The notes beneath the pieces were generated by a model that had not been told where the DNA came from, did not search any database, and was given only the letters and a program-made list of their open reading frames with translations. Of a stretch of 44,569 nucleotides of DNA, positions 1 to 44,569 are shown in pieces. How positions within the stretch are numbered: the stretch's first letter is position 1; each line of letters starts with the position of its first letter. This stretch comes from Escherichia phage SECphi4. Where the stretch lies: sequence record MT331608; one strand, written 5' to 3'. Position numbers and translations under genes: made by a program.

Positions 1-65
1 CCCGTCCTCGCCAGTGAGCACGACCATAGGCTGGACGTCCTGATCTGCGATGCCAAAATTAGCGG
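1..65. repeat. Terminal direct duplication, identical to 44505..44569 (circular permutation or assembly overlap)
   Basis: First 65 nt of the window recur exactly as the last 65 nt. Confidence 0.95.
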
Positions 66-438
66 CTTTGATCGTTTTACCGGGGGTAAGTGCGCCGCCT
101 GTTTTGACGGGCCAGCCTAAAAGGCTGTCGTATTGCGCTGCCGTTGTATCGATCTGAGTCTCGTCATGCACGGTCATGTAAGACTCGCCCAGCAGGGCGG
201 CATACGCCACCAGATCCACGATGTTATCTTCCTGGTGCTTACGGTGCTGGCGCACCAGCTTCAGGCAGATCAGGAAGGTCCAGGCTTCTTGCTCGGTAAG
301 GTCGCGCCCGGTAAGCGCGTTAAACACGGCAGCGATTTGTTTAGCGCTGCGTTCTTCTTTCGCGTTGTCATAGCCGTTTTCTTTCCCGCGCTGTTCCATA
401 GTGGTGGCGGCGTTTTTGCAGTATTCGTATGCTTTCAT
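1..438 (-). CDS. Hypothetical protein, 5' part (146 codons) of an ORF that continues across the window junction
   Basis: ATG at 436..438 with AAGGAA SD upstream; open to position 1 in a frame that continues exactly at 44504. Confidence 0.6.
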   Translation of the reverse strand, partial: MKAYEYCKNAATTMEQRGKENGYDNAKEERSAKQIAAVFNALTGRDLTEQEAWTFLICLKLVRQHRKHQEDNIVDLVAYAALLGESYMTVHDETQIDTTAAQYDSLLGWPVKTGGALTPGKTIKAANFGIADQDVQPMVVLTGEDG

Positions 439-479
439 GATGTGTTCCTTTCTAGAGGCCATATTGCCCCGACGCGTTA

Positions 480-509
480 ACTATAGTGCAACCAACCTAT
501 TGGTTGCAA
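480..509 (-). promoter_or_regulatory. Sigma70-like promoter (TTGCAA-N18-TATAGT) overlapping an inverted repeat TGCAACCAA/TTGGTTGCA
   Basis: -35 and -10 hexamers about 45 nt upstream of the ATG at 438; architecture recurs at 2384, 15227 and 25833. Confidence 0.45.
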
Positions 510-966
510 GTGAATTTTGCAACGTTTATTGCGTAAATTTTCGGAACCAGATCGCTGCACGCCCGACGAATTGCCGCGATGTTCTTCTCGCAATCTTCAA
601 TGATGACCAGTTCCGACACGTCCGCATAGCAGACCATTTTGAATACAGCGCACGCCTTAAACTCCGGCGGCGGGGTGTCGTCCAGCATGTGGCGCATAAA
701 CAACCGGCCTGTCGGGAATACTTCCAGTTGCTCGGCGGTAGTCTCCCAACATTCGCGCTGCAGGTTTGTCAGATACGCGATCTCGAAGCCTTGCTCTTTA
801 TACATGCTCAACAGCGGCAGCATATCCATGTTAAGGTCTTCGCGTACGTGCGATTTGTGCCACTTCGCCCAAAATGTTGATTTGGTTTTTATGCCGGGGA
901 CCAGTCGGCGCGCGCATCACTTGAACCATTAATAACACCATCCAGATCACAAATCAGTAGTTTCAT
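497..966 (-). pseudogene. HAD-superfamily 5'-nucleotidase-like gene split by a -1 frameshift (or sequencing indel)
   Basis: ATG at 964..966 encodes MKLLICDLDGVI (HAD motif I DxDG) and stops after 25 codons; the -1 frame is open from 916 to 497 and contains an LDD motif; frames overlap at a C4 run and GC repeat (892..916). Confidence 0.35.
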
Positions 967-1184
967 TTTAATTCCGCCATTAAATTTTCACGTACAATAC
1001 GGGACGAGAATGCGTCGCACACAAGATGGCAATGCGCCGTCATGACAAGCCAGCCAGTTAGGTCAAGGCCTAGCAATTGATGCGGTTGGCTTGCGCGCCT
1101 TACTTTATTTCCAGGGAAAACCTGGTAGCGTTTAATTATTTCATCCACGACGCGCGGACTGCGATCGACGACTAAGATATTCAT
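963..1184 (-). CDS. Hypothetical protein (73 aa)
   Basis: ATG at 1182..1184 preceded by GAAGGAG SD; overlaps the 3' end of the Dam-like gene. Confidence 0.45.
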   Translation of the reverse strand: MNILVVDRSPRVVDEIIKRYQVFPGNKVRRASQPHQLLGLDLTGWLVMTAHCHLVCDAFSSRIVRENLMAELK

Positions 1185-1650
1185 ATAATTCTCCTTCACT
1201 CATTATCTCGATTTGTGCGCTGCCGTTTGGCGGCACTTCTTCAAAGATTATCAATTGCTGACACTTGTTGTTACTCGGCCCGACCTTACCGGTGACGGCG
1301 TGTATAAACCGGATCCGCCAGTCCAGCAAAATGATCAGGTTGGCGGTTTGCCTTGCCAGTTTGGCCCACTTCGTGGTCGTATCTTGGTTGAGCAACATTA
1401 CCGTCTTACGCCCCTGCGATGCGCAAGTCACCCACGGCAGCGGGTCGGAATACGGCGGATTGCACCACTTCCACCCGTTTAACTCTGACCAGTCAGCATC
1501 AAGCGCGCTGTGCTCTTTCGTGAAATAGCGCGGTAGCAAATGGTTGTGGTCGCTCGCCGCCATGTCGTAGCGGAATTTAAACGCCTTGCGCAGCGGTTTA
1601 AATAAAGCTGGCGGCGTGCGCCAGCTATCTTTTTGCTCACTCTTCTGCAT
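1141..1650 (-). CDS. DNA N6-adenine methyltransferase (phage Dam family)
   Basis: WRTPPALF N-terminal motif and catalytic NPPY tetrapeptide in a 169-aa ORF. Confidence 0.85.
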   Translation of the reverse strand: MQKSEQKDSWRTPPALFKPLRKAFKFRYDMAASDHNHLLPRYFTKEHSALDADWSELNGWKWCNPPYSDPLPWVTCASQGRKTVMLLNQDTTTKWAKLARQTANLIILLDWRIRFIHAVTGKVGPSNNKCQQLIIFEEVPPNGSAQIEIMSEGELYEYLSRRSQSARRG

Positions 1651-2095
1651 GGTCGGTATCTATCGCATACAGGGCAATTTTCTTACCACTGTTTAGAACG
1701 CGTTGCAGGCGCTTTGCCCCCTCGACGCTAAGCGGTCGGCAATCGGAGTAGTAGCTGCCGTTTGCGCGCCACGCCATAAGCACCAGGTCTTTTCTGTCGA
1801 TCTTAGACTGGCGACCTTTGGGGCGCACGTACTCCTCGGCCCGTTTGCAATGCTCGCGCAGACCTTCGGCAGTGATGCGGTTTAGTGCAACGCTGGTTGT
1901 GTATCCGGTGCGCTGCATAATCCCCATCAATTTGAAAAGCAGTTCGAAACGCTCCTCTAGCTCCTTGCGGACCTTCTCTTCACCTTCATAGCTTGCAAGA
2001 TAGGTGTTAGCCAGCGCGGTAGCGCCTTCTGCTTTCTCGCGTGCTTCAAGACACTGCGCTACCCAGTACGCTTTTTCTTCTTGTAAAATTTTCAT
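1637..2095 (-). CDS. Hypothetical protein with C-terminal resolvase-like HTH
   Basis: 152-aa ORF with strong AAGGAG SD; C-terminal segment resembles Hin/resolvase HTH_7 pattern. Confidence 0.45.
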   Translation of the reverse strand: MKILQEEKAYWVAQCLEAREKAEGATALANTYLASYEGEEKVRKELEERFELLFKLMGIMQRTGYTTSVALNRITAEGLREHCKRAEEYVRPKGRQSKIDRKDLVLMAWRANGSYYSDCRPLSVEGAKRLQRVLNSGKKIALYAIDTDHAEE

Positions 2096-2337
2096 TAGTT
2101 AATCTCCTTCCTGCGAATTTCTTTGCGAGGTATAAATTTGCCGTCCATTTCAACCCAGCAAGTGCCATAGCGCCACTGGGTGTTACGACCTGTTAGCTCT
2201 GCGTAGACAATCCGGCATTCATATTTATCGAGGTTATACGTGCAGGAAATCGGCAGCAGGAGACAAAAGAATAAGAACAGCACCAAACACACCCAAAAAC
2301 GTAAATCACCGTCGTCGTCAAAAAAGAATCGTTTCAT
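2095..2337 (-). CDS. Small membrane protein
   Basis: 80-aa ORF with one hydrophobic helix (CLVLFLFFCLLLPI); GAGGA SD. Confidence 0.5.
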   Translation of the reverse strand: MKRFFFDDDGDLRFWVCLVLFLFFCLLLPISCTYNLDKYECRIVYAELTGRNTQWRYGTCWVEMDGKFIPRKEIRRKEIN

Positions 2338-2383
2338 TGTTAAATCCTCATATTAAAAAAGGGCGTTCCCTTCGGACACCCTC

Positions 2384-2412
2384 AATATAATGCAACCAAT
2401 CTAACTATGCAA
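2384..2412 (-). promoter_or_regulatory. Sigma70-like promoter (TTGCAT-N17-TATATT) with two direct ATTGGTTGCA copies
   Basis: Motif copies at 2391..2400 and 2408..2417 on the complementary strand, upstream of the gene starting at 2337. Confidence 0.45.
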
Positions 2413-2417
2413 CCAAT

Positions 2418-2741
2418 TTACGCATAAAAATTCGGGTCGCGCGCGACGTCTACCAGGTAAAGGTTGCTCATGCGGTTGCCGTAGTGCCCTGGTGTGCGCT
2501 GGCGGCACACAACGGCGAAGCCTGGGGGGATTGTATTGCCAGTCTCAATAATCCACGCCACGCGCGCCCCCGATAGAGTTTTGCCGTTGCATTCGATACG
2601 TGTGCCACCATCGGCAGTATTGATGTTGCCAATTTTGCAGCCGGTGGACTTCAGACGAATGACGCCGGTTTTGCTGTCGTAGGAAAAAAGCTGATTGGTC
2701 ATTGCCACTGAAAAGTCGATGGCGTCGAATGCAGTATTCAT
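2418..2741 (-). CDS. HNH-like protein with apparently degenerate catalytic residues
   Basis: 107-aa ORF resembling phage HNH_3 layout but with conserved His positions replaced; GAGGAAAA SD. Confidence 0.35.
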   Translation of the reverse strand: MNTAFDAIDFSVAMTNQLFSYDSKTGVIRLKSTGCKIGNINTADGGTRIECNGKTLSGARVAWIIETGNTIPPGFAVVCRQRTPGHYGNRMSNLYLVDVARDPNFYA

Positions 2742-3433
2742 TTTAAATTTTCCTCGTTAACCGCTATCGCGAAGCCGCACGGGGTGAGCGACCTGATTAA
2801 TTTGGTGTGGGCAGATTTGCCTCCGAGGCGACTATACTGCTTCGAGTACCCTTTTTCAACGAAAACAGGTTTCTTCTCTGGCATACGGAAGCCGTTGCCG
2901 GTCCATAAGCAGGTCAGCTTCGGATATGAATCGCGGGCGTTGATGTATTCCGGGAATAGCGGGTGTACGTCATCCTCCGGCAGATATCCGCCATACTCCC
3001 ACGGGTCAAACGAGTGGTCCGGCTTACGCCATTGAGTGGAGAGCACGCTGCGCGGATTCTCAATCATATATGGCACTTCAAAGAAATCACCCAGGTAAGC
3101 GGCGATCTTAGCGGTGCGCACCGCCTTAAGCTGGAAGGCAGGGTCGCGGGCGCGTTTGCGCGGGAAAGCGGGCGCGCCACTCACCGCCAGATCCGTACAC
3201 GGCGGGAATGCGTATATGATATCCGGCGTGCCGAAATCACCATTCATCGCGCGGTCCACGAAGTCCAGACCGATAAACTCATTACGATATCGAATGCCAC
3301 GACCATAGATCCGGTAGTCCAGGTACGACCCGTGATCGGCTCCGGAGTAGTTGAAGCAATAACACTTATGCCCCATCTCGGCAGCACGTTCAATCATCAA
3401 GCCGCTGCCGTCAAATAATGACCAGATAATCAT
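2738..3433 (-). CDS. DNA cytosine-C5 methyltransferase-like protein
   Basis: FDGSG (motif I-like), FPPC (motif IV-like, catalytic Cys) and ENP (motif VI-like) in a 231-aa ORF. Confidence 0.65.
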   Translation of the reverse strand: MIIWSLFDGSGLMIERAAEMGHKCYCFNYSGADHGSYLDYRIYGRGIRYRNEFIGLDFVDRAMNGDFGTPDIIYAFPPCTDLAVSGAPAFPRKRARDPAFQLKAVRTAKIAAYLGDFFEVPYMIENPRSVLSTQWRKPDHSFDPWEYGGYLPEDDVHPLFPEYINARDSYPKLTCLWTGNGFRMPEKKPVFVEKGYSKQYSRLGGKSAHTKLIRSLTPCGFAIAVNEENLK

Positions 3434-4854
3434 TTGCGCGCCTTTTTAGCTTTCATGTATTCCATTAAATCGTCCTGAATGTCTCGCTTACTGTCGCGAC
3501 GCTCCGCGACCAGTTCGTCCAGTGTGCCGCGCGCCTGGATAATGTAGACGAATACAGGACGAGGGTGTCCGGCTTGCATCTGGCGAACTGGCCCGATACG
3601 CTCCACGATCTGCGCAAAGTGCTCATAGTTCCAGGTGTCTGAGAAGATAGCAAGGTGGTGTCCGCCATCCTGCAAGTTAAGGCCGTGACCCGCCGATGCC
3701 GGGTGTGCGAACATGATGGGGATCTCGCCCCTGTTCCACGCTTCCATATCCTTATTGCCTTGCTTACCCTTACCCATCGCTACGCCGTGAGGGAATTTCT
3801 TCTTAAGACGTGCCAGATCATGCTTGTACTGGTATGCGACGAGCAACGGTGCTCCGTTCAACTCCTCCACGATACTTTCCAGCGCGTCCAGCTTAGCGTC
3901 GTGAATTTTAACCCATTCGTCGGTGCGCTCGCCGTCTTCGTCCACCTTATACACGGCCCCCGAAGCAAGCTGAAGGCACTTAATAGTCTTCGAAGCAGCG
4001 TTCGCCGCCTCCACCGTTCCGCTCTCCAGTTCGGCAAATAGCTCCGCTTCGAACTGGTCATAAATCTTGCGGGCTTTCTTCGGCAGGTCCACAACAACCG
4101 GCGTATAGATCGGCTTGTCACACCCGAAGTATTCAGCCGCGTCAACTGTTAGCGACACGTCGGACAGGCGTTGTTGGATTTCTTTCTCGGAGTTCTTAAG
4201 CGGGGCGTGCTGCATAGTGAAGCTGCCAGGCTTAACAGGCTTGCTAATAAACCAGCGATCAGTGAATGCCTTATAACTACTGCCGAGGCGTTCGCCCCCG
4301 TCGACAAACCACGTCTGGCCCCATAGGTCTTTCAGCCCGTTTGGTGCGGGGGTTCCTGTCAGGTTAATCCAGCGCTTGACGTGCTTATGTGCGATCGCAG
4401 CCAGCGCACGGGCGCGCTTACTCCCCTGCTTGCTTCGATAGCCTTTCAGCTTAGTCGATTCATCGGCAACCACGACCGTAAAGGGCCACTCGTCGCCGCA
4501 ATACTCGACGAGCCACTCAACCACATCATAGTTAACACAAACCACGTTAGCGTCGCTCTCAAGCGCAGCGATGCGGTCCTTCTCCGACCCGGTGCCGTCT
4601 ACTACCAGCAGGGCTGGGAAGCGCCATTTTTCCTGTTCCGGGGGCCATGTGCCAGATGCAACGCGCAGCGGGGCCAGCACCAGTACGCGGTCCTCCTGAT
4701 TGGACAGGATGCCGGTCTGGAACATTTTATTCAGCGCCCACATGGTCGCGCCAGTTTTACCCGACCCCATTGTCGCCCATATATTGCATCGCTTATGCTT
4801 GAGGATGAACGCGGTTATCAACTTCTGATATTCGCGACGTCGGAAACGTGCCAT
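3430..4854 (-). CDS. SNF2/DEAD-like helicase
   Basis: Walker A GSGKTG and DExx box VVADE; start set at the internal ATG (MARFRRREYQ) to avoid overlap with the upstream gene. Confidence 0.8.
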   Translation of the reverse strand: MARFRRREYQKLITAFILKHKRCNIWATMGSGKTGATMWALNKMFQTGILSNQEDRVLVLAPLRVASGTWPPEQEKWRFPALLVVDGTGSEKDRIAALESDANVVCVNYDVVEWLVEYCGDEWPFTVVVADESTKLKGYRSKQGSKRARALAAIAHKHVKRWINLTGTPAPNGLKDLWGQTWFVDGGERLGSSYKAFTDRWFISKPVKPGSFTMQHAPLKNSEKEIQQRLSDVSLTVDAAEYFGCDKPIYTPVVVDLPKKARKIYDQFEAELFAELESGTVEAANAASKTIKCLQLASGAVYKVDEDGERTDEWVKIHDAKLDALESIVEELNGAPLLVAYQYKHDLARLKKKFPHGVAMGKGKQGNKDMEAWNRGEIPIMFAHPASAGHGLNLQDGGHHLAIFSDTWNYEHFAQIVERIGPVRQMQAGHPRPVFVYIIQARGTLDELVAERRDSKRDIQDDLMEYMKAKKARK

Positions 4855-4858
4855 ATCT

Positions 4859-5077
4859 TTATTCCGCCTTTTTCCAGACTTCGGTTTCACTGTTCCAGTT
4901 CCTTTTTGTGGCGTCGTAGTTGGTGCTGTGCCCGATGTGTACACCCGTCGCCCGGAAGCTCTTAAATTTTTGCCAGCACACCGTCAACGGCAGCGGGTAA
5001 TTCATGCCAGCGATAAACCATACGCGATCGCCTGGTTTGCATTCGCCCAGTGTGGTGAGTCGGTAGTGTTCTTTCAT
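4859..5077 (-). CDS. Hypothetical protein
   Basis: ORF with GGGAGAC SD 8 nt before the ATG at 5075..5077. Confidence 0.45.
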   Translation of the reverse strand: MKEHYRLTTLGECKPGDRVWFIAGMNYPLPLTVCWQKFKSFRATGVHIGHSTNYDATKRNWNSETEVWKKAE

Positions 5078-5120
5078 CGTCATGTCTCCCAAAAATGGCG
5101 GGACAAGCCCGCCGTATTAA

Positions 5121-5294
5121 TTATTTTTGCGCTGCGCGGTAGCGGCGCTGCCGTTCACGCTCTTTCTTATTGCGACACGATTTGCACTCGGCACGATACC
5201 CATCGGGGCTGCGCGCAGTTTTGCCGGTGTATTTGTGGAACTGGGATAGCGGCTTGACGCAACCGCAATTACTGCAACGTTTTTCTTCAATCAT
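5121..5294 (-). CDS. Small zinc-ribbon protein
   Basis: 57-aa ORF with CxxC...CxxC cysteine pairs; GAGGA SD. Confidence 0.45.
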   Translation of the reverse strand: MIEEKRCSNCGCVKPLSQFHKYTGKTARSPDGYRAECKSCRNKKERERQRRYRAAQK

Positions 5295-5334
5295 TTCTAA
5301 AATCCTCGGTATAGCTAACCTGCTCACTATACTG

Positions 5335-5613
5335 TTAAGCGACCAATTCAGCAACCAATAAATCACAGTCAGCTATGTTGTCAATGACGCGAACGTCCGC
5401 ACCGCGGCGGGCCATCCGCTCATGTTCTCGCACCTGGTGCGGCTTCGGTTTGCCTCCGGGGCGCTTCACTTCGACGAAAACTATTCTGCCGTTGATGATG
5501 ATAATCAGATCGGGCGCACCTGCGCGCCCCTCCCAGGCCACTTTGCGGCAGAATCCGCCGACGGCTTTCACCAGTTTCATAAGGTGACTTTGGATCTTGC
5601 CTTCTGGTGTCAT
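5335..5613 (-). CDS. VRR-NUC domain nuclease
   Basis: PDLIIIINGRIVFVEVK PD-(D/E)XK core typical of VRR-NUC; translationally coupled (ATGA overlap) to the upstream gene. Confidence 0.8.
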   Translation of the reverse strand: MTPEGKIQSHLMKLVKAVGGFCRKVAWEGRAGAPDLIIIINGRIVFVEVKRPGGKPKPHQVREHERMARRGADVRVIDNIADCDLLVAELVA

Positions 5614-5801
5614 TTAGTTTGCAATTCCACGTTACGCAGACGAAGGTCCACCGGTATATCCGATCGCCCGGTTAGCGCCAGCGCCAGGTTTTCAGGCGTG
5701 ACAAGTGCCGTAATGGTCTTGCCACGTTCCAGTCTAATGACGATTCGAATCTCGTCGTTTTCCGCCGCGCCAGCGCGCATAATGCTCATTTCTGCTTTCA
5801 T
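5610..5801 (-). CDS. Hypothetical protein
   Basis: 63-aa ORF with AGGAAG SD; located between the polymerase and VRR-NUC genes. Confidence 0.45.
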   Translation of the reverse strand: MKAEMSIMRAGAAENDEIRIVIRLERGKTITALVTPENLALALTGRSDIPVDLRLRNVELQTK

Positions 5802-5805
5802 AATC

Positions 5806-8097
5806 TTACTTCCTGTATCTGTACATAATGTCGCCTTCGGCGGCAAGGGGGAAGCCTTTCGCCCAAATAGGCAGGTCGCACATCAGCGCGCAAAGCTCCT
5901 CGGTCGTGTAGTCGTCGGTGTCCGGCACTTCTGTGATCAATTCATCATGCACCGATAGAACGATTTCATAGCCCGCAGCTTCAACGCCAGGCATGGACCA
6001 TGCGAGAATATCGCGGCACAACGCCTGTACGATGTTCTCCGTCAGTTTGCCGCCGTAGGTGTACTGGAACCCCCACTGGCGCGTCGTATGATTCTCGCCC
6101 TGATATTTAATGCGTGTGCTGGTGCGCTTCTTGCCGGTGTCCTCGTCAATCTCTGTCGTGACAGACAGCGCGATGCCGGGGTAGCTCATGATGCGCCCCG
6201 ACGGCAACTCAATTTTCAACCACCACCCAGCGGCGTTCGGGTCGTCGCGCTCCTCGTCAAAGGTTGGGTCGTGCTTCGCCTTCGTACGGACAATCTTGAG
6301 CGCTTTTCTACCGTCCGGGCGAACGTTCGCGCCAGCCCAGTATGCTTTACCCGGATTGCGGATTGCACACAACACCGCGTCCTCAAGCTCGGCCCAAAAG
6401 GCTACCGTCTTCGGGTGAGCCTCACGCCACATACGTTTGATTGCGTCACAAGTAAGCCATACGTTTTTCGGCAGTATGTATGTTGGGCGCTCGTCCTTCT
6501 TGCCCGGCTTCGGCGGGCGCTTCGCTTCGTTAATGCGAGCGTACTCATAACCACGTTTCGCCGCCGCCCAAATGTGATCGGGGAATGTGCCCTTCATCAC
6601 GTCTGCCATAGTGTAAAGGTCAAGGCCCAGGTTTTTAGCGAACTGCAAAAACGCGGCAACGCCGCCACCATAGCCCAGTCCCAATTCGCACGCCTTACCA
6701 ATCTGGCGTAAGTCCTTGCGGTTGGCTTTAATGTAATCCGGGTCAAGGCCGAACATCTTACCGGCAGTCTCGCAATAGATATCGCGACCGGCCTTAAAGA
6801 CCATTAACGCTGTTTTCTCGCCAGCGATCCAGGCAAGGCCGCGCCCTTCCACGTTGGAGTAGTCAGCTACGACAAACTTCTTGCCCTTTGCAGGGATGAT
6901 GCACCCGCGAACGGTAGAGGCGGTCAGCTTCGATATGTCATACGCCCAGTGCGCTGTCCCACGTAACAGGGAGTTGATGCCGTTGGTGAGCATGTGCGAC
7001 CTGACCCAAAAAGCGACGTCGCTCTCGCCTTCGCGGCGCTTAATCTTCCCTTCGTTGTCGTCGCTGTACTCGCCACGCGCTAGGTTTTGAGGTTGGAAGC
7101 CTTTACCGGCCCAGCGTAGCGTGCGCTTTGCCCCACCATACTGAAGACAACCCCGGCGGCGACCATCGGCAGACAAGCCATTGACGAGCGGATTGTATTT
7201 AGTCGATGCCGTTGATGACGCCCCGAGGCGCATTTCGATAAGCGCTTTGCCCTCGTCCGGGAAGTCTGGGTCTTCCAGTAGGTCGTTTAGCGTGGATTTC
7301 TGCGCGTTGTGTATTGTGAATGCTGGCGCAATATCACGCAGGATTGGCAGGAAGTCATTGCCGGTCAGCTTACCGCCAAATCGCTCCCAGGCTTCTTCCT
7401 TCAATTCTTCCTTATGCGCCTGCACCGCTCTGATCGCGGCGTTAGCCAGGTCAACGTCCACATAGAAGCCGCGGTCGTTAATCAACTGGTCTATAAGCAG
7501 GATTTCATCTTCCTTCGGAGTATTGCCCCAGTCCGGTATGCGCCAGTAGACTTCACGCATTGCGATAATATCCAGCGCGGCATAGCGCAGAAATTTGGCC
7601 CACTCTTCTGGGTGAGTCTCGCGAGTGTAGCGGCGGATTTTGTAGGTCTTAGGGGTAGGCTTACAGAACCGTTTGATCAGCGCCTTGCCCGCCTTATCCT
7701 TCGCATGCTCCGCGTCAACGCCCAGCACCTGGCATTGCATATCGAGGCTTCCGGGCAGCGCGTGGCGAAAGGCCATAATCATGGTATCTTCGATCTGGCA
7801 CACTGGCAGGTCAATGCCCCACTTCTCGCGAATGACCAGGCGGTCAAACAGAAGGCCGTTAGCCATCACGATTTTTGCTTTCTTGCGGGATACCTGGCGG
7901 AGCGCCTTGCGCAGTTCACGCGGCATTGTGGGGGATTCAGTGCAATCCCATGTCTGCACGCGGCCCTCGTCGATGGCGTAGGTGCAAATCATAATCTCGG
8001 TTGATGGGTGTTCTGCGTAGGCGTAAGCGCCGACTTTCTTCAGGTCCACATCGCTAAACGTCTCGGTGTCGAGAAACAGGCGTTCGAAGTATTTCAT
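5806..8097 (-). CDS. DNA polymerase I (family A) with N-terminal 3'-5' exonuclease domain
   Basis: 763 aa; Exo I motif FLDTET at the N-terminus; polymerase motif C LSVHDE near the C-terminus. Confidence 0.9.
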   Translation of the reverse strand: MKYFERLFLDTETFSDVDLKKVGAYAYAEHPSTEIMICTYAIDEGRVQTWDCTESPTMPRELRKALRQVSRKKAKIVMANGLLFDRLVIREKWGIDLPVCQIEDTMIMAFRHALPGSLDMQCQVLGVDAEHAKDKAGKALIKRFCKPTPKTYKIRRYTRETHPEEWAKFLRYAALDIIAMREVYWRIPDWGNTPKEDEILLIDQLINDRGFYVDVDLANAAIRAVQAHKEELKEEAWERFGGKLTGNDFLPILRDIAPAFTIHNAQKSTLNDLLEDPDFPDEGKALIEMRLGASSTASTKYNPLVNGLSADGRRRGCLQYGGAKRTLRWAGKGFQPQNLARGEYSDDNEGKIKRREGESDVAFWVRSHMLTNGINSLLRGTAHWAYDISKLTASTVRGCIIPAKGKKFVVADYSNVEGRGLAWIAGEKTALMVFKAGRDIYCETAGKMFGLDPDYIKANRKDLRQIGKACELGLGYGGGVAAFLQFAKNLGLDLYTMADVMKGTFPDHIWAAAKRGYEYARINEAKRPPKPGKKDERPTYILPKNVWLTCDAIKRMWREAHPKTVAFWAELEDAVLCAIRNPGKAYWAGANVRPDGRKALKIVRTKAKHDPTFDEERDDPNAAGWWLKIELPSGRIMSYPGIALSVTTEIDEDTGKKRTSTRIKYQGENHTTRQWGFQYTYGGKLTENIVQALCRDILAWSMPGVEAAGYEIVLSVHDELITEVPDTDDYTTEELCALMCDLPIWAKGFPLAAEGDIMYRYRK

Positions 8098-8264
8098 TGC
8101 TTTATCCTCACTACGGCGTCAGCGCTGCCGATCAGGGAGAAGATGCCGTCTGACAGGGCAATCTCTTCGCCGTTGTTGCGAATCTCGGCAACTGTGAAAT
8201 ATTCCCCCAGTAGCTTAGACCATACTTTCATCCCGACTTTTACTTCGCTGGCTTTAATACGCAT
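8094..8264 (-). CDS. Small hypothetical protein
   Basis: 56-aa ORF whose stop overlaps the polymerase start (ATGA). Confidence 0.35.
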   Translation of the reverse strand: MRIKASEVKVGMKVWSKLLGEYFTVAEIRNNGEEIALSDGIFSLIGSADAVVRIKQ

Positions 8265-8276
8265 TTTTCATTGTCC

Positions 8277-8304
8277 TATTAAAAAGCCCGCATTAAGCGG
8301 GCTT
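8277..8304 (-). terminator. Rho-independent terminator downstream of the SSB gene
   Basis: 8-bp GC-rich stem AAGCCCGC/GCGGGCTT with 5-nt loop followed by a U run on the minus strand. Confidence 0.55.
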
Positions 8305-8322
8305 GAATAGTGGGCTTTGCCC

Positions 8323-9048
8323 TTAACGGCGGCGACGTTTACGAGGCTTTTCATCTTCGTCATCGTCTTCGTCATCGTCGCGGCGCTTGGATTTTTTGGA
8401 CTTGCGCGGTTTGTCGTCTTCGTCATCGTCATCACGACGTTTTGACTTCTTAGACTTGCGCGGTGCTTCGTCTTCGTCATCGTCGCCCAGGTCTTCGTCG
8501 GAACATGAAGACCCGCCACCTCCGAAGGCTTCGCCGTCTTCACGGAATCGCAGACCCAGCAAGCCAGCCCCGAGACCCTTGCCGTTGGTATTGTTCCATG
8601 CCCAAATATCAAGGGACACGTTGCAATAACAACCGGAGTAGATCTCCTGGCCTTCAATCTCGTCGCCGTCGATGGTCAGACCTTGTTCAGTCTGCTTCTC
8701 GCCGAGTGACGTTTGAATGATTGGCTGTTTGAACGATTTGGCGTTGATGTACAACATGCCTTCGAATTCTTCGGTTACTTCGTCGCGCTCGTCACCGTCG
8801 CGCACTGCGCATTCCTTAGAATCCTGGGCGTAGTGGCGGTCCATCCACTTATCGGCATTCTTCTCGGATTTCAGCTTGTCGGTGAGCACTGCGCGCGCTG
8901 CCGCTTCCACTTTGTCCACCTGCGGATCTTCTTTATCAAGAAGAATCACGGCGCGGTATGCCGGTTTTTGTCCATCCTGTTTCGGGGTATCACGTTCCCA
9001 GATTTTCAGGAAGCATACGCGCACTTTTTTCAGGTTGACTTTAGCCAT
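8323..9048 (-). CDS. Single-stranded DNA-binding protein (DUF2815 / T7 gp2.5-like) with mixed-charge repeat tail
   Basis: MAKVNLKKVRV N-terminus and glycine-rich core typical of DUF2815; C-terminal tandem PRKSKKSKRRDDD(D)EDD repeats. Confidence 0.7.
   Translation of the reverse strand: MAKVNLKKVRVCFLKIWERDTPKQDGQKPAYRAVILLDKEDPQVDKVEAAARAVLTDKLKSEKNADKWMDRHYAQDSKECAVRDGDERDEVTEEFEGMLYINAKSFKQPIIQTSLGEKQTEQGLTIDGDEIEGQEIYSGCYCNVSLDIWAWNNTNGKGLGAGLLGLRFREDGEAFGGGGSSCSDEDLGDDDEDEAPRKSKKSKRRDDDDEDDKPRKSKKSKRRDDDEDDDEDEKPRKRRRR
8326..8490. repeat. Imperfect tandem DNA repeat (about 57-bp unit) encoding the SSB C-terminal repeats
   Basis: Repeated ...gacttgcgcgg...cgtcttcgtcatcgtc... units visible in the sequence. 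Confidence 0.7.
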
Positions 9049-9138
9049 TTTCCAATTCCTCATTTTCACATTTATCGGGGTTATTGGAAGCCACCCCGTT
9101 CGGCTTGGTTGCTAATTTACTTGGTTGCGCCGGAGCGG

Positions 9139-9381
9139 TCAAGCATTTTCATTAAAAAGATTTCTGGTAACGTAGTTGGTCGCGTTCTCGATCCAGCTTA
9201 ACGGCGGTCGGTCGATGTTCTTCTCCACCAAGCCGACGGCAGCGTCGTTATAGCCGTCATCCAGCCAGCGGGTCGGATGTCGAATCATCCAGGCCACCAT
9301 TAATACGCACTGCACACAATGCAGGATAAAGCCCAGCGCGCCGATAACAAACATCAATAAGATTGCGAACACTTTATTCAT
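9139..9381 (-). CDS. Small membrane protein
   Basis: 80-aa ORF with hydrophobic N-terminal helices; GAGGA SD. Confidence 0.5.
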   Translation of the reverse strand: MNKVFAILLMFVIGALGFILHCVQCVLMVAWMIRHPTRWLDDGYNDAAVGLVEKNIDRPPLSWIENATNYVTRNLFNENA

Positions 9382-10792
9382 TGCTTAAGTCCTCGTCAGT
9401 AGCTTCAGACCACGCAGGGCGCGGGTCGTCGATTGGTGCTAATGCCGGTTTAGCCGGTGCGCGCGTGATTTTATCACACAGCTTCGCCCATACTTTCGGT
9501 TTCTCGTCCTTCAGTACCTTCTCGGCATCCGTAGGACTGAGCAATGTTTCTTTGTACATCACATCGCGCTTGATCCGGGCCTTCGTGAAGATTTCAATCA
9601 CTTCGCTCTCGTCCGCCCACTTGCGATTCCCTTCCTTACCGGCAACCATCTTGAGGCCCAGCGATTCGCCATCGCCTGCCATTACGGCCTTGAATACAGC
9701 GGACTCGATAGCCTTGATGTGCTGGCGCATTGCGTCAAGACCTTCATATGCCTTGCGCAGTTCCGCGGAGGTCATAGCGCCTGGTGCCGCTTCTTTCTTG
9801 CCACGCTTCGCACGTCGTGCCGCTTTGCGGGCTTTGCGGTCGTGATTGGCGCATTCTTCCTCTGTCGCAATACTCACGTCGTCGCCCAGGTCTTCGTCTG
9901 TTGCCGTTGGTGGGGTCATCGTGTCGATTGCGGCCTTAGCGCGGGCGCTACACTGATCCGCAAATCTGCACCACTGACACGCATCAACGCTCGGTCGGAA
10001 GTCGGCACTGGTGAGTCCCTTTTTGCCGCGGGCGTACGCTTCCCGGGCGGCGATAGCACGCTTGGACGCAAACTTCGCGAATATCTCCAGGGCTTCTACC
10101 GAAATATCCCACTCCGACGCCCCGCCGCAATACGGCTGGAAGATAACCAGGCGCACGGTCGTAATGTCGTACATGGTTTTCAGCTTGCGCAGCAGGCCCA
10201 GCGCATACAACATAAGCTGTTTGTTTTCTTTCGCCTCGACCTTATGCCGCCCCGTCTTCAGGTCGCCAACAATCAGCATGTACGTGCCGTCGGTCTTCTT
10301 CATGACCATGACCATATCTGCAGTTCCGAACGTCTTAACCCGGTTGCCGTCGATCTCGAAGCCAGAGTGTAGGACGCGGGTGAGATCGGCGCGCATCTCA
10401 AGCTGAACAAACTCCGCCACTTCGAGGAGCGGTCGCCAGTGGTCGATGTACGCGTCGCACTGTTTCACCATATCGTCATTGACCAGTACGCCGCCTTTCG
10501 GTGCTTTCGGGTGTGCCTTTACCGGCCCCTTACCTTCGTTCTCGACGTAGCACCCTTTGTACGTCTTCGCGGTTATCAGCTTCTCCCCGGCAATGATGCG
10601 GTTGAGCACGACTTCAGATACGGTGTGCATACTAGTACCGTTAATCGCCGCTTGCCCGGATTCGTTCGGGATACCTTGTTCTACCACCAGGGCGGCAGGG
10701 CAACCCATCCATTTTTTAGCACCGGATGGGCCGAGTAATGAATGCTCCGTGTTGCTACCGGATTGCGTTTTACGTTTTGGTTTAATCGCCAT
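9374..10792 (-). CDS. DUF2800-type PD-(D/E)XK (Cas4-like) nuclease
   Basis: N-terminal HSLLGPSGAKKWMGCP signature; 472 aa; adjacent to DUF2815 SSB and the polymerase. Confidence 0.7.
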   Translation of the reverse strand: MAIKPKRKTQSGSNTEHSLLGPSGAKKWMGCPAALVVEQGIPNESGQAAINGTSMHTVSEVVLNRIIAGEKLITAKTYKGCYVENEGKGPVKAHPKAPKGGVLVNDDMVKQCDAYIDHWRPLLEVAEFVQLEMRADLTRVLHSGFEIDGNRVKTFGTADMVMVMKKTDGTYMLIVGDLKTGRHKVEAKENKQLMLYALGLLRKLKTMYDITTVRLVIFQPYCGGASEWDISVEALEIFAKFASKRAIAAREAYARGKKGLTSADFRPSVDACQWCRFADQCSARAKAAIDTMTPPTATDEDLGDDVSIATEEECANHDRKARKAARRAKRGKKEAAPGAMTSAELRKAYEGLDAMRQHIKAIESAVFKAVMAGDGESLGLKMVAGKEGNRKWADESEVIEIFTKARIKRDVMYKETLLSPTDAEKVLKDEKPKVWAKLCDKITRAPAKPALAPIDDPRPAWSEATDEDLSNE

Positions 10793-10980
10793 TATTCCAC
10801 CCGTGTAAATTGAGCAATGTAATAATCGTGTTCAACATTGGCCTGCTTCGCGTCTGCGTTCATTGTAAAAGCCAGGGCGCAGGCTTTCCCCCAACAGCGA
10901 AGCCAGTTCTCATGCCTAGTTATTTCTGGTAGCTCGTCGCCAGTGATACGGCAACGAAATAAAACAAAGAATTCAGTCAT
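10792..10980 (-). CDS. Hypothetical protein
   Basis: 62-aa ORF with GGGAGA SD; overlaps neighbours by 1 nt. Confidence 0.4.
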   Translation of the reverse strand: MTEFFVLFRCRITGDELPEITRHENWLRCWGKACALAFTMNADAKQANVEHDYYIAQFTRVE

Positions 10981-11231
10981 TATTTTGTCTCCCAGCGGTC
11001 AATTGTTTTTGCTTCGGATGCAACGGCGAAGCGAACATATTCCAGATTGGAATCCGCCCAAATATAAAAGTAGGGGTTAGTAAAGGTGGTGCGCTTAATT
11101 TGCGCGGGGGTGTTACGGCGTTTATCTATTACGGCAACGCGTGACTGAAAGCTGCCGATGCGTTCGAATAGCCAATAATATGAGCGCTGGTCGCGGGAGT
11201 CCACCGCCTCGATTAGCGTGAAGCGTGCCAT
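10980..11231 (-). CDS. Hypothetical protein
   Basis: 83-aa ORF downstream of a terminator hairpin; GAGGACGAG SD. Confidence 0.45.
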   Translation of the reverse strand: MARFTLIEAVDSRDQRSYYWLFERIGSFQSRVAVIDKRRNTPAQIKRTTFTNPYFYIWADSNLEYVRFAVASEAKTIDRWETK

Positions 11232-11241
11232 TGTCTCGTCC

Positions 11242-11271
11242 TCTAAAAAGAGGCCCGCTAATCTGCGGGCC
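11242..11271 (-). terminator. Rho-independent terminator downstream of the acidic repeat protein gene
   Basis: Perfect 7-bp stem GGCCCGC/GCGGGCC with 6-nt loop followed by a U run on the minus strand. Confidence 0.6.
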
Positions 11272-11279
11272 GGAATATA

Positions 11280-11798
11280 TTAGTCTTCCAGTTCGAAATA
11301 GGTTTCGACGATTTCTTTTAACTCTGTGTGGAAGTCTTCGACGTCGTCGTCTTCCAGCTTGGCGATTGATTTGATCTCGAACGATTCCAGCAGGTCGTCG
11401 AATTCGTCGTTCGCGTCGTCGTCGTCACCACCAGCGATAATAGCGGCGTACTGTTTGATCTCGTCGCGCATCTCTGCCAGCGGGTCGGCATCTTTCTTGC
11501 CTTTGCCTTTCGCCGGAGCTTTTTTGGTTTTCGCCGGTTTTTCGTCTTCGGCTTCTTCATCGTCGTCATCTTCTACGACTTCTTTTTTGGCCTTACCTTT
11601 AGCCGGTGCTTTTTTGGTTTTCGCCGGTGCTTCGTCTTCGGTTTCATCGTCGTCATCTTCTACGACTTCTTTCTTAGCCTTAGACGGCTTCTTGTCTTCC
11701 TGCTTACCCACGGCAGCGCCAACGGTTTCATAATGCTTAGCGATGGTTTCCAGTGCTACTACGCCGCGAGTAATCAGGTTTACGATTTGTTCAAACAT
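11280..11798 (-). CDS. Mixed-charge tandem-repeat protein; first gene of the minus-strand arm
   Basis: ATG at 11796..11798 with GGAGA SD; 173 aa with two roughly 30-aa repeats KKEVVEDDDDE..PAKTKKAPAKGK and an acidic C-terminus. Confidence 0.6.
   Translation of the reverse strand: MFEQIVNLITRGVVALETIAKHYETVGAAVGKQEDKKPSKAKKEVVEDDDDETEDEAPAKTKKAPAKGKAKKEVVEDDDDEEAEDEKPAKTKKAPAKGKGKKDADPLAEMRDEIKQYAAIIAGGDDDDANDEFDDLLESFEIKSIAKLEDDDVEDFHTELKEIVETYFELED
11490..11690. repeat. Tandem 90-bp DNA repeat (2 copies) inside the acidic protein gene
   Basis: Near-identical gccgg(a/t)gcttttttggttttcgccgg...catcgtcgtcatcttctacgacttc units at about 11512 and 11602. Confidence 0.8.
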
Positions 11799-12138
11799 GG
11801 TATATCTCCGATTGGTTAAGTTTAGGTGTCGGCAGTTAACTTCGTCGGTGGCCTTAACATATTGCCAGGTTACGCGTTCTCCCGTTCGGGTAGTGGACCT
11901 GGTTATATAATCACGGTTGGGAATCCTGACACTTCGATCCGGCCCCTGCGTTGCCCCTCTCCAGTTTGCGTCCTGCATCCTGTCGACGAGGTGAATATTA
12001 GATTGGTTGCATGAGGGAGTCAACAACTAATTTAAAAAAAAGCGCCGAAGCAAAATGCGACGGCGCTAACCAATAAGAGACAATGAGACGGGAATTATTA
12101 TTACACGCGTGCGCGCCCGTTTCAATATTCCAGAGGAG

Positions 12139-12167
12139 TTGACACCCTGCGGTTTTAGGTGTAGTTT
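12139..12167 (+). promoter_or_regulatory. Candidate sigma70 promoter for the plus-strand arm (TTGACA-N17-TAGTTT)
   Basis: Perfect -35 hexamer with weak -10, about 35 nt upstream of the ATG at 12199. Confidence 0.3.
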
Positions 12168-12198
12168 CATTGGTCATTAACCAACCGGAGACAGAACA

Positions 12199-12528
12199 AT
12201 GAATATAAACGACGCAATCGAAATGTTAACTAAGACTGTTGGCAGTGAGACTAGCCGGTCCTGGGCCTATACCGATGCCGTGGGGGCTGTATTATTTGAA
12301 ATCGAACGTCTGCGACTTACCGAAAAAGAATTACGCGCGAAGCTGGAATTACTCAACGGTACGGCAGCCAGCAAGCTGCAAAAGCACAATGAGGAAATGG
12401 AAGAATATAAAAAACAGGTTATCCGTTTGCGCGCCGAGGGCAAATCCTGGGCGATGATTGCCGAGTTGACCGGAATTAATCAGAGCACAGTGCGCTCCTG
12501 GGTACGCAATAATAAAACTTCTAAGTAA
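12199..12528 (+). CDS. HTH DNA-binding protein (putative transcriptional regulator)
   Basis: 109 aa; C-terminal SWAMIAELTGINQSTVRSWV helix-turn-helix; GGAG SD. Confidence 0.55.
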   Translation: MNINDAIEMLTKTVGSETSRSWAYTDAVGAVLFEIERLRLTEKELRAKLELLNGTAASKLQKHNEEMEEYKKQVIRLRAEGKSWAMIAELTGINQSTVRSWVRNNKTSK

Positions 12529-12538
12529 GGCCGCGGCA

Positions 12539-14803
12539 ATGAGCTTAATTAAATTCGCTGTAACACGACCCGCTAAAAAAGGCGAAAAAGCCAGGGCGGA
12601 AAACTTCCAGATGACTACCGAAGAGTTTTTCGAATTTATCAATGATGCGAAAGAAATCTCCTCGGTGCATATCAACAAGACGGAAGATAAAGCCGAGTAT
12701 GCTCGCCGCAAGCGTAAGGCCGACGGCATCGTGGCGTATACCCGTGACGGCCTACGCCGCAAGACCAGTGCGGTGGACCGCTCGATCCTGTTCTTCGATA
12801 TCGACCGAACCAACACCCGCACCCTACGCCGCTGCCGTAAGGCGTTCATTGACGCGGGGCTGGAACACGTATTTCACACCACAACCGGCGACCGCCACCC
12901 GCTGAAAGGCGGCACGCGTTGCGCTCGATTCCTGGTACTCACTGACAAGCCTGTACCGGCTGAAGACCTGGGCCGCGTCCAGTATGCGCTATTACACCAA
13001 CTTGGTCTGTCAGATGTGGACTTCGACGATTGCACGAAAGACACAAACCGCCTGATGTACCTGCCACACCAGCAGTCTGTTATTAAGTGCCACTACGGCA
13101 AGCGCGCCCGTGTCCGTCGTCTGCTTCGCCTGGCTGACAAGCTGGGAGTTGAGAAGGAAGAAGTACGCCGCGAACTAACCCAGGGCGATGACGGCGTGGC
13201 GGACGGTATTCTGGATTGGTGCTTCCAGGCGGGATTCGAGGAGTTATCTTCCGGTCGCGGTTATGAAGTGCCGTGCCCGAACGAACATCTGCACAGCGGC
13301 GAAGGGTCGACGGCTATCATGGTCAAGGATGGCGAGATCCGTTTCAAGTGTATGCACACCGGCAACGAGTGTTGCTCGGAACTGAACAGACACCAGCACC
13401 TGGCGCTACGTCTTATTGGTATCCCGGACCACCTGAACGTCGAGCCACACAATATGTCCCGTAAGCAAATCGCCGCCACCCTTCCAGGTCTGGACGACGA
13501 AGAAGTCGAATCCTTATATGAACATATTGTTGATGCGGTCGGAGACGGCGACGAGTACGGCGTATGTACCGACGCTGACCTGGATAACGAACCGGTCGCA
13601 CTGTTCAGTAAGCACGACCCGATCATAGAAGGCCTGGTCAACTTCAAATCGACCTGGTATATGGCGGGTGAGTCGAATATCGGTAAGTCTTTCTACGTGC
13701 TGGGCCAGATGGGCGCGGTTGCCGCCGGTATTCCGTTTGGCGGTGCGAAGGTCGTACAGTCTCATTGCTTCTATTTCGACGCGGAAGGTGGCGAAGCCTC
13801 CAACCAGCGTAAAGAAGCATTGCAGATTAAATACGAGCACGACCTGGACAAGCTGCACATTATAGACCTGCAGTCACGCGGCTGGGATATCACCAGCAAA
13901 TCAGGCTTGCGCGAAGTTATCAGCTTTATCAACCGCACCGCTAACGGCGAACCGGTTGGCCTGGTGGCGTTCGACTCACTCAACCAGACTGTTGCGCTGC
14001 GGTCCGCCGATGCTAAACCGTTTGACGAGAACAACGCCAGCGATATGGGTGAAGTGGTCAAGGCGCTGAAGGCCATCGCGGAAAATACAGGTGGCAGTGC
14101 GGGCGTCATCCACCACCCGGCTAAAGGTGCAAACGGCAGCAGAACCCCACGCGGGTCCGGCGCGCTGCATGGTGCTGTCGATTCTGCGTTCTTCCTGGAA
14201 CAGCCGGACGACAACCAGCCCGGACAATTGAACCTGTATCATGAGAAGTCACGTAACGGCATCAAGCAAGCGCCGCGCGGCTTCGTCCTGCTCAAGTGCA
14301 AGGTGAAGGTGGATCTCCGCAAGTCAGAAGCGTTCGAGGCGCACCAGTCCAACAGCACCGGGCCAGACTTCGGCGATGTGGTTGCCGGATGGGACATCAA
14401 GCCGATTGCCTCCACGCCACGCGACGAGACTCTCTACCTCGTACCGGTTGCCCTGGCACCATTCGCTATTGAACAGGCGAAGGCGGCGGGCAAGGCCGCG
14501 GTTAAGGAAGAGAACACCGCCGGACCGCGCAACGAAAAAGAGAAAGTGCTTTATGCGGCACTGGAAAAACTGATGGAAGATAACCCGGACCATACTGGAT
14601 TCAGTAAATCGGCAATCGTCCGCCAGGCGGGACTCGCGAAAGGTGGAACTTCGACGAAGGCAATCGACGATATGGTGGCGCGCGGCGTGCTCGGTTTTTA
14701 TACAGACCCGCACACTGGGGCCATCTACGGGTCGTCGAATATCGTCATCAAAACGAACATACCCATCACGCTTTCGGCGACCGATGACGATTTAAAAGAT
14801 TAA
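12539..14803 (+). CDS. Primase-helicase (N-terminal primase-like domain, C-terminal RecA/DnaB-like ATPase)
   Basis: 754 aa; Walker A GESNIGKS in the C-terminal half. Confidence 0.7.
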   Translation: MSLIKFAVTRPAKKGEKARAENFQMTTEEFFEFINDAKEISSVHINKTEDKAEYARRKRKADGIVAYTRDGLRRKTSAVDRSILFFDIDRTNTRTLRRCRKAFIDAGLEHVFHTTTGDRHPLKGGTRCARFLVLTDKPVPAEDLGRVQYALLHQLGLSDVDFDDCTKDTNRLMYLPHQQSVIKCHYGKRARVRRLLRLADKLGVEKEEVRRELTQGDDGVADGILDWCFQAGFEELSSGRGYEVPCPNEHLHSGEGSTAIMVKDGEIRFKCMHTGNECCSELNRHQHLALRLIGIPDHLNVEPHNMSRKQIAATLPGLDDEEVESLYEHIVDAVGDGDEYGVCTDADLDNEPVALFSKHDPIIEGLVNFKSTWYMAGESNIGKSFYVLGQMGAVAAGIPFGGAKVVQSHCFYFDAEGGEASNQRKEALQIKYEHDLDKLHIIDLQSRGWDITSKSGLREVISFINRTANGEPVGLVAFDSLNQTVALRSADAKPFDENNASDMGEVVKALKAIAENTGGSAGVIHHPAKGANGSRTPRGSGALHGAVDSAFFLEQPDDNQPGQLNLYHEKSRNGIKQAPRGFVLLKCKVKVDLRKSEAFEAHQSNSTGPDFGDVVAGWDIKPIASTPRDETLYLVPVALAPFAIEQAKAAGKAAVKEENTAGPRNEKEKVLYAALEKLMEDNPDHTGFSKSAIVRQAGLAKGGTSTKAIDDMVARGVLGFYTDPHTGAIYGSSNIVIKTNIPITLSATDDDLKD

Positions 14804-14884
14804 ATTCTGCGCGCATTGGTTGCCGTTTTGAGTGTTTTTATCCGGTCGTATTGGTTGCCGTGTAGTGTAAATATAATGAATAGT

Positions 14885-15071
14885 TATGCAATAAAACTGC
14901 ATAAAGTAAGCGGGACAAAAAGCGGGACAAACAAGAGGCGGGACAAAGCGGGACAGCACCCCCGTCCCGCCCCGGATGACGCGGCCTGGATAGGAGCGGG
15001 ACAGGCGGGACAAACCCCAGTCTTTCAGACTAGACGGGGGTCAATGGCCCCCCTCGTCTGAGACTGAATAA
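14885..15071. repeat. Iteron element copy A: six or more GCGGGACA direct repeats plus a conserved imperfect palindrome
   Basis: Near-identical to 31562..31740, including a 55-bp identical block cccagtctttcagactagacgggggtcaatggcccccctcgtctgagactgaataa. Confidence 0.85.
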
Positions 15072-15226
15072 AATCCGGGGATTGCAAAATACACGGCAGC
15101 ATAATGCGAAGTGCGGTCGCGGATGAACTAGGCAACCAATGCGATTTGCATTATGCGAAGTGAAAAATGCAGTTTGCAGTTGCAGCAGATAGCGATCAAC
15201 TTTTTCATGCGCGTGATTAATATTGG

Positions 15227-15255
15227 TTGCATTCAACCCGGCGCCTTGCTATATT
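15227..15255 (+). promoter_or_regulatory. Sigma70-like promoter (TTGCAT-N17-TATATT) with ATTGGTTGCA copies at 15222 and 15253
   Basis: Same architecture as the minus-strand promoters; 21-bp block tatattggttgcacaccaaca is shared with the promoter at 25833. Confidence 0.5.
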
Positions 15256-15282
15256 GGTTGCACACCAACATGAGGGCGGAAC

Positions 15283-15462
15283 ATGAAAACCGAAATGGTT
15301 AATAAGCGCGAAATCAAGATCGGCGATACGGTAGTCCACAACGGGGAGCTTCGCACTGTGTGCAAGCGAGCGTTTAGCATCGATGAATTTATGGGCCTGC
15401 TACTTTGGGGCGACAGCTATCGTTTAGGGCATAAACTGGTTGAGAGGGTTACGGAACTATGA
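15283..15462 (+). CDS. Small hypothetical protein (59 aa)
   Basis: ATG with GAGGG SD; stop overlaps the next ATG; not in the ORF track because it is under 60 aa. Confidence 0.45.
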   Translation: MKTEMVNKREIKIGDTVVHNGELRTVCKRAFSIDEFMGLLLWGDSYRLGHKLVERVTEL

Positions 15463-15785
15463 AAGCGATTATCTGGAATTACGCAATGGCCATGGCAGCG
15501 GCACAAGAAGCGGCGGAGTTCGCCGGTGAAGGAGCGGAAGCGGTCGAAAGACTATCGGCAGCGTGGTCCGTTGTTCGCGTCACGCAGCAGGCCATCGCCT
15601 GTATGCTTGAGCGCCGCTTCGACACGATGGCTGAGATCCAGCCGCTGGCGAACGCAATCCAGGACTACGCGCTTGCATTTGCCCGTGAGCGCCTGGCGTA
15701 TCGCTTCGGGATCGGCGAGACGGCAGTGACAAACGTCGCCCGGATTAAAGCCCAGCGCGAACTATTCGCCCAGCTTGCGAAATAA
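15459..15785 (+). CDS. Hypothetical protein
   Basis: 108-aa ORF translationally coupled to neighbours. Confidence 0.5.
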   Translation: MKAIIWNYAMAMAAAQEAAEFAGEGAEAVERLSAAWSVVRVTQQAIACMLERRFDTMAEIQPLANAIQDYALAFARERLAYRFGIGETAVTNVARIKAQRELFAQLAK

Positions 15786-15794
15786 GGGGCCAAA

Positions 15795-16064
15795 ATGAGC
15801 CGCAGACGGGCGAAACTGCTTTCGTGGCATATTCCACTGCATTGCATACGAATATGGGCTAAGAATGCGACTGAGGGCGATTCTGTATTCTGGTGCTATC
15901 GCGACGACGTTAAGCCGTTGACGCAGACTCGCTACTTGCACCAGTTCGCAGCGCAACACGATTTCAGGGTGCGGACCTCCTTGCAACCAATGGGGATTCG
16001 TATTACATTACGCCGGAAGCCCGCCGTTGAGCGGGTAGGCAAACACTGGAGACTGAGCAAATGA
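15795..16064 (+). CDS. Hypothetical protein
   Basis: 89-aa ORF with AAGGGG SD. Confidence 0.45.
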   Translation: MSRRRAKLLSWHIPLHCIRIWAKNATEGDSVFWCYRDDVKPLTQTRYLHQFAAQHDFRVRTSLQPMGIRITLRRKPAVERVGKHWRLSK

Positions 16065-16213
16065 CACCAATGCAAATAGCACTAATGGCGGGATTCTCGC
16101 AGAAGTTTATTTCAGTAGACGCCTGCATAGATGACTACGAGTATAATGGCGTCGCTACGGTGTGCGATGGCGACACGAAGACTATCGAAGAGATCGAGGA
16201 GACTGAACTATGA
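16061..16213 (+). CDS. Small hypothetical protein (50 aa)
   Basis: ORF bridging two annotated ORFs with ATGA-type overlaps at both ends. Confidence 0.35.
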   Translation: MTPMQIALMAGFSQKFISVDACIDDYEYNGVATVCDGDTKTIEEIEETEL

Positions 16214-16770
16214 AATTACTATTCCGCCGCAAATCAGACGGGCGCATACTGAAGCCGATCCAGGTGCTGCCGAAATATGTGCGCATGTGCCATGAGCCGA
16301 GCGCCCGCGTATTCTGGTACAAGAAATCCGGCCTACATGAACATTTGCAGGTTGTGCATCACGACGTGCGGGTCGGGGATGTGCTGCGTGATAGCAACGA
16401 CGGCAAACTGTTCGTAGTCCAGCGCGTTAGTACTGTCAGCGTTATACTGCAAAGCCGCAATACACAGCGCGTCGTACCGCCCGAAGGCTTAATTAACTTC
16501 ACTCGCGTAGGTCGGAACTATTTGCTTAAGCAGTTCAAGCGCCCTGGCGGCGTGGCGAAAGATATTACCCGTACGGAGCACCCATATACCAAATATGATG
16601 CCTGTCAGGTTAACGCGCGCATGAATGCCGCCATGCGCGACCTGGTTGACAAGCAGTATGCTGTTCGCCAGGCTAACGACGACGCGAAGAGCTACGGCGT
16701 CGGGTTTATCCGTGTAGAACCAGACGGCAGCATGAAGGCCATCGACCCGCGCTCGGTGATTATGAAATGA
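16210..16770 (+). CDS. Hypothetical protein
   Basis: 186-aa ORF with no recognisable motif. Confidence 0.5.
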   Translation: MKLLFRRKSDGRILKPIQVLPKYVRMCHEPSARVFWYKKSGLHEHLQVVHHDVRVGDVLRDSNDGKLFVVQRVSTVSVILQSRNTQRVVPPEGLINFTRVGRNYLLKQFKRPGGVAKDITRTEHPYTKYDACQVNARMNAAMRDLVDKQYAVRQANDDAKSYGVGFIRVEPDGSMKAIDPRSVIMK

Positions 16771-16913
16771 GCGCGGCTATCCGTGATATGCTGATGCACA
16801 ACCGCTTTGAGATAGGCGGTCGGGTATTTCGCAATTACTTCGTGGCGCGAGCATGGGCGCGCCATATTGGCAAACCGGAAGGGGCAATTCGATGCTATAC
16901 GTCTTCGCGGTAG
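16767..16913 (+). CDS. Small hypothetical protein (48 aa)
   Basis: ATGA overlap with the upstream stop. Confidence 0.3.
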   Translation: MSAAIRDMLMHNRFEIGGRVFRNYFVARAWARHIGKPEGAIRCYTSSR

Positions 16914-16993
16914 TATGTGGCGGTAGTCTGGCGGCCCTGGTGTTGTTGGCGGCTGTTATTAGTCTGGTTAAATACCTATGGAGCAGATTATGA
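16892..16993 (+). CDS. Small membrane peptide (33 aa)
   Basis: GGAAGGGG SD; single hydrophobic helix. Confidence 0.3.
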   Translation: MLYVFAVVCGGSLAALVLLAAVISLVKYLWSRL

Positions 16994-17277
16994 TTCATGA
17001 TGTGATTTATTGGTTTGGTATGGCCAGCATGTTATGCCTGGTTACGGGAGTGCTGGGCGCAATATGGGTATTCCTGGTATGGCCCGCCGTGGAAGCTGCC
17101 AGCATTACCCGGATGACGTTCCAGATATACAAGCGCCGCGGGATCACGGAGCACCCGACCAGGTTACGCATGTGGTTGCTGTGGTATCGGGATATGATTG
17201 GGGGCCGGATGTTCGAGGCCGTCCGATCGGAAGGGTGGGAGTGGAAAGGCGTCGGCAAGTGGTCCATTTTCGATTAA
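16978..17277 (+). CDS. Membrane protein
   Basis: 99-aa ORF with two predicted TM helices; alternative ATG at 16990. Confidence 0.5.
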   Translation: MEQIMIHDVIYWFGMASMLCLVTGVLGAIWVFLVWPAVEAASITRMTFQIYKRRGITEHPTRLRMWLLWYRDMIGGRMFEAVRSEGWEWKGVGKWSIFD

Positions 17278-17294
17278 TTATGCAAGCGTGATAT

Positions 17295-17330
17295 AGTCCC
17301 AGTGAGCTAAAACTTACTGGGACTTTTTTA
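17295..17330 (+). terminator. Rho-independent terminator
   Basis: Perfect 9-bp stem AGTCCCAGT/ACTGGGACT with 12-nt loop followed by T6. Confidence 0.55.
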
Positions 17331-17620
17331 TGGATAAGCTAAACGAGTGGTTATTTGCCCTCGCATGTCTGGCAGGCGGCTTCGTAGGCGCACGCATTCA
17401 TGGCGAGGCTACGAAAGGGCCGCTAAACTTCGTTTTATATATCGTGGTCGGCTTCCTGTGTGCCATATTTGGCGCACCGGCTATTGCCGAGTGGGCTGGT
17501 TTGTCGGGGGAGCGCACTGTCGCCGGTTTGGGCTTCGTAACCGCAATCTTCTGGATGCCAATCGCCGACCGGATCAGGGAGACTATTGCGTCGTTCCGAC
17601 TTCCGGGGGGTGCAAAATGA
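17330..17620 (+). CDS. Holin-like membrane protein
   Basis: 96-aa ORF with multiple TM helices immediately upstream of the endolysin gene. Confidence 0.6.
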   Translation: MDKLNEWLFALACLAGGFVGARIHGEATKGPLNFVLYIVVGFLCAIFGAPAIAEWAGLSGERTVAGLGFVTAIFWMPIADRIRETIASFRLPGGAK

Positions 17621-17862
17621 TTATCTCCGTCCTGTTGTTTGTTATCATCGGGGCTTCGTCCCTGTTTAACGTGTATGCGCCGTCCGTCCAGGATGGCATT
17701 TTAGGCCGGGTGTTATATCTGCTAACGGCGATGATCTGCATTATCGGATTGTTGCAGACAGGAGACGTATCAGATACTACCTGGACCGCGTTAATCTGGC
17801 TGTTTGCATTGCGCACACTGCGTAATGCTGTTTTGAATGGGGTAAAACATGCGATTCAGTGA
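17617..17862 (+). CDS. Second small membrane protein of the lysis cassette (holin or antiholin-like)
   Basis: 81-aa ORF starting at an internal ATG, ATGA-coupled to the holin gene; two TM helices. Confidence 0.55.
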   Translation: MIISVLLFVIIGASSLFNVYAPSVQDGILGRVLYLLTAMICIIGLLQTGDVSDTTWTALIWLFALRTLRNAVLNGVKHAIQ

Positions 17863-18340
17863 TAACGGTCTACGATTTACGGCAGCATGGGAGGCTTTCA
17901 GCCCGGTGCCGTATTTCGCGACCAAGAAAGAGCAGGCCCGCGGCCTGTACACCTGGGGTTATGGGCATACCGGCACTAATCCGCCACGAAGCATTACCCG
18001 TGCGGAAGCGCTGGAACTGCTCAAGCGCGATGTGGCGTATGCAGAGGCCTGGGTGAACAAATACGCACATCCGAGCATTAACCAGGCGCAATTCGACGCG
18101 CTGGTTGACCTGGTAATCAATGCCGGTCCGGGTCCGATCGTACCAGATGACGTAGCGAATGATTTCGATGATGCGGTGCGACTGGGCGACTGGGCGAAGG
18201 TCCGTGCTACTCTGCCGCAGTTCCGCAAGCAGGGCGGGGAAGTGCTTAAGGGTTTGGTCCGTCGAGCAATCGGCAGGCAGGCGCTATTCGATGGTAAGCA
18301 GTGGGACGTTGCCGAGAAGATCGGACGTAACGCAGCATAA
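17849..18340 (+). CDS. Endolysin (T4-lysozyme-like, GH24 family)
   Basis: 163 aa with the catalytic Glu context and YGHTG / ITRAEA...LKRDV pattern typical of phage lysozymes. Confidence 0.8.
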   Translation: MRFSDNGLRFTAAWEAFSPVPYFATKKEQARGLYTWGYGHTGTNPPRSITRAEALELLKRDVAYAEAWVNKYAHPSINQAQFDALVDLVINAGPGPIVPDDVANDFDDAVRLGDWAKVRATLPQFRKQGGEVLKGLVRRAIGRQALFDGKQWDVAEKIGRNAA

Positions 18341-18356
18341 TACGGGGTAACACAGT

Positions 18357-18524
18357 ATGTTAAAAAGTATTCTTGATCATAACGCCGACGCGCTCGCCGC
18401 GCTGGCTAAAACCGAAGACCCTGGCGCACGCGCTATCATCGCCGACACTATCAGCCACGCTGGGGTCTTCGATGCGAAGCTGCCAAGCCCGCCACCGCCG
18501 GAAGAACCCGGCCCAGCAGCGTAA
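18357..18524 (+). CDS. Small hypothetical protein (55 aa)
   Basis: GGGG SD; proline-rich C-terminus; followed by a terminator. Confidence 0.4.
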   Translation: MLKSILDHNADALAALAKTEDPGARAIIADTISHAGVFDAKLPSPPPPEEPGPAA

Positions 18525-18532
18525 ACAATCAA

Positions 18533-18556
18533 GCCCGGATAATACCGGGCTTTTTA
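18533..18556 (+). terminator. Rho-independent terminator
   Basis: Stem GCCCGG/CCGGGC with 6-nt loop followed by TTTTTATT. Confidence 0.6.
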
Positions 18557-18619
18557 TTGCTTGACTCGCAACCAACATAGAGGCCATACTGCAACCAATC
18601 AACGAGAGGAGTAATCAAG

Positions 18620-18700
18620 ATGGCACGTAAAGATATTTGGGTATTAGCGATCTGGACCACCGCGGCTTTTATCGGCATGGTTATTTGCGAATTGATATAG
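18620..18700 (+). CDS. Small membrane peptide (26 aa)
   Basis: Strong GAGAGGAG SD 7 nt upstream of the ATG; hydrophobic sequence. Confidence 0.3.
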   Translation: MARKDIWVLAIWTTAAFIGMVICELI

Positions 18701-18712
18701 CCCGCCGCCATA

Positions 18713-18740
18713 TGGACCGTGGTATATTGTCCACGGTCCA
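18713..18740. promoter_or_regulatory. Perfect 10-bp inverted repeat (TGGACCGTGG-N8-CCACGGTCCA), operator-like
   Basis: Palindrome 22 nt upstream of the ATG at 18762; loop contains TATATT; no U run follows. Confidence 0.4.
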
Positions 18741-18761
18741 CTAATCAGGAATTAATTAAAT

Positions 18762-19904
18762 ATGCACCCGCAAACTAAAATTACCGATGAGCAATTGATC
18801 GCAGAAATTCAGGCAGGGACTACGGTTAAAGAGATTGCGAAGAAATACAGCATTGCACTTCGAAATGTCTATATGCGCAAAGCCCGCCTGTCGAAAAAGG
18901 GGATTGGTCATGGCAATGATGCCGTGATCCGTAAGCGCGTTGCCGATGGCTTTGGGGTTAAGCGCGTATCGGCCCTGGTGCGCGGTAATGGCGAAGAGGT
19001 CATGTCGTGGGTCATCACTGAGCAGGACAAGGAGCGCCAACTCGAAGCTATGCGCGCTGTTGTCGAGGGTATGAACAGCGAAATCACACCGGCAGCGCCA
19101 GTAAACGCCCCGCCAGTACCGATCCAGGCGCTAGACTTGCTCAACCTGTACACCGTGTCCGACTTCCACCTGGGCATGTTGGCCTGGGGCGAGGAGACTG
19201 GCGAGGATTGGGATATGGCGATTGCCGAAGACCTGTTCTACCGCTGGTTTGTCGAAGCCTTCGCACGCGCACCGGACGCAGGCACTGCCGTAATTAATAT
19301 CCTTGGTGATATGGCGCATTTTGATAGCCTTGATGCCGTCACACCGGCAAGTGGTCACGTACTGGACGCGGATACCCGCTACCAGAAGCTGGTCCGCTAC
19401 ATGATTCGCATGGTGCGCAACGTGGTGGAACTGGCGCTGCAAAAACACCACAAAGTCAAACTGCTAATCGTCCAGGGGAATCATGACGAGTCTGGCATGA
19501 TTTGGCTGGCTGAAATGTTCAATACGCTGTACGAGAACGAGCCGCGCGTCGATGTGGATACATCCCCGGACGTATACAAAATGGTGCAGCACGGCAAGAC
19601 AACGCTGTTCTTCCACCACGGGCACAAAGCGCGATTCGATGTTATCGAGCAGGTTATGATCGCTAAATTCAGACAGGCGTTCGGGTCGAGCGAATACAGC
19701 TACGCGCACGTAGGCCATTTGCACCACCAGAAGATTGTAGAATCCCGCAACATGATTGTTGAACAGCACCGGACGCTCGCAGCGAAAGACGCCTACGCCA
19801 GTCGTGGCGGTTGGATGAGCGGTCGCAGCGCAAACGTCATCACCTATAGCGCCAACTACGGCGAAGTAGCGCGCTTAACCATTAGCCCGGAAATGTTGAA
19901 GTAA
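18762..19904 (+). CDS. HTH domain fused to a calcineurin-like metallophosphoesterase
   Basis: 380 aa; N-terminal HTH; phosphoesterase motifs DFHLG, GDMAHFD, GNHDE, HHGH and GHLHH. Confidence 0.65.
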   Translation: MHPQTKITDEQLIAEIQAGTTVKEIAKKYSIALRNVYMRKARLSKKGIGHGNDAVIRKRVADGFGVKRVSALVRGNGEEVMSWVITEQDKERQLEAMRAVVEGMNSEITPAAPVNAPPVPIQALDLLNLYTVSDFHLGMLAWGEETGEDWDMAIAEDLFYRWFVEAFARAPDAGTAVINILGDMAHFDSLDAVTPASGHVLDADTRYQKLVRYMIRMVRNVVELALQKHHKVKLLIVQGNHDESGMIWLAEMFNTLYENEPRVDVDTSPDVYKMVQHGKTTLFFHHGHKARFDVIEQVMIAKFRQAFGSSEYSYAHVGHLHHQKIVESRNMIVEQHRTLAAKDAYASRGGWMSGRSANVITYSANYGEVARLTISPEMLK

Positions 19905-19917
19905 CGGCAACCCATAA

Positions 19918-19950
19918 GCCTCCCAGCCTGCCGATTTGGTGGGCTTTTTT
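19918..19950 (+). terminator. Probable rho-independent terminator
   Basis: Imperfect GC-rich hairpin followed by T6 just after the stop at 19904. Confidence 0.4.
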
Positions 19951-20034
19951 GTGCCTGTTATAATCCCCCTTAGATGGCAGGGCCGTCTCCTATGTTGCCG
20001 ATGGTCGGCGCATATGCACAAAAGGGCTTATATC

Positions 20035-20586
20035 ATGGCAGAAATTAAAGTTAAGGGCCGTCGCGCCAAACTGGACGGACGAGTAGCAGTTACCCCTCGC
20101 CGTAAACCAGGCGAGCAAACCGAACATACCAATCTCGGACCTGAGATCGAGTACGGCAAGCGCCGTAAAGGCGGCAAATGTGGGCGCCCTACTGACTACC
20201 GATCTGTTTACTGCGACCAGCTTCGTCGCTATTTTGCCGACGCCGACGCCTGGCAGGTCAATTACTCCGATAAAGGCGCTGCGCAGGTAATCCCTCGCAA
20301 CAAAATGCCAACCTTCGGCAGATTTGCCGCGGAAATCGGTGTGGGCGTCGCTTGCCTGTATCGCTGGGCGCGCGCACATGAGGAGTTCGCCGAGGCGATG
20401 GCGGACGCTATGGAATTGCAGAAAACTTTCCTGATGGAGGCTGGCGGCGTAACCATCGCGGCGGGCTTCGCTACGTTCCTGCTTAAAGCCAACCACGGCG
20501 TACGCGACGATATCCCACTGGATGACGACGAAGATGATAACGGCGACGTCGTTGTCGAACCTACCGGCAAAGGCCAGGGCGAATAA
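20035..20586 (+). CDS. Terminase small subunit
   Basis: 183 aa immediately upstream of TerL; HTH-like segment and acidic C-terminus; start set at the internal ATG (MAEIKVKG). Confidence 0.7.
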   Translation: MAEIKVKGRRAKLDGRVAVTPRRKPGEQTEHTNLGPEIEYGKRRKGGKCGRPTDYRSVYCDQLRRYFADADAWQVNYSDKGAAQVIPRNKMPTFGRFAAEIGVGVACLYRWARAHEEFAEAMADAMELQKTFLMEAGGVTIAAGFATFLLKANHGVRDDIPLDDDEDDNGDVVVEPTGKGQGE

Positions 20587-21971
20587 TGCGTAACTATGCG
20601 GCAGAACACCGCGCACTGGAACGCGCGATCGCAAAGCGCAACCGACCGCCACGCCCAACACGCGTTGCGCAGGCCGTCCGCCTTTACCAGCCTGATTGCT
20701 TGCCGCACCAGGTTGAACTACTGCGCGACACAAAGACTAAAATCCTCGGCCTGTGTTCCGGCTTCGGCGGCGGCAAGTCATGGGTTGCGGCGAGAAAGGT
20801 CATACAGCTTTTAACCCTGAACCCTGGTTATGACGGCATCGTGACCGAACCGACTATTCCACTCCTGGTTAAAATAATGTATCCGGAACTGGAGAAGGCA
20901 TTCGACGAGGCTGGATTCAGGTGGAAGTTCAATAAGCAGGACAAGATCTACAACGTGCTGGTGAAAGGCAAATGGACCCGCGTTATATGTGAATCAATGG
21001 AGAATTATACCCGCCTGATCGGGGTAAACGCCGCGTGGATTGTTGCCGATGAATTCGACACCACTAAGCAAGACGTCGCGCTGGCGGCATATCACAAATT
21101 GCTCGGTCGTCTGCGTGCGGGCTTTGTCCGCCAGTTCGTCATCGTGTCCACCCCGGAAGGCTACCGGGCGATGTACCAGATTTTCGAAGTGGAGAAGGAT
21201 AGCCAGAAACGTTTGATCCGGGCGAAGACTACCGATAACCACCACCTACCGGCAGACTTCATCGACACGCTGCGCCGCCAGTACCCGGCGAACCTGATTG
21301 ACGCGTACTTGAACGGCCTGTTTGTAAACCTTACGTCTGGCGCGGTTTACAAGATGTTCAATCGTGAGGAGAACGCCAGCACCGAAGAAGTGCAGCCGGA
21401 AGACACGCTGATTATCGGTATGGACTTTAACGTCACGAAGATGGCGGCGGTCGTGTACGTCAGACGGCAGCGCATCGCCGAAAACAAGGAGTTCCGCGAC
21501 GAGATCCACGCAGTGGATGAGTTTGTGGACCTGTTTGATACCCCGGCTATGATTGAGGCGATCGAGGAGCGATACCCAGATCATTGCGCTGCCGGTCGTG
21601 TTGTCGTGTACCCGGATAGCAGCGGCAAGTCTCGCAAGACTGTCAACGCATCATCGTCCGATATAGCGCAACTGGAAGACGCGGGCTTCGAGGTGGAGTA
21701 TGACAGTGTTAACCCACCTGTGAAAGACCGATTGATCGCGATGAATACGATGATGTGCAACTCGAAGGGCGTGCGCCAGTATTTTGTCAACCTGGATAAA
21801 TGCCCTACACTAGCGAAATGTCTGGAACAGCAGGTTTACGACCTGAAGAAAGGCGAGCCGGATAAAACCGCCGGGGCGGACCACATGAACGATGCCGCGG
21901 GCTATCCAATTGCGCACCTGTTCCCAGTGATTCGCCCAATCGCCGTTGTTCCAACTGTAGACTTCTACTAA
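20586..21971 (+). CDS. Terminase large subunit
   Basis: 461 aa with Walker A-like GFGGGKS; position upstream of the portal gene. Confidence 0.85.
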   Translation: MRNYAAEHRALERAIAKRNRPPRPTRVAQAVRLYQPDCLPHQVELLRDTKTKILGLCSGFGGGKSWVAARKVIQLLTLNPGYDGIVTEPTIPLLVKIMYPELEKAFDEAGFRWKFNKQDKIYNVLVKGKWTRVICESMENYTRLIGVNAAWIVADEFDTTKQDVALAAYHKLLGRLRAGFVRQFVIVSTPEGYRAMYQIFEVEKDSQKRLIRAKTTDNHHLPADFIDTLRRQYPANLIDAYLNGLFVNLTSGAVYKMFNREENASTEEVQPEDTLIIGMDFNVTKMAAVVYVRRQRIAENKEFRDEIHAVDEFVDLFDTPAMIEAIEERYPDHCAAGRVVVYPDSSGKSRKTVNASSSDIAQLEDAGFEVEYDSVNPPVKDRLIAMNTMMCNSKGVRQYFVNLDKCPTLAKCLEQQVYDLKKGEPDKTAGADHMNDAAGYPIAHLFPVIRPIAVVPTVDFY

Positions 21972-21981
21972 GGAAACGACC

Positions 21982-23502
21982 ATGACCGTTAACGTTGATA
22001 ACCAGCACCCACTTTATGCGCGCATCGCGCCAGAGTGGAAGATGATCCGCGATTGTGTAGCAGGGGAGCGCGCCGTGAAGGCGTGCGGCCCCTTGTACCT
22101 GCCTCATCCCGCCAGTGGCGACAATACTGACCCGAAAGCACGGGCGCGGTATAAGGCGTACAAGCAACGCGCTGTATTCCTGAACGCCACAGCCCGCACA
22201 CTTAACGCGCTGTTAGGCGTTGCCTTTGCGAAACCGGTAAGTCTGGACCTTTCCGGGGCAATGGCTGACCTGATTGACGACGTAGACGGCAGCGGTATGC
22301 CACTGCCGCAACTTCTGCGCGGTGCTATGTCGGAAGTGCTGCAATCAGGCCGCGCTGGCTTTATGGTGGACTACGACCGCCAGGCCCACTTTGACGAACT
22401 GGGTAACGTAGTGCCGCAGACAGCCGCTGAAATGGCGGCACACCGCCCGCTTATCCGCCTGTATACGGCAGAACAGATCATCAACTGGCGGCAGACCCAC
22501 GGCGTCGATACGCTAATTGTGCTGAAGGAAACGGACGAAATCAGCACCGAAGACCCGGACGACTTCGCAAACCACGAAGTAACAATCTGGACCGAGCTTC
22601 GCATGATTAATGGTGCGGCACATGCCCGCCGCTGGTTTTATAACGCTGACACGTCCGAGGTGAAAATGGACTTGCCGCGTGGATTTACCCGCACCGACCT
22701 TGTGCCGCTGGTGGATGCTGCCGGTAAAGCGCTGACACAGCTTCCGTTTTGCTGGTGTGGCGCGGTGGACAACAACGCGACACCGGACGCCGCACCGCTG
22801 GCGGATATTGCGTCCATCAACATTAAGCACTACAACGCCGAAGCTGACGTCGCCGAGATTGCGCACATCGTGGGCCAACCTACACTCATTGCGACTGGTC
22901 TGACCCAATCATGGGCGGACAAGAACCTGAAAGGAGGCATCGCGCTCGGGGCAACTAAGGGCGTTATCCTGGGCCAGAACATGGACGCCAAACTGCTTCA
23001 GGCGGAGGAGCGCAACTTGTCTGTTGCACTGTGTGAGCGCCGCGAATTGCAAATGGCTAAACTGGGCGCGGCCCTGGTTGAGAAGGGGACCGCACCTAAG
23101 ACGGCAACCGAGGCGGCCTATGATGCACAGACTGATAACAGTATCCTGTCACTGATTGCCGGTAACGTCGAGAAGGCTTTCAACCGTGCGCTGCAAATCG
23201 TCAAGCTGTTCACGGGCGACACCGCAGATCAACGCGTAACGCTGAATAAGTTCTACACCGAAATCACGGTTGACGCACAGCTTATGACCGCAATGATGGC
23301 GGGTGTGCAGACCGGTACGGTCCGTCTGGCGGACTTTATCAAGTGGATGATGGCCCAGGGCGTTATTGATGACTCGCAAACCGTCGAGCAGGTGGAAGAC
23401 GAACTGCGAAATCAGAATCCATTGCCTCAAATGTCCCCGGATGCGGTAGAATCGACCGAAGAAGCCCCGGACGAGGTAGCGGACAATGGCGAAGACAATT
23501 AA
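21982..23502 (+). CDS. Portal protein
   Basis: 506 aa directly after TerL with acidic C-terminus; assignment by synteny and size. Confidence 0.75.
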   Translation: MTVNVDNQHPLYARIAPEWKMIRDCVAGERAVKACGPLYLPHPASGDNTDPKARARYKAYKQRAVFLNATARTLNALLGVAFAKPVSLDLSGAMADLIDDVDGSGMPLPQLLRGAMSEVLQSGRAGFMVDYDRQAHFDELGNVVPQTAAEMAAHRPLIRLYTAEQIINWRQTHGVDTLIVLKETDEISTEDPDDFANHEVTIWTELRMINGAAHARRWFYNADTSEVKMDLPRGFTRTDLVPLVDAAGKALTQLPFCWCGAVDNNATPDAAPLADIASINIKHYNAEADVAEIAHIVGQPTLIATGLTQSWADKNLKGGIALGATKGVILGQNMDAKLLQAEERNLSVALCERRELQMAKLGAALVEKGTAPKTATEAAYDAQTDNSILSLIAGNVEKAFNRALQIVKLFTGDTADQRVTLNKFYTEITVDAQLMTAMMAGVQTGTVRLADFIKWMMAQGVIDDSQTVEQVEDELRNQNPLPQMSPDAVESTEEAPDEVADNGEDN

Positions 23503-24589
23503 TCAATATATGGCGGATCGAATGATTCGCCGTCACATCTTCACCCAGCGCCTGAGTAATGACCAGGCGCGGAGGGTGTTGGCTATGTGGGAGAAGTTCC
23601 GGCCCACGTTACTGGGTAAGCTGACCGAGTTGCTTGATGGTAAAAAGTCCATGAGCAACAAGGCGCTTACCACCCTGTTAACGCAACTCGACAAGACCGT
23701 CAAAACGGAACTGCGCACCGAGTTTAAGGTGCTGGCTGAAAGCCTTCAGGAGTTCGCCGACACCGAGGCCGATTATCTCGCCGACACATTAACGGCAGCG
23801 ATCCAGCCGGTGGTCGCCGTACCTACGGTCGAGGTGGTTGGCGTAGTGACCGGCGCGCAGATCGCAGCAACGGCAATGAAAAACCCGTTCCAGGGCAATA
23901 CCATGATGCAATGGCCCGACTCACTTTCTGAGTGGACCAGGACGCAGATCGGCAATCAGGTGCGCGCCGGATTCATCCAGGGCAAGCCAACGATGGAAAT
24001 TATCGCGGACGTGAGGCGCGCGCTAGGCGGTCGTAGTGCGCAAGCCATCTCAAGCGTTGTTAAGTCTGCAGTCAACCACTATGCGGCGACCGCCCGCGAA
24101 CTAATGGTAAAAGCAAATGACGATATTCTCGAAGGTCGCCAATGGTTATCTACATTGGACACGCATACTTCTCCCATGTGCCAGCTACGCGATCGCCTGT
24201 TTTATCCGGTTGATGTTACTCCCGACACCAAAGGAAAGCGCGGCGGGAAAGTGGTGGCTGGGTCACAATATGGCGCTGGACCGGGCAAGTTGCATTATTG
24301 CTGCCGGTCGACGGAGACGTGGAAAGTCAAGGGCATGGAAGATTGGCCCAGTGGTAAGCGTCCGGCACTGAAGGCTGACGCGGGTAGATTGCTGAGTGAG
24401 CAGGTAGACGCGCAGACTGATTTCTTCTCATGGGTGCAGCGCCAGCCGCGCCATATCCTGGAAGAATTATACGGAGTGCAACGCGCCGACCAGATTATGC
24501 GCGGCGTGAAAGTGCCGAAGATGTTCACCGATTCAGGTGAACTGATGACTATCGCACAGCTTAAAAACCGGGGGTTATGGCGTGATTAA
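23486..24589 (+). CDS. Head morphogenesis protein (Mu F / SPP1 gp7-like)
   Basis: 367 aa with WLSTLDTHTSPMC signature; follows the portal gene. Confidence 0.75.
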   Translation: MAKTINQYMADRMIRRHIFTQRLSNDQARRVLAMWEKFRPTLLGKLTELLDGKKSMSNKALTTLLTQLDKTVKTELRTEFKVLAESLQEFADTEADYLADTLTAAIQPVVAVPTVEVVGVVTGAQIAATAMKNPFQGNTMMQWPDSLSEWTRTQIGNQVRAGFIQGKPTMEIIADVRRALGGRSAQAISSVVKSAVNHYAATARELMVKANDDILEGRQWLSTLDTHTSPMCQLRDRLFYPVDVTPDTKGKRGGKVVAGSQYGAGPGKLHYCCRSTETWKVKGMEDWPSGKRPALKADAGRLLSEQVDAQTDFFSWVQRQPRHILEELYGVQRADQIMRGVKVPKMFTDSGELMTIAQLKNRGLWRD

Positions 24590-24911
24590 ATATGCAGCGA
24601 TTGGACTGGTTATCGGTCTGGCGGTAGGATTCTGGCTAGGTGACTCCTATCGCGCTGGCGTAGTGGCGGAGGCGGCGCAAGAAGCGCAAGCCAAAGCCCA
24701 ACGGCAGCAAACTAAAGTTGTGGAGCGCTCCGTGCAGGCCGAACAGGCCCGCGACGTGGAATACCGGACTATCACGAAAGAGGTTGTTAAATATGTTACG
24801 CGCCCTAACCGCCCTGATTGTAGTTTTGATGCTGAGCGCGTGCGGATCAAGCAACGCGCCGTTGATGCCGCTAACGGAGTCGGCACTGCGACCGCCGTGC
24901 AAGTTCGATAG
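24582..24911 (+). CDS. i-spanin (Rz-like)
   Basis: GTG start; N-terminal TM helix then charged coiled-coil region; contains an embedded lipoprotein ORF in another frame. Confidence 0.7.
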   Translation: MIKYAAIGLVIGLAVGFWLGDSYRAGVVAEAAQEAQAKAQRQQTKVVERSVQAEQARDVEYRTITKEVVKYVTRPNRPDCSFDAERVRIKQRAVDAANGVGTATAVQVR

Positions 24912-25023
24912 CCCGTCCGCGGACCCCGACGAGGATTTGATGATTGATGTGAAAAATATGGAATGCGGGGCGAAGCTAAGGGCGCAGGTGCTGGAGTTGC
25001 AGCAAATAATTAAGGGGCCGTAA
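24793..25023 (+). CDS. o-spanin (Rz1-like outer-membrane lipoprotein)
   Basis: Signal peptide with lipobox LSAC; proline-rich mature part; embedded in the +1 frame of the i-spanin gene; AAGAGG SD. Confidence 0.7.
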   Translation: MLRALTALIVVLMLSACGSSNAPLMPLTESALRPPCKFDSPSADPDEDLMIDVKNMECGAKLRAQVLELQQIIKGP

Positions 25024-25036
25024 TGGCCCCCTTTTC
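25014..25036. terminator. Bidirectional rho-independent terminator between convergent genes
   Basis: Stem GGGGCC/GGCCCC with 5-nt loop, flanked by an A/T-rich run upstream and TTTT downstream. Confidence 0.6.
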
Positions 25037-25037
25037 G

Positions 25038-25802
25038 TTAGCGCGGAATACCGCAAATCTCGTTGAGAGTTTTCACATCCAGCGCCACCGCCGTGGATTT
25101 TGGCTTGTCCGGGTAAGGGATGAATTGCTCAACTTCAGGCCATGCCTTAATCAGCTTCTTATCGGTATTGTGCATATCCAGCACACCGGTAACGGTCAAC
25201 TTGAATGCGTCATACTTCGCACGCAATTCGCGGCGGGCCTGGTCGTTACGGTCAAGGCGCTTACAGAAGTCATGATCCGCCGGGAAATCAGCACGGCAGC
25301 GTGGCTTATAGATCGGAAGCGATTTTCCGTCCTCGTCCACTTCACACACCGAAGCCAACATAACTTCCTCGAACCCCGGTACGATATCGCCGAGATCGGG
25401 AGATAGCTTATTCATGTATTTATACTCCCAGTATCCGCGATGTACTCGGTATTGGTGCCCATCGCCGCTCAATGACAAGGTGCGAACGTTACCGCCTGCG
25501 TTGATTTCGAAAGTGGCGTCGTAAACGCTGCCAATACCTTTGGGGCGGTCGGTGTTATAACTATACGTCGCCTTGTTGGTGTATACGCAGACGCCGTACA
25601 TCTGCGACGGGTCATCGTTGATTGCTTCGATGTGTGCGAATAGTTCGGCGAACGTATGAATGCCCCCCGGCATACAGTGCAACGTAATGTCATACGCCAG
25701 GTCGCGCGAGTCCGTCATGATTGATTTGGCTTCGGTAGCGATTTCGTGGTCGCGCAGAATGTTAGCCAGAATCTGGTTTTTAATGTCTTTGGTCAGTCTC
25801 AT
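25038..25802 (-). CDS. Opposite-strand hypothetical protein (254 aa) inserted in the head module
   Basis: ATG at 25800..25802 with GAGGA SD; own promoter upstream and terminator downstream; no recognisable motif. Confidence 0.6.
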   Translation of the reverse strand: MRLTKDIKNQILANILRDHEIATEAKSIMTDSRDLAYDITLHCMPGGIHTFAELFAHIEAINDDPSQMYGVCVYTNKATYSYNTDRPKGIGSVYDATFEINAGGNVRTLSLSGDGHQYRVHRGYWEYKYMNKLSPDLGDIVPGFEEVMLASVCEVDEDGKSLPIYKPRCRADFPADHDFCKRLDRNDQARRELRAKYDAFKLTVTGVLDMHNTDKKLIKAWPEVEQFIPYPDKPKSTAVALDVKTLNEICGIPR

Positions 25803-25832
25803 TTTTGTGTCCTCGTTGTTGGTGTGCAACCA

Positions 25833-35079: not shown

Positions 35080-35864
35080 ATAAACTATATCGCGAGGCGA
35101 CACGCTTCGACCCATCGGGCCGCGTTCGCCTGATTCACATTGACGCTCAGGACGTGGAACCAGGAGACGGCGCGATCGGCGCGGGCCATCACTATTTTCA
35201 TTACTGCTTTATCCCGCACACTGCGGAGGATATTGCTGCCGCTGGGGGTGACGAGGATAAGCTGAAGCCAAAATCCATCTTCTTCGGCGGGCAGGAGTTC
35301 GAATTCTGGCCCTTCGATCTGTCTGGCCTTAACTTCTCCACATCGACGGCAGCAGAACCGCAACTAACAATCGTCGATATTGGCGGCATAATAACCCGGC
35401 TGTCGCTGAACCACGACCAGCTACTTGGCGCGAAGGTTGAGATCATTGATACGTTCGCGAAGTTCCTGGACAACGGGACAGATCCAGACCCGACGCAGAA
35501 ACGAGTCCAGGAGTATTACATCGACTCGCAGGTCGGGCGCAATCCGGGCAAGCAAATCACCTTCGCACTATCCTCACCTGCGGATATGGAAGGGCAGGTC
35601 GTTCCACGTCGCCAAATCATGAACATGTGCGAATGGGCGCTCAACGGGAAGTACGCCAGCGGGGACGGTTGCACTTGGAACCTTGCGAAGCCAGGCATCA
35701 AGTATTACGACGAACGCGGAAACGAAGTCATCGCAATGAATATGGACAGATGCGGTGGCTGTTTGTCAGATTGTTATCTTCGTTTTGGTCAGGGGCTTGC
35801 CGACCCGAAAGCTGCGGTGCTGGACTTCGGTGGTTTTCCAGGGTCCAAATTGATTAAGGGGTAA
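35076..35864 (+). CDS. Minor tail protein (lambda gpL-like)
   Basis: 262 aa with the conserved cysteine cluster and C-terminal FGGF pattern seen in lambda L. Confidence 0.8.
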   Translation: MNKLYREATRFDPSGRVRLIHIDAQDVEPGDGAIGAGHHYFHYCFIPHTAEDIAAAGGDEDKLKPKSIFFGGQEFEFWPFDLSGLNFSTSTAAEPQLTIVDIGGIITRLSLNHDQLLGAKVEIIDTFAKFLDNGTDPDPTQKRVQEYYIDSQVGRNPGKQITFALSSPADMEGQVVPRRQIMNMCEWALNGKYASGDGCTWNLAKPGIKYYDERGNEVIAMNMDRCGGCLSDCYLRFGQGLADPKAAVLDFGGFPGSKLIKG

Positions 35865-35866
35865 CC

Positions 35867-36607
35867 ATGTTAACGAAAAAGGTTAAAAGCGATATCGCCG
35901 CGCACGTTGCGGCATGTCTGCCGGAAGAAGCCTGTGGGCTGGTCGTCATGGTGGGCCGCAAACAAGTATTTGTCCCGTGCATGAACGTATTCGAAGACCC
36001 GACCGGCGTGCGCTCACGCAAAGACGCGTTTACGATTAGTGATATGGCCTGGATGGATGCGGAGGATATGGGCGACGTCGTGCGCGTAGTCCACTCGCAT
36101 CCAGGCCAGCGAGAGCTTACCCCCTCACTGGGCGACGTTAACGGATGCAACGGCAGCGGCGTAGTCTGGACCATCACTAACGAATATGGCGACTTTATCG
36201 AGATCGACCCTGAAGACCCGCCGCTGGTGGGGCGTCGATTTGTTCTCGGAATTACGGATTGTTACGGCCTCGTCATGGACTGGCACAAAAAGCAGGGCGT
36301 AAACCTGCCAGACTTCCGCGTGCCGTATAACTGGTGGGAGACAGGCGAAAATCTGTATATGGATAATTGGTACGGCGCAGGCTTCAGGGAATGCGAGGAG
36401 AATACGCCGGGGGCAATGGTCATCATGCAGATTAGCGCTCCAGTGCCTAACCATGCCGGGATATTCCTTCCGGGCAACCAATTACTGCACCATATCTACG
36501 GCAGTCTGTCGAGCGTTATACCCTTCCGGTCAGGATTTTTCCGCGACAATGTGGTTAAATGGGTACGTCATAAAGACCTACCGGGGAATATCACAGAATG
36601 GCAATGA
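35867..36607 (+). CDS. Tail assembly protein (lambda gpK-like; MPN/JAB plus NlpC/P60 domains)
   Basis: HSHP...S..D JAMM-like motif followed by a Cys/His NlpC/P60-like region. Confidence 0.8.
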   Translation: MLTKKVKSDIAAHVAACLPEEACGLVVMVGRKQVFVPCMNVFEDPTGVRSRKDAFTISDMAWMDAEDMGDVVRVVHSHPGQRELTPSLGDVNGCNGSGVVWTITNEYGDFIEIDPEDPPLVGRRFVLGITDCYGLVMDWHKKQGVNLPDFRVPYNWWETGENLYMDNWYGAGFRECEENTPGAMVIMQISAPVPNHAGIFLPGNQLLHHIYGSLSSVIPFRSGFFRDNVVKWVRHKDLPGNITEWQ

Positions 36608-37215
36608 CAACGTTTAAATTGTACGGCGTCTTAGGGCGTCGTTTTGGTAAAGTGCATAAGCTGGACTGCTTCACACCGGGAGAAGGCATCACCGGCCTGT
36701 GTGTGAAGTTGCCAGGGTTACAAGACTTTTTAATGTCGGCCCACCTGGACAATATGATGTTCAAGGTGCGCAAAGGCAACCACACGATGACCGGTTATGA
36801 TGAGCTTGGCGAGTTCCACGGCAACCGCGTCGTTACCATCGCGCCGGTTATGACGGGGGCAAAAAGCGGACTGGGCCAATTGCTGGCGGGTGTCGCGATT
36901 GTAGTGGCGTCGTTCTATACTGGCGGACTTGCTACTGCCGCTTTCGGGGCTTCGGCTGCAACCGCTGCCGCTATCGGTACGGCTACATTTTCGTTCGGCA
37001 TGTCGCTTGCGCTGGGCGGTGCTATGCAATTGCTGTCCCCACAGCCGAAAGGATTGCAGACCCGGCAGGACGTGGATAACAAAGCGTCGTATGCGTTCGG
37101 CGGCCCTGTAAACACGACCGCACAAGGTACGGCACTTGGTGTATTATGGGGCGAGCGCGAGATCGGCGGCGCTATTATTTCAGCCGGAATCGTAACCGAG
37201 GACTTGAACGAATGA
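36598..37215 (+). CDS. Tail assembly protein (lambda gpI-like)
   Basis: 205 aa; glycine/alanine-rich hydrophobic C-terminal half; position between K-like and J-like genes. Confidence 0.7.
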   Translation: MAMTTFKLYGVLGRRFGKVHKLDCFTPGEGITGLCVKLPGLQDFLMSAHLDNMMFKVRKGNHTMTGYDELGEFHGNRVVTIAPVMTGAKSGLGQLLAGVAIVVASFYTGGLATAAFGASAATAAAIGTATFSFGMSLALGGAMQLLSPQPKGLQTRQDVDNKASYAFGGPVNTTAQGTALGVLWGEREIGGAIISAGIVTEDLNE

Positions 37216-40200
37216 CGATTGTATACGACGTCACAGGCCATAAAGGCGGCGGAGGCAAACAGCACACCCCACAGGAGACGCCTGATAGCCTGCATTCGCT
37301 GGCTAAAATCCGCATCTTGCTTGCGCTGGGTGAAGGGGAATTCGAAGGCATTACGAGCGCCAGCGAATTGCGGCAGCGTGTATACCTGGATGGAACACCT
37401 ATCCAGAACGCAGACCTGTCTGAAAACTTCCCCGGAGCGCGCGTGGAGTTCCGCCCCGGCACACAGCACCAGGATGTGATCCACGGATTTTCAGCGGTGG
37501 AAAGTGAGCAATCCGTCGGTGTAAAACTGGAAAACGGTACGCCGTGGGTGCGCCAGATTAACGACACCAGTCTTGACGCCGTGCGCGTTCGCATCGGCAT
37601 TCCTGCCCTGTACACTAGCGAAGATAATGGCGACCTGGTGGGCGGGCGCATCGACTATAAGATCGTTGTGTATACAGATAACGCCGACCCGCGTGAGTTT
37701 ACCTTCGCTGCCGTTGGTAAAACAATGTCGCTATACGAGCGCGATCACCGCATCGAGCTACCGCCGAACGTTAACACCGGCTGGCGCGTGGAGGTGCACC
37801 GCATAACGGCAGACTCCACATCGGCAAAAGTGGTTAACGATATCCAGGTGCAATCTATTACTGAGATTATCGACGCCCGTCTTCGCTACCCGCTAACCGC
37901 GCTGTTGTTCGTGGAGTTCGACGCTAAAGCGTTCCAGAACATCCCGCGCGTGTCCATTAAGTGCAAAGGCCGCAAAGTTCTAATACCGAACAACTACGAC
38001 CCGATTAATCATACTTATTCTGGCGACTGGGACGGAACGTTTAAACGCGCATGGTCGGACAACCCTGCGTGGCACTGGTACGATATTTGTATTACTGAGC
38101 GCTTCGGCCTCGGTCGCCGGATCAAACCGCAAATGCTGAACCGGTACGCGCTCTACCAGATCGCGCAGCGCTGCGATCAGTTGGTCAGCGACGGCAACGG
38201 CGGACGGGAAATCCGATTTAAGAATGATATGTACATCCAGTCGCAGACAGACGCCTGGACCGTGCTTAAGGATTTAGCTGCCATCTTCGCCGGGATGACC
38301 TGGTGGGGAAACCAAATGTTGAATATCGTCAGTGACCAACCGGTCGCAGCAGTGTCGCACACTATCACCAACGCCTCGGTTATTGATGGTCGATTCGACT
38401 ACGCATCTGGCAGCCAGAAAACGCGGTACTCCACTTTCGCGGTAGCATACGGCAACCCGAAAAACCACTATGATGACGCTATCGCAACGGGCCAGCGCGT
38501 CGAACTGGTGCGCCGCCATAAGATTAACCGTCTTGATATAACGGCGATCGGCTGTACGCGCGAATCTGAAGCGCAACGCCGCGGACACTGGGCGCTAATC
38601 TCCAACCAGTTGGACCAGCAGGTCAGCTTCAAGGTTGGCATGGAGGGGCTATTCTTTATTCCTGGTAGCGTAGTCGCGATCGCGGATACTAATATTTCTG
38701 GCGGATTCGAGACTCGCGGCGGTCGCCTGTTGTCAGACCCTGGCACGCGTACCGTGCTTAACACAGACAGCGAAATCACATTCCGCCCTGGTGATAAGTT
38801 CCTGGTGCGCACCGATAGCGGAAATGTGGAGACTCGCGAGATCGCCAGCGTCAACGGCAACAAGGTCACGCTAAAAACCGCACTGGATGCCGACCCGATT
38901 CCAGACCAACCGTTTTGCGTTGATGGCGACGATATCCAGTTGCAAAAATTCCGCATCACCGATCTGGAGTATGACGACTCTACGAGCACTTTCTCGGTGC
39001 GCGGGATTGAATACAACGATAGCAAATATGATGCCGTTGATAATGGCGCACGACTAGACCCAGGCATCTTTACGCAAGTGCCAGACGGGGTAATGAAGGG
39101 GCCGGAATCCGTTACCATCACCCCGTCGCAGATTTCATCGCAAGGACAGCTAATCACCAACGTGGATATTGTTTTCCCGCCGGTGAAAGATGCCGTGGTG
39201 TATGAAATCCAGTGGAGGCGTACAAGCCTGCAGAATATGGCGGTCCAGTGGGGTAACGACTGGGTGAATATCCCGCGCACGGCGTCGAATGGCGCGCACA
39301 TCCCTAACGTGTTCTCCGGAAACTACCAGGCGCGCGTCCGTGCGATCGGTATGGGCGAGATTTCATCCCCGTGGGTGTCGTCCGCCATCACGCCGGTCGA
39401 AGGTCGCCTCGGGGGACTTAACGCGCCTATCATCACCAACGCGATTTCTGGCCTTCACCAGATCTTGTGGAAGTGGAATCACAACAACGCCGCGACGGAT
39501 ATTTCTTACACCGAGCTTGAAGTCCGCAAGACGGGCGAAACGGAATGGAAGTTCTTAACAAACGTCCCGTATCCTGGCGCGGAGTACGCGCAAACGTCGC
39601 TGGAGTTCGGAATTTACCAGCAGTTGCGCGCCCGTGTAGCGGATAAAATCGGCAACCTGTCGGACTGGTCGGCCCCGTTTGAAGGGCAGGTGAGTGACAA
39701 AGTTGACGAGTACATGAAGGGGCTTGATGACGAGTTCTTGACTTCCGAGGATGGTAAACGCTTCCAGGAAGCAATCGACACTGTCCCGCAGGGTATTTAC
39801 GAGGCGATGCTCACCGACGCGCAGCAATTGTTCAACGCCCGCGCCGAGTACAAAGGGATTTATGCGGAAATAAAGGTGGCGTATAACGTGGCGGCAGACG
39901 CCCACAAGGCAGTCGCGCAACTGGAAACGTTGATCGGCACGCGCCTCGATGATGCGGAAGCGGCGATCCACACGTTGCAGACAGCGCAAAGCACACAGGA
40001 ACAAGCATTCGCCCAGTACCAGCAAACTGTTGCCGCTAAGTTTTCGGAACAGGAAGCCGCCATCCAGCAGGTACAAACGGCAACGGCGGACGTAGCGGGC
40101 GCGCTGGCGGAGTACAAGACCCAAGTCGCGGCGCAGTTCGGGCAGCAGTCCGCCGCTATCGAGCAGAAGATGACATCTTCGTTCAACCATGCGGGTGGTA

Positions 40201-40631
40201 GCGCCACATACAGCCTTAAGGCTGGCGTGACGTATAACGGGACTTACTACGACGCGGGTATGCAGCTTTCTGTTGTGACGGAAGGCGACGCGGTTAAATC
40301 CAGCATCGCGTTCAAAGCGGACCAGTTCTACATAATGCACCCATCTAACGGGTCGCTTTCGTCCGCGTTTATCGTAGACGGAGGCGCGGTGTATATTGAC
40401 ACGGCACGCATCAAAGACGCGACTATCAACTTCGCGCAGATCACGGACACGTTGCAATCGAATAACTATGACGGCGACACGCGTGGTTGGCGCTTAGGGA
40501 AAGATGGGACGTTTATCAACCTGGGAACCGGTAACGGTGGCGGGATGAAACAGACGAACACGCAAATCAGCGTGAAAGATGGGAACGGCGTTCTGCGCGT
40601 GCAGATTGGCGAAATTACGGGCAGTTGGTAA
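37212..40631 (+). CDS. Central tail fibre / host specificity protein (lambda gpJ-like)
   Basis: 1139 aa; N-terminus GGGKQHTPQETPDSLHSLAKIRILLALGEGEFEGI parallels the lambda J N-terminus; GAGGA SD. Confidence 0.85.
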   Translation: MTIVYDVTGHKGGGGKQHTPQETPDSLHSLAKIRILLALGEGEFEGITSASELRQRVYLDGTPIQNADLSENFPGARVEFRPGTQHQDVIHGFSAVESEQSVGVKLENGTPWVRQINDTSLDAVRVRIGIPALYTSEDNGDLVGGRIDYKIVVYTDNADPREFTFAAVGKTMSLYERDHRIELPPNVNTGWRVEVHRITADSTSAKVVNDIQVQSITEIIDARLRYPLTALLFVEFDAKAFQNIPRVSIKCKGRKVLIPNNYDPINHTYSGDWDGTFKRAWSDNPAWHWYDICITERFGLGRRIKPQMLNRYALYQIAQRCDQLVSDGNGGREIRFKNDMYIQSQTDAWTVLKDLAAIFAGMTWWGNQMLNIVSDQPVAAVSHTITNASVIDGRFDYASGSQKTRYSTFAVAYGNPKNHYDDAIATGQRVELVRRHKINRLDITAIGCTRESEAQRRGHWALISNQLDQQVSFKVGMEGLFFIPGSVVAIADTNISGGFETRGGRLLSDPGTRTVLNTDSEITFRPGDKFLVRTDSGNVETREIASVNGNKVTLKTALDADPIPDQPFCVDGDDIQLQKFRITDLEYDDSTSTFSVRGIEYNDSKYDAVDNGARLDPGIFTQVPDGVMKGPESVTITPSQISSQGQLITNVDIVFPPVKDAVVYEIQWRRTSLQNMAVQWGNDWVNIPRTASNGAHIPNVFSGNYQARVRAIGMGEISSPWVSSAITPVEGRLGGLNAPIITNAISGLHQILWKWNHNNAATDISYTELEVRKTGETEWKFLTNVPYPGAEYAQTSLEFGIYQQLRARVADKIGNLSDWSAPFEGQVSDKVDEYMKGLDDEFLTSEDGKRFQEAIDTVPQGIYEAMLTDAQQLFNARAEYKGIYAEIKVAYNVAADAHKAVAQLETLIGTRLDDAEAAIHTLQTAQSTQEQAFAQYQQTVAAKFSEQEAAIQQVQTATADVAGALAEYKTQVAAQFGQQSAAIEQKMTSSFNHAGGSATYSLKAGVTYNGTYYDAGMQLSVVTEGDAVKSSIAFKADQFYIMHPSNGSLSSAFIVDGGAVYIDTARIKDATINFAQITDTLQSNNYDGDTRGWRLGKDGTFINLGTGNGGGMKQTNTQISVKDGNGVLRVQIGEITGSW

Positions 40632-40636
40632 CCTAC

Positions 40637-40658
40637 GGGGCTTTGGCCCCTTTCTTTT
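40637..40658 (+). terminator. Rho-independent terminator after the J-like gene
   Basis: Stem GGGGC/GCCCC with short loop followed by TTTCTTTT. Confidence 0.55.
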
Positions 40659-40669
40659 GGAGGTAATGT

Positions 40670-40972
40670 ATGGCTTTCGGAGTCGAAACATGGGACGAAC
40701 AAGGGCGACCAAACAACTACGGAATCAAACCGGTGTCGGTTGTCGGAATTATTAAACTGGCACAAGGTCAAACATCGGGGGCGTGGGCGTTCGATATTCC
40801 GTCAGGGATGAAAGTAGGTTTTGCGGTTACGCTGGACGTTGGCGGCACTACGGTCGGTAGGGCGATCCGTGCCAGCGGGAACACGATAACAGTGTCCGCG
40901 GCAAACAGCGCCGGTATTGGAAACTACCCGGCGTCAGAATGTGAAGTAGTAGTTTTTGTGGAGAAAGCGTAA
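40670..40972 (+). CDS. Hypothetical tail-associated protein
   Basis: 100-aa ORF with SD, between the J-like and fibre genes. Confidence 0.45.
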   Translation: MAFGVETWDEQGRPNNYGIKPVSVVGIIKLAQGQTSGAWAFDIPSGMKVGFAVTLDVGGTTVGRAIRASGNTITVSAANSAGIGNYPASECEVVVFVEKA

Positions 40973-40974
40973 AA

Positions 40975-41646
40975 ATGGCAAACTTCGGCGCGTTAATCGA
41001 TAACAACAACGGCAACCCATTCGTCACGCCAAACTCAACGCCGTTCGTCCTCTACGCTAAGGTGTCGGCAAATTCAGTGGACGCCGGTGCTGATTATAAA
41101 ACAGCAAGCGGGGGCGTGGATATCCCCTCGAACTATCCGGCAATGGTTTTCATGCGGTCAAACAACCGTTGCGTCCTGGCGGCGTCACGATCAGGTAATC
41201 GGATTATATTTAGCGGAAGCATTCAGGGGCAGAATAACCCACATTTTACCGTCACGGCGTACATATTCGCGCGGTTCCCGCAACCGCTGCCAAAATGGGG
41301 CTTTGCTATTTGGGACGCCAGCGGGACTTGCATACTAACCAACGAAAGCAAGGTGCTCACCGATCTAGTAACTGTCGGCAGCTTCGGTAATAGCGGAGGG
41401 ATTAACATAGACCAGACGCTGCCTGGTAAGTACGCGGTATCACCTATGTTAATGGGCGCTACTCTGATCCAGATCTTTGTACAGGGGCAGCCACAGATTA
41501 TCCAGATCTCGGCGGGGGCAGGGGCTTACGACAACGGAAGCGGCACTCGTATTAACGCAGTCGCTACGCAGGCTGGGTCTGGTAGCATCGCCGGGTATCA
41601 AAACACCGGCGTTGCGCTGACCGCAATTAACGTTGATGGGATATGA
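40975..41646 (+). CDS. Hypothetical tail-associated protein
   Basis: 223-aa Gly/Ser/Asn-rich ORF. Confidence 0.45.
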   Translation: MANFGALIDNNNGNPFVTPNSTPFVLYAKVSANSVDAGADYKTASGGVDIPSNYPAMVFMRSNNRCVLAASRSGNRIIFSGSIQGQNNPHFTVTAYIFARFPQPLPKWGFAIWDASGTCILTNESKVLTDLVTVGSFGNSGGINIDQTLPGKYAVSPMLMGATLIQIFVQGQPQIIQISAGAGAYDNGSGTRINAVATQAGSGSIAGYQNTGVALTAINVDGI

Positions 41647-41670
41647 AAAAGCCCCTTTCGGGGCTTATTT
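41646..41670. terminator. Bidirectional rho-independent terminator between convergent genes
   Basis: Stem AGCCCC/GGGGCT with TTTC loop flanked by an A run and a T run. Confidence 0.6.
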
Positions 41671-41886
41671 GCAGGTTGTGCTTTTGAAGTGGTCAACCGA
41701 CACATACTGGAAGTTGAATGGGTATCCCGCCCGTAACATTTTATGACCGTTAACGTCTGCAACCCCAAACACCGGGACCGAGTATTCCATGCCGCTATTA
41801 ATATATGTCGCGTCGCAGATTTTAGACGGCATATTGGCGCAACCGGACAAAAAAAAAGCCGCACAAATCATAATTAAAGTTTTCAT
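41665..41886 (-). CDS. Small lipoprotein (73 aa), candidate superinfection-exclusion protein
   Basis: Signal peptide MKTLIMICAAFFLSGC with lipobox LSGC; opposite strand to the flanking tail genes. Confidence 0.6.
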   Translation of the reverse strand: MKTLIMICAAFFLSGCANMPSKICDATYINSGMEYSVPVFGVADVNGHKMLRAGYPFNFQYVSVDHFKSTTCK

Positions 41887-41916
41887 GGTATCATCTCTTA
41901 TATTTGGTTGAGTTTT

Positions 41917-41945
41917 AGTATCGCACTGCTTAACCATTAATGCAA
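41917..41945 (-). promoter_or_regulatory. Candidate promoter (TTGCAT-N17-GATACT) with an ATTGGTTGCA copy
   Basis: Motif at 41941..41950 on the complementary strand, upstream of the lipoprotein gene. Confidence 0.35.
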
Positions 41946-41966
41946 CCAATTTATGAGGATTTAGCA

Positions 41967-43784
41967 ATGGCGGCGGGAACATTATCCGTAACGAATAACA
42001 GCAAGACAGTTGTAGGGGTTGGCACGACGTTCACCGCGTTTAAAGCTGGCGACTTCTTAACTCTGGTGGTGGGGCAAGTGCCTTACACTGTTGCGATCGC
42101 GTCCGTAGAAAGCGACACCGCGCTTACGCTGGTGCTGCCGTTCGACGGCCCAACGGCAGCAGGCCTTGCGTGGGATGGCGTTAAGCGCGATACCATGTCG
42201 CTGGCAACGATGGGCGTAACAGTACAGGCACAGAAAGCGTTGCGCTTGATGCTCGCGGACGAAAACAACTGGCGTGCGATATTCGGAGACGAAGAAGAAA
42301 TCACGGTAACGCTGCCGAACGGGCAAGTAATGCAGGGTATGTCGTGGGGCTATCTGTCGCAATTGATGAAGGAAATAGACCCCGTTGAGATGCGCAACCT
42401 GCAACAAAAAACCCGCGAGTCTGAGTTAGCCACGTGGCATTATCGGCAGGAGGTCGAAGGCTTTAAGAACGACACCAATTCCATCAAGGACCAGACAAAC
42501 CAGATTAAGGAGGATACGCAGGCTATCCACGACGCCACCAATGCCATCAAGGACCAGACAAACCAGATTAAGGCTGACACCGGCGTTATTCGCGACGAGG
42601 CCAATGCCGCGAATGCTGAAGCGCAAGCCGCCAGCACTGCCGCGCAGGGATTTCGCGATCAGGCCGAAGAATTGGTGCAAAGCATAAACCCCGACAATCT
42701 GCTAACCAAATCCGGCAACCTGGCGGGCCTGGCTGACCGCGCCGCTTCATGGCTTAATATTCGCCCGATTGGACCTACTCCGCTCGCTGGCGATCCTGTT
42801 GACGATTATGACGCCACCACGAAGCGTTGGGTGCAGAATACGCTAAACTCTGGCGTAATCGGACAAAGCTGGGGTGTTAAGAACGTAAATGTTAGCACCC
42901 CAGAGCCAGGCGTTAACGTCAGTGGCGGAATGTTGGTGTCTGAATACTCCAACCCGGAACGCAGTCTTTTTGCTCGCCTATACTCGAACACTGTATGGGG
43001 TTATCCTGGAGCGGCTATTATTGAGGCGGAAGGTAGTAACAAGCACACATACCAGTTTTTTGAAGACGGCACTGTTGATTTCAGGAAATCCGGTAATTCA
43101 AACCGAGTCAGCATGCACACATCCACCTCAAGTTGGTATAACGTCACAACGGCGTCACGCACCGACTTGACATCAGGTGGGGTTGACAGAATTCTGGAAG
43201 CAGAGGCGTCGGATATTTTAGTACTGGGGTACACTATTGGTGCGTCACGTCCTGACGGCTACCCAACAAAAGTAGGCTTTCATCAATATATTTGGCCTAC
43301 GGAATCATACAACTTCGCTTCAGCGGTAATCTCAATTGGTGCGGACAATGGTTGGTGTAAATTCCTTTTTGGTGTGGACGGGGTGATCTGGGGGTCTACA
43401 GATCAAGGTGATTTTTCCTACACCCGTAACGGTGTGTCCGACTCGCGTGTTAAGCACGGCATAGAGCCAACAACCGTTGATAAGGCGTGGAGTAACTTGA
43501 CATCCCTACAGTTTGTAACGTTTGTTTATAATAACGATGAGCAGGAGCGCCAGCGACGTGGCATTATCGCGCAGCAAGCAGAGACTGTAGATAAGCTATA
43601 TGTAAAAACAAGGGTTTATCCTGGTAAAAATACAGGGGACTCTATGGTTGAACAGAAGGAACTGGATACTATGCCATTGCTTCTTGACACCATGCATGTT
43701 GTGCAAACGCTGATGCTGAAGATCGAGGCGATGGAAGCAGAGATTGCCACCCTTAGAGAAGAAGTGGCGGAGTTGAAGAAATAA
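41967..43784 (+). CDS. Side tail fibre with coiled-coil repeats and probable C-terminal intramolecular chaperone domain
   Basis: 605 aa; tandem 21-aa repeats (T-N-x-I-K-D-Q-T-N-Q-I-K); C-terminal SDSRVK...GIIAQ motifs resemble the S74-type chaperone domain. Confidence 0.7.
   Translation: MAAGTLSVTNNSKTVVGVGTTFTAFKAGDFLTLVVGQVPYTVAIASVESDTALTLVLPFDGPTAAGLAWDGVKRDTMSLATMGVTVQAQKALRLMLADENNWRAIFGDEEEITVTLPNGQVMQGMSWGYLSQLMKEIDPVEMRNLQQKTRESELATWHYRQEVEGFKNDTNSIKDQTNQIKEDTQAIHDATNAIKDQTNQIKADTGVIRDEANAANAEAQAASTAAQGFRDQAEELVQSINPDNLLTKSGNLAGLADRAASWLNIRPIGPTPLAGDPVDDYDATTKRWVQNTLNSGVIGQSWGVKNVNVSTPEPGVNVSGGMLVSEYSNPERSLFARLYSNTVWGYPGAAIIEAEGSNKHTYQFFEDGTVDFRKSGNSNRVSMHTSTSSWYNVTTASRTDLTSGGVDRILEAEASDILVLGYTIGASRPDGYPTKVGFHQYIWPTESYNFASAVISIGADNGWCKFLFGVDGVIWGSTDQGDFSYTRNGVSDSRVKHGIEPTTVDKAWSNLTSLQFVTFVYNNDEQERQRRGIIAQQAETVDKLYVKTRVYPGKNTGDSMVEQKELDTMPLLLDTMHVVQTLMLKIEAMEAEIATLREEVAELKK
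42471..42590. repeat. Tandem 63-bp repeat inside the fibre gene
   Basis: Repeated aat(t/g)ccatcaaggaccagacaaaccagattaagg at about 42477 and 42540. Confidence 0.8.
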
Positions 43785-43787
43785 ACT

Positions 43788-43816
43788 AAAAAGGGGCCAT
43801 GCGGCCCTTTTTTTTT
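43788..43816. terminator. Bidirectional rho-independent terminator where the two arms converge
   Basis: Stem GGGCC/GGCCC with ATGC loop flanked by A5 and T9. Confidence 0.7.
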
Positions 43817-44390
43817 AGTTTGAGTTTTCCCAATCCATTTTGCGCCTCACCAGCGGGCTTTCGAAGTATTCCTTACCTTCCACTTCCACTAAAGGCCAAT
43901 CGTTCACGATCACGTATGGCTCTGCTATATCCTCAATCACACCGTGCGCGCTATGCTGCCCAAACGACACACCAACCAGAATAACACCGGCAACTCGACG
44001 GGAAAGATACTCGCGAGCGCAACGGGCCTCAACCAGCCCGCGACGGATGCCGCTGGTAGCTTTGACCTCATAGGTCCAGACGGCATCAATCATGTGTTCC
44101 CGGAAGTCTGGGCCGGATTTAACCTTGCGCTTACCGACCATGATAATATCGCCGCGGTCGATAGTGTTAGCGCTAAACAGGCCGGTACGCATTAGCAAAC
44201 CTTGCGGAATACAGCTACGCCCGCCCGCCTGCCCTTCGAGGTACATGCCCGCAAACATCTCACCCAGCACACCGACCAGACGGCTTTGCTTGCAAGCGTC
44301 GGACTTGTATCGCCACTGGTCAAACTCGATGCTCGCGATCATCGCCGCCAGGTGGAATTGTTTACCAGATATTTCATATTCGCCGTACAT
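43815..44390 (-). CDS. Hypothetical protein with PD-(D/E)XK-like motif
   Basis: 191 aa; GPDF...IDAVWTYEVK resembles a restriction-endonuclease-fold core; last gene of the minus-strand arm. Confidence 0.5.
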   Translation of the reverse strand: MYGEYEISGKQFHLAAMIASIEFDQWRYKSDACKQSRLVGVLGEMFAGMYLEGQAGGRSCIPQGLLMRTGLFSANTIDRGDIIMVGKRKVKSGPDFREHMIDAVWTYEVKATSGIRRGLVEARCAREYLSRRVAGVILVGVSFGQHSAHGVIEDIAEPYVIVNDWPLVEVEGKEYFESPLVRRKMDWENSN

Positions 44391-44432
44391 TGTGTGGCCC
44401 CTATTGATGCGGGCCGAAGCCCGCGATTAGAA

Positions 44433-44569
44433 TTATTTAAGTGCGCCAGTCACCAGTGTTTTTTCCATGTTACGGAAATCTTCCTGCGTCATGAGGATTT
44501 TAGACCCGTCCTCGCCAGTGAGCACGACCATAGGCTGGACGTCCTGATCTGCGATGCCAAAATTAGCGG
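44433..44569 (-). CDS. 3' part of the junction-spanning ORF (about 169 aa in total); unknown function
   Basis: Frame continuous with 1..438 through the duplicated 65 bp; stop TAA at 44433..44435. Confidence 0.6.
   Translation of the reverse strand, partial: ANFGIADQDVQPMVVLTGEDGSKILMTQEDFRNMEKTLVTGALK
44505..44569. repeat. Second copy of the 65-bp terminal duplication
   Basis: Exact match to 1..65. Confidence 0.95.

Follow-up and report, generated by a model that had tools for sequence, protein, structure and literature searches.

The phosphatase domain of T4 Pnkp (PDB 1LTQ, 5UJ0), bacterial Pnkp1 (4XRP/4XRU) and the Pfam family PF25109 have a capless HAD fold in common. The class B/C acid phosphatases (PF03767; PDB 2I33, 3PCT, AphA) belong to HAD subfamily III. 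A phage protein of 156 aa can be compared with both groups: by profile it resembles the acid phosphatases as a member of subfamily III, and PNKP 3'-phosphatase domains, like this protein, have the capless fold, a DxDGT/V motif, an S/T-x-R motif, a motif III lysine and an acidic motif IV. However, unlike T4 Pnkp, the phage protein stands alone, with no kinase domain, and a PNKP-type activity is putative, as its substrate may be either 3'-phosphorylated ends of nucleic acids or free nucleotides. The class B/C acid phosphatases, moreover, are secreted or periplasmic proteins of 210-260 aa with extra cap elements, whereas the phage protein is cytoplasmic and minimal. With NT5C, or 5'(3')-deoxyribonucleotidase, it has only the HAD superfamily and the DxD nucleophile motif in common.

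The closest described relatives of the locus studied here are the 156-aa orthologues of the Dhillonviruses, such as SECphi18 gp50 (YP_010844211.1), Oekolampad QXV82996.1 and JLBYU37 UGO56825.1, which belong to PHROG 415. We analyzed the genome record of Escherichia phage SECphi4 (MT331608), and the whole stretch of 44,569 nucleotides is called the window below. SECphi4 is itself a Dhillonvirus, and megablast searches with 300..1300 and 1..25000 of the window returned more than 150 Dhillonvirus genomes at approximately 86-93% identity. Its locus shows 90-95% DNA identity and 94-97% conceptual protein identity to the 156-aa orthologues and lies in the same gene order, with a Dam methylase, ksap1, the phosphatase and DUF6378. 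Unlike the orthologues, the SECphi4 copy is one base short, which shifts the frame after codon 21, and it carries two substitutions, R69L and A39S, that are absent from the extracted relatives. We consider this locus to be a pseudogene of the Dhillonvirus HAD (PNKP-like) phosphatase that arose through a genuine 1-nt deletion in codons 21/22, and we place the probability of this reading at roughly 0.9.

The intact protein and its family

The initial annotation had proposed a HAD-type nucleotidase of the NT5C family. The HAD assignment was borne out by the match to PHROG 415 and by PNKP profile and fold matches, whereas the NT5C label had to be abandoned. The conceptual fusion of the two frames matched PHROG 415 ('polynucleotide kinase') with E = 4.5e-32 over residues 1-154, and it showed weak matches to Pfam PF03767 and PF25109. 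For the Dhillonvirus protein, the PF25109 match (E = 0.16, 12.6 bits) was below the gathering cut-off of 27.6. An exhaustive HMMER search recovered 40 representatives at E <= 1e-3, which were mostly stand-alone proteins of 150-175 aa. Among 27 diverse homologues, 17 matched PF25109 (HAD_PNKP), with a best E of 1.1e-24, and 20 matched PF03767, while none of the 27 matched an NT5C-type family at E <= 0.001. When the family profile was compared with solved structures, the matches included Pnkp1 (4xrp, E = 1.5e-11), a class C acid phosphatase (2i33, E = 1.4e-9) and the T4 Pnkp phosphatase domain (5uj0, E = 5e-9; 1ltq, E = 7e-8). In addition, an AlphaFold2 model of an intact orthologue (P0031; pLDDT 95.1, pTM 0.90), which begins with a strand at 2-7, had the T4 Pnkp 3'-phosphatase domain 5uj0_A as its best size-matched fold neighbour in Foldseek (TM 0.72/0.78, rmsd 2.6 Å). 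All Foldseek matches at E <= 0.001 were HAD-fold phosphatases or HAD domains of larger proteins, and NT5C-type nucleotidases were found neither among the PDB profile matches nor among the top 50 fold matches. These profile and model comparisons identify the intact protein as a true HAD phosphatase whose nearest counterparts are the PNKP 3'-phosphatase domains and the class B/C acid phosphatases.

The catalytic motifs of the intact protein could be assigned from the alignment of the 27 homologues, in which D7, D9, W33, R69 and D125 are invariant and R19, P24, T77, R92 and K104 show conservation of 90% or more. Motif I is the DxD of D7-L-D9-G-V. Motif II is T66, at a position that is S or T in the family, followed by R69. 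Motif III is K104 (AAG, 656..658, minus strand) in the segment DDTPPPEFK, which aligns to K-P-x-P-E of 3e58, and motif IV is E124-D125 (GAAGAT, 593..598, minus strand) in IIEDC. An LDD triplet that had been taken for motif IV is formed by residues 95-97, just upstream of the motif III lysine, and is not that motif.

To describe the gene in relatives, we extracted 18 orthologues, from JLBYU37, Pubbukkers, SECphi18, Over9000 and 14 IMG/VR contigs. All 18 have an uninterrupted gene of 471 nt, with translations of at least 156 aa. Most of the approximately 150 close database records also match the phosphatase at full length. Of 190 records in the phage collection, 167 have at least 80% of the protein as one continuous match, and protein identity reaches at least 95% in 133. 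The orthologues have been annotated variously as hypothetical protein, putative nucleotidase, phosphatase, acid phosphatase or polynucleotide kinase. One short protein in the same 90% cluster (P0011, 74 aa) was no truncated phosphatase but the product of the neighbouring ksap1-like gene.

Structure of the SECphi4 locus and position of the lost base

In SECphi4, the disrupted gene lies at 497..966 on the minus strand and measures 470 nt, compared with 471 nt (156 codons plus stop) in the orthologues. Its first reading frame, ORF1 (889..966, minus strand), runs for 25 codons, MKLLICDLDGVINGSSDARADWSPA, from the ATG at 966 and ends at the TAA at 891..889. It includes DLDGV, the HAD motif I (DxDGV), with Asp7 at 948..946 and Asp9 at 942..940. 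The remainder of the gene lies in the -1 (equivalently +2) frame (497..916, minus strand), which is open from 916 and has its TAG stop at 499..497. Its translation contains LVPGIKTKSTFW and CARRLVPGIKTKSTFWAKWHKSHVREDLNMDMLPL and ends in AKFTCNQ. The homologue of residues 22-156 corresponds to this frame from 904 down to 500, with 94.8% identity (tblastn against the window). Thus, a single uninterrupted frame joining motif I to motifs II-IV is absent from SECphi4. The initial annotation had read the locus in this way, as a gene of 25 codons and a stop with the rest in the -1 frame, and both the frames and the coordinates were confirmed. The same is true of the overlap of the two frames at 892..916, which does contain a GCGCGCGC run (908..915) and a C4 run (896..899). 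The arrangement is evidently not a product of chance, judging from the 90-95% DNA identity of both halves to one uninterrupted 156-codon gene in the relatives.

The first ATG of the downstream frame opens an ORF of 110 aa (497..829, minus strand), which is recorded in GenBank as a 'hypothetical protein' (QJI52515.1). The Asp nucleophile is missing from this product, and its start is not preceded by a good Shine-Dalgarno sequence.

Alignment with JLBYU37, Pubbukkers and SECphi18 placed the missing C between the C4 run and the GCGCGCGC run, inside neither of them. The deletion lies at 903..905 (minus strand), where the ancestral GAC|CTG (Asp21-Leu22) has become GA-C-TGG, with a single C left at 904. 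In 16 of the 18 relatives this site reads GAC CTG, and the other two have GAT CTG and GAC TTG. The C4 run on the minus strand (G4 on the plus strand) owes its origin to two substitutions, GTG CCG to GTC CCC, both of them silent in the downstream frame, and the GCGCGCGC run, which comprises codons Ala18-Arg19-Ala20, is shared by several intact relatives. The earlier suggestion of an indel in the homopolymer or the GC repeat was therefore not upheld, since the alignment shows that the base was lost from GAC|CTG, outside both runs. Slippage at the C4 or (GC)4 run was rejected as the mutational cause because a gap placed in either run costs many more mismatches than a loss at GAC|CTG combined with the two synonymous changes.

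We also observed that the lost base is part of a CCWGG (Dcm) site in most relatives, within GACCTGG (window 901-906), but we draw no conclusion from this. The window contains 154 CCWGG sites, and the phage has its own C5-cytosine methyltransferase gene (2738..3433, minus strand) and its own Dam methylase gene (1141..1650, minus strand).

On the upstream side, the phosphatase gene is preceded by a ksap1-like gene (963-1184, minus strand; listed as an ORF of 963..1199 from a GTG). Ksap1 is a 74-aa protein of SECphi18 that activates the KpAvs2 defence system (PMC11564622). In the window, the stop codon of the ksap1-like gene (TGA) shares bases with the phosphatase ATG as ATGA, which suggests that the two genes are translationally coupled. 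Directly downstream of the broken gene lies a DUF6378 gene (PF19905, E = 8.4e-10; 169 aa), which is split by the ends of the record (1-438 and approximately 44436-44504, minus strand). Because this gene has a good Shine-Dalgarno sequence of its own, strong polarity would not be expected. Its SECphi18 orthologue is annotated as a 'nucleotide modification associated protein'. Two distant homologues of the phosphatase, P0060 (267 aa) and P0063 (286 aa), carry a DUF6378-like domain fused C-terminally to the PNKP-like HAD phosphatase (E = 0.0066 with Pfam; E = 0.002 in BLASTP against the DUF6378 protein of the window), and this fusion hints at a shared pathway for the two adjacent Dhillonvirus genes.

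Explanations of the interruption

A single-base discrepancy in one deposited genome might reflect an indel of sequencing or assembly, in which case the true genome would have GACCTGG and an intact gene. The record is indeed unpolished assembler output, as it carries a 65-nt terminal overlap of assembly style. The site, however, is a CC dinucleotide and not a homopolymer, and the same allele also has the R69L substitution at an invariant residue. Furthermore, the frameshift was reproduced elsewhere. A Logan assembly from run ERR10819175 (L004) matches the window without any difference in the 571 nt surrounding the site, missing base included, and departs from it in 6.3 kb by one SNP, at window 1993, which identifies it as a separately sequenced derivative of SECphi4. 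In addition, the truncated 110-aa product was called on 14 contigs from NCBI and Logan. All of these contigs probably come from one laboratory stock, and it is for this stock, not for a natural population, that they prove the loss of the base. Finally, no other gene was frameshifted in the 44.5-kb window. When the 64 CDSs of Over9000 were compared with the window by tblastn, the only one split into two frames was the phosphatase (the gp31 product), and it was again the only one when all Over9000 ORFs of at least 60 aa were used. Other matches in two frames came from the wrap-around of the record or from ORFs, antisense or spurious, that span intergenic indels, and the remaining incomplete matches were the divergent C-terminus of the tail fibre and small or variable proteins. 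Since the frameshift was repeated in L004, was found on 14 contigs and stands alone in the window, a sequencing error is very unlikely, and this option of the initial annotation can be regarded as effectively refuted.

Several observations on these records may be noted in their own right. The record is circularly permuted, and positions 1-65 of the window recur exactly at 44505-44569 as a terminal overlap of the assembler type, which leaves 44,504 nt of unique genome; the start of the record cuts through a gene. The SNP at window 1993 (L004 position 1837) lies in a 152-aa ORF (1637..2095, minus strand) and is an A on the minus strand of the window and a C in L004. The ORF is an unannotated gene, and the SNP in it may have arisen as an escaper mutation. 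Escaper mutants of SECphi4 have been sequenced (10.1101/2022.08.27.505566), and run ERR10819175 fits that work, although we infer the link. The lateral tail-fibre gene of the window matched only the first 43% of the Over9000 protein, at 56% identity, and two small genes upstream of it show 52-69% identity. Compared with close relatives, this region (window 41967-42905 and approximately 40670-41631) looks like a swapped receptor-binding module.

A second explanation accepts the deletion and holds that the gene was split functionally, with the 25-aa peptide, the 110-aa C-terminal fragment or both acting as separate products. The 110-aa ORF is indeed annotated in GenBank, and a metagenomic homologue, P0035, likewise begins with MDMLP. 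However, P0035 has a further internal deletion and has thus also decayed, and among the 18 relatives examined the two parts never occur as separate genes. Two invariant residues, D7 and D9, are missing from the 110-aa fragment, as is the first beta-strand of its Rossmann-like fold, and the ATG at 829 that opens it has no convincing ribosome-binding site. We therefore regard a functional split as highly improbable.

The least probable explanation is programmed recoding, in which a -1 (or +2) ribosomal frameshift within 892..916 would restore the full-length phosphatase. Two routes are conceivable but unsupported. In the first, tRNA-Pro would slip from CCG to CCC in U-CCC-CGG; the C4 run is unique to SECphi4 and lies 5' of the 0-frame stop, and a P-site slip there would give ADWSPGIKTKS, two residues off the ancestral sequence. 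The second would use the (GC)4 repeat, where the codons GCG and CGC might allow re-pairing 2 nt further downstream. None of the 7 0-frame heptamers across 892..916, however, fits the slippery pattern X XXY YYZ, the nearest being C CCG GCA, and a Shine-Dalgarno-like stimulator is absent upstream. No stimulatory RNA structure was found in the 126 nt around and downstream of the overlap, which fold less stably than shuffled sequences (z = +1.16; 178 of the 200 shuffles were equally or more stable). The two-frame arrangement is found in none of the 18 extracted relatives, all of which are in frame, so that there is no conserved recoding site, and any product of recoding would have a leucine at the invariant Arg69. 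Thus, with no slippery heptamer, stimulatory structure or conservation of the shift, the recoding option raised by the initial annotation finds no support.

Decay in SECphi4, losses in other phages and their meaning

The remaining option of the initial annotation, a decaying gene, is supported by the reproduced frameshift, by the replacement of an invariant arginine and by independent disruptions in other phages. For the SECphi4 pseudogene, the following course may be proposed. Ribosomes that initiate at the ATG at 966, through coupling to termination on the ksap1-like gene upstream, would make a peptide of 25 residues that ends at the TAA at 891..889. The other 135 codons would be out of frame, and at most a 110-aa fragment lacking the Asp7/Asp9 motif could be made from the ATG at 829. 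Such a peptide with an out-of-frame remainder would amount to a null allele. We infer that no full-length protein is made, and the loss is presumably older than the isolation of the phage.

The second lesion concerns codon 69, which follows the motif II Thr66. This codon is CTG (Leu) in SECphi4 (761..763, minus strand), whereas the conserved arginine after motif II is present in all relatives. Arg213 of T4 Pnkp is essential for its phosphatase. In the profile alignment, Arg69, which is invariant in the 27 diverse homologues, is paired with this residue. In addition, A39S affects a mostly conserved position. The R69L substitution suggests either that the SECphi4 copy is already under relaxed selection or that it has taken two hits. 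The ratio of lineage-specific nonsynonymous to synonymous codons was 4:5 in SECphi4 vs. 11:47 in 17 relatives pooled, a difference that is suggestive but not significant (Fisher p = 0.10). The two substitutions beside the deletion are synonymous in the downstream frame, so that this frame was under purifying selection for most of its history and the inactivation is recent.

The gene has also been damaged or lost in other phages. In the phage 'rolling', the phosphatase gene has an out-of-frame internal deletion (113 aa). P0036 has a frameshift after RECW; P0035, which starts at MDMLP, has an internal deletion; and in P0044 there is a clean in-frame deletion (38 aa) between the two DLVP-coding repeats. 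The phosphatase match is limited to residues 37-156 in SM_W22 (H102) and to residues 100-156 in GeorgBuechner/Bas16 (H103), in which the first 99 codons are missing. We further noted that Bas16 has been reported with a truncated Ksap1, that P0038 is a remnant of a ksap1-phosphatase fusion, and that the ksap1-phosphatase region shows recurrent deletions in other Dhillonviruses (P0044, P0038, P0035, GeorgBuechner and SM_W22). A gene so strongly conserved and yet repeatedly lost behaves like an accessory gene that is useful but can be dispensed with.

We see in the locus no new mechanism but an ordinary pseudogene, produced by a frameshift in a member of a known family of phage HAD phosphatases. 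The annotation of QJI52515.1 (110 aa) should accordingly state that it represents the 3' portion of a phosphatase pseudogene with a frameshift. It is unlikely that the loss of the phosphatase underlies some of the differences in defence sensitivity between SECphi4 and the near-isogenic SECphi18 and SECphi6, or that it was selected as an escape from a host sensor; if it were so, defence systems that leave 3'-phosphate ends or act via nucleotide pools would be examples to consider. In the Retron-Eco2 paper, phosphatase appears as a reagent only. Since laboratory growth of SECphi4 is normal, the phage can do without the phosphatase under these conditions, and growth on E. coli K-12 does not require the gene. 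SECphi4, which is widely used with SECphi18 and SECphi6 in studies of anti-phage defence, is thus a natural knockout of a gene that is conserved in almost all Dhillonviruses.

Follow-up and report, generated by a model that had tools for sequence, protein, structure and literature searches.

Two orphan DNA methyltransferase genes of the Dhillonvirus SECphi4, one of the Dam family and one of a compact C5 family

The small phage Dam family (PF05869/TIGR01712) includes the Dam enzymes of phage T1, of Stx phages (M.EcoVT2Dam), and of phage HP1, and its characterised members methylate GATC. The canonical C5-cytosine methyltransferases of PF00145, among them Escherichia coli Dcm (M.EcoKDcm, 472 aa, CCWGG), M.HhaI, and M.HaeIII, have PCQ and ENV motifs and a large variable recognition domain, whereas the C5 enzyme of phage SECphi4 is half their size, has PCT and ENP in these places, lacks the large domain, and has no significant sequence-profile match to them. 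With the catalytic domains of mammalian DNMT3A and DNMT3B, it shares 12 to 17% identity; this likeness is structural and is no evidence for direct ancestry, and the DNMT3 enzymes are oligomers with regulatory domains that the compact phage enzyme does not have.

A homologue of the C5 enzyme, the Dcm of phage K42 (a KarlJaspers-like Warwickvirus of the Drexlerviridae), triggers retron Ec86/Eco1 (Wang et al., bioRxiv 10.1101/2023.08.16.553469); the work has since been cited as "DNA methylation activates retron Ec86 filaments." K42 Dcm raised 5-methylcytosine (5mC) on the msDNA of the retron as measured by LC-MS, a catalytic-site mutant gave no 5mC, and K42 phages that escaped the retron had dcm disrupted (bioRxiv 10.1101/2023.08.16.553469). 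The gene is 711 bp long, the mutated residues were C82, E128, K175, and K176, and CCWGG as the target was assumed from the name of the enzyme and not mapped (bioRxiv 10.1101/2023.08.16.553469). What is published for a homologue is therefore the product, 5mC, and one consequence, the triggering of retron Ec86/Eco1. In the literature, we found no mapped methylation motif or methylome for C5 enzymes of Dhillonvirus, Drexlerviridae, or Webervirus.

K42 Dcm belongs to the same compact family as the SECphi4 enzyme (about 231 to 236 aa, PHROG 757). Warwickvirus JK16 encodes a 236-aa protein from a 711-bp gene that has the same residues at the same numbers as C82, E128, K175, and K176 of K42 Dcm, and this protein is 52% identical to the SECphi4 protein over its full length. 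The SECphi4 equivalents of C82, E128, and K175 are C79, E125, and K172, all three conserved; the equivalent of K176 is Leu173, at a position where 150 of 239 family members have Lys. While K42 Dcm is a Drexlerviridae enzyme, that of SECphi4 comes from a Dhillonvirus and differs in Leu173 and in the private substitutions D55G, R209H, and R219C. By analogy with K42 Dcm, it probably makes ordinary 5-methylcytosine.

Genome context and the Dam-family enzyme

We analysed the whole 44,569-nucleotide stretch of SECphi4 DNA (the window), which is that of a Dhillonvirus with 92% nucleotide identity to phage JLBYU37 and with 160 related records. A preliminary description had noted two methyltransferase genes about 1 kb apart on the minus strand, and both ORFs are present there, at positions 1141 to 1650 (169 aa) and 2738 to 3433 (231 aa), with a gap of 1,087 bp. 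We read them as the pair of orphan DNA methyltransferases usual for Dhillonvirus, one an adenine and the other a compact C5 enzyme, with a probability of roughly 85%. The gene pair is real, ordinary, and already known: about 150 related genomes annotate both genes (as Dam-like and Dcm-like), and at a protein identity of at least 80%, the C5 gene occurs in 152 records and the Dam gene in 157, making them core genes of Dhillonvirus. Both genes are also common to Dhillonvirus and related Drexlerviridae.

Directly upstream of the C5 gene is an SNF2-type helicase gene (positions 3430 to 4944, minus strand; Pfam SNF2-rel_dom, 3e-11; phrog_62, 3e-157), whose stop codon region overlaps the C5 start by 4 nt. 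The helicase and both methyltransferase genes belong to the same leftward replication-gene block, together with DNA polymerase and nucleases. Two minus-strand ORFs (positions 1637 to 2337) are tightly packed between the methyltransferase genes, one of 152 aa (1637 to 2095; phrog_10530) and one of 80 aa (2095 to 2337; phrog_18961). The label "DNA ligase" of phrog_10530 was set aside for the 152-aa ORF, being implausible at such a length and without Pfam support. Promoter and terminator scans gave site numbers no higher than those in shuffled sequence, and we therefore claim no operon boundaries from them.

The 169-aa protein had been taken for a Dam-family N6-adenine methyltransferase with an NPPY motif, and the profile searches agree. 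It matches PF05869 (Dam) with an E value of 4.1e-37 and 127.9 bits against a gathering cut-off of 28.1 bits, residues 3 to 139 aligning with profile positions 5 to 147 of 169, and it matches phrog_111 at 9e-54, in line with the annotation of its relatives. The NPPY motif is at residues 64 to 67 (positions 1450 to 1461, minus strand), within the translation …WKWCNPPYSD…. The match to TIGR01712 (5.8e-25) reaches 87.7 bits and stays below the equivalog cut-off of 97.05 bits. Judged by these profiles, the protein is a member of the Dam family and not a certified TIGR01712 equivalog. With the described members of this small family it shares the NPPY motif, a similar size, and a strong profile match, but the Dhillonvirus Dam scores under the cut-off that marks the equivalogs. 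Its identity is 37% to Dam genes of Stx phages and 24 to 30% to those of Drexlerviridae. Through the NPPY motif, the enzyme would transfer the methyl group of AdoMet to the N6 of adenine, most likely within GATC, which occurs 163 times in the SECphi4 genome.

A compact C5 family with its own motifs

The second gene had been described as a C5-type DNA methyltransferase with FPPC and ENP motifs, an assignment that its match to the "DNA methyltransferase" family phrog_757 (1.1e-79, residues 1 to 229), its motifs, and its relatives all support. The 231-aa protein belongs to PHROG 757, the "Dcm-like" family of phages. The protein itself matches no curated Pfam or NCBIfam model, and no Pfam family was found at an E value of ≤1, PF00145 included. 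PF00145 was, however, matched (E ≤ 1) by 21 of 36 family members, and when five members were scanned again individually, four exceeded the 22-bit gathering score of PF00145, the matches reaching 22.8 to 28.5 bits over motifs I to IV. The family is large, with homologues in 2,627 clusters at 90% identity and 1,964 clusters at 50% identity, mostly 200 to 260 aa long among the clusters listed. It was found in 1,510 phage records, and about 3% of the phage genomes sequenced encode a protein of about 230 aa with PPCT and ENP.

The motifs of C5 methyltransferases can be followed along the protein. Motif I, FDGSG (residues 7 to 11; positions 3401 to 3415, minus strand), would form the AdoMet-binding loop behind strand 1; it satisfies the pattern F-x-G-x-G as F7-D-G9-S-G11, follows a strand at residues 2 to 6 of the predicted model, and coincides in the alignment with the start of the relatives' PF00145 matches. 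Motif IV, PPCT (residues 77 to 80; positions 3194 to 3205, minus strand), lies within AFPPCTD at residues 75 to 81. It retains the Pro-Cys dipeptide, with Thr and not Gln as the next residue, and Cys79 (codon 3197 to 3199) is the predicted nucleophile, as suggested by conservation, by profile alignment, and by its equivalence to C82 of K42 Dcm. Among 239 family members, P78 is conserved in 89%, C79 in 97%, and T80 in 93% (223/239). Motif VI, ENP (residues 125 to 127; positions 3053 to 3061, minus strand), ends strand 5 within IENP at residues 124 to 127; compared with the consensus E-N-V, it keeps the catalytic Glu and the Asn and has Pro in place of Val. E125, the equivalent of E128 in K42 Dcm, is conserved in 98% of the 239 members, N126 in 96%, and P127 in 99% (237/239). 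The preliminary description had taken PPCT and ENP as hints of unusual chemistry. T80 and P127 are family-wide, and K42 Dcm makes 5mC; as signatures of the whole family, the two motifs do not point to unusual chemistry.

An alignment of motifs IV and VI with characterised C5 enzymes had also been suggested, and we obtained it for motif IV but not for motif VI: in hhalign comparisons of family profiles with E. coli Dcm, PPCT aligned with the PCQ of Dcm, and the alignment covered motif IV alone (E = 0.07 to 0.17). A complete mapping of motifs VIII to X onto the compact enzyme was not obtained, and we do not claim residues for motifs IX and X. Neither phmmer nor two family profiles, built from 36 and 90 sequences, found a significant match among PDB sequences; M.HaeIII was the highest-ranking C5 methyltransferase (E = 0.94). 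The kinase ToxD (7spq) recurred as a weak match over residues 143 to 197 (E = 0.07 to 1.5) and was treated as chance.

The predicted model of the 231-aa protein has the catalytic-domain fold of C5 methyltransferases, with DNMT3B/3A as the best structural match. By the canonical mechanism, Cys79 of PPCT would attack C6 of a flipped-out cytosine, Glu125 of ENP would protonate N3, and the methyl group of AdoMet would pass to C5, yielding 5-methylcytosine. The large variable recognition domain between motifs VIII and IX is absent. In its place is a short segment of about 45 conserved, nonvariable residues, rich in Pro and aromatic residues (residues 140 to 185; positions 2879 to 3016, minus strand), which includes the invariant YPK-T-LW and K172. 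The mean top-residue frequency in this segment is 0.66 across the 239 members, compared with 0.75 to 0.77 in the catalytic motifs, and its pLDDT is 94 to 98. Target recognition would thus fall to this segment instead of a large variable domain. The SECphi4 genome has GATC (163) and CCWGG (154) about as often as expected from a Markov model, and its composition is thus uninformative on what either enzyme methylates. The family escapes the curated Pfam and NCBIfam models in the case of the SECphi4 protein, and its odd motifs can serve as its signature.

Orphan status and alternative readings

No cognate endonuclease lies beside the C5 gene, whose neighbours are the helicase gene, a degenerate HNH-like ORF, and small ORFs. 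One relative, annotated in full, has no restriction enzyme listed anywhere in its genome, and in Tls, 9NA, Skenny, and Phi1, the genes around the C5 gene include none. Both methyltransferases are orphans without a cognate restriction enzyme. The earlier statement that no restriction endonuclease is adjacent holds as far as a cognate enzyme is concerned, but it overlooked the HNH-like ORF of 107 aa (positions 2418 to 2741, minus strand), which overlaps the stop codon of the C5 gene by 4 nt. This ORF matches phrog_99 (1.4e-15) and is annotated as a putative homing endonuclease in relatives, with no HNH or other Pfam match even at an E value of ≤10. Three features suggest that the two genes might work together as a minimal restriction-modification unit or a methylation-linked nuclease pair: the 4-nt stop/start overlap, which could indicate translational coupling; the fusion of a distant family member, P0269, to an HNH_2 domain; and the second gene downstream of the JK16 methyltransferase, which is an HNH_3 gene. 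In an alignment with the HNH_3 protein of JK16, however, the ORF has Val-Cys at the catalytic Asp-His positions, and it fails the Pfam HNH models; Tls, Skenny, and Phi1 do not share the linkage, 9NA has only a 43-aa fragment there, and HNH genes that stand alone are frequent in phages. We therefore rejected such a pair, which seems scarcely credible given the degenerate ORF and the unconserved adjacency; the ORF looks instead like a degenerate homing-endonuclease relic, not a restriction enzyme.

Returning to two orphan methyltransferases, of which the compact one probably makes 5mC, we weighed other views of its chemistry, target, and activity. No member of the family matches the PCQ/ENV consensus in its motifs, which could reflect a different chemistry or substrate, such as carboxymethylation via carboxy-AdoMet or tRNA methylation like that of DNMT2. 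We consider this very improbable: DNMT3A, with PCN in place of PCQ, still makes 5mC, and K42 Dcm yields 5mC on DNA by LC-MS and none with the catalytic-site mutant (bioRxiv 10.1101/2023.08.16.553469). A target other than CCWGG for a genuine 5mC methyltransferase, with the 45-residue segment reading a shorter or different family-wide motif, is a possibility that we hold tentatively. Recognition domains normally vary with specificity, and here the segment is short, with a conservation similar to that of the catalytic motifs in a set of 239 diverse members; structurally, the enzyme comes closest to DNMT3B/3A, whose recognition domains are the smallest and whose target is CpG alone. On the other side, E. 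coli K-12 has McrA, McrBC, and Mrr, and both Dhillonviruses and Drexlerviridae plate on it, so K-12 must presumably tolerate their methylation pattern, as it would CmCWGG. Changing either C of CCTGG in the msDNA also abolished defence, but msDNA from dcm+ MG1655 with an empty vector had low 5mC, and Dcm alone was apparently toxic in BL21 according to the authors (bioRxiv 10.1101/2023.08.16.553469). The low msDNA 5mC in a dcm+ host sits awkwardly with K42 Dcm having the specificity of the host enzyme. Such a tiny, family-wide conserved segment makes a short or non-Dcm motif possible, and that the PPCT/ENP family as a whole reads one by a recognition mode unlike that of canonical C5 methyltransferases is a slightly more doubtful proposition. 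In that case, "Dcm-like" would be a misnomer, and the restriction systems evaded by such phages and the defences that see them (retron Eco1 and type IV nucleases) would have to be reexamined.

The SECphi4 allele could also be weakened or inactive, for example, selected because 5mC let a retron or some methylation-dependent nuclease recognise the phage, leaving Dam alone to modify the genome. D55G (codon 3269 to 3271), R209H, and R219C are private to SECphi4, absent from 14 to 15 relatives, and lie at conserved positions. R209H (codon 2807 to 2809, CGC>CAC) and R219C (codon 2777 to 2779, CGC>TGC) fall in the C-terminal motif LGGKS-x-R-TK-x-IRSLTPRGF (positions 2777 to 2809, minus strand); all 15 Dhillonvirus relatives have CGC or CGT Arg codons at both sites, and family-wide, 197 of 239 members have Arg at 219 and 178 of 239 have Arg or Lys at 209. 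The ratio of private synonymous to nonsynonymous changes is 5:3 in the C5 gene, compared with 11:0 in the helicase gene, 6:0 in the HNH-like ORF, 7:1 in dam, and 34:3 in polA, an excess of nonsynonymous changes (P = 0.028 by a one-sided Fisher test) that weakens to P = 0.06 once the small genes nearby are counted as well. In K42, the phages that escaped retron Ec86 had inactivated the homologous gene (bioRxiv 10.1101/2023.08.16.553469). Against a weakened enzyme, the C5 ORF is intact, with FDGSG, PPCT, ENP, WR, and YPK all unchanged, and a 1-nt frameshift in a neighbouring SECphi4 gene, a deletion near position 905, suggests that the private changes could be sequence errors. Loss of activity thus seems rather unlikely, although R209H and R219C may mark a naturally attenuated allele selected to escape sensing.

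Restriction and methylation-sensing defences

With both enzymes active, replicating phage DNA would likely be methylated faster than, or independently of, host enzymes, which would protect it from methylation-sensitive restriction in hosts that differ in Dam/Dcm status. Self-protection against host restriction is a plausible role of the two methyltransferases. A cost is documented, in that bacterial defences sense such methylation: a homologue triggers retron Ec86/Eco1. The main gap concerns the recognition sequence and DNA-recognition mode of a very common minimal enzyme, which bear on predicting phage sensitivity to restriction, type IV nucleases, and retrons, for instance, for host range in phage therapy. 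The BASEL study reported no simple link of phage methyltransferase genes to restriction resistance in related Drexlerviridae, and Dhillonvirus was much less resistant to restriction-modification than Queuovirinae (PMC8594841).

The two methyltransferase genes and their neighborhood

A nucleotide search with the first 6 kb of the window matched 160 phage records, 146 of them with a query coverage of 80% or more. Nearly all come from Escherichia phages assigned to the Dhillonvirus genus (HK578/SSL-2009a group), the closest being JLBYU37 (91.9% identity), and the window is as long as a complete Dhillonvirus genome. Annotations in these relatives make the region a leftward replication block that comprises, in order, DNA polymerase I, a VRR-NUC nuclease, a helicase, a C5 cytosine methyltransferase labeled "Dcm-like," a "putative homing endonuclease," two hypothetical proteins, an N6-adenine methyltransferase labeled "Dam-like," a further hypothetical protein of small size, and a putative phosphatase. 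At ≥80% protein identity, the C5 gene occurs in 152 records and the Dam gene in 157. The preliminary description had identified both genes correctly; they lie on the minus strand, 1,087 bp apart, and are already known as annotated core genes of a well-sampled genus.

The Dam-family open reading frame (ORF) (1141 to 1650, minus strand; 169 aa) carries NPPY at residues 64 to 67. Its assignment from this motif is borne out by Pfam Dam PF05869 (E = 4.1e-37, well over the curated cutoff) and phrog_111 (9e-54), while its score on the NCBIfam equivalog TIGR01712 (87.7 bits) is under that model's 97.05-bit cutoff. Identity to Dam genes is 37% for those of Stx-converting phages and 24 to 30% for those of Drexlerviridae. 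Characterized PF05869 members methylate GATC, and the same target would be expected here.

Between the two methyltransferase genes, a 152-aa ORF (1637 to 2095, minus strand) matches phrog_10530 (1.4e-92), labeled "DNA ligase," a label that is probably wrong, given that a ligase would be larger and that Pfam lends no support; the changes in this ORF that are private to the window are six nonsynonymous and five synonymous. A 73-aa ORF (phrog_10685; 963 to 1184, minus strand) overlaps the last 44 nt of the Dam gene and varies much more than its neighbors (42 to 97% identity across the genus). Its positional homolog in Dhillonvirus SECphi18 is Ksap1 (50% identical), a small protein that activates the KpAvs2 defense protein and whose gene lies between those for the methyltransferase and the phosphatase (PMC11564622). 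The HAD-type phosphatase/polynucleotide-kinase-like gene (497 to 966, minus strand), whose product has 156 aa in relatives, is frameshifted by a 1-nt deletion near position 905 (GACCTGG to GACTGG) that splits off the N-terminal DLDGV catalytic motif; unless the missing base is a sequencing artifact, the gene is a pseudogene.

A compact family of C5-methyltransferases

The second ORF (2738 to 3433, minus strand; 231 aa) contains FDGSG at residues 7 to 11 and the two motifs already pointed out in the preliminary description, PPCT (77 to 80) and ENP (125 to 127). That description would have given up the assignment had profile searches shown the protein to be something other than a DNA methyltransferase, a point that we reexamined because no Pfam or NCBIfam model matched. 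Four independent lines of evidence identify the protein as a C5-METHYLTRANSFERASE. Along its full length it matches phrog_757 (1.1e-79), labeled "DNA methyltransferase," and 21 of 36 aligned family members match Pfam PF00145 at E ≤ 1; when rescanned individually, four of five pass its 22-bit gathering threshold, over motifs I to IV. In a profile-profile alignment with E. coli Dcm, PPCT falls on PCQ, but no other motif aligns.

The family is very large (2,627 clusters of homologs at 90% identity, 1,964 at 50%, and 1,510 phage genome records) and uniform in length, mostly 200 to 260 aa among the matches listed. Plain sequence profiles reached no solved C5-methyltransferase, which on sequence grounds marks the family as a divergent branch and accounts for the missing Pfam match. 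The present analysis establishes the family membership and fold of the enzyme, together with the conservation of its motifs. In two distant members from outside the window, the compact domain is fused to a D12-class Dam domain (P0262, 563 aa) or to an HNH_2 nuclease domain (P0269, 348 aa), isolated cases that hint at occasional methyltransferase-methyltransferase and methyltransferase-nuclease fusions.

The Thr after the catalytic Cys and ENP in place of ENV had raised the suspicion of unusual chemistry, which is not upheld. Conservation across 239 members of the family is 97% for Cys79, 93% for Thr80, 98% for Glu125, 96% for Asn126, and 99% for Pro127, so PPCT and ENP are a family signature rather than a peculiarity of this phage. 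DNMT3A likewise has PCN in place of the Gln-bearing motif, yet makes 5-methylcytosine (5mC). By the canonical mechanism, Cys79 would attack C6, Glu125 would protonate N3, and AdoMet would methylate C5.

A homolog from phage K42 (Drexlerviridae, a KarlJaspers relative) makes 5mC. Escapers of retron Ec86 disrupted its 711-bp "dcm" gene, whose expression was toxic only with the retron present and yielded high 5mC on retron msDNA by LC-MS; a C82A/E128A/K175A/K176A mutant was inactive (10.1101/2023.08.16.553469). Our link from K42 to the window runs via Warwickvirus phage JK16 and the published K42 residue numbers and gene length. The JK16 gene is also 711 bp, and its 236-aa product has Cys82, Glu128, Lys175, and Lys176, exactly as numbered for K42 Dcm, and is 52% identical to the window protein in an end-to-end alignment.

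Target recognition and orphan status

The window enzyme is half as large as E. coli Dcm and lacks a canonical recognition domain, in whose place sit residues 140 to 185, a confidently modeled segment. The segment is nearly as well conserved as the catalytic motifs: its mean top-residue frequency is 0.66, compared with 0.75 to 0.77 in motifs IV and VI and 0.34 to 0.46 in helical segments. Recognition domains usually vary with specificity; the conservation seen here therefore argues for one target common to the family. For K42, that target was taken to be CCWGG from the Dcm name and from the CCTGG that the msDNA stem-loop contains (10.1101/2023.08.16.553469). As CCWGG was thus assumed, and msDNA from dcm+ MG1655 lacking the phage gene carried little 5mC (10.1101/2023.08.16.553469), the family could conceivably read a different, possibly shorter, motif. 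We consider this rather unlikely, as changing either C of the msDNA CCTGG abolished retron defense (10.1101/2023.08.16.553469). Site counts in the window are unremarkable (GATC, 163; CCWGG, 154), and our literature search on C5 enzymes of Dhillonvirus, Drexlerviridae, and Webervirus found no methylome study. The modest question raised is which sequence this compact family recognizes and how it reads DNA.

The claim that no restriction endonuclease lies nearby overlooked a 107-aa HNH-like ORF (2418 to 2741, minus strand), but both enzymes are orphans: this ORF is degenerate, the C5-gene neighborhoods in Tls, 9NA, Skenny, and Phi1 have no conserved nuclease partner, and the full annotation of one Dhillonvirus genome includes no restriction enzyme. 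The ORF matches an HNH-endonuclease PHROG (1.4e-15) but no Pfam HNH model even at E ≤ 10, and alignment to the genuine HNH_3 protein of JK16 places Val-Cys at the catalytic Asp-His positions. It is probably the relic of a homing endonuclease, kept across the genus and still under constraint, as its private changes are all synonymous (6:0). Its start overlaps the C5 stop by 4 nt, which suggests translational coupling of the two genes; the helicase stop in turn overlaps the C5 start, and these two genes are tightly packed.

Private changes and the balance of methylation

Compared with 14 to 15 Dhillonvirus relatives, which are invariant at all three positions, the window C5 gene has three private amino acid changes: D55G (codon at 3269 to 3271), R209H (CGC to CAC; 2807 to 2809), and R219C (CGC to TGC; 2777 to 2779), all on the minus strand. 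Both Arg changes are single transitions within CGC codons. Across the 239 family members, position 219 is Arg in 197 and position 209 is Arg or Lys in 178. The ratio of private synonymous to nonsynonymous changes is 5:3 in the C5 gene. Every private change is synonymous in the helicase (11:0) and the HNH-like ORF (6:0), and the ratios for Dam and the polymerase are 7:1 and 34:3, respectively; a one-sided Fisher test gives P = 0.028, or P = 0.06 with small neighboring genes added. The raised nonsynonymous share of the C5 gene could reflect an attenuated allele, which may echo the K42 retron escapers, although the catalytic motifs are unaltered. Given the 1-nt frameshift in the nearby phosphatase-like gene, the changes may also be sequence errors.

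A plausible benefit of methylation is that replicating phage DNA is shielded from methylation-sensitive restriction. The restriction-modification (RM) systems used in the BASEL study reportedly recognize neither GATC nor CCWGG, so that study would be no direct test of such protection. It found no simple link between methyltransferase genes and restriction resistance in related Drexlerviridae, and Dhillonviruses were less RM resistant than Queuovirinae (PMC8594841). The documented cost, which by analogy could apply here, is that methylation acts as a signal for retron Ec86 (also called Eco1).

Also on the minus strand, 57 codons starting MIEEKRCSNCGC (~5121 to 5291) encode a small CxxC…CxxC zinc-finger protein. 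Its matches are phrog_5558 (9e-17), labeled "Lar-like restriction alleviation protein," and the zinc-finger regions of PHROGs for endonuclease VII and HNH; the label is weak, and a second anti-restriction function is possible.

Follow-up and report, generated by a model that had tools for sequence, protein, structure and literature searches.

A dispersed asymmetric box in predicted promoters of a Dhillonvirus genome, a candidate operator word

Phage P1 carries 17-bp asymmetric operators for its C1 repressor dispersed over the genome; P1 is temperate, and C1 is its immunity repressor. In mycobacteriophage L5, the stoperators read by gp71 share a single orientation relative to transcription and act by blocking elongation. 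Serine recombinases such as Sin and the gamma-delta resolvase use a long helix and a small C-terminal HTH to read asymmetric half-sites of ∼9 to 12 bp at variable spacing. Among host regulators, CytR has natural operators that need tandem CRP sites. The half-sites of E. coli CytR, GTTGCATT or TTGCAA, are arranged as direct or inverted copies separated by zero to about three helical turns (PMC3454398).

We analyzed the 44,569-nt sequence of Escherichia phage SECphi4 (MT331608), below called the window. These 44.6 kb are a complete Dhillonvirus genome, that of an HK578/JL1/SO-1-like siphophage of E. coli, and >150 deposited genomes are 91 to 93% identical to it. The gene layout was obtained by mapping the proteins of phage JL1 onto the window (Table 1). 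A phage RNA polymerase was neither annotated nor found in the window, and transcription must therefore depend on the host enzyme. Of the genes annotated or scanned in the window, JL1, SO-1, and Edwardsiella phage eiAU-183, none encodes an integrase or immunity repressor, and these genes gave no sign of a temperate lifestyle with operators serving immunity. Rfam returned no match in the window. Dhillonviruses are abundant E. coli phages, included in model collections such as BASEL and used in defence-system and phage-therapy work; to our knowledge, their transcription programme is undescribed. In the literature, that on HK578/SSL-2009a, eiAU, and SO-1 included, we found no description of the word studied here or of Dhillonvirus promoters, the hits being primer matches and genome announcements only, and no transcriptome or transcription-start data for Dhillonvirus. 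The record of Sodalis phage SO-1 (NC_013600.1) annotates two repeat regions, A and B.

Distribution and shape of the box word

The 10-mer ATTGGTTGCA occurs in 11 exact copies on the two strands of the window, in comparison with 0.05 expected from 100 dinucleotide shuffles, a 200-fold over-representation. Its 8-mer core, TTGGTTGC, was found 20 times (∼2.3 expected), and GCAACCAA likewise had 20 occurrences against 2.3 expected. Non-coding DNA, 8.4% of the genome by our curated gene list, holds 16 of the 20 TTGGTTGC cores (binomial P = 2e-14). The pattern is that of many copies of one asymmetric word, a 9- to 10-mer of the form (A)TTGGTTGC(A), concentrated genome-wide in intergenic DNA; we call this word the box.

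An earlier note on this sequence had drawn attention to the motif, and every coordinate it listed was re-found as an exact or variant copy. The genome-wide search with a shuffled control that it proposed gave the counts above, and equal frequency in coding sequence, which it had named as grounds for giving up its reading, is contradicted by the location of the cores. Its statement that the motif is restricted to intergenic DNA holds for most cores and fails for one exact copy, on the minus strand at 15982-15991, inside a gene. That copy was missing from its list, as were two variant pairs (9105/9121 and 5350/5338) and a degenerate dyad at 12169-12185. Two copies (499-508 and 5350-5359) share bases with the final codons of genes. 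The CDS annotated in JL1 at the 15131 copy has three stop codons in the window genome, and we therefore counted this copy as intergenic.

Copies in pairs stand in direct, inverted, or everted arrangement, their starts 9 to 35 bp apart, and TTGGT-N5-ACCAA dyads are found at only three sites in the genome (0.04 expected). The box accordingly lacks the form of a classical dyad operator of the lambda CI/Cro type, with two-fold symmetry over ∼14 to 20 bp and fixed half-site spacing, and these features give no support to the dimeric regulator proposed in the earlier note. Apart from one shared 21-bp block, the sequences flanking the boxes are unrelated.

Table 1. Boxes, predicted promoters, and gene blocks of the window (start positions are given for exact and variant copies; strand as recorded for each feature)
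Feature	Position	Strand	Description
Exact 10-mers	499, 2391, 2408, 12002, 15222, 15253, 18590, 25825, 25839, 41941
Exact 10-mer inside gene 15795-16064	15982-15991	-
Variant boxes	487, 14815, 14850, 15131, 18567		GCC variants at 14815, 14850, and 15131; GCG variant at 18567
Variant pair in predicted promoter	9105/9121	+
Variant pair in predicted promoter	5350/5338	-
Degenerate palindromic site	12169-12185		ATTGGTCATTAACCAAC; in predicted promoter E'
Promoter A	480..509	-	TTGCAA-N18-TATAGT; upstream of leftmost early genes
Promoter A, inverted box	499-508	+	its end forms the -35
Promoter A, forward box	487-496		abuts the -10; the pair is an everted repeat, TGCAACCAA-N4-TTGGTTGCA
Promoter B	2384..2417	-	box 2408-2417 supplies -35 TTGCAT (2412-2407); -10 TATATT (2389-2384)
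Promoter B, second box	2391-2400		occupies the spacer, 1 nt short of the -10
Promoter C	5326..5359	-	at 3' end of VRR-NUC gene; -10 TATAGT (5331-5326)
Promoter C, boxes	5350-5359, 5338-5347		ATTGGTTGCT (5350-5359) gives -35 TTGCTG; degenerate ATTGGTCGCT (5338-5347) in spacer
Promoter D	9104..9142	-	TTGACC-N17-TAAATT; upstream of gp2.5-like SSB gene
Promoter D, two inverted boxes	9105-9113, 9121-9129	+	in the spacer and just past the -10
Promoter E	11995..12023	-	TTGACT-N17-TAATAT; leftward early promoter of divergent control region
Promoter E, inverted box	12002-12011	+	in spacer
Promoter E'	12139..12185	+	TTGACA-N17-TAGTTT; upstream of HTH / helicase-primase operon
Promoter E', box-like site	12169-12185		degenerate TTGGT-N5-ACCAA dyad at ∼+1
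GCC-variant boxes (14812..14859)	14815-14824, 14850-14859	+	left edge of non-coding iteron region; 14850-14859 covers the -35 region of a perfect TATAAT (14872-14877)
Inverted GCC-variant box	15131..15143	-	GGCAACCAATGCG, 13-nt perfect inverted partner of 14812-14824
Promoter F	15222..15270	+	box 15222-15231 gives -35 TTGCAT; N17; -10 TATATT (15250-15255)
Promoter F, second box	15253-15262		overlaps -10/+1, makes TTGGT-N5-ACCAA dyad
Promoter J (internal)	15981..16009	+	inside gene 15795-16064; TTGCAA-N17-TACATT; -35 is the end of inverted exact box 15982-15991
Promoter G	18561..18599	+	TTGACT-N18-CATACT; after terminator 18531-18552, upstream of exonuclease/terminase/portal block
Promoter G, inverted boxes	18567-18575, 18590-18599		in spacer (18567-18575) and at -10/+1 (18590-18599)
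Promoter H	25817..25861	-	TTGCAA-N18-TATATT; upstream of leftward Nmad5-domain gene
Promoter H, boxes	25839-25848, 25825-25834		in spacer (25839-25848) and across -10/+1 (25825-25834, TTGGT-N5-ACCAA dyad)
Promoter divergent from H	25869-25896	+	TTGCGA-N16-TAATAT; faces scaffold gene
Promoter I	41917..41950	-	box 41941-41950 gives -35 TTGCAT; N17; -10 GATACT; upstream of leftward 73-codon ORF (ATG 41886), divergent from tail-fibre gene (41967)
Shared 21-bp block	15250-15270	+	TATATTGGTTGCACACCAACA
Shared 21-bp block	25817-25837	-	TATATTGGTTGCACACCAACA
Replication and modification block	∼12000 down to 1		leftward; goes on at the window's right end
Rightward block	from 12199		HTH protein, helicase-primase, small genes, lysis, terminase, portal, head genes
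Candidate binder, 109 aa	12199..12528	+	first gene of rightward early operon
Short leftward gene	25802-25038
Structural genes	from 25952		rightward

Boxes within predicted promoters

Boxes were located within -40 to +20 of at least 11 predicted sigma70-type promoters, 11 of which we verified base by base. These 11 combine a -35-like hexamer with a -10-like hexamer (TAnnnT) at a distance of 16 to 18 nt. On the gene map derived from JL1 and the terminator-like sites, the predicted promoters are upstream of, and co-oriented with, transcription units. In a generic promoter scan, sigma70-like sites were no commoner in the window than in shuffled sequence, and the promoter calls therefore rest on position, conservation, and shared architecture; five of the 11 verified promoters also pass the generic 9-of-12 scan. 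Taken on these grounds, predicted box-bearing promoters appear to head nearly every transcription unit of the Dhillonvirus genome. The earlier note had superimposed the motif on host-type, sigma70-like promoters, and for the predicted promoters this was supported: the four sites of the form TTGCA(A/T)-N17/18-TATA(T/G)T are present (509 to 480, minus strand; 2412 to 2384, minus; 15227 to 15255, plus; 25861 to 25832, minus), and so is the 21-bp block shared by promoters on opposite strands.

The promoters differ in how the box is fitted to the core elements. In a first group (B, C, F, and I), the box is oriented in the direction of transcription, its 3' half serves as the -35 hexamer, and the 17-nt spacing follows. 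The -35 of promoters A, J, and H is TTGCAA, which in A and J is the end of an inverted box, and in H the two boxes have the orientation of the transcript and are placed downstream of the -35. A second box abuts the -10 in A, B, and H, as TTGGTTGCAN immediately followed by TATAnT, or starts inside it in F and H, as TATATTGGTTGCA. Promoters D, E, and G form a second group with their own near-consensus TTGAC -35 and inverted boxes in the spacer and at +1. Overall, about one-fourth of the copies provide the -35 themselves, through the TTGCAN of their 3' half, usually exactly 17 nt from TATAnT; the other copies abut the -10 from within the spacer, extend across -10/+1, or are inverted in the spacers of TTGAC promoters, and boxes are found in both orientations relative to transcription.

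We counted the register of 65 boxes in four genomes. Fifteen of them give a -35 hexamer 16 to 18 nt from a -10-like hexamer, in comparison with a background of 3.8%, and in every good case the spacer is 17 nt long. As far as the sequences can be read, inverted boxes make no divergent promoters, and nearly all copies would lie in core-promoter DNA that RNA polymerase must occupy. The earlier note had called the motif operator-like, and its placement at the -35, in the spacer, and at -10/+1, in both orientations, agrees with this and is not expected of a pure recognition element for RNA polymerase.

Conservation and candidate binding proteins

Within the genus, invariant columns make up 85% of box positions and 75% of other intergenic positions (Fisher P = 0.005). 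The box of promoter J, located inside a gene, retains 11 bases (TTGCAACCAAT) unchanged in 17 distinct relatives, with variation in the flanking codons. The strongest evidence of box function comes from other phage genera. In Edwardsiella phage eiAU-183 (Eiauvirus), with proteins 40 to 70% identical to those of the window, we counted 23 cores, and in Klebsiella phage VLCpiS11a there are 13 (1.4 expected). Both carry boxes at two orthologous promoters, one where the VRR-NUC gene ends and the other upstream of the SSB gene, and eiAU-183 has a further box between the head-morphogenesis and scaffold genes. The three arrangements seen in the window recur in the two phages with changed orientation and position, and phages of Escherichia, Sodalis, Edwardsiella, and Klebsiella have an identical 9-mer in common. 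The box is absent from the Salmonella phage SP-031 (Cornellvirus) and from Jersey-like contigs (L019-L026 and L028), all of which share the replication module with the window, and no comparable intergenic word was found in them. SP-031 contains a variant word, TGTTGGCTG, in copies too few to interpret. Among the matches listed, a paired-box scan of viral contigs gave mostly coding tandem repeats and unrelated contigs, and the same scan of bacterial genomes gave scattered, taxonomically unrelated matches.

The first gene of the rightward early operon encodes a 109-aa protein with Pfam matches to HTH_23, HTH_28, and Sigma70_r4_2, the only DNA-binding regulator recognized among the 39 small or non-structural window products screened against Pfam. 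Across 22 cluster representatives, its C-terminal half, HTH included, is nearly invariant and its N terminus variable. An AlphaFold2 model (pLDDT 88) consists of a 59-residue helix (residues 21 to 79) followed by the small C-terminal HTH, and a structure search with the HTH model returned generic HTH matches only, all with E > 0.6. The promoter of the protein's own operon, E', has a box-like site at +1, and in a more divergent relative (L153), the position of this dyad is taken by a full inverted box. The modelled architecture would suit the reading of one asymmetric box per subunit, with two boxes bridged at variable distance. With less confidence than for the box itself, we regard this coiled-coil and HTH protein as the most plausible binder in the window phage.

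The family of the 109-aa HTH protein is confined to Dhillonvirus-like phages, and no homologue was detectable in eiAU-183 or VLCpiS11a, both of which have the identical box. As a binder common to the genera, the protein fails to track the box in phylogenetic profiling. At the equivalent locus, eiAU-183 and VLCpiS11a encode a Cro/C1-type HTH, which we rejected: box-free relatives carry it too, and no co-variation with the box was seen in its recognition helix. The distributions of eiAU gp54 and of a Lar-like zinc-ribbon protein do not track the box, and the resemblance of the 50-aa product of 16061-16213 to the eiAU gp29 HTH, over 18 residues only and with no Pfam match, is too weak. Among the non-structural genes of the window, the presence of an adenine methyltransferase matches the box distribution (found in the window, eiAU-183, and VLCpiS11a and missing from SP-031), as does that of an Nmad5 protein by domain content only, and no others track it. 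An HNH protein is common to the window and eiAU-183 only, and none of these three is a regulator. The binder could be a small phage protein that evolves fast, a core phage protein whose DNA-binding surface goes unrecognized, or a host protein.

Models of box function and described systems

Judging from its placement and conservation, the box is very probably the docking site of a regulator of phage transcription. Boxes lie over the -35, in the spacer, over -10/+1, and past the start of the candidate's own operon, and we therefore favour competition with RNA polymerase, that is, a composite promoter/operator under negative control; the sign of the regulation is what we infer from this placement. 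A protein bound at any of these positions would compete with RNA polymerase for the same DNA, and promoter occlusion would be the most likely mechanism. The trans-acting regulator would use one box per DNA-binding domain, typically bridging the two boxes of a promoter, and would damp or shut off transcription by the host polymerase across the phage genome, the promoter of its own operon included. For the full combination, an asymmetric protein-binding box in at least 11 promoter cores, a trans-acting factor, promoter occlusion, and the 109-aa protein as the candidate, we see an even chance. Boxes at the late-gene promoters G and H are not explained by a simple early-gene repressor or by early shut-off, and for a subset of the sites, the -35-type boxes with their strict 17-nt register, a positive role similar to that of MotA or CII would fit as well. 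Readings as a sigma54 element or a DnaA box were rejected on comparison with the consensus sequences.

Positive control could also apply more widely, the box being the recognition element of a class of phage promoters or a surrogate for the -35. Either host sigma70 would read TTGCAN, with the upstream TTGG adding affinity, or a factor bound at -40 to -31 would recruit or re-target RNA polymerase, as at the T4 MotA box or with lambda CII; extra copies would then fine-tune the activity. Nine to 10 promoters in three genera show TTGGTTGCA(N)-N17-TATAGT/TATATT with the exact 17-nt spacer, and the -35 hexamers TTGCAT and TTGCAA match the consensus at only three to four of six positions. In addition, the TATAAT at 14872-14877, whose -35 region is covered by the 14850 box, has no recognizable -35, and the 109-aa candidate matches the sigma70 region 4 model (E = 2e-6). 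However, 50 of the 65 boxes are outside the -35 register, second copies cover -10/+1, and inverted boxes sit inside the spacers of TTGAC promoters (D, E, and G; 11392 in VLCpiS11a; L153) and make no divergent promoters. Eleven copies in eiAU-183 are found in a promoter-poor non-coding stretch, and the 39 window products screened against Pfam contain no match to MotA or AsiA, families that diverge fast. We consider positive control unlikely as the general role of the box. A host protein conserved among Enterobacterales, coupling phage promoters to host physiology, would account for an identical 9-mer in phages of four bacterial genera with no shared phage regulator detectable, and CytR is one concrete candidate: its half-site overlaps the 3' part of the box and is paired in a similarly loose manner, 3 of the 12 exact copies of TTGGTTGCA go on as the full GTTGCATT, and six of the eight half-site positions are inside the box. 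Nevertheless, the best-conserved part, (A)TTGG, is outside the CytR octamer, the two bases completing the octamer are weakly conserved, and no tandem CRP sites were noticed by eye in the sequence flanking the boxes. The related Salmonella phages (SP-031, L019-L026) have no box despite a host with the same factors, and a host binder also seems to us an unlikely answer.

A role mainly in replication or DNA organization was also weighed. The box would be an iteron-like element for an initiator or bridging protein, and its location at promoters would be secondary, for example through transcription-coupled origin firing or looping. About eleven copies occupy a 900-bp non-coding stretch after the helicase-primase gene of eiAU-183 and five to six are upstream of its tape-measure gene, two clusters that match the positions of SO-1 repeat regions B and A, respectively. 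In the window, the iteron region has GCC-variant boxes on both sides, three in all, of which two form a 13-nt perfect inverted repeat with its halves 306 nt apart. The two origin-like regions of Dhillonvirus carry a different iteron, GCGGGACA, however, and region A is without the box; most window boxes are single or paired, at promoters spread over the genome. Taking origin iterons as three or more clustered repeats by an initiator or helicase gene, with an AT-rich or structured region, the word in that role in the window is GCGGGACA, which the box only flanks; in eiAU-183 the box itself forms the clusters. Irregular TTGGTTGCA clusters also lie beside primase-helicase genes in the unrelated viral contigs L110 and L126, but these were found by searching the box word among 2.9 million contigs and coincidence is likely; we rejected the clusters of L050, L110, and L126 as a link to primase-helicase genes because all three were picked by the search word itself. 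The DNA polymerase of L126 is closest to those of Firmicutes phages, the L110 primase-helicase has weak matches only (human faecal contigs and a Streptococcus phage), and L050 has no detectable protein in common with the window. The chance that the box is mainly a replication element seems slim. Still more remote is a box with no function of its own, left behind by duplicated promoter cassettes, recombination linkers, or compositional bias. Two promoters do share the 21-bp block, and the genome does duplicate, the whole region 14890-15070 being repeated at 31565-31740. Yet the flanks are unrelated outside that one block, the word is far over-represented, it is kept at orthologous promoters of genera with proteins only 40 to 70% identical, with its orientation and position changed, and inside a gene it is invariant next to varying codons; we consider such an origin highly improbable.

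A reading that joins promoters and repeats is that one factor, not a recognizable transcription regulator and either a core replication protein or a host protein, reads the 9-mer in three genera and acts at origin-like repeats and at essentially all promoters. We think this improbable; if true, it would mean DnaA-like initiator/regulator logic, or a device resembling sigma appropriation, in small virulent siphophages that depend on the host RNA polymerase. As an observation, the dispersed asymmetric word of operator/promoter kind is solid. A single word marking nearly every predicted promoter would provide a ready map of transcription units, and the word itself offers a bait for pull-down of the regulator and an engineering handle for tuning or insulating inserted genes. 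Its identity in Eiauvirus and a Klebsiella phage that share no recognizable regulator is a small puzzle of its own.

Among described systems, the repeat annotation of SO-1 includes a region B that corresponds to window 14804-15282, home of five boxes. That annotation describes repeat-rich regions as a whole and does not cover the dispersed promoter box. With resolvases, the 109-aa model has in common a long helix and then a small C-terminal HTH, a resemblance of architecture only; unlike serine recombinases, the protein has no catalytic domain, and its Foldseek match to 2r0q_C (E = 0.7) is not significant. The CytR half-site differs from the box in that the conserved TTGG of the latter falls outside it. 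The T4 MotA box and the lambda CII sites are similar in that, in a set of promoters, a phage word stands in the -35 region with constant spacing to a good -10. A MotA box has one fixed position, replacing the -35, whereas only about one-fourth of the window-type boxes (the 15 of 65) are in the -35 register and the rest are in the spacer, at +1, or inverted. Like the L5 stoperators, the boxes are ∼20 to 30 short asymmetric sites in small intergenic spaces, and one class of stoperators overlaps a promoter as an operator; unlike them, the window boxes are of mixed orientation and nearly all in core promoters. The P1 comparison differs in that the window phage has no recognizable lysogeny genes among those annotated and that its word is 9 to 10 bp rather than 17 bp long. 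In other respects, the boxes are like the C1 operators: asymmetric, dispersed in many copies, single or paired, overlapping promoters, and built on a word that contains a -35-like TTGC hexamer.

Elements and genes downstream of the box promoters

The features located in the SECphi4 genome are listed below; promoters B, C, G, H and I are predicted sigma70-type promoters that carry copies of the box.

Window coordinates and strands of the features considered
Feature	Position	Strand	Context
Terminator-like hairpin and T-run (GAAGGGAACGCCCTTT TTTAAT)	2358-2373	-	Past promoter B
57-aa "Lar-like" product	5121-5294	-	Directly downstream of promoter C
50-aa product	16061-16213	+	N-terminal HTH resemblance
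Unannotated 26-codon ORF (MARKDIWVLAIWTTAAFIGMVICELI)	18620-18700	+	Just downstream of promoter G
254-aa Nmad5 (nucleotide-modification-associated) protein gene	25038-25802	-	Under predicted promoter H
73-codon ORF, probable gene	41665-41886	-	ATG at 41886; downstream of promoter I
Non-coding stretch with element copy 14890-15070	14804-15282		
Non-coding stretch with element copy 31565-31740	31419-31802		

The hairpin begins only ~4 nt past the predicted start of promoter B; it could act on the upstream operon as a leaky terminator, serve as an attenuator or form a stabilising hairpin at the 5' end. The "Lar-like" product is a zinc ribbon of the CxxC...CxxC type whose tail is very basic. It shares 64% identity with an unannotated ORF (17637-17786) of the box-bearing Edwardsiella phage eiAU-183 and 49% with another unannotated ORF (2937-3074) of the box-free Salmonella phage SP-031. 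Preceded by a strong GAGGAG ribosome-binding site, the 26-codon ORF lies on the opposite strand to the small CDS (gp04) annotated there in the Dhillonvirus relative JL1. The probable gene below promoter I occupies the place of a JL1 lipoprotein gene, with no detectable similarity between the two, and the cassette at 40670-41646 is also unlike JL1.

JL1 has short unrelated ORFs at the position of the Nmad5 gene. An Nmad5 domain is also found in eiAU-183 (gp32), and the gp16 region of the box-bearing Klebsiella phage VLCpiS11a gave a tblastn match of 27% identity to the SECphi4 protein; both lie at different genome positions. Another observation in VLCpiS11a (L151) concerns gp33 (19078-19326), a hypothetical protein by annotation, whose product gave a hit to the Thoeris anti-defence Tad2-like domain with E=1e-24.

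In the 50-aa product, residues 1-18 (MTPMQIALMAGFSQKFIS) are similar to the helix-turn-helix of eiAU gp29, a protein of the Cro/C1 type (pairwise E=8e-6). Beyond them the product is acidic, and a Pfam search with it returned no match.

Recurrent words within and outside the genome

The most over-represented words of the window were the 8-mers ACGGCAGC, ACGGCAAC and CGCTGCCG (30 vs. 3 expected), found mostly on the coding strand within the rightward gene block and top-ranked also in distant relatives (L019-L028, L150 and L151). Biased codon or peptide usage could account for their excess, as could an oriented signal.

Three unrelated viral contigs (L126, 6313-6626; L110, 9039-9259; L050, 2754-3174) contain copies of TTGGTTGCA in dense, irregular clusters. 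Those in L126 and L110 adjoin primase-helicase genes (VapE-like and DUF3987), and the L126 boxes form 10-bp tandem pairs flanking an A-rich stretch. As the contigs were picked by the search word itself, the clusters are probably a coincidence.

A duplicated iteron element

An element of ~180 bp is present in two copies of the same orientation, one after the helicase-primase gene and the other before the tape-measure gene. Each copy holds ~6 iterons of the sequence GCGGGACA, which occurs 14 times genome-wide against an expectation of 1.6, and both contain a long conserved hairpin (CAGTCTTTCAGACTAGACGGGGGTCAATGGCCCCCCTCGTCTGAGACTG); an Rfam search of the elements gave zero matches. The iteron region is overlapped by window positions 14876-15217, the equivalent of the CDS annotated in JL1 as gp15 (114 aa). 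In SECphi4 three in-frame stops interrupt this stretch, which is probably not a gene.

We regard the two elements as candidate origins. They are the counterparts of "repeat regions B and A" in the annotation of Sodalis phage SO-1, and their arrangement is similar to that of the ori/crr pair of phage P4.

What the first reader, a model, noticed from the sequence alone, without database searches (positions are those of the whole stretch)
2418..2741. HNH-like ORF with apparently substituted catalytic histidines
The 107-aa protein follows the spacing of phage HNH endonucleases (paired Gly and Trp positions, terminal NL-containing helix), but the positions usually occupied by catalytic His and Asn appear replaced (ARVAW, CRQRTPGHYGN). 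It sits directly upstream of the C5-like methyltransferase gene and may be a non-catalytic DNA-binding derivative.
Basis: inference. Interest (0 to 1): 0.3.

Follow-up and report, generated by a model that had tools for sequence, protein, structure and literature searches.

The report
Catalytically dead HNH-like phage gene
A small gene that every phage of this group carries and that databases call an "HNH endonuclease" is a shortened relative of homing nucleases that has lost its key cutting residues yet is strongly conserved, so the label is probably wrong and its real job, most likely DNA binding, is unknown.

Summary
The window is a Dhillonvirus (HK578/SSL-2009a-like coliphage) genome. The ORF is real: minus strand 2741->2418, 107 aa, with ARVAW and CRQRTPGHYGN as described. 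It is a true homolog of HNH_3 / I-HmuI-type homing endonucleases (PHROG 99 E 1.4e-15; hhalign 99.5 %, E 5e-23).

Two of the three I-HmuI catalytic residues are gone. Asp74 and His75 align with Val78 and Cys79, and no member of the 12-cluster subfamily has Asp or His at those positions. The "HR" histidine is Ala59. The protein ends 9 residues after strand beta2, where the metal-binding helix and the C-terminal DNA-binding domain of canonical relatives would follow. Pfam HNH_3 finds canonical relatives but not this subfamily.

It is not a decaying remnant. It occurs in all 157 Dhillonvirus-type records with dN/dS of 0.04-0.14, and also in Eiauvirus. It always follows the SNF2 helicase gene; the C5-methyltransferase neighbour is not constant. 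Related phage groups carry intact, sporadic HNH_3+AP2 genes at the same helicase borders.

Best reading: a domesticated, inactive homing-endonuclease module with a non-nucleolytic, probably DNA-binding, role. That role is inferred, not shown. Interest is modest: it corrects an annotation and describes a new variant of a known kind.

The parts
2418..2741 (-). 107-aa ORF: degenerate, truncated HNH_3 / I-HmuI-like module (NUMOD4-like beta domain plus beta-hairpin of the beta-beta-alpha-Me motif)
   Evidence: purifying selection
2565..2567 (-). Codon for Ala59, at the position of the invariant His of the canonical 'HR' motif (I-HmuI His56)
   Evidence: A/P/L in all subfamily members
2505..2510 (-). 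Codons for Val78-Cys79, at the positions of the metal-ligand Asp and general-base His (I-HmuI Asp74-His75)
   Evidence: subfamily has V/T/C/R and C/L/P here; catalytic roles of D74/H75/N96 as cited in PMC12724721
2484..2486 (-). Codon for His86, invariant in the subfamily, inside a 2-residue insertion in the hairpin loop; absent from canonical HNH_3 domains; role unknown
   Evidence: lowest-confidence part of the AF2 model
2460..2465 (-). Codons for Asn93-Leu94, the retained 'NL' motif (I-HmuI Asn87-Leu88, structural Asn)
   Evidence: invariant in every sequence aligned
2430..2438 (-). Codons for Asp102-Pro103-Asn104, the possible but ambiguous counterpart of the metal-binding Asn (I-HmuI Asn96); the protein ends 3 residues later and no helix is predicted
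2751..2755 (-). Shine-Dalgarno-like GAGGA 9 nt before the ATG, lying inside the end of the methyltransferase gene
   Evidence: read directly from the sequence
2738..2741 (-). ATGA overlap of the methyltransferase stop and the ORF start (translational coupling likely)
   Evidence: same 4-nt overlap in L003
2358..2373 (-). Terminator-like hairpin plus T-run about 45 nt after the ORF stop, the likely end of the helicase-MTase-ORF transcription unit
   Evidence: a pattern match only; a terminator is annotated at the same place in phage WF5505
2738..3433 (-). 231-aa Dcm-like C5 methyltransferase gene (PHROG 757), immediately upstream in transcription
3430..4854 (-). SNF2-family DNA helicase gene, the constant upstream neighbour of the ORF family. 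The probable start is the ATG at 4854 (474 aa as in relatives); the longest ORF begins with GTG at 4944

Best explanation
The ORF encodes a domesticated, catalytically inactivated and C-terminally truncated descendant of an HNH_3 / I-HmuI-type free-standing homing endonuclease. It keeps the N-terminal beta-rich (NUMOD4-like) domain and the beta-hairpin of the His-Me finger. It has lost the metal-ligand Asp, the general-base His, the 'HR' His, the alpha-helix of the beta-beta-alpha-Me motif and the C-terminal AP2/HTH DNA-binding domain. It is expressed as the last gene of the early helicase -> C5-methyltransferase -> ORF unit, translationally coupled to the methyltransferase and followed by a terminator-like hairpin. 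It has become a fixed core gene of the replication module of Dhillonvirus and a few related siphophages.

Shown: homology, loss of the catalytic residues throughout the subfamily, universal presence, strong purifying selection, and constant position after the SNF2 helicase gene.

Inferred: that it does not cleave DNA, and that it acts by binding DNA (or a DNA-bound partner such as the helicase) through the retained groove-binding beta domain.
For: Homology:
- PHROG 99 scores E 1.4e-15.
- hhalign of the subfamily against canonical domains gives 99.5 %, E 5e-23.
- The canonical profile hits I-HmuI (1U3E) at E 3.6e-10.
- It finds only this ORF in the window, E 8e-16.
- The AF2 model (pLDDT 81.7) matches predicted phage HNH/homing endonucleases in BFVD, TM about 0.5, E down to 2e-5.

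Loss of catalysis:
- I-HmuI D74/H75 align with V78/C79, and the HR-His aligns with A59.
- All 12 subfamily clusters lack Asp and His at these positions.
- D74, H75 and N96 are the catalytic residues cited for I-HmuI (PMC12724721).
- Pfam HNH_3 misses the ORF and its subfamily but hits canonical relatives at E 1e-15 to 1e-21.
- No helix is predicted after beta2, and the protein ends at residue 107.

The gene is functional:
- dN/dS is 0.04-0.14 within Dhillonvirus.
- It is present in 157 Dhillonvirus-type records, that is all records matching the region except 3 distant Klebsiella phages, plus 4 Eiauvirus records.

Context:
- It lies directly after the SNF2 helicase, or one gene away, in five lineages.

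Origin:
- Intact HNH_3+AP2 genes sit at the borders of the orthologous helicase gene in Hrm2 and SaI_NFG_5577, and only sporadically in those groups.

Non-catalytic use of the module is recurrent:
- Many distant relatives are tandem proteins whose first module also lacks DH.
- The most distant subfamily member, P0009, has a weak C-terminal HTH signal.
Against: - No biochemical data exist, and no paper found addresses this gene.
- Foldseek against solved structures gave no significant match, not even I-HmuI, so the fold-level link rests on predicted viral structures and on sequence profiles.
- The protein is only mildly basic (pI 8.9) and lacks the C-terminal DNA-binding domain of its relatives, so DNA binding is not assured.
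- His86, Arg90, Asn93 and Asp102/Asn104 are conserved, so a rearranged active site cannot be formally excluded.
- The alignment after residue 98 is uncertain.
Confidence: 0.72

Rival explanations
1. It is still an active nuclease (nickase) that uses a rearranged active site, for example the subfamily-invariant His86 as general base and Asn93 plus Asp102/Asn104 as metal ligands. The database label 'HNH endonuclease' would then be functionally right.
For: His86, Arg90, Asn93 and Leu94 are invariant across members only 36-41 % identical. A possible Asn/Asp counterpart of I-HmuI Asn96 exists. Strong purifying selection is compatible with an enzyme.
Against: The general-base position is C/L/P and the Asp position is V/T/C/R, so neither is conserved even within the subfamily. 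The helix that carries the second metal ligand is not predicted, and only 9 residues follow beta2. The loop containing His86 is the least confident part of the model (mean pLDDT 60). To my knowledge, no His-Me finger nuclease lacking the beta1 histidine is known to be active. Asn89 and residues 102-104 vary in the distant members.
Confidence: 0.1
2. It works mainly through protein-protein contacts rather than DNA binding. It could be an accessory or regulatory subunit of the adjacent SNF2 helicase or of the C5 methyltransferase, or a decoy/inhibitor of a host HNH-type defence nuclease.
For: It is constantly adjacent to the SNF2 helicase gene in five lineages. It is translationally coupled to the methyltransferase in Dhillonvirus and L003. 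The canonical C-terminal DNA-binding domain is lost. It sits in an early-gene module that also holds methyltransferases and a Lar-like protein.
Against: The methyltransferase is absent from L004 and L005 and lies on the other side in eiAU. The protein has no match to defence-system models. There are no interaction data, and gene adjacency in a compact phage module is weak evidence.
Confidence: 0.15
3. It is a functionless remnant: a decaying homing-endonuclease pseudogene that merely still has an open frame.
For: Catalytic residues are lost and the protein is truncated relative to canonical relatives. The SSL-2009a copy is frameshifted.
Against: dN/dS is 0.04-0.14 at dS up to about 0.8-2. The frame is intact in essentially all 157 Dhillonvirus-type records and in lineages down to 36-40 % identity. 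There are 18 invariant residues across the subfamily. A Shine-Dalgarno sequence and coupled start are conserved.
Confidence: 0.03

Closest known systems
I-HmuI (Bacillus phage SPO1 intron-encoded HNH nicking homing endonuclease, PDB 1U3E) and the Pfam HNH_3 (PF13392) family of free-standing phage HNH/AP2 endonucleases
   Same: Homologous over I-HmuI residues 16-101. Shared features are the NUMOD4-like 'Y-D-x-x-T-G' beta domain, the 'xR-x-A-W' strand/helix, the beta1-loop-beta2 hairpin with the 'N-R...N-L' motif, and similar spacing throughout. Predicted fold matches to phage HNH endonucleases.
   Different: Asp74, His75 and the 'HR' His are replaced by Val, Cys and Ala. There is a 2-residue insertion carrying an invariant His86. 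There is no alpha-helix of the beta-beta-alpha-Me motif and no C-terminal NUMOD/HTH or AP2 domain. It scores below Pfam HNH_3 detection. It is a universal (core) rather than sporadic gene.
Intact HNH_3+AP2 endonuclease genes flanking the orthologous SNF2 helicase gene in related siphophages (Escherichia phage vB_Eco_Hrm2; Salmonella phage SaI_NFG_5577)
   Same: Same protein family (BLASTP E 5e-6 to Hrm2; hhalign 92 % to SaI_NFG_5577) and the same genomic niche at the border of a helicase gene about 65 % identical.
   Different: Those proteins are 161-163 aa with complete HR...DHINH...DNR...NLR...EN motifs and an AP2-like tail. They occur only in occasional members of their phage groups, as expected for mobile homing genes.
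Degenerate N-terminal modules of tandem HNH_3 proteins (e.g. P0013, P0014, P0015, P0017, P0018, P0019, P0022 found here)
   Same: The same module lacking the Asp-His pair (F/Y/Q/V instead of His) but keeping 'NL' and the beta domain. This suggests a recurrent non-catalytic use of the fold.
   Different: Those modules are fused to an active HNH_3 module in the same polypeptide. The window protein stands alone, the window holds no active HNH_3 partner, and it has its own subfamily signature (PGHY insertion).
Terminase-associated HNH proteins of HK97-like phages (gp74 type; from general knowledge)
   Same: Small phage-encoded HNH-family proteins that are core rather than mobile genes.
   Different: Those keep the catalytic motif, belong to another HNH subfamily and lie next to the terminase genes. 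This ORF is about 18 kb from the terminase genes (19936-21971) and lacks the motif.

Membership tests
HNH_3 / I-HmuI-like His-Me finger endonucleases (PF13392) | Significant sequence/profile similarity to family members over the nuclease region | tested here: met
   PHROG 99 E 1.4e-15. hhalign 99.5 %, E 5e-23. The canonical profile hits this ORF at E 8e-16 and I-HmuI at E 3.6e-10.
HNH_3 / I-HmuI-like His-Me finger endonucleases (PF13392) | Score above the curated Pfam HNH_3 threshold | tested here: not met
   No Pfam or NCBIfam hit at E <= 1. None for subfamily members P0007-P0009 either. Controls P0011, P0013, P0015 and P0027 score 56-74 bits against a cut-off of 24.8.
HNH_3 / I-HmuI-like His-Me finger endonucleases (PF13392) | General-base histidine at the end of beta1 (I-HmuI His75) | tested here: not met
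   Cys79 in the window; C/L/P across the 12 subfamily clusters.
HNH_3 / I-HmuI-like His-Me finger endonucleases (PF13392) | Metal-ligand aspartate preceding the histidine (I-HmuI Asp74) | tested here: not met
   Val78 in the window; V/T/C/R across the subfamily.
HNH_3 / I-HmuI-like His-Me finger endonucleases (PF13392) | Metal-ligand asparagine on the alpha-helix (I-HmuI Asn96) | tested here: inconclusive
   MAFFT pairs it with Asn104 after a 2-residue gap; by fixed spacing it would be Asp102. Distant members have D/I/D here. No helix is predicted for residues 99-107.
HNH_3 / I-HmuI-like His-Me finger endonucleases (PF13392) | Structural asparagine of the 'NL' motif (I-HmuI Asn87) | tested here: met
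   Asn93-Leu94 are invariant in every aligned sequence.
HNH_3 / I-HmuI-like His-Me finger endonucleases (PF13392) | Metal-dependent DNA nicking or cleavage | not testable with these tools
   Requires purified protein and nuclease assays.
Free-standing (mobile) homing endonuclease genes | Sporadic presence/absence among closely related genomes | tested here: not met
   Present in 157 Dhillonvirus-type records, essentially every record that matches the region. Intact HNH_3 genes beside the orthologous helicase are sporadic in related groups.
Free-standing (mobile) homing endonuclease genes | C-terminal sequence-recognition domain (AP2, NUMOD/HTH) | tested here: not met
   The protein ends at residue 107. 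Canonical relatives carry AP2. Only the distant P0009 has a weak HTH signal (E 0.04, below threshold).
Terminase-associated packaging HNH proteins (HK97 gp74 type) | Gene adjacent to the terminase genes and an intact HNH motif | tested here: not met
   The ORF lies in the helicase/methyltransferase operon. The terminase genes are at about 19936-21971. The motif is lost.

The most novel reading that the evidence does not exclude
The protein is a pseudo-nuclease recruited as a dedicated DNA- or DNA-structure-recognition subunit for the neighbouring SNF2-family helicase (a fork- or branch-targeting factor). Alternatively it is a site-occupying 'anti-homing' or anti-defence factor that protects the helicase locus or the phage genome from active HNH nucleases. 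Either way this would be a new functional class derived from homing endonucleases, and His86 would mark a new functional site.
Probability: 0.12. Interest if true: 0.6.

Novelty: new variant of a known kind. Interest (0 to 1): 0.3.

Why it matters
More than a hundred public Dhillonvirus records label this gene 'putative HNH/homing endonuclease'. The sequence evidence says it almost certainly cannot cut DNA by the His-Me finger mechanism, so the label is misleading for anyone screening therapeutic phages or cataloguing mobile nucleases. It is also a clean example of a homing-endonuclease module being fixed and repurposed as a core gene, with the intact, mobile counterparts still visible at the same helicase borders in sister phage groups. 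The subfamily is narrow: 12 clusters among 5.8 billion proteins. BASEL phages Bas14-18 are tractable Dhillonvirus models, so its role could be tested directly. It does not open a major question, and the expected outcome is a small DNA-binding accessory protein.

Tried and rejected
- **Pfam and NCBIfam scans of the ORF:** no hit at E <= 1, so membership by curated models fails.
- **PDB sequence search with the subfamily profile:** nothing at E <= 10.
- **Foldseek of the AF2 model against PDB:** no significant hit, best E 0.96. The link to I-HmuI therefore rests on profiles routed through canonical relatives.
- **PADLOC defence models:** no hit.
- **Literature searches** (Dhillonvirus + HNH; HK578/SSL-2009a; inactive HNH in phages; BASEL; OLD and retron escape mutants in Dhillonvirus): none addresses this gene. 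HK578 OLD-escape mutations map to other genes. The Retron-Eco7 trigger in 'phage98' is not identified in the text I could read.
- **Obligate partner or specificity subunit of the C5 methyltransferase:** considered and set aside, because the methyltransferase is missing next to the ORF in L004 and L005 and lies on the other side in eiAU.
- **Decaying pseudogene:** rejected on dN/dS.
- **Cys79 as a replacement catalytic or zinc-binding residue:** rejected, because it is Leu or Pro in other members and no other Cys/His pattern is conserved.
- **An active HNH_3 partner elsewhere in the window:** searched for and none found.
- **Geometry of His86 relative to Asn93/Asp102:** I could not inspect the AF2 coordinates, so this is untested.

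Full report
**Where we are.** The window is a complete or near-complete Dhillonvirus genome (HK578 / SSL-2009a-like E. coli siphophage). The region 1100-5000 is 88-92 % identical over its full length to about 150 such records. The finding's coordinates delimit an ORF on the minus strand (ATG 2741-2739, stop 2420-2418) of 107 aa:

MNTAFDAIDFSVAMTNQLFSYDSKTGVIRLKSTGCKIGNINTADGGTRIECNGKTLSGARVAWIIETGNTIPPGFAVVCRQRTPGHYGNRMSNLYLVDVARDPNFYA.

Its ATG overlaps the TGA of the preceding 231-aa Dcm-like methyltransferase gene (3433->2738) in an ATGA. A GAGGA lies 9 nt upstream of the ATG. A terminator-like hairpin plus T-run lies about 45 nt downstream (2373..2358, minus strand). That hairpin is a pattern match only, but a terminator is annotated at the same place in phage WF5505. 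The gene order in transcription is SNF2 helicase -> C5 methyltransferase -> this ORF -> terminator.

**Is it HNH-like?** Yes.
- Curated models fail: Pfam and NCBIfam give no hit at E <= 1.
- PHROG 99 ('HNH endonuclease') matches at E 1.4e-15.
- An exhaustive HMMER search of 1.84 billion representatives with a profile of close orthologs found only 24 proteins. These were a few sequences like the query, followed by typical HNH_3-type phage endonucleases with the pattern Y-D-p-e-T-G ... G-Y ... a-H-R-l-a-W ... i-D-H-i-N ... D-N-R ... N-L-R ... e-N-x-x-N. Many of these carry an AP2 domain.
- Profile-profile comparison of the query subfamily (A3) with twelve canonical domains (A4) gives probability 99.5 %, E 5e-23 over 91 columns.
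- The canonical profile finds the solved nicking homing endonuclease I-HmuI (1U3E) at E 3.6e-10.
- In a six-frame translation of the whole window it finds only this ORF, at E 8e-16.
- An AlphaFold2 model from 12 subfamily sequences (mean pLDDT 81.7, pTM 0.72) found nothing significant in the PDB by Foldseek.
- Among predicted viral structures it matches its own orthologs and then a long list of phage HNH/homing endonucleases (E 2e-5 to 1e-3, TM about 0.5).

**Are the catalytic residues missing?** Yes for two of three, and the third is doubtful. For I-HmuI the catalytic residues cited in the literature are Asp74, His75 and Asn96 (PMC12724721). In a joint alignment:

| I-HmuI / canonical residue | Window residue | Note |
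|---|---|---|
| Asp74 | Val78 | metal ligand lost |
| His75 | Cys79 | general base lost |
| 'HR' His (invariant in canonical domains) | Ala59 | lost |
| Asn after 'DH' | Gln81 | replaced |
| Asn87-Leu88 | Asn93-Leu94 | structural 'NL' motif retained |
| Arg of 'DNR' | Arg90 | retained |
| Asn96 | Asn104, or Asp102 by fixed spacing | ambiguous |

- Across all 12 subfamily clusters the Asp position is V/T/C/R, the His position is C/L/P and the HR-His position is A/P/L. The Cys is therefore not a conserved substitute.
- By comparison with I-HmuI, the NL motif begins strand beta2 and the metal-binding Asn sits on the following helix.
- The AF2 model has beta1 at residues 75-79 and beta2 at 94-98, followed by only nine residues of coil to the C-terminus. 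The alpha-helix of the beta-beta-alpha-Me motif therefore seems to be missing, along with the AP2 or HTH domain that canonical relatives carry.
- The subfamily has its own signature: a two-residue insertion in the hairpin loop carrying an invariant His86 (P-G-H-Y), in the least confident part of the model. I could not inspect the coordinates, so whether His86 approaches the old active site is open.

**Is it a functional gene?** Yes.
- tblastn finds it in 161 phage records. These are 157 Dhillonvirus-type genomes, essentially every record that matches the region, and 4 Edwardsiella Eiauvirus genomes at 40 % identity.
- Pairwise Nei-Gojobori estimates among nine orthologs give dN/dS of 0.04-0.14 within Dhillonvirus, at dS of 0.2-2.
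- More divergent metagenomic members (55-61 % identity) keep the same length and 18 invariant residues.
- The only damaged copy seen is the frameshifted SSL-2009a entry. This could be a sequencing error.

**Context across lineages.** The constant neighbour is the SNF2-family helicase gene, not the methyltransferase.
- Dhillonvirus, L003 and L006: helicase - C5 MTase - ORF.
- L005: helicase - ORF, with no C5 MTase.
- L004: helicase - 60-aa gene - ORF, with no MTase nearby.
- eiAU: helicase - ORF - MTase - Dam.

In the Jerseyvirus/Kagunavirus-like phages the helicase is about 65 % identical. There, intact 161-163-aa HNH_3+AP2 genes with complete HR/DH/DNR/NLR/EN motifs sit immediately downstream (vB_Eco_Hrm2) or upstream (SaI_NFG_5577) of the helicase gene. 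They occur only in occasional genomes. They are detectably related to the ORF (BLASTP E 5e-6; hhalign 92 %). This pattern suggests that the helicase gene borders are a landing site for mobile HNH_3 homing endonuclease genes, and that the Dhillonvirus/Eiauvirus gene descends from one that became fixed, lost catalysis and was shortened. The eiAU-type protein even carries a weak remnant of an I-HmuI NUMOD-like segment at its N-terminus (E 3e-4, below threshold).

**How it probably works.** What is retained is the part of I-HmuI-type enzymes that forms the globular N-terminal domain lying in the DNA major groove. That description comes from the Skunavirus study of I-HmuI-like enzymes.
- Modules lacking Asp-His recur as the first unit of tandem HNH_3 proteins.
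- The most distant subfamily member has a weak C-terminal helix-turn-helix signal.

I therefore favour a non-catalytic DNA-binding (or DNA-plus-helicase-binding) accessory protein of the early replication/modification operon (confidence about 0.7 for 'inactive but functional'). The DNA-binding step is inference. The rivals are:
- a rearranged active site using His86 (about 0.1);
- a purely protein-binding adaptor or decoy (about 0.15);
- a functionless remnant (about 0.03, contradicted by selection).

No paper found addresses the gene, and defence-system models do not match it.

**Comparison and novelty.** It works from the scaffold of an HNH_3 / I-HmuI endonuclease and is homologous to that family. 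It nevertheless fails the family's defining catalytic features and the curated Pfam threshold, and it fails the sporadic-distribution criterion of mobile homing genes. It should therefore not be filed as an HNH endonuclease or a homing endonuclease. It is best described as a pseudo-nuclease derivative, a new variant of a known kind. The practical consequence is an annotation correction across more than 100 genomes and a tractable small question about what a fixed, dead homing-endonuclease module does beside an SNF2 helicase. Interest is modest (0.3).

Noticed in passing
proteins P0012-P0019, P0022-P0025, P0028; domain map: Many distant relatives are tandem HNH_3 proteins with two or three modules. 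The N-terminal module lacks the Asp-His pair (F/Y/Q/V instead of His) and the last module is intact. This suggests a widespread pseudo-dimer or DNA-binding use of dead HNH_3 modules.
   Followed up: partly
L011 4922-5407 and L012 3028-3519: Intact HNH_3+AP2 endonuclease genes abut the orthologous SNF2 helicase gene in Escherichia phage vB_Eco_Hrm2 (downstream) and Salmonella phage SaI_NFG_5577 (upstream), and only sporadically in those phage groups. The helicase gene borders look like a homing hot spot.
   Followed up: partly
window 2738-3433 (-): The 231-aa 'Dcm-like' methyltransferase shows FDGSG, PPC and ENP motifs by eye but gets no Pfam or NCBIfam hit, only PHROG 757. It is unusually short for a C5 methyltransferase, and how it recognises its target is unclear.
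   Followed up: no
Escherichia phage SSL-2009a, NC_012223.2 27125-27444: The ortholog in the genus' reference-era genome SSL-2009a is frameshifted after residue about 75 (protein P0005, tblastn in 2 pieces). This is either a sequencing error or a natural knockout worth checking.
   Followed up: no
records OQ221563.1, MG065648.1, GQ502199.1: Records named Acinetobacter phage NJ01, Campylobacter phage A144 and Sodalis phage SO-1 are 90-99 % identical to E. coli Dhillonvirus genes (the NJ01 helicase is 99.6 % identical to the window's). The host labels look doubtful.
   Followed up: no
window 1637-2095 (-): This 152-aa ORF matches PHROG 10530, labelled 'DNA ligase' (E 1e-92), but has no Pfam support, and the RefSeq note for phage Envy says 'Possible DNA ligase but no evidence'. 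The label is probably unreliable.
   Followed up: no
window 3430-4944 (-): The longest helicase ORF starts with GTG at 4944 (504 aa), but relatives annotate 474-475 aa. The likely true start is the ATG at 4854 (Met31 of the long ORF).
   Followed up: partly
L002 3860-4315 / protein P0008: The Eiauvirus homolog has an N-terminal extension of 45-75 aa with a weak match to the end of Pfam I-HmuI_NUMOD-like (E 3e-4, below threshold). It may be a relic of a larger ancestral endonuclease or of a misplaced start codon.
   Followed up: no
window 5121-5366 (-): This small Cys-rich ORF (CSNCG...CKSC) in the same early operon is annotated variously as 'Lar-like restriction alleviation protein' (Envy) or 'meiotic chromosome segregation protein' (JLBYU37) in relatives. 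The annotations are inconsistent.
   Followed up: no

Follow-up and report, generated by a model that had tools for sequence, protein, structure and literature searches.

In textbook gp2.5-type proteins that bind single-stranded DNA (SSBs), an acidic C-terminal tail that ends in an aromatic residue both covers the DNA-binding groove and brings in polymerase and helicase. According to summaries in papers that include PMC13402713, the tail of T7 gp2.5 binds both polymerase and helicase, and a preprint summary states that the interaction with T7 polymerase is lost when the C-terminal Phe of this tail is removed. Enc34 ORF6 (5ODJ, 5ODK and 5ODL), the type member of Pfam family PF10991, has a tail of 29 residues, 16 of them D or E, which ends in ..WDEDEDEV and is devoid of basic blocks and repeats; without this tail the protein binds dsDNA, and the crystal structure places the tail in an adjacent molecule's groove (PMC5686142). 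The disordered C-terminal tail of another phage SSB, PRD1 P12, is not solely inhibitory, as it raises ssDNA binding and cooperativity (PMC11886824). The SSB of Escherichia phage SECphi4 is, like T7 gp2.5, a trigger of Retron-Eco8, which its expression activates, and earlier work cited in PMC13402713 describes binding of the retron msdDNA by this protein; its flexible C-terminal residues were left out of the published SECphi4 SSB work.

The window analysed here is the whole 44,569-nt stretch of SECphi4 DNA in record MT331608, in which the SSB carries a long tail of alternating acidic and basic blocks. Sequence comparison confirms that this tail exists, that selection conserves it, that its copy number varies, and that it is typical of a phage lineage, not unique to SECphi4.

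The SSB gene and the layout of its tail

The features of the gene and its surroundings are as follows.

8323..9048, minus strand: SSB gene of the Enc34/T7 gp2.5 type (Pfam, PHROG, PDB and Foldseek matches)
9056..9061, minus strand: Shine-Dalgarno-like GAGGAA, 7 nt 5' of the ATG at 9048 (read from the sequence)
8512..9048, minus strand: OB-fold core, residues 1-179, with an FGGGG hinge at its end (AF2 and fold matches)
8467..8511, minus strand: proximal segment SSCSDEDLGDDDEDE, residues 180-194 (tail comparison)
8413..8466, minus strand: repeat unit A, APRKSKKSKRR + DDDDEDD = APRKSKKSKRRDDDDEDD, residues 195-212 (TRF and unit comparison)
8350..8412, minus strand: repeat unit B, KPRKSKKSKRR + DDDEDDDEDE = KPRKSKKSKRRDDDEDDDEDE, residues 213-233 (TRF and unit comparison)
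8326..8349, minus strand: partial unit C, terminal basic block KPRKRRRR, residues 234-241 (tail DNA alignment)
8284..8304, minus strand: intrinsic-terminator-like hairpin with stems at 8284-8291 and 8297-8304, a loop at 8292-8296 and a U run after it

The open reading frame as called spans 8323..9069 on the minus strand; the real start of the SSB is the ATG at 9048, not the 5' edge at 9069, and the published SECphi4 annotation agrees. All 241 residues are identical to those of the published SECphi4 SSB, and the mutations that Table S2 of that work lists at 8883 and 8595 agree in position with the gene in the window (10.1101/2022.08.27.505566). The assignment to the DUF2815-type SSBs made in the initial annotation is borne out by matches to Pfam PF10991 (Enc34_ssDNA-bd, formerly DUF2815; E=1.2e-31, residues 10-200, 110.2 bits against a cut-off of 26) and to PHROG 112, 'Gp2.5-like ssDNA binding protein' (E=8e-56). 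Sequence matches in the PDB comprise 4KLK, 4JG2 and 5ODJ, while Foldseek with the SSB model retrieves 5ODL (E=4e-12, TM 0.76), 4KLK (E=2e-12) and T7 gp2.5 (1JE5, E=1.4e-6); AF2 pLDDT is 94-99 in the core, to approximately residue 170. By its core sequence, the protein is a DUF2815/Enc34 family member, and its tail is a variant one.

With T7 gp2.5 the SECphi4 protein shares the OB-fold class and a gene position next to those of a family A polymerase and an exonuclease, but their identity is only about 12-13 %, and the T7 tail is strongly acidic with one small basic patch (..SAKASKPRDEES..), whereas that of SECphi4 is a polyampholyte with an Arg-rich tip. Enc34 ORF6 is of the same family and fold, and in both proteins the OB core is followed by an unstructured C-terminal segment that begins with an acidic stretch. 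The SECphi4 tail, however, is 62 residues long, nearly charge-balanced and repetitive, and it terminates in RRRR instead of an acidic/hydrophobic end.

The tail is 77 % charged, with 26 acidic and 22 basic residues and a net charge of -4, and it consists of three parts, namely the proximal acidic DEDLGDDDEDE, internal units of x-Pro-basic plus acidic residues, and the Arg-rich C-terminus PRKRRRR. Tandem Repeats Finder (TRF) reports a repeat at 8363-8484 (period 54, 2.3 copies, 81 % matches, score 151), and the 13-residue peptide PRKSKKSKRRDDD is identical in units A and B; the earlier description of 2.5 copies of roughly 57 bp is fair, since the units measure 54, 63 and 24 nt. Charge segregation in the 62 residues lies 8.7 sd above that of residue shuffles (reached in 0 of 2000; kappa approximately 0.6). 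In the AF2 model, residues 175-241 are coil with no secondary structure (pLDDT 46-73), and there is a Pro in every unit, so that the tail is best described as a 'blocky polyampholyte' that is predicted to be disordered. ER/K single alpha-helices are helical and rich in Glu, Lys and Arg, whereas this tail is coil in the model, Asp-rich and not Glu-rich, with Pro at each acid-to-basic junction. Neither the bacterial SSB-type acidic tip (..DDDIPF, with a terminal hydrophobic residue) nor a short, strongly acidic tail with a hydrophobic or aromatic end was found in the SECphi4 SSB, which closes with KPRKRRRR.

The proximal acidic segment appears to correspond to the ancestral tail motif of the family, D-(D/E)-F-(E/D)-D-L-(G/S)-D, which follows directly on the Gly hinge. 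In the window it reads S-D-E-D-L-G-D-D-D, from which the Phe of D-(D/E)-F-(E/D)-D-L is absent, and it is invariant or nearly so among 18 Dhillonvirus relatives. Of 125 acidic tails, 49 show the motif in a loose form, and 54 of 124 mixed tails have a DDL-type version of it.

The SSB stop codon is followed 18 nt further 3' by the terminator-like hairpin, which lies upstream of a 56-aa gene and the DNA polymerase gene (5806..8097). The folding energy of the hairpin is -24.6 kcal/mol (z = -4.6); a consensus scan did not flag it. Published SECphi4 escape mutations fall at 8292-8296, 8304 and 8305.

Variation, selection and distribution of the tail

The number of repeats had been expected to vary between isolates, and it does: 19 close relatives display six structural alleles with 2-4 basic blocks, and 46 GenBank records fall into 19 length classes. 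All complete relatives (n=18) are in frame, and in 44 of the 46 GenBank spans the length difference from the window is divisible by 3. The frameshifted records look like sequencing errors, because their breaks differ in position and they come from a single submission series. The allele type of the window (two PRKSKKSKRR blocks plus a terminal PRKRRRR) is also found in the independent isolates TheodorHerzl and BF9; owing to this recurrence and to the identity with the published sequence, the assembly artefact against which the initial annotation had cautioned is excluded, as far as sequence comparison goes. Alleles with 2-4 basic blocks arise by in-frame recombination between units. The terminal KPRKRRRR of the window is a hybrid, combining block 3 (KPRKRRKPR) and block 4 (APRKRRRR) of the common four-block allele; in the DNA alignment of 15 tails, it has CCT and the Lys codons as in block 3 and CGCCGCCGTTAA as in block 4, with the joint inside the shared CGTAAACGTCG and an in-frame deletion of 60 nt.

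The further suggestion that the repeat is a ready source of variation holds as regards unit number, but the repeat is not labile. Units A and B are 72 % identical in nucleotides (15 of 54 nt differ), with 11 synonymous and three non-synonymous codon differences. Treated as paralogues in 13 genomes, they give pS 0.73 and pN 0.089, and each of them is orthologous between phages, which rules out a recently slipped, labile repeat. As their synonymous sites are saturated while their peptides are nearly identical, recent slippage, an element at the DNA level and an artefact are all ruled out. A slippage-prone, phase-variable repeat of the contingency type was likewise not recognized, the units being only 72 % identical in DNA and the variants staying in frame. 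With a pN/pS of 0.099, against 0.059 for the core, the tail is under purifying selection, and its units are old duplicates maintained as peptide. The tail pS (0.32) is not below that of the core (0.25), and synonymous sites are therefore free of extra constraint.

In the family as a whole, tail types were surveyed by an exhaustive, unbiased whole-library search with the SSB core only, from which 149 representatives were compared; at E<=1e-3 the family numbers 1925 representatives. The departure from the short acidic tail expected of gp2.5-like SSBs was upheld: 125 of the 149 (84 %) have acidic-only tails, with a median length of 22 aa, and 79 of these 125 finish in an acid-plus-hydrophobic end. 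Tails of mixed charge are characteristic of the Dhillonvirus/Guernseyvirinae lineage and of a second clade, and turn up in scattered cases besides; they are clustered on the core tree (13 parsimony changes versus approximately 82 in shuffles), a neighbour-joining tree of 151 core columns that is too rough to separate one ancient gain with losses from several gains. One member of the second clade was inspected (P0089) and proved to be a different element that carries an integrase. Since most tails in the family are short and acidic, and mixed ones mark this restricted set, the mixed-charge tail is derived, but not peculiar to SECphi4. The possibility that homologous SSBs universally carry the same tail thus does not hold across the whole family, but it does within the lineage, where the mixed-charge tail is the rule in Dhillonvirus and a single unit occurs in Jerseyvirus and Bas74. 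The SSBs of Salmonella Jerseyvirus SETP13 and E. coli phage Bas74 are true orthologues from the same replication module; they are 208 aa long, lack internal repetition and show the tail grammar of SECphi4 just once (..DDLEDDEDETPRRERRRNR and ..DLEDDEEDEAPRRERRRR), the unit having been reiterated in the lineage of SECphi4. The SSB tail of Serratia phage Tsm2 has three units.

A 'universal' tail had been suggested by a search with the full protein, in which 109 of 114 usable hits were mixed-charge, and this picture was reversed by the core-only search. The full-protein result is a sampling artefact that stems from low-complexity words shared in a word-indexed database. This carries a practical warning, because full-protein seeds let a low-complexity tail dominate the search and misrepresent the family.

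In a large protein collection, mixed-charge tails form more than 100 clusters at 90 % identity. The 124 mixed tails contain 289 acid-to-basic junctions, 263 of which have Pro within three residues; at basic-to-acid junctions this is rare, and the directional acid-xP-basic grammar is kept in more than 100 divergent proteins. The median net charge is -8 in acidic-only tails (22 aa) and -9 in mixed tails (63 aa), the two classes not being phylogenetically independent; the added units are therefore charge-balanced. In distant mixed-tail members the repeats are followed by a retained acidic-hydrophobic tip (..DDDDEF, ..DDDVA) and thus act there as a linker. Some distant DUF2815 proteins end in ..DDIPF or ..DDIPY (P0219, P0223 and P0195).

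The parallel with a second early protein

The initial annotation had likened the SSB tail to repeats in a further gene.

11280..11798, minus strand: p2, 172 aa, PHROG 3127, with an N-terminal helix, a disordered mixed-charge linker and an acidic C-terminal three-helix bundle (AF2)

The p2 linker contains 2.2 copies of a 30-aa unit (TRF 11491-11682, period 90, 86 % matches). The parallel is real and sharper than composition, as it extends to the junction EDE(A/K)P-x-K-(S/T)-KK, which is common to both proteins. Translated in all six frames, the window has five acid-x-Pro-basic junctions, with three in the SSB tail, two in the p2 linker (starting at 11639 and 11549) and none elsewhere, and the local alignment of tail and p2 scores 113 against 79.5 +/- 7 in shuffles that keep the charge pattern (reached in 0 of 1000). 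The notion that the same module occurs in both proteins did not stand in the sense of a transfer: the units measure 18-21 aa in the SSB and 30 aa in p2, the basic blocks are built of R/K/S versus A/K/T/G/P, and only 15 nt of DNA are shared, so that the likeness is one of grammar, not a transferred module. Homologues of p2 are found at the same position in SETP13, Bas74 and Tsm2. Nothing above noise was obtained for p2 in Pfam, PHROG 3127 carries no functional label, and Foldseek with the p2 model gave nothing at E<0.001 against the PDB. Between the lengths of the SSB tail and of p2 there was a weak correlation (Spearman 0.52, p=0.058, n=14, uncorrected for phylogeny), which is not strong enough to serve as evidence.

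Possible function and significance of the tail

The tail may act as an electrostatic interaction and self-association module that replaces the classical acidic-aromatic tip, a reading to which a probability of about 0.45 is assigned. The proximal acidic segment would retain a gp2.5-like role, shielding the DNA-binding groove, conferring a preference for ssDNA over dsDNA and being displaced upon ssDNA binding. The alternating blocks would form a multivalent module, with acidic/basic pairing within the tail and between neighbouring SSBs on ssDNA, and might also pair with charged surfaces on replisome partners, be it the polymerase, the primase-helicase or p2 through its highly acidic C-terminal domain. 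The outcome would be cooperativity, a raised concentration at the fork and recruitment of partners at unchanged net tail charge, and valence and reach, not specificity, would be adjusted by how many units there are. High valence is not essential, given that 2-4 units are tolerated in one genus and a single unit in Jerseyvirus. The AF2 model is of a single chain, and is blind to contacts of the tail with the groove, other tails or partners. A functional precedent for the proposed mechanism is offered by the disordered tail of PRD1 P12, although its OB-like fold and tail sequence are unrelated and alternating charge blocks are not reported for it. Self-association or condensate formation is suggested by analogy with polymer physics and other SSBs. 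In eukaryotic blocky mixed-charge regions, acidic and basic runs alternate and segregation is high, as in the SECphi4 tail, and its likeness to condensate-forming mixed-charge domains is taken as an analogy only. A literature search for mixed-charge or polyampholyte SSB tails in phages returned nothing relevant. Distinctly improbable is the more far-reaching idea that the acid-x-Pro-basic repeats constitute an electrostatic 'zipper' code shared by two or more proteins of the replication module, in the SSB tail and the p2 linker, assembling a replication compartment or an SSB-ssDNA co-condensate with a valence set by unit number, in place of polymerase and helicase recruitment by an acidic-aromatic tip.

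It is conceivable, if on the unlikely side, that the internal units are largely a neutral spacer, that all that matters is a net negative charge together with the proximal acidic segment and the acid-PR(K/R)RRR unit at the terminus, and that the repeats are tolerated products of unequal recombination in GA-rich DNA. Viable isolates indeed tolerate 2-4 blocks, one unit suffices in Jerseyvirus and Bas74, net charge is conserved at any tail length, and SECphi4 (three blocks) and SECphi18 (four blocks) both replicate and are both sensed by Retron-Eco8. Against such neutrality stand a tail pN/pS of 0.10, near that of the core, the identity of 13 of 13 residues between units A and B despite near-saturated synonymous divergence, and the grammar kept across the divergent proteins, a retention of sequence that is not usual in neutral spacers. 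Rather unlikely is the proposal that the basic blocks, (S/A/K)PRKSKKSKRR, are auxiliary nucleic-acid-binding arms, masked by the acidic blocks until the SSB is on DNA, which would speed ssDNA annealing and recombination with the adjacent DUF2800 PD-(D/E)XK exonuclease (9374..10792) instead of making protein contacts. The PHROG 112 annotation as an ssDNA-binding and annealing protein would fit this, as would the DUF2800 nuclease gene directly upstream of the SSB throughout the lineage, the occurrence of SPRKSKK in many relatives and the PAKTKKAPAKGK blocks in the p2 linker; we take the SSB basic blocks to resemble SPKK or histone-H1-type motifs, and the p2 blocks presumably resemble H1-type DNA-binding repeats. 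Each basic block, however, is matched by an acidic one and the tail is net negative, which argues against strong DNA affinity.

An arms race with SSB-sensing defences (Retron-Eco8, ShosTA, Hachiman, DARNA and others) is a very improbable cause of tail variability. Retron-Eco8 does respond to the SECphi4 SSB, and several systems can be escaped through mutations in SSB, but the listed changes lie in the OB core (T56P, N152H, F106V, T21P and F95L) or the promoter (9093), none being in the tail, and deletion of the T7 C-tail is without effect on Retron-Eco8 activation (PMC13402713). The low pN/pS moreover indicates no diversifying selection, and defence-driven diversification was rejected on these grounds. 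A role at the DNA or RNA level (origin iterons as in lambda O, a gene overlapping in the open frame 8268..8657, or programmed frameshifting) is, like an artefact of assembly, scarcely credible. The alternative frame is open through the tail, and some database proteins use it (P0005 and P0008); the units, however, are more conserved as protein than as DNA, and the frameshifted records differ in where they break. Iterons of the lambda O type were not recognized in the repeat, in which differences between units are mostly synonymous and tail pS is not below core pS, and iteron, overlapping frame and programmed frameshift were all rejected.

The textbook tail rule is broken by a whole lineage of common enterobacterial siphophages, comprising Dhillonvirus, Jerseyvirus, Bas74-type coliphages and their relatives. 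Core homologues are present in 847 isolate genomes, of which this lineage appears to make up several hundred; its SSBs end in Arg-rich, charge-balanced block repeats on which selection clearly acts. As the SECphi4 SSB already serves as a model trigger of Retron-Eco8 and ShosTA, clones, escape mutants and assays exist, and the natural one-, two-, three- and four-unit alleles provide a ready-made series, so that the role of the polyampholyte tail is directly testable.

The SSB and its charged tail

By its core, the SSB is a member of the Enc34/T7 gp2.5-type family of ssDNA-binding proteins, while one family hallmark is failed by its tail.

8323..9069, minus strand: SSB open reading frame, with Pfam PF10991 and PHROG 112 matches

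PF10991 (Enc34_ssDNA-bd, formerly DUF2815) matches residues 10–200 of the reading frame (E=1.2e-31), and PHROG 112, 'Gp2.5-like ssDNA binding protein and ssDNA annealing protein', matches it at E=8e-56. Translation is likely to start at the ATG at 9048, which lies 7 nt downstream of GAGGAA and would yield a protein of 241 aa. In an AlphaFold2 model (68 homologues), pLDDT is 94–99 to approximately residue 170, and residues 175–241 are modelled without secondary structure at a pLDDT of 46–73. Structure comparison matched the core to Enc34 ORF6 (5ODL; E=4e-12, TM 0.76), as well as to the DUF2815 structures 4KLK and 4JG2 and to T7 gp2.5 (1JE5, E=1.4e-6). The tail consists of four segments:

Segment 1, directly after the FGGGG hinge: SSCSDEDLGDDDEDE
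Segment 2 (unit A): APRKSKKSKRR-DDDDEDD
Segment 3 (unit B): KPRKSKKSKRR-DDDEDDDEDE
Segment 4, C-terminal end: KPRKRRRR

The initial annotation had described a mixed-charge tandem-repeat tail, and this description proved accurate. Tandem Repeats Finder detected the repeat at 8363-8484 (period 54, 2.3 copies, 81 % matches). Charged residues make up 77 % of the tail (26 acidic and 22 basic, net charge -4), with a charge segregation 8.7 sd above that of shuffles. In a set of 124 mixed-charge tails, proline lies no more than 3 residues from the acid-to-basic junction in 263 of 289 cases, typically as (D/E)n-x-P-(R/K), and is rare at basic-to-acid junctions. Median net charge, with kinship ignored, is practically equal in acidic-only (-8) and mixed tails (-9) despite the approximately threefold length of the latter (medians 22 vs 63 aa), which indicates that the added units are charge-balanced. 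Mixed tails sit on cores with a mean net charge of -4.8, more acidic than the cores of acidic-only tails (+2.2, kinship again ignored). Additionally, PHROG 15004, a separate 'single strand DNA binding protein' family, matches the tail alone (8326..8497, E=3e-4; SSB residues 184-240 against profile positions 301-361 of 421), and mixed-charge tails may thus also occur on an unrelated SSB core.

Distribution, copy number and age of the units

The SSB region is 90–96 % identical to 154 Dhillonvirus records, including TheodorHerzl, BF9, SECphi18, EK99P-1 and HK578, with TheodorHerzl (95.9 %) being the best match to the window among the matches listed in the phage collection, which did not include SECphi4 itself. 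Campylobacter phage A144 (MG065648.1, 35 kb), Sodalis phage SO-1 and one Acinetobacter record are ~93 % identical over this region, and at least some of these host labels look doubtful.

A search of a word-indexed database with the full protein, in which candidates were pre-selected by shared 5-residue words, returned 120 proteins, nearly all with alternating acidic/basic tails; such a search favours mixed tails because the pre-selection lets a low-complexity tail recruit its own kind. When only the core (residues 1-179) served as the query, an exhaustive HMMER scan over 1.84 billion representatives yielded 1925 proteins at E<=1e-3 (193 at E<=1e-10), and tail classes were scored on the best 150 of these 1925, 149 of which were usable. 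Acidic-only tails were found in 125 of the 149 (median 22 aa), in line with the short acidic tail that the initial annotation had expected for gp2.5-like SSBs, and in 79 of the 125 a hydrophobic residue closes the tail after an acidic run (..DDDLI, ..DDIPF, ..EDEFA). Mixed-charge tails were found in 14 (median 47 aa), including the nearest relatives of the window's SSB, and other types in 10. A tail shared by all homologous SSBs, which had been considered at the outset, is therefore not seen family-wide; the tail is typical of a lineage. When the cores were placed on a rough NJ tree, mixed tails fell into a large clade that includes the window, another clade and a few scattered cases (13 parsimony changes vs ~82 with shuffled labels). 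Single-unit tails occur in the 208-aa SSBs of Jerseyvirus SETP13 (..DDLEDDEDETPRRERRRNR) and coliphage Bas74 (..DLEDDEEDEAPRRERRRR), the latter having the same replication module as the window, and the Serratia phage Tsm2 tail has three units. Distant repeat-bearing members keep classical tips (..DDDDEF, ..DDDVA or ..DDDDI), so that their repeats form a linker before the tip, in contrast to the Arg-rich tip found in the lineage of the window. The tail is thus a derived character of its lineage, neither a family-wide feature nor a single-genome quirk.

Several DUF2815 SSBs (P0219, P0223, P0238, P0195, P0196) bear tips such as ..DDIPF, ..AIPF, ..DDIPY or ..DDVPF. Bacterial SSB has the same tip (..DDDIPF), a hint that these phage or prophage SSBs engage the host proteins by which that tip is recognised.

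In the common allele the basic blocks number four, namely xPRKSKKSKRR (B1), KPRKSKKSKRR (B2), KPRKRRKPR (B3) and APRKRRRR (B4), and six structural alleles were distinguished.

Structural alleles in the window and 18 complete relatives
B1-B2-B3-B4: nine phages
B1-B2-B4: TheodorHerzl, BF9
B1-B3-B4: four phages
B1-[B2/B3 hybrid]-B4: present in this set
B1-B4: EP23-like
B1-B2-[B3/B4 hybrid]: window

The last block of the window combines CCT and Lys codons from B3 with CGCCGCCGTTAA from B4, as would be expected from a 60-nt in-frame deletion through the shared CGTAAACGTCG; this hybrid marks an event distinct from the one behind the similar-sized TheodorHerzl allele. Across 46 named GenBank records, the counterpart of this 1-kb stretch measures 950-1070 nt and falls into 19 length classes, the difference from the window being a multiple of 3 in 44. 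The anticipated variation between isolates is thus borne out, and it seems to arise from infrequent recombination among diverged units instead of from rapid slippage.

Of the 54 nt compared between units A and B, 15 differ (11 synonymous codons, 3 residue-changing), and PRKSKKSKRRDDD is identical in the two. The core has a pN/pS of 0.059 and the tail one of 0.099 (18 Dhillonvirus genes), and the paralogous units, compared in 13 genomes, show a pS of 0.73 and a pN of 0.089. In the DNA alignment across phages the units are orthologous, with no sign of concerted evolution, which implies that the duplication predates the genus and that the peptide was kept, not the DNA. Synonymous divergence is not lower in the tail (0.32) than in the core (0.25), which speaks against a DNA/RNA element and against a second gene overlapping the tail in the alternative frame.

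In the window, that alternative frame stays open up to 8268, and some database SSBs of close relatives (P0005, P0008) enter it inside the tail (..MTKMKHRARLRS..), with P0008 representing its own 50%-identity cluster. The GenBank records MZ234008.1 and MZ234014.1 break at different points, and the normal frame continues to ..APRKRRRR; the alternative-frame sequences are probably sequencing errors in low-complexity DNA. The contig IMGVR_UViG_3300045988_003101 ends within the tail repeat, its last codons giving VSYTHLRAHET, which we take to be a reading of the Nextera transposase adapter; adapter sequence seems to have been left at a contig end broken in the repeat.

The early protein p2

11280..11798, minus strand: p2, 172 aa, starts MFEQIV; PHROG 3127 (no function given)
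L021:1209-1736, L022:1164-1664, L023:1322-1777 (genome or contig handles): p2-type proteins

p2 is a conserved protein of the SSB's replication module. Its model begins with a helix, continues through a disordered linker (residues 22-101, pLDDT<50) in which a 30-aa unit is present in 2.2 copies, and ends in an acidic bundle of three helices (pLDDT 82-91). A Foldseek search of the PDB with p2 gave no structural relative. In tblastn, matches appear confined to Dhillonvirus, and the same-position genes of SETP13, Bas74 and Tsm2 encode clear homologues at both ends, also with acid-KP-basic linkers (EEEKPKRKPRKAKVEE). Correctly started homologues span 115-180 aa, the linker being hypervariable (~0 to about 75 aa). 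The invariant D-E-F-D-D-L-L of p2 resembles the D(D/E)F(E/D)DL that starts the acidic tails of most DUF2815 SSBs, a likeness that could be due to chance or to a common docking motif.

One junction, EDE(A/K)P-x-K-(S/T)-KK, is found both in the SSB tail and in the p2 linker. The two align locally with a score of 113; charge-pattern-preserving shuffles score 79.5 +/- 7, none of 1000 reaching 113, and the motif [DE]3-x(0-2)-P-x(0-1)-[KR]..[KR]2 occurs five times in the window's six-frame translation, three times in the SSB tail and twice in p2. However, the units differ in length and basic-block chemistry and share a mere 15 nt of DNA, which points to a common grammar and not a copied module. The initial claim that one module recurs in two early proteins holds for the junction grammar only; overall, its observation was confirmed and its interpretation supported in part.

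Possible roles of the tail

Expression of the SECphi4 SSB activates Retron-Eco8, and escape mutants map to the SSB (10.1101/2022.08.27.505566). Table S2 of that work (Stokar-Avihail et al.) gives an SSB whose 241 residues, tail included, are identical to those of the window; the listed positions of its mutations T56P (8883) and N152H (8595) and of one mutation upstream (9093) all land on the matching sites of the window. Identity extends to what is printed there of the polymerase and 56-aa protein sequences, and the window therefore has the coordinates of SECphi4. Their structural figure leaves out the 'flexible C-terminal residues'; in subsequent structural work on Retron-Eco8, T7 gp2.5 was used and its C-tail proved dispensable for activation (PMC13402713), and no study of the SECphi4 tail was found in the literature on phage SSB tails.

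8284-8305, minus strand: hairpin and U run just 3' of the SSB stop (dG -24.6 kcal/mol, z = -4.6)

This strong hairpin lies between the SSB gene on one side and, on the other, the genes for the 56-aa protein (8094..8264) and the DNA polymerase. Escape mutants within it (8304 +TT, 8305 G>T, loop 8292-8296 ATTAA>TTAAT) share a Table S2 block with DNA-polymerase mutations (10.1101/2022.08.27.505566), which suggests that read-through to the 56-aa and polymerase genes may matter for defence sensing; the system concerned is probably Borvo.

The tail was shown to be selected, charge-patterned and, by prediction, disordered, to keep a counterpart of the ancestral proximal acidic motif and to end in Arg. 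Enc34 ORF6 becomes able to bind dsDNA once its acidic tail is removed, and its crystal structure places the tail in the groove of an adjacent molecule (PMC5686142); the T7 gp2.5 tail binds polymerase and helicase, as summarised in PMC13402713 and a preprint, and PRD1 P12 has a disordered tail by which cooperative binding is promoted (PMC11886824). We propose that the proximal DEDLGDDDEDE would keep a groove-shielding role, while the alternating blocks would add multivalent, charge-neutral electrostatic contacts, be it inside one tail, from tail to tail along ssDNA or to partners that are charged. Such contacts could raise cooperativity or local concentration and recruit partners without the need for an acidic-aromatic tip, the number of units tuning valence. 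The mechanism as a whole is put at slightly below even odds (about 0.45).

There are two main rivals. In one, given about one chance in four, the internal units would act as a largely neutral spacer, a reading weakened by the pN/pS of the tail and the conservation of the paralogous units. In the other, rated somewhat lower, the basic blocks would serve as arms for DNA binding or annealing that are kept masked. Diversification of the tail driven by defence is disfavoured, since every listed escape change lies in the core or promoter, and the 3-block and the 4-block phage are both sensed.

The SECphi4 SSB is thus an ordinary member of a known family with a non-canonical, lineage-typical and apparently unstudied tail, the value of which lies mainly in its direct testability in an established model phage.

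Follow-up and report, generated by a model that had tools for sequence, protein, structure and literature searches.

Divergent early control region of a Dhillonvirus with predicted promoters, a candidate operator family and two candidate RNAs

Two gene arms diverge from a 400-bp gap in the genome of Escherichia phage SECphi4 (sequence record MT331608), and the first gene on either strand is preceded by nearly the same sequence. A preliminary description made from the letters alone took this mirror-symmetric leader as a sign that both arms are co-regulated. The question raised by the locus is whether the shared leader is itself the element that links the two arms, or whether a link should be sought among other signals in the gap. 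The window is the whole stretch of 44,569 nucleotides that was analysed, and all positions refer to it.

Over positions 11300-12700 (~1.4 kb) the window shares ~94% identity with upwards of 130 genomes of Dhillonviruses, EP23, GeorgBuechner and Gluttony among them, and it is recognizable as the genome of a Dhillonvirus, a virulent coliphage of the siphophage type. No integrase or CI-like gene was seen in the phage, which was taken to be virulent. In the collinear and annotated genome of Gluttony the leftward arm encodes functions of replication and recombination (nuclease, DNA polymerase, helicase, methylase), and the rightward arm starts with a 109-aa protein, followed by a primase/helicase, and continues into lysis and structural genes. 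The 400-bp gap reads as the junction of these two early arms, that is, as a two-way early promoter region. It had also been described as the largest intergenic region, which is incorrect: the stretch at 14804-15282 (479 bp), which has no ATG-start ORF and is unannotated in Gluttony, is larger. Searches for tRNA and tmRNA genes gave none. In the literature searched we found no transcript mapping or binding data for any Dhillonvirus, no published map of transcription signals for Dhillonviruses or T1-like phages, and nothing relevant on the sequences of the region or on Dhillonvirus transcription.

Several database records place coding sequences in the gap. A minus-strand ORF is open across 11799-12026 and is annotated in some GenBank records. 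Coding use of this frame (11280-12026 as a whole) was rejected because relatives carry 1-nt indels and a 150-bp presence/absence polymorphism, and the same two kinds of variation argue against the small ORFs at 11998-12177 (minus) and 12083-12142 (plus) as genes. Likewise, small CDSs annotated in some records at the site of a candidate small RNA were discarded in view of a 1-nt indel between the -10 element and the predicted transcription start. The first rightward gene, here called R1, appears in GenBank as Gam, transposase or resolvase, names that it owes to its helix-turn-helix (HTH). These comparisons show that several GenBank CDS and product names in the region are artefacts. What the gap holds in addition to its control signals are two unannotated RNA candidates (Table 1).

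Table 1. Features of the divergent region, and share of variable columns per segment in an alignment of 15 distinct Dhillonvirus versions (the footprint)
Feature or segment	Positions	Strand	Sequence or remark	Variable columns
Terminator after L1	11271-11252	minus	conserved, intrinsic	
L1, first leftward gene	11280-11798	minus	acidic protein, 172 aa; two 29-aa KKEVVEDDDDE...KKAPAKGK repeats	
L1 coding	11500-11795			43%
L1 start and leader	11796-11830			9%
Left 15-mer	11805-11819	minus	TTAACCAATCGGAGA; ends 6 nt before ATG at 11798; SD GGAG 11809-11806	
Structured leader RNA module, 169 nt	11821-11989	minus	includes variable cassette	
RNA cassette	11831-11980			9%
PL region	11981-12025			20%
PL, predicted leftward promoter	11995-12023	minus	TTGACT (12023-12018), 17-nt spacer, TAATAT (12000-11995)	
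Intrinsic terminator	12034-12067	minus	GCGCCG/CGGCGC stem (6-7 bp GC), then U8	
Terminator segment	12034-12066			6%
Candidate small RNA, ~56 nt	~12089 to 12034	minus	GUCUCAUUGUCUCUUAUUGGUUA, then terminator	
Third copy of 15-mer	12066-12080	plus	CTAACCAATAAGAGA, 3 mismatches; inside small-RNA gene; invariant in relatives	
Small-RNA body	12067-12089			0%
Gap of 7 nt, Ps -10 to predicted Ps start	12090-12096			43%
Ps, predicted small-RNA promoter	12097-12125	minus	TTGAAA (12125-12120), 17-nt spacer, TGT-AATAAT; -10 hexamer 12102-12097	14%
Stretch separating the two -35 elements	12126-12138			46%
PR, predicted rightward promoter	12139-12167	plus	TTGACA, 17-nt spacer, TAGTTT (12162-12167)	
PR -35	12139-12144			0%
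PR spacer	12145-12161			29%
PR -10 through operator	12162-12185			8%
Palindrome, candidate operator	12170-12184	plus	TTGGT-CATTA-ACCAA; overlaps predicted PR start; right arm is first half of right 15-mer	
Right 15-mer	12177-12191	plus	TTAACCAACCGGAGA; ends 7 nt before ATG at 12199; SD GGAG 12187-12190	
Right SD stretch	12186-12198		most variable segment of the whole region	77%
R1, first rightward gene	12199-12528	plus	109-aa helical protein, C-terminal HTH; primase/helicase gene next	34%

The footprint across the 15 Dhillonvirus sequences agrees with the divergent control region proposed earlier. On both strands invariant promoter hexamers lie beside highly variable spacers: the hexamers are kept (0-14% variable) whereas their flanks, the spacers and gaps, drift (29-46%). 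This is the pattern to be expected from a set of promoters and RNA genes. Three predicted promoters, PL, Ps and PR, have near-consensus hexamers of the sigma-70 type at a spacing of 16-18 bp. The hexamers match the consensus at 9 of 12 positions in PL and at 10 of 12 in Ps, which has in addition the TG of an extended -10. The perfect TTGACA to which attention had been drawn is present and forms the -35 of PR. Read by eye from the sequence, PR scores 6/6 at the -35 and 3/6 at the -10; the latter (TAGTTT) is weak and below the threshold of the promoter scan, which found 4 sites against 1.6 expected and picked up PL and Ps as its two sites on the minus strand. The weak -10 is invariant in relatives, and phage CHD5UKE2 has TAGTAT at this position. 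At PL the -35 is conserved in relatives and the -10 reads TAATAT, TATTAT or TATCAT, with A2 and T6 always retained. Transcription from PR is predicted to start at ~12172-12176, about 25 nt before R1, and that from PL at ~11988-11987, which is the first base of the closing stem P1 of the structured RNA discussed below. A plus-strand promoter at the perfect TATAAT at 11906-11911 was rejected; it lacks a -35 and other genera do not share it, and this hexamer is a by-product of helix P5a of the same RNA.

The nearly identical sequences before the two first genes were found as described, as 15-mers that differ at one base (14/15). With at most one mismatch the 15-mer has exactly two matches in 89 kb (both strands) against 0.01 expected, it occurs at no other start site, and none of 100 shuffled sequences reached two matches. 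The resemblance is beyond chance. The sole other near-copy in the neighborhood is the third copy listed in Table 1. The idea of a shared leader consisting of an AACCAA core and a Shine-Dalgarno (SD) sequence survived only in part. In both copies the AACCAA core indeed belongs to an over-represented dispersed motif. The 15-mer does not behave as one common unit, since the right copy splits in relatives into an invariant TTAACCAAC and a freely varying SD half that reads CGGAGA, TGAGGG, CGGGGA, TGGGGG or AGGAGA. Because of this variation the 14/15 identity is specific to the present lineage. The left 15-mer, ~170 nt downstream of the predicted leftward promoter, is nearly invariant among Dhillonviruses; it reads TTAACTAAACGGAGA in the most divergent lineage, and in the most divergent relative only TTAACTAAA is left of it, while the right palindrome persists. 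Most likely the 15-mer is a composite, in which the AACCAA core of a dispersed, promoter-associated site family stands next to an ordinary Shine-Dalgarno sequence.

The site family itself extends well beyond the two leaders. Its full form, GCAACCAAT, occurs 16 times in the window against 0.54 expected, and three of the six copies of TAACCAA in the whole window are inside the 400-bp gap. Palindromes of the type TTGGT-N5-ACCAA number three in the window (at 12170, 15254 and 25819) where ~0.1 would be expected. The sites are spread over ~10 intergenic regions and are mostly intergenic; in Gluttony this holds for 15 of 21 GCAACCAA sites, though intergenic DNA makes up 8.2% of that genome, and the left-arm sites are located 55-73 nt 5' of start codons. 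A layout consisting of a -35 TTGAC(T/C), 7-9 nt, GCAACCAA and a -10 recurs at three places, namely PL and the sites near 9121 and 18568; each of these two sites has an extra copy at ~+1. At PL the full form occupies 12010-12002 in the promoter spacer, and the motif stays there even in the divergent L018/L082 lineage. L018 has two copies in its PL spacer and a canonical GCAACCAAT at the position homologous to TTAACCAAC. On each arm about half of the sites are on the antisense strand; such indifference to the direction of transcription would be expected of a site in DNA more than of one in RNA. An operator in DNA, and not an element of the mRNA, is likewise suggested by the right AACCAA half, which is an arm of the palindrome at the predicted PR start. 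Any co-regulation of the arms would be better assigned to the putative operators in the two promoters (12002-12010 and 12170-12184).

Alternatively, the 15-mer may be a dedicated mRNA leader element, which either is recognized by an RNA-binding protein or enhances the recruitment of ribosomes, and through which translation of both first genes is set jointly. Such an element would explain a pair of sequences that is far from chance, unique to the two first genes and equally distant from the start codons (6 and 7 nt), and the most divergent lineage retains TTAAC.AA..GGAGAC on both sides. We nevertheless consider it unlikely. Many relatives have a right copy that agrees with the left one at only ~10/15 positions (e.g., TTAACCAACTGAGGG), the conserved right half extends upstream into a palindrome that is largely before or at the predicted start and hence outside the mRNA, and sites of the core family are found on both strands relative to transcription.

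A site family that overlaps promoters calls for a DNA-binding protein, and the gene adjoining the palindrome may encode it. R1 gave Pfam matches above the cut-offs to HTH_23, HTH_28 and Sigma70_r4_2. An AF2 model obtained from the single sequence (pLDDT 73, ~90 in the HTH) has long helices followed by a three-helix HTH, which superposes locally on the HTHs of LuxR/GerE, resolvase and IstA; a fold search with the model returned these local HTH matches and no significant global match. Its HTH and its position next to the site suggest that R1 is the protein likely to bind the AACCAA motif. The family of R1 is limited to the genus Dhillonvirus. The search for a link of distant R1 homologs to the motif gave a single 38%-identical relative, in an AT-rich phage without the motif. 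The product of the first leftward gene, L1, belongs to phrog_3127, to which PHROG assigns no function, and gave no Pfam match.

Between PL and PR the gap contains a further predicted transcription unit. The minus-strand hairpin followed by U8 that had been noted is present, with a stem formed by 12042-12047 and 12061-12066 and the U-tract at 12041-12034, and is predicted to fold with a dG of -16.2 kcal/mol (z -3.1). Its stem covaries between GCGCCG/CGGCGC here, TCCCCG/CGGGGA in L015 and LM40P1, and TCCCCAG/CTGGGGA in L018; all three forms are paired and the A-run is kept in every variant. Predicted promoter Ps and this terminator together suggest a candidate RNA of ~56 nt. With Rfam 15 it gave no match, and at E values up to 10 only terminator-driven noise appeared. 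The third 15-mer copy lies within the small-RNA gene, and the RNA carries its antisense.

This arrangement brings up the possibility that the ~56-nt RNA acts in trans as an antisense RNA that pairs with the 15-mer in both leaders, occludes the SD sequences and co-represses the first genes. The RNA contains UCUCUUAUUGGUUAG, the complement of the third copy, inside a promoter-terminator unit and in an orientation antisense to the leaders, while ~0.01 copies with at most three mismatches would be expected by chance in 400 bp. Furthermore, its body is invariant in relatives, its 3' end is U-rich as in Hfq-binding RNAs, and a stretch CAUUGUCUC is the perfect complement of GAGACAAUG, which is found where the second leftward gene starts, at its start codon. 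The 9-mer of this pair has two copies only in the window, but two copies were also reached in 3 of 100 shuffles, which makes it weak evidence. Duplex energies with the leaders (-18.3 kcal/mol left, -21.2 kcal/mol right) should be compared to a genome-wide mean of -13.5 (sd 3.9) and a best non-self value of -29; among 57 start regions the left leader ranks 12th and the right one 5th, and the top target is a tail-fibre gene. The right SD half drifts whereas the small RNA is invariant, so complementarity is not maintained, and what complementarity there is may be a by-product of a DNA operator copy within the small-RNA gene. Base pairing of the small RNA with both leaders was rejected, as the complementarity is neither outstanding nor maintained in evolution, and a co-repressing antisense RNA appears very improbable.

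The leftward transcript predicted from PL would start with the 169-nt module, for which a structure was found by comparison. The 5' and 3' ends pair in a closing stem, P1. The other elements are hairpin P2, whose loop reads AGGA(U/C), an internal loop rich in G and A, P3, the near-invariant arm P4, and one long arm, P5a/b/c, that is mostly GNRA-capped. A covariance model built on this hand-drawn structure scored 152.6 bits (E 4e-37) with a single copy in the window and retrieved 28 full-length copies elsewhere. In the model alignment 94.5% of cells are paired and 19 of 44 pairs have compensatory changes. The covariation score was 0.340 against at most 0.063 when the partners were slid, and 0 of 500 shuffles reached 0.340; this alignment was fitted to the model, and the same helix swaps are visible in a raw MAFFT alignment. 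Sixteen diverse copies include the swaps CCAGGT/ACCTGG, CCTGGT/ACCAGG, CATGAT/ATCATG, CATTGG/CCAATG and CGCAC/GTGCG. Invariant G-U pairs are compatible with the minus strand only. When the left leader was folded as a single sequence no signal was seen (z +0.8 and +1.8), the structure being visible only comparatively, and RNAalifold on the raw MAFFT alignment recovered part of it because the variable helices were misaligned. The two invariant AGGA(U/C) motifs of the module resemble CsrA-binding hairpins.

The module is also patchy in its distribution. By BLAST, 11831-11980 is missing from some Dhillonviruses and present in other genera. About one quarter of the Dhillonviruses are without the module; L007, L009 and L011 have a 14-bp mini-hairpin at the cassette site and the divergent L015 an unrelated short sequence. 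Among the Dhillonviruses of the BASEL collection, KarlBarth carries the module and Haito_Bas83 lacks it. Copies were detected in 171 of 50,697 phage records, all of them enterobacterial siphophages by genome type (Dhillonvirus, Drexlerviridae, Sortsnevirus, Murrayvirus and unclassified phages), and in none of 5,426 E. coli genomes or 72,556 plasmids. Bacterial genome contigs gave three pattern matches: two are due to chance, and the third is a complete copy whose 42.7-kb contig probably comes from a phage. Rfam gave no match at the gathering threshold in the whole window, and at E values up to 10 only terminator-driven noise. The comparative evidence makes the module a well-supported new structured RNA family that is absent from Rfam.

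In all of the 19 lineages compared, a -10-like hexamer lies ahead of the module and ends 4-7 nt from the start of the model. At all 14 loci examined, the conserved CGACGAAG block is followed within ~16-48 nt by an SD sequence and a start codon. In several lineages a terminator is located 60-100 nt upstream, indicating that the module opens the transcription unit. The proteins encoded downstream belong to at least eight unrelated families. A riboswitch is unlikely, since the downstream proteins are unrelated, the SD stays unpaired and there is no terminator behind the module. Of the roles considered, a cis-acting 5' UTR device for stability or expression ranks first because the 5' end is buried in P1, followed by a processed trans-acting decoy and an antiterminator, with the unlikely riboswitch last.

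Behind the module in other genera stands ACCAA, AACCAAC or a comparable A/C-rich tail, as in sortkaff (CAACCAACCGAGAG) and Lumpael (CAACCAACCAGAGG), and the genes that come next are unrelated. These tails bear on the view that the two leaders have no shared function at all, and are the remnant of an old duplication or recombination of a ribosome-binding cassette combined with an A/C-rich unstructured linker. The decay of the left AACCAA in L015 and LM40P1 is in line with this view. The right side is not: there TTAACCAAC is invariant amid varying neighbors, its half-site contributes to one of just three such palindromes in the window, and half of the TAACCAA copies of the window are concentrated in the gap. 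An absence of shared function is thus improbable.

A wider reading, which we hold only tentatively, takes the module as a new class of structured noncoding RNA that moves horizontally among virulent siphophages of enterobacteria, as a cassette inserted between promoter and ribosome-binding site, and does a job independent of the gene behind it, with the ~56-nt RNA as a second, genus-specific regulator. Such a module could work in trans by luring away a host factor or a defence system, or in cis on the RNA polymerase, ribosome or RNases that deal with early transcripts.

The reading we prefer, with a probability of roughly 0.55, is that of a compact early control region with three predicted sigma-70 units, in which operators over the promoters are bound by R1. 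PR would produce R1 and then the primase/helicase, with the TTGGT-N5-ACCAA palindrome over its start. Ps, back to back with PR, would direct the leftward ~56-nt RNA that ends at the hairpin and U8. PL, with GCAACCAAT in its spacer, would give the structured leader RNA and L1 and end at the terminator at 11252-11271. As an early product of PR, R1 would bind sites of the AACCAA family as a dimer, and binding would shut PR (autoregulation), PL and other early promoters of the same build. The two arms would then be co-regulated at the operators in their promoters and not via a common mRNA leader. Two observations are at odds with this operator model. CHD5UKE2 retains the HTH of R1 at 47% identity (its N-terminus is replaced) as well as the PL motif, but is without the PR palindrome. 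Furthermore, the left 15-mer is a lone half-site far from the predicted promoters and yet near-invariant, although the whole 11796-11830 stretch is equally conserved. Sites directly upstream of -10 elements could also mean that these promoters are activated.

Dhillonviruses and T1-like phages are among the most often isolated coliphages and serve in the BASEL collection, in screens for defence systems and in the engineering of phages. The analysis provides a testable map of the early switch, comprising three predicted promoters and a terminator as well as a putative operator family and a candidate for its regulator. Otherwise near-identical phages occur in nature both with the module and without it, which makes its function accessible by swapping.

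The components of the region can be compared to several known systems. The c4 RNA of P1 and P7 and the CI RNA of P4 are regulatory RNAs that are cut out of the leader of the very operon on which they act. The module is comparable in being a structured RNA that would head an early transcript and whose two ends pair in a closing stem, and the ACCA-like tail that follows it in most lineages recalls RNase P substrates. It differs in having no match to the Rfam C4 family, and no complementarity is conserved between its invariant loops and the downstream leaders, which are very different from one another. The put RNAs of HK022, cis-acting antiterminator RNAs of ~70 nt, are likewise promoter-proximal, fixed in orientation and indifferent to the downstream gene, with a terminator downstream. 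The module is more than twice as long, and the terminator after L1 is present in phages both with and without it. Homology to putL/putR was rejected, as a search of the HK022 genome with the module model gave nothing at E values up to 10.

For the shared 15-mer the closest parallel is the T7 gene 10 leader, which consists of the epsilon enhancer (UUAACUUUA), beginning with UUAAC, and an SD sequence. The left leader GGAGATATACCATG presumably resembles this ribosome-binding site, also known from pET vectors: UUAAC is followed within a few bases by GGAGAUAUAC and then by the start codon. The epsilon bases are matched at only 5 of 9 positions, however, the remainder of the element being the AACCAA core.

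The candidate ~56-nt RNA is similar to lambda OOP RNA in being a short RNA with its own predicted promoter and an intrinsic terminator within an early regulatory region, but it is antisense to no gene and no relationship to OOP was found by sequence or Rfam. The region as a whole is most like the lambdoid PL/PR region with Cro and CI. In both cases back-to-back promoters of the sigma-70 type (predicted here) serve two arms, a repeated operator-like site is located in or over the core promoters, and a small HTH protein is encoded by the first gene beside a site over its own start. The differences are that the present phage is virulent, that its sites are distributed over ~10 intergenic regions instead of being clustered as in OL and OR, and that R1 has an HTH of the LuxR/resolvase type behind a long helical N-terminus and is not Cro- or CI-like. 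With a repeated site that overlaps predicted core promoters and adjoins an HTH gene, the layout is of the lambda type. Divergent early control regions adjoined by an HTH gene are elements of a known kind, and this one belongs to a lineage where it was previously undescribed.

The short motif GCAACCAAT is dispersed over the window in 16 copies, where 0.54 would be expected, and nearly all of these lie in intergenic gaps. The copies are frequently arranged as a palindrome or as pairs separated by 14-35 nt. At several loci a TTGAC(T/C) -35 element is followed by GCAACCAAT and then by a -10 element, with a further copy of the motif at about +1.

Coordinates of the dispersed motif and of two features of the leftward arm
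Feature	Position	Strand	Location
GCAACCAAT sites	488-508, 2392-2417, 5351, 9105-9128, 14815-14858, 15132		window
GCAACCAAT sites, continued	15222-15261, 15983, 18568-18599, 25826-25848, 36474, 41942		window
Tandem 87-bp (29-aa) repeat, acidic and lysine-rich	about 11490-11670	minus	within the first leftward gene
Strong intrinsic terminator, GGCCCGCAGATTAGCGGGCC plus T-run	11252-11271	minus	between the first and the next leftward gene

Five copies of the motif, of which four are minus-strand, fall within a gap downstream of the primase/helicase gene (14804-15282) which, at 479 bp, exceeds the 400-bp divergent control gap. Its counterpart in the collinear relative Gluttony carries no annotation. 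A second control region, perhaps including leftward promoters, could lie here. The motif also occurs in the leader of the tail-fibre gene (start at 41967), 4 nt upstream of the ribosome binding site. When 57 start regions were ranked by their predicted pairing with the candidate small RNA, that of this gene (41931-41990, plus strand) came first, at -29.1 kcal/mol.

The protein encoded by the first leftward gene, which contains the tandem repeat, gave no match in Pfam. In the Dhillonvirus KarlBarth it has 142 aa vs 172 aa here, with one repeat unit fewer. The terminator that follows the gene adjoins the ribosome binding site of the next leftward gene and is kept in all relatives; in some of them the inner part of the hairpin is reverse-complemented, CTAATCTG replacing CAGATTAG.

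The GenBank records of relatives contain annotation artefacts in this region (KarlBarth, L001, gp49 and gp50; PHROG 9366): one CDS is prolonged over the structured RNA module and a 48-aa CDS is placed on the candidate small-RNA gene. For the 109-aa HTH protein, the name varies between Gam, transposase and resolvase from record to record. Four records are assigned to a non-enterobacterial host, yet hold Dhillonvirus or T1-like coliphage sequence. These are Campylobacter phage A144 (MG065648, 96% identity to the window), Acinetobacter phage NJ01 (OQ221563, 99% identity), Pseudomonas phage Motto (ON843697, classified in the Drexlerviridae) and a Cereibacter MAG contig (L042) in which the RNA module is present in full. 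Contamination or host misassignment likely explains these host labels.

In other genera the closing stem P1 of the RNA module is usually followed by ACCA, ACCU or AACCAAC, which precedes the ribosome binding site of unrelated genes (records L002, L021, L061, L019 and L062). These tails are reminiscent both of the AACCAA found in the left leader of the window and of a tRNA-like acceptor end.

What the first reader, a model, noticed from the sequence alone, without database searches (positions are those of the whole stretch)
14885..15071. Duplicated ~180-bp iteron element (GCGGGACA x6 plus conserved imperfect palindrome), copy A
The 8-mer GCGGGACA occurs as six or more direct repeats together with one inverted GTCCCGC copy, followed by a 55-bp block that is identical at the second site (31684..31740). 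That block folds as a long imperfect inverted repeat around a G5/C5 core. The element is non-coding, sits directly upstream of the plus-strand operon starting at 15283, and is flanked by further short repeats (GCATTATGCGAAGTG twice, ATTGGTTGC copies). Arrays of short direct repeats beside a structured palindrome are typical of protein-binding sites such as replication-origin iterons, terminase recognition sites or activator-dependent late promoters, but I cannot match this consensus to a known one. The HTH proteins at 12199 and 1637 are candidate binders.
Basis: seen in the sequence. Interest (0 to 1): 0.75.

Follow-up and report, generated by a model that had tools for sequence, protein, structure and literature searches.

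The report
Duplicated phage replication-origin iteron array
The GCGGGACA repeats, with their AT-rich box and hairpin, lie just after the phage's helicase-primase gene and are most likely its replication origin, the landing pad for that enzyme's own DNA-binding tail; this phage genus carries a second copy in front of the tape-measure gene.

Summary
GCGGGACA occurs 14 times in the window against about 2 expected, and 12 of the 14 lie in two non-coding blocks (14866-15071 and 31425-31740). The blocks share about 200 bp, including an identical 56-bp hairpin.

The window is a Dhillonvirus, an E. coli siphophage. Copy A starts about 100 bp after the stop codon of a 754-aa protein built from an AEP primase, a zinc ribbon, a RepA-like AAA_25 helicase and a C-terminal winged helix.

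Relatives of that protein (37-86% identity) have the same layout after their gene: AT-rich GAATAGTTATGCA box, 3-4 direct repeats, an inverted repeat, a spacer, 1-2 more repeats, a long hairpin, then an ACGGCARCA box. The repeat word changes by lineage: GGGGGAGA, CGGACAA, TCCGACA, AGGGATAA, TTGCGAGT.

In unrelated viral contigs, CGGGACA arrays start within -60 to +150 bp of the stop codon of AAA_25 helicase(-primase) genes in 27 of 30 cases. Others lie inside O-like initiator genes.

Best reading (about 0.7): an iteron-type replication origin bound by the adjacent self-loading helicase-primase, analogous to SaPI Rep/ori, P4 alpha ori/crr and pRN1. Copy B's role is open.

I also noticed an 8-mer, ACGGCARC, that is about 11-fold over-represented across the genome.

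The parts
12539..14803 (+). Helicase-primase gene (754 aa), the proposed initiator. Domains: AEP PrimPol (about residues 1-205), Zn ribbon (C246-C279), AAA_25 RepA-like helicase (357-531) and a C-terminal winged helix (about 660-754).
14812..14861 (+). Two direct ATTGGTTGCCGT motifs to the left of origin copy A. Each contains ACGGCAAC on the minus strand (14819-14826, 14854-14861). They form an inverted pair with 15131-15143, so the motif brackets copy A.
14866..14909 (+). AT-rich box of copy A (up to 80% A+T). It contains TGAATA-GT-TATGCA-N7-TGCATAA. The GAATAGTTATGCA part is conserved in lineages that use a different repeat word. Proposed DNA-unwinding region.
14910..14955 (+). Four direct GCGGGACA iterons of copy A, starting at 14910, 14922, 14938 and 14948.
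14964..14970 (-). Inverted iteron GTCCCGC, head-to-head with the fourth direct unit.
14971..14995 (.). Spacer of copy A. It is conserved among copy-A orthologues and differs from the copy-B spacer.
14996..15012 (+). Two further direct GCGGGACA iterons, at 14996 and 15005.
15018..15066 (.). Imperfect hairpin with a G5/C6 core. It lies in the 56-bp block (15016-15071) that is identical in copy B. Every lineage has a hairpin at this position although the sequences differ.
15093..15100 (+). ACGGCAGC box. It lies 15-45 bp after the hairpin in every lineage and is one instance of a genome-wide over-represented 8-mer.
31425..31535 (.). Left extension of copy B. It holds six more units in mixed orientation (31432+, 31439-, 31448-, 31502+, 31517-, 31527-) and an AT-rich stretch with two TGCATA boxes. 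The arm 31504-31535 is a 32-nt inverted repeat of 31604-31635.
31538..31577 (+). AT-rich box of copy B. It has iterons pointing in opposite directions on its two sides.
31578..31622 (+). Four direct GCGGGACA iterons of copy B, starting at 31578, 31590, 31605 and 31615.
31631..31663 (-). Degenerate inverted unit (GTCCC, 31631-31635) followed by the copy-B spacer. The spacer carries CGGCAGC on the minus strand (31642-31648) and resembles the spacers of Kagunavirus-type relatives.
31664..31680 (+). Two further direct units of copy B: TCGGGACA and GCGGGACA.
31686..31734 (.). Hairpin of copy B, identical in sequence to the copy-A hairpin.
31772..31779 (+). ACGGCAAC box after the copy-B hairpin, 24 bp before the tape-measure start codon at 31803.

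Best explanation
Both elements are iteron-type replication-origin modules. They serve the phage's own self-loading helicase-primase, encoded at 12539-14803.

Proposed mechanism:
1. The protein's C-terminal winged helix recognises the 8-bp GCGGGACA units on double-stranded DNA.
2. Multiple bound protomers assemble the RepA-like helicase ring next to the AT-rich GAATAGTTATGCA box, which melts.
3. The structure-conserved hairpin and the neighbouring ACGGCARC boxes then act as the entry or priming zone for the N-terminal AEP primase.

Shown here: the anatomy of the element, its conserved position and order across lineages, the switch of repeat word between lineages, the domain folds of the protein, and the recurrent link between CGGGACA arrays and replication-initiator genes.

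Inferred: that the winged helix is the binder, that the AT box melts, and that the hairpin and ACGGCARC guide priming.

Copy A is the ancestral origin position. Copy B is a second origin or an auxiliary initiator-binding site, comparable to P4 crr. It is present in all the 82-99% Dhillonvirus relatives examined.
For: Position. [quoted passage not shown]

Conserved architecture. The same ordered layout follows the orthologous gene in St162 and in IMG/VR loci at 37-86% protein identity. The repeat word is lineage-specific: GCGGGACA, aCGGGACA, GGGGGAGA, GGGGATGA, AGGGATAA, CGGACAA, TCCGACA, TTGCGAGT. Inverted copies are kept in each lineage. Sites of a diverging sequence-specific dsDNA binder would look like this.

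Candidate binder. The least conserved part of the protein is its C-terminal domain. That domain folds as a winged helix. The start of its recognition helix has a different signature in each iteron class.

HTH excluded. The rival HTH protein is confined to the Dhillon group and diverges to 49% identity while the iteron stays the same.

Independent recurrence. Triple CGGGACA arrays occur in more than 120 IMG/VR stretches, where my estimate of the chance number is about 4. I examined 83 non-Dhillon loci. In 30 of them my profile found an AAA_25 helicase(-primase) ORF, and in 27 of those the array starts within -60 to +150 bp of that ORF's stop, 24 on the same strand. Pfam added two more PrimPol+AAA_25 proteins and one DUF5906 protein. 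All ten tested ORFs that contain an array are O-like or DnaD-like replication initiators.

Other origin features. An AT-rich box of up to 80% A+T adjoins the iterons. In copy B a 32-nt inverted repeat places units in opposite orientation on the two sides of that box. Every lineage has a stable hairpin at the same place with unrelated sequence (-21 to -43 kcal/mol; window z = -3.7).

Precedents. SaPI Rep uses a C-terminal winged helix to bind 6-12 short iterons immediately downstream of rep, around an AT-rich centre (PMC9371898). The pRN1 origin is a structure-conserved stem-loop downstream of the gene for an AEP+helicase+winged-helix protein (PMC4234260).
Against: No binding or replication data exist. 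Everything rests on anatomy and comparative association.

The match between winged-helix signature and iteron word is confounded by phylogeny. A direct test failed: distant helicases that sit next to CGGGACA arrays do not resemble the window's recognition helix more than close relatives with other iterons do (median local score 18.5 against 30). One distant protein, in L089, did.

Copy A has no iterons on the left side of its AT-rich box, unlike SaPI origins.

GC skew turns at about 12 kb together with the switch in gene orientation, so it gives no independent support.

One sub-lineage of relatives (L029-L032, L035, L038) has ordinary terminators and no array after the gene. The position is therefore not universal.

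A second complete origin between the tail chaperone genes and the tape-measure gene is an odd place for an origin. T1 has an annotated terminator at the equivalent junction.
Confidence: 0.7

Rival explanations
1. The elements are transcriptional control regions between operons. The hairpin ends the upstream transcript, and the repeats are binding sites for an activator or repressor that controls the downstream promoter. Copy A would control the operon starting at 15283, and copy B the tape-measure and tail genes.
For: Both copies lie between plus-strand gene blocks. Promoter-like sequence follows each, judged by eye: TTGCAT-N17-TATATT at 15227-15255 and TGATACAAT at 31758-31766. In several Kagunavirus-type lineages the hairpin is followed by a T-rich TTATTCATT stretch. 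T1 has an annotated terminator at the junction before its tape-measure gene.
Against: The consensus scans find no promoter or terminator in either element. The Dhillonvirus hairpin is followed by A-rich sequence, not T-rich. The distance from the last repeat to the promoter-like sequence is about 215 bp in A and about 77 bp in B, so the geometry is not consistent. The repeat word does not track the HTH regulator. In unrelated contigs the arrays track helicase and initiator genes, including positions inside initiator ORFs. The two functions could coexist: the hairpin could also terminate transcription.
Confidence: 0.12
2. The element encodes a structured non-coding RNA or a 3'-UTR element. The repeated G-rich units would bind an RNA-binding protein, and the hairpin would stabilise the RNA.
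For: The hairpin structure is conserved while its sequence turns over completely. The 180-nt region folds somewhat better than shuffles (z = -2.5). No terminator separates it from the helicase-primase gene, so it is probably transcribed.
Against: Rfam gives no match at gathering score. At permissive thresholds only spurious eukaryotic miRNA-hairpin hits far below cut-off appear. Inverted copies of the unit are conserved in every lineage, which makes sense for dsDNA sites but not for an RNA-binding motif. The same word occurs inside coding initiator genes elsewhere. No promoter-like site precedes the array.
Confidence: 0.05
3. The arrays are terminase (pac) recognition sites or another packaging signal.
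For: Arrays of short direct repeats are known TerS binding sites in some pac phages, such as SPP1 (my own knowledge, not tested here).
Against: The terminase genes lie at 19936-21971, about 5 kb from copy A and about 10 kb from copy B. Relatives have a single array, always next to the helicase-primase gene. The association across contigs is with replication genes.
Confidence: 0.03
4. Copy B is not an independent origin. It would be a regulatory or auxiliary initiator-binding site: a P4 crr-like enhancer, a handcuffing or titration site, or a protein roadblock that lowers tape-measure gene transcription. Only copy A would fire.
For: Kagunavirus-type relatives have only one array (St162), and so, apparently, does the 68% lineage: three pattern scans each found one place in contig 050407. 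A second copy is therefore not needed for the mechanism. P4 uses two iteron regions, ori and crr (my own knowledge).
Against: Copy B is the more complete of the two by origin criteria. It has units on both sides of the AT box, a Kagunavirus-like spacer and the ACGGCAAC box. It is conserved in all the 82-99% Dhillonvirus relatives examined.
Confidence: 0.1

Closest known systems
SaPI Rep / ori (self-loading helicases of Staphylococcus aureus pathogenicity islands)
   Same: The helicase is also the initiator, through a C-terminal winged helix. Six to twelve short iterons lie immediately downstream of the helicase ORF next to an AT-rich region, with units in opposite orientation on the two sides (PMC9371898). 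In SaPI5 the primase is fused to Rep.
   Different: SaPI Rep is described as an MCM-like AAA+ helicase. The protein here has a RecA-type AAA_25 (RepA-like) domain, and no sequence homology was detected. The units here are 8 bp rather than 5-6. A conserved hairpin and ACGGCARC boxes are added. Copy A has no left-hand units. The module is duplicated 16.7 kb away.
Satellite phage P4 alpha protein with ori and crr
   Same: One polypeptide combines primase, helicase and a C-terminal winged-helix origin-binding domain. It recognises an octamer repeated in direct and inverted orientation in two separate cis regions (my own knowledge of P4).
   Different: The primase and helicase families differ: alpha has an SF3 helicase, and no D5/SF3 family matched here. 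The P4 octamer is TGTTCACC. The distance between the two sites is 4.5 kb in P4 and 16.7 kb here. Whether both sites are required here is unknown.
pRN1 ORF904 origin (and Bordetella phage BIP-1)
   Same: The replication protein combines an AEP prim-pol domain, a helicase and a winged helix. The origin lies downstream of its own gene and contains a stem-loop whose structure is conserved while its sequence is not (PMC4234260).
   Different: ORF904 has an SF3 helicase. The pRN1 origin is a 100-nt stem-loop with no iteron array. The hairpin here is about 50 nt and is preceded by 7-12 iterons.
RSF1010/IncQ oriV with RepA, RepB' and RepC
   Different: IncQ uses three separate proteins, and its 20-bp iterons are bound by RepC. 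Here a single fused protein is proposed to bind 8-bp units. There is one palindromic hairpin instead of two ssi sites. The IncQ details are from my own knowledge.
Lambda O / ori-lambda
   Same: Arrays of initiator-binding repeats lie next to an AT-rich region. In other viral contigs the same CGGGACA word lies inside O-like initiator genes next to DnaB-type helicase genes, as in lambda.
   Different: In the window the array is intergenic. No O-like or P-like genes are involved, and the helicase is phage-encoded and presumably self-loading.

Membership tests
Iteron origin of a self-loading helicase with C-terminal winged helix (SaPI Rep/ori type) | Six to twelve short repeats immediately downstream of the helicase ORF | tested here: met
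   Copy A has seven units between 14910 and 15012, and the gene's stop codon ends at 14803. Relatives have the same arrangement. In 27 of 30 unrelated contigs the array starts within -60 to +150 bp of the helicase gene's stop.
Iteron origin of a self-loading helicase with C-terminal winged helix (SaPI Rep/ori type) | AT-rich region with iterons on both sides pointing in opposite directions | tested here: inconclusive
   Copy B meets this: the inverted arms 31504-31535 and 31604-31635 flank the AT box at 31538-31577. Copy A has the AT box at 14866-14909 but no GCGGGACA unit to its left.
Iteron origin of a self-loading helicase with C-terminal winged helix (SaPI Rep/ori type) | Helicase carries a C-terminal winged-helix domain | tested here: met
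Iteron origin of a self-loading helicase with C-terminal winged helix (SaPI Rep/ori type) | The winged helix binds the iterons specifically, and the region supports replication | not testable with these tools
   This needs EMSA or footprinting and origin-function assays. The only indirect support is that each iteron class has its own recognition-helix signature. A broader similarity test was negative.
Iteron origin of a self-loading helicase with C-terminal winged helix (SaPI Rep/ori type) | Helicase belongs to the SaPI Rep (MCM-like AAA+) protein family | tested here: not met
   Pfam finds only AAA_25, a RecA-type RepA-like domain. The weak PDB sequence hit is to RSF1010 RepA. The resemblance to SaPI Rep is therefore in how it works, not in protein family.
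P4 alpha ori/crr system | Octamer iterons in two separate cis regions, recognised by a primase-helicase-winged-helix polypeptide | tested here: met
   There are two arrays of an 8-mer 16.7 kb apart, and the protein has primase, helicase and winged-helix domains. This is met at the level of architecture only.
P4 alpha ori/crr system | Homology to alpha (its primase and SF3 helicase), and a requirement for both sites | tested here: not met
   No D5/SF3 or P4-type primase family matched. The primase has the AEP fold. Whether both sites are required cannot be tested here.
pRN1 ORF904-type origin | Stem-loop downstream of the replication gene, conserved in structure but not in sequence | tested here: met
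   Twelve sequences, covering both window copies and relatives from all seven iteron classes, each fold into a long imperfect hairpin at the same position (-21 to -43 kcal/mol) with unrelated stem sequences. The window hairpin has z = -3.7.
pRN1 ORF904-type origin | Replication protein with AEP prim-pol domain, SF3 helicase and winged helix | tested here: not met
   The AEP domain and the winged helix are present. The helicase is AAA_25, not SF3.
IncQ (RSF1010) oriV | Iterons bound by a separate RepC, plus two ssi hairpins on opposite strands primed by RepB' | tested here: not met
Intrinsic (rho-independent) terminator | GC-rich stem-loop followed directly by a T run | tested here: not met
   The scan finds no terminator in either element. 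The hairpin is followed by GAATAAAATCC in copy A and GAATAAGGTTTG in copy B.
Known RNA families (Rfam 15) | Match at the family's gathering score | tested here: not met
   There are no matches at gathering score in the whole window. At E <= 1 only miRNA-precursor hits of 20-27 bits appear, against cut-offs of 77-100.

The most novel reading that the evidence does not exclude
The origin module may carry a sequence-specific priming code. The 8-mer ACGGCARC follows the hairpin in every lineage. In copy B and in most Kagunavirus-type relatives, its CGGCARC core (7 of the 8 bases) lies on the opposite strand just before the hairpin. The word is also scattered about every 800 bp through the genome: 54 sites against about 5 expected, 38:6 in favour of the plus strand in the right arm, and retained in diverged relatives 1.6-4 times more often than control 8-mers.

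On this reading ACGGCARC is the template signal recognised by the fused AEP primase. The convergent pair at the origin would set the two leading-strand starts, and the dispersed copies would be lagging-strand priming sites. The second origin copy would then let Dhillonviruses fire from two places. An 8-bp primase recognition word would be unusually long compared with the 3-nt sites of the T7, T4, DnaG and pRN1 primases.
Probability: 0.15. Interest if true: 0.8.

Novelty: new member of a known kind. Interest (0 to 1): 0.5.

Why it matters
Dhillonviruses and Kagunaviruses are common E. coli and Salmonella siphophages. They are used in model collections such as BASEL and in therapy work. I found no description of their replication origin in the searchable literature.

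This analysis gives testable origin candidates with a named initiator domain.

It also gives a simple annotation rule that held in 27 of 30 unrelated viral contigs: look for a short-repeat array at the 3' end of the AAA_25 helicase(-primase) gene.

It shows that the same short word, CGGGACA, is used as an iteron by at least two different initiator architectures.

It flags a 61-aa 'hypothetical protein' in several GenBank records as a likely mis-annotation.

The duplicated origin and the genome-wide ACGGCARC word would make this phage group a good system for studying how a fused primase-helicase-initiator chooses its start sites.

Tried and rejected
- GC skew. It changes sign at about 12 kb, exactly where gene orientation switches, so it is confounded and gives nothing on the origin.
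- Host-factor sites. There are no DnaA boxes (TTWTNCACA) within copy A's origin module or anywhere in copy B. The only match at up to one mismatch is a one-mismatch site at 15159, between the module and the 15283 operon. There are no IHF sites (WATCAANNNNTTR) at up to one mismatch in either region.
- Promoter and terminator consensus scans. No promoter-like site in either region, and the single terminator-like site lies inside the helicase-primase gene (14677-14691), not in either element.
- Rfam. Nothing at gathering score or at permissive thresholds.
- tRNA and tmRNA. None.
- Protein-coding reading of the 61-aa ORF. Rejected.
- The 109-aa HTH protein as binder. Rejected on distribution and divergence.
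- Whether distant helicases next to CGGGACA arrays share the window's recognition helix. Negative overall; one case, L089, was positive. There is no detectable similarity to the O-like initiators.
- Copy B in the 68% lineage. A search with the tape-measure protein returned only closer and unrelated contigs. The statement that this lineage has a single array rests on three DNA pattern scans, each finding one place in contig 050407.
- Literature. Searches for the 8-mer, for Dhillonvirus promoters or origins, for HK578 repeats and for Kagunavirus/Jerseyvirus iterons found nothing on this element.
- E. coli Chi. It is not enriched, with 4 copies, so ACGGCARC is not Chi.

Full report
**What is there**

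The window is a complete or near-complete Dhillonvirus genome, an E. coli siphophage. The 491 bp around the finding match 158 phage records, almost all Escherichia phages at 80-95% identity, and most of the listed records hold two matching places.

GCGGGACA occurs 14 times in the window. Shuffles give a mean of 1.9 and a maximum of 5. Twelve of the 14 copies lie in two intergenic blocks.

Copy A has six direct units (14910-15012) and one inverted GTCCCGC (14964-14970). Copy B has five exact direct units, one 7/8 unit and a degenerate inverted unit (31578-31680), plus six further units in mixed orientation between 31432 and 31532.

The copies align over about 200 bp. Their internal spacers differ. 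A 56-bp block is identical (15016-15071 = 31684-31739). It folds as an imperfect hairpin: -13.4 kcal/mol as DNA, z = -3.7.

**The element is not a gene**

Some GenBank records annotate a small hypothetical protein across copy A. The 61-aa frame is cut to 6 and 37 codons in two orthologues, runs on to 78 aa with a different C-terminus in a third, and has no start motif in a fourth. It alternates between ATG and GTG starts. Its invariant residues are simply the repeat units.

**Genomic context**

Copy A begins about 100 bp after the stop codon of a 754-aa protein (12539-14803). PHROGs calls this protein a replicative helicase-primase, and Pfam finds a central AAA_25 (RepA-like) domain.

- This C-terminal domain is the least conserved part of the protein among homologues.

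Copy B fills the 384-bp gap between the tail-chaperone-position genes and the tape-measure gene.

**Comparative evidence from relatives**

Salmonella phage St162 is a Kagunavirus whose helicase-primase is 43% identical. It has the same ordered architecture right after its gene, but the repeat is GGGGGAGA. St162 has only one array.

Forty-one IMG/VR loci encoding relatives at 98% to 37% identity extend this. The order after the stop codon is:
1. One or two repeats.
2. A conserved AT-rich box, GAATAGTTATGCA...GTGAATA.
3. Three or four direct repeats.
4. One or two inverted repeats.
5. A 25-30 bp spacer.
6. One or two more direct repeats.
7. A long imperfect hairpin.
8. A TTATTCAnTTATGCA box, in the Kagunavirus-type lineages.
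9. An ACGGCARCA box.

The repeat word differs by lineage: GCGGGACA, aCGGGACA, GGGGGAGA, GGGGATGA, AGGGATAA, CGGACAA, TCCGACA and TTGCGAGT.

The hairpin is present in all of them (-21 to -43 kcal/mol), but its stems have unrelated sequences.

Each iteron class goes with its own signature at the start of the winged helix's recognition helix:

| Recognition-helix start | Iteron word |
|---|---|
| KGGT-STK | GCGGGACA |
| KGGD-RYK | GGGGGAGA |
| DGGR-RRP | TCCGACA |
| GGGNxRRR | CGGACAA |

This correspondence is confounded by shared descent, so it is only suggestive.

It falls to 78% and 49% identity in phages whose iterons are unchanged.

One sub-lineage of relatives has plain terminators and no array after the gene.

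**Independent recurrence in unrelated contigs**

Pattern scans of IMG/VR show that CGGGACA arrays are common outside this phage group. More than 120 stretches carry three units in a row, where I estimate about 4 by chance.

I examined 83 non-Dhillon loci:
- In 30 of them my profile found an AAA_25 helicase(-primase) ORF.
- In 27 of those 30 the array starts within -60 to +150 bp of that ORF's stop codon, and 24 of the 27 are on the same strand.
- Pfam adds two PrimPol+AAA_25 proteins and one DUF5906 (SF3-type) protein with the same arrangement.
- Many of the remaining arrays lie inside 216-335-aa ORFs. All ten that I tested belong to O-like or DnaD-like replication-initiator families. One of them lies next to a DnaB gene. 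This mirrors lambda, where the iterons lie inside the O gene.

The word is thus repeatedly tied to replication initiators of two architectures. This is the strongest argument that the window's repeats are iterons.

**Mechanism**

The best-supported reading is an iteron-type origin for a self-loading helicase-primase:
- The winged helix binds the 8-bp units on duplex DNA.
- The helicase assembles next to the AT-rich box.
- The hairpin and flanking boxes serve as the entry or priming zone for the AEP domain.

All of these steps are inferred. What is shown is the anatomy, its conservation, the lineage-specific change of repeat word, the protein folds and the gene association.

The published precedents are close:
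- SaPI Rep helicases use a C-terminal winged helix to bind 6-12 short iterons immediately downstream of rep, around an AT-rich centre with units in opposite orientation (PMC9371898).
- The pRN1 origin is a structure-conserved stem-loop downstream of the gene for an AEP+helicase+winged-helix protein (PMC4234260).
- P4 alpha with ori and crr, and RSF1010 oriV with RepA, RepB' and RepC, are further analogues (my own knowledge for their details).

The protein here belongs to neither the SaPI Rep family nor the SF3 family, because its helicase is AAA_25. It works like these systems but is not a member of them.

**Copy B**

Copy B is conserved in all the 82-99% Dhillonvirus relatives examined. Its spacer is orthologous among them and distinct from the copy-A spacer. 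The duplication is therefore old and has not been homogenised.

Copy B is the more origin-like of the two. A 32-nt inverted repeat places units in opposite orientation on the two sides of its AT-rich box. Its spacer resembles the Kagunavirus-type spacers.

The 68% lineage and St162 appear to have one array only.

Whether copy B is a second origin, a crr-like auxiliary site, or a roadblock or attenuator in front of the tape-measure gene cannot be decided here. T1 has an annotated terminator at the equivalent junction.

**Rival explanations**

- Terminator plus activator sites. This gets no support from the consensus scans, has inconsistent geometry, and does not explain the association with initiator genes. 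The hairpin could still terminate transcription as a second function.
- RNA element. This is disfavoured by the conserved inverted units, the lack of a promoter, and the absence of any Rfam match.
- Packaging site. This is disfavoured by the distance from the terminase genes.

**Negative and inconclusive results**

- GC skew is confounded by gene orientation.
- The only DnaA-box match is a one-mismatch site at 15159, outside the origin module, and no IHF consensus sites are present.
- Distant helicases that sit next to CGGGACA arrays do not, as a group, share the window's recognition helix. One does.

**Side finding**

ACGGCARC, the box that follows the hairpin in every lineage, is over-represented across the genome:
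- It occurs 54 times against 4.7 expected.
- It has no flanking consensus.
- It falls in several codon phases, and 9 sites lie outside my gene map.
- It is strand-biased, 38:6 in the right arm.
- Its density is 6-12 per 10 kb in this whole phage group. Lambda has 0.6, T1 has 2.0 and unrelated loci have 1.6.
- Diverged relatives retain the sites more often than control 8-mers: 11 of 16 against 24.5%, 5 of 12 against 10.7%, and 13 of 15 against 55%.

In copy B and in most Kagunavirus-type relatives, the CGGCARC core of the word (7 of its 8 bases) lies on the opposite strand just before the hairpin. The two would form a convergent pair around it. A primase recognition signal is an attractive idea but is untested.

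**Verdict**

This is a new, undescribed member of a known kind of system, with an unusual conserved duplication. Interest is moderate.

Noticed in passing
window, genome-wide (e.g. 15093, 31772, 14819-, 14854-; 54 sites): The 8-mer ACGGCARC occurs 54 times against 4.7 expected. It is strand-biased (39 plus, 15 minus; 38:6 in the right arm), has no flanking consensus, and falls in several codon phases and outside my gene map. Its density is 6-12 per 10 kb across all phages that share this helicase-primase, against 0.6 in lambda and 2.0 in T1. Diverged relatives retain the sites 1.6-4 times more often than control 8-mers. It always follows the origin hairpin. It may be a primase or other replication signal.
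   Followed up: partly
window 499, 2392, 2409, 5351, 12002, 14815, 14850, 15132, 15222, 15253, 15983, 18591, 25826, 25840, 36474, 41942: ATTGGTTGC occurs 16 times, several at intergenic positions, sometimes as close pairs. At 15222-15261 it overlaps a promoter-like TTGCAT-N17-TATATT. An inverted pair (14812-14824 and 15131-15143) brackets origin copy A. Kagunavirus-type relatives have an analogous motif, ATGTTGGCTG, in the same places. It is probably the operator or promoter motif of a phage regulator and is separate from the iterons.
   Followed up: partly
IMG/VR loci L076-L090 and L167-L240: CGGGACA is a widespread iteron word. More than 120 viral-contig stretches carry three or more units. 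They lie either just 3' of AAA_25 or PrimPol helicase genes, or inside O-like/DnaD-like initiator genes. Why very different initiators share one word is unexplained.
   Followed up: partly
window 31779-31805: Two direct CTGCATAA boxes flank the ribosome-binding site of the tape-measure gene, and the second overlaps its ATG (CTGCATAAAAAGGGGGACTGCATAATG). TGCATA and TGAATA hexamers also build the AT-rich boxes of both origin copies (TGAATA-GT-TATGCA-N7-TGCATAA). They may be binding sites for a conserved factor or a translational control element.
   Followed up: no
window 14878-15063; GenBank MZ501107 bas14_0052 and others: Several deposited Dhillonvirus genomes annotate a hypothetical protein across the iteron array. 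The 61-aa frame is truncated in two orthologues, extended and altered in a third, and has no start motif in a fourth, so it is most likely a mis-annotation.
   Followed up: yes
L029-L032, L035, L038 (downstream of the helicase-primase gene): One sub-lineage of helicase-primase relatives (42-44% identity; winged helix starts PGGG-RRPALKAL) has two ordinary terminator hairpins and opposite-strand sequence after the gene, and no repeat array. Its origin must lie elsewhere and was not located.
   Followed up: no
L033, L042, L045, L040, L036 (origin hairpins): In several Kagunavirus-type lineages the loop of the origin hairpin carries an inverted copy of that lineage's iteron, for example TGTCGGA in the TCCGACA lineage. 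In L036 iteron-like ACGGACGGAC sequence forms the outer stem. The Dhillonvirus hairpin has no unit in its loop.
   Followed up: no
window 15099-15113 and 15149-15163: GCATAATGCGAAGTG and GCATTATGCGAAGTG form a direct repeat with one mismatch, between the origin hairpin and the downstream promoter-like region. The pair also registers as a partial inverted repeat (15099-15110 and 15145-15156). Its function is unknown.
   Followed up: no
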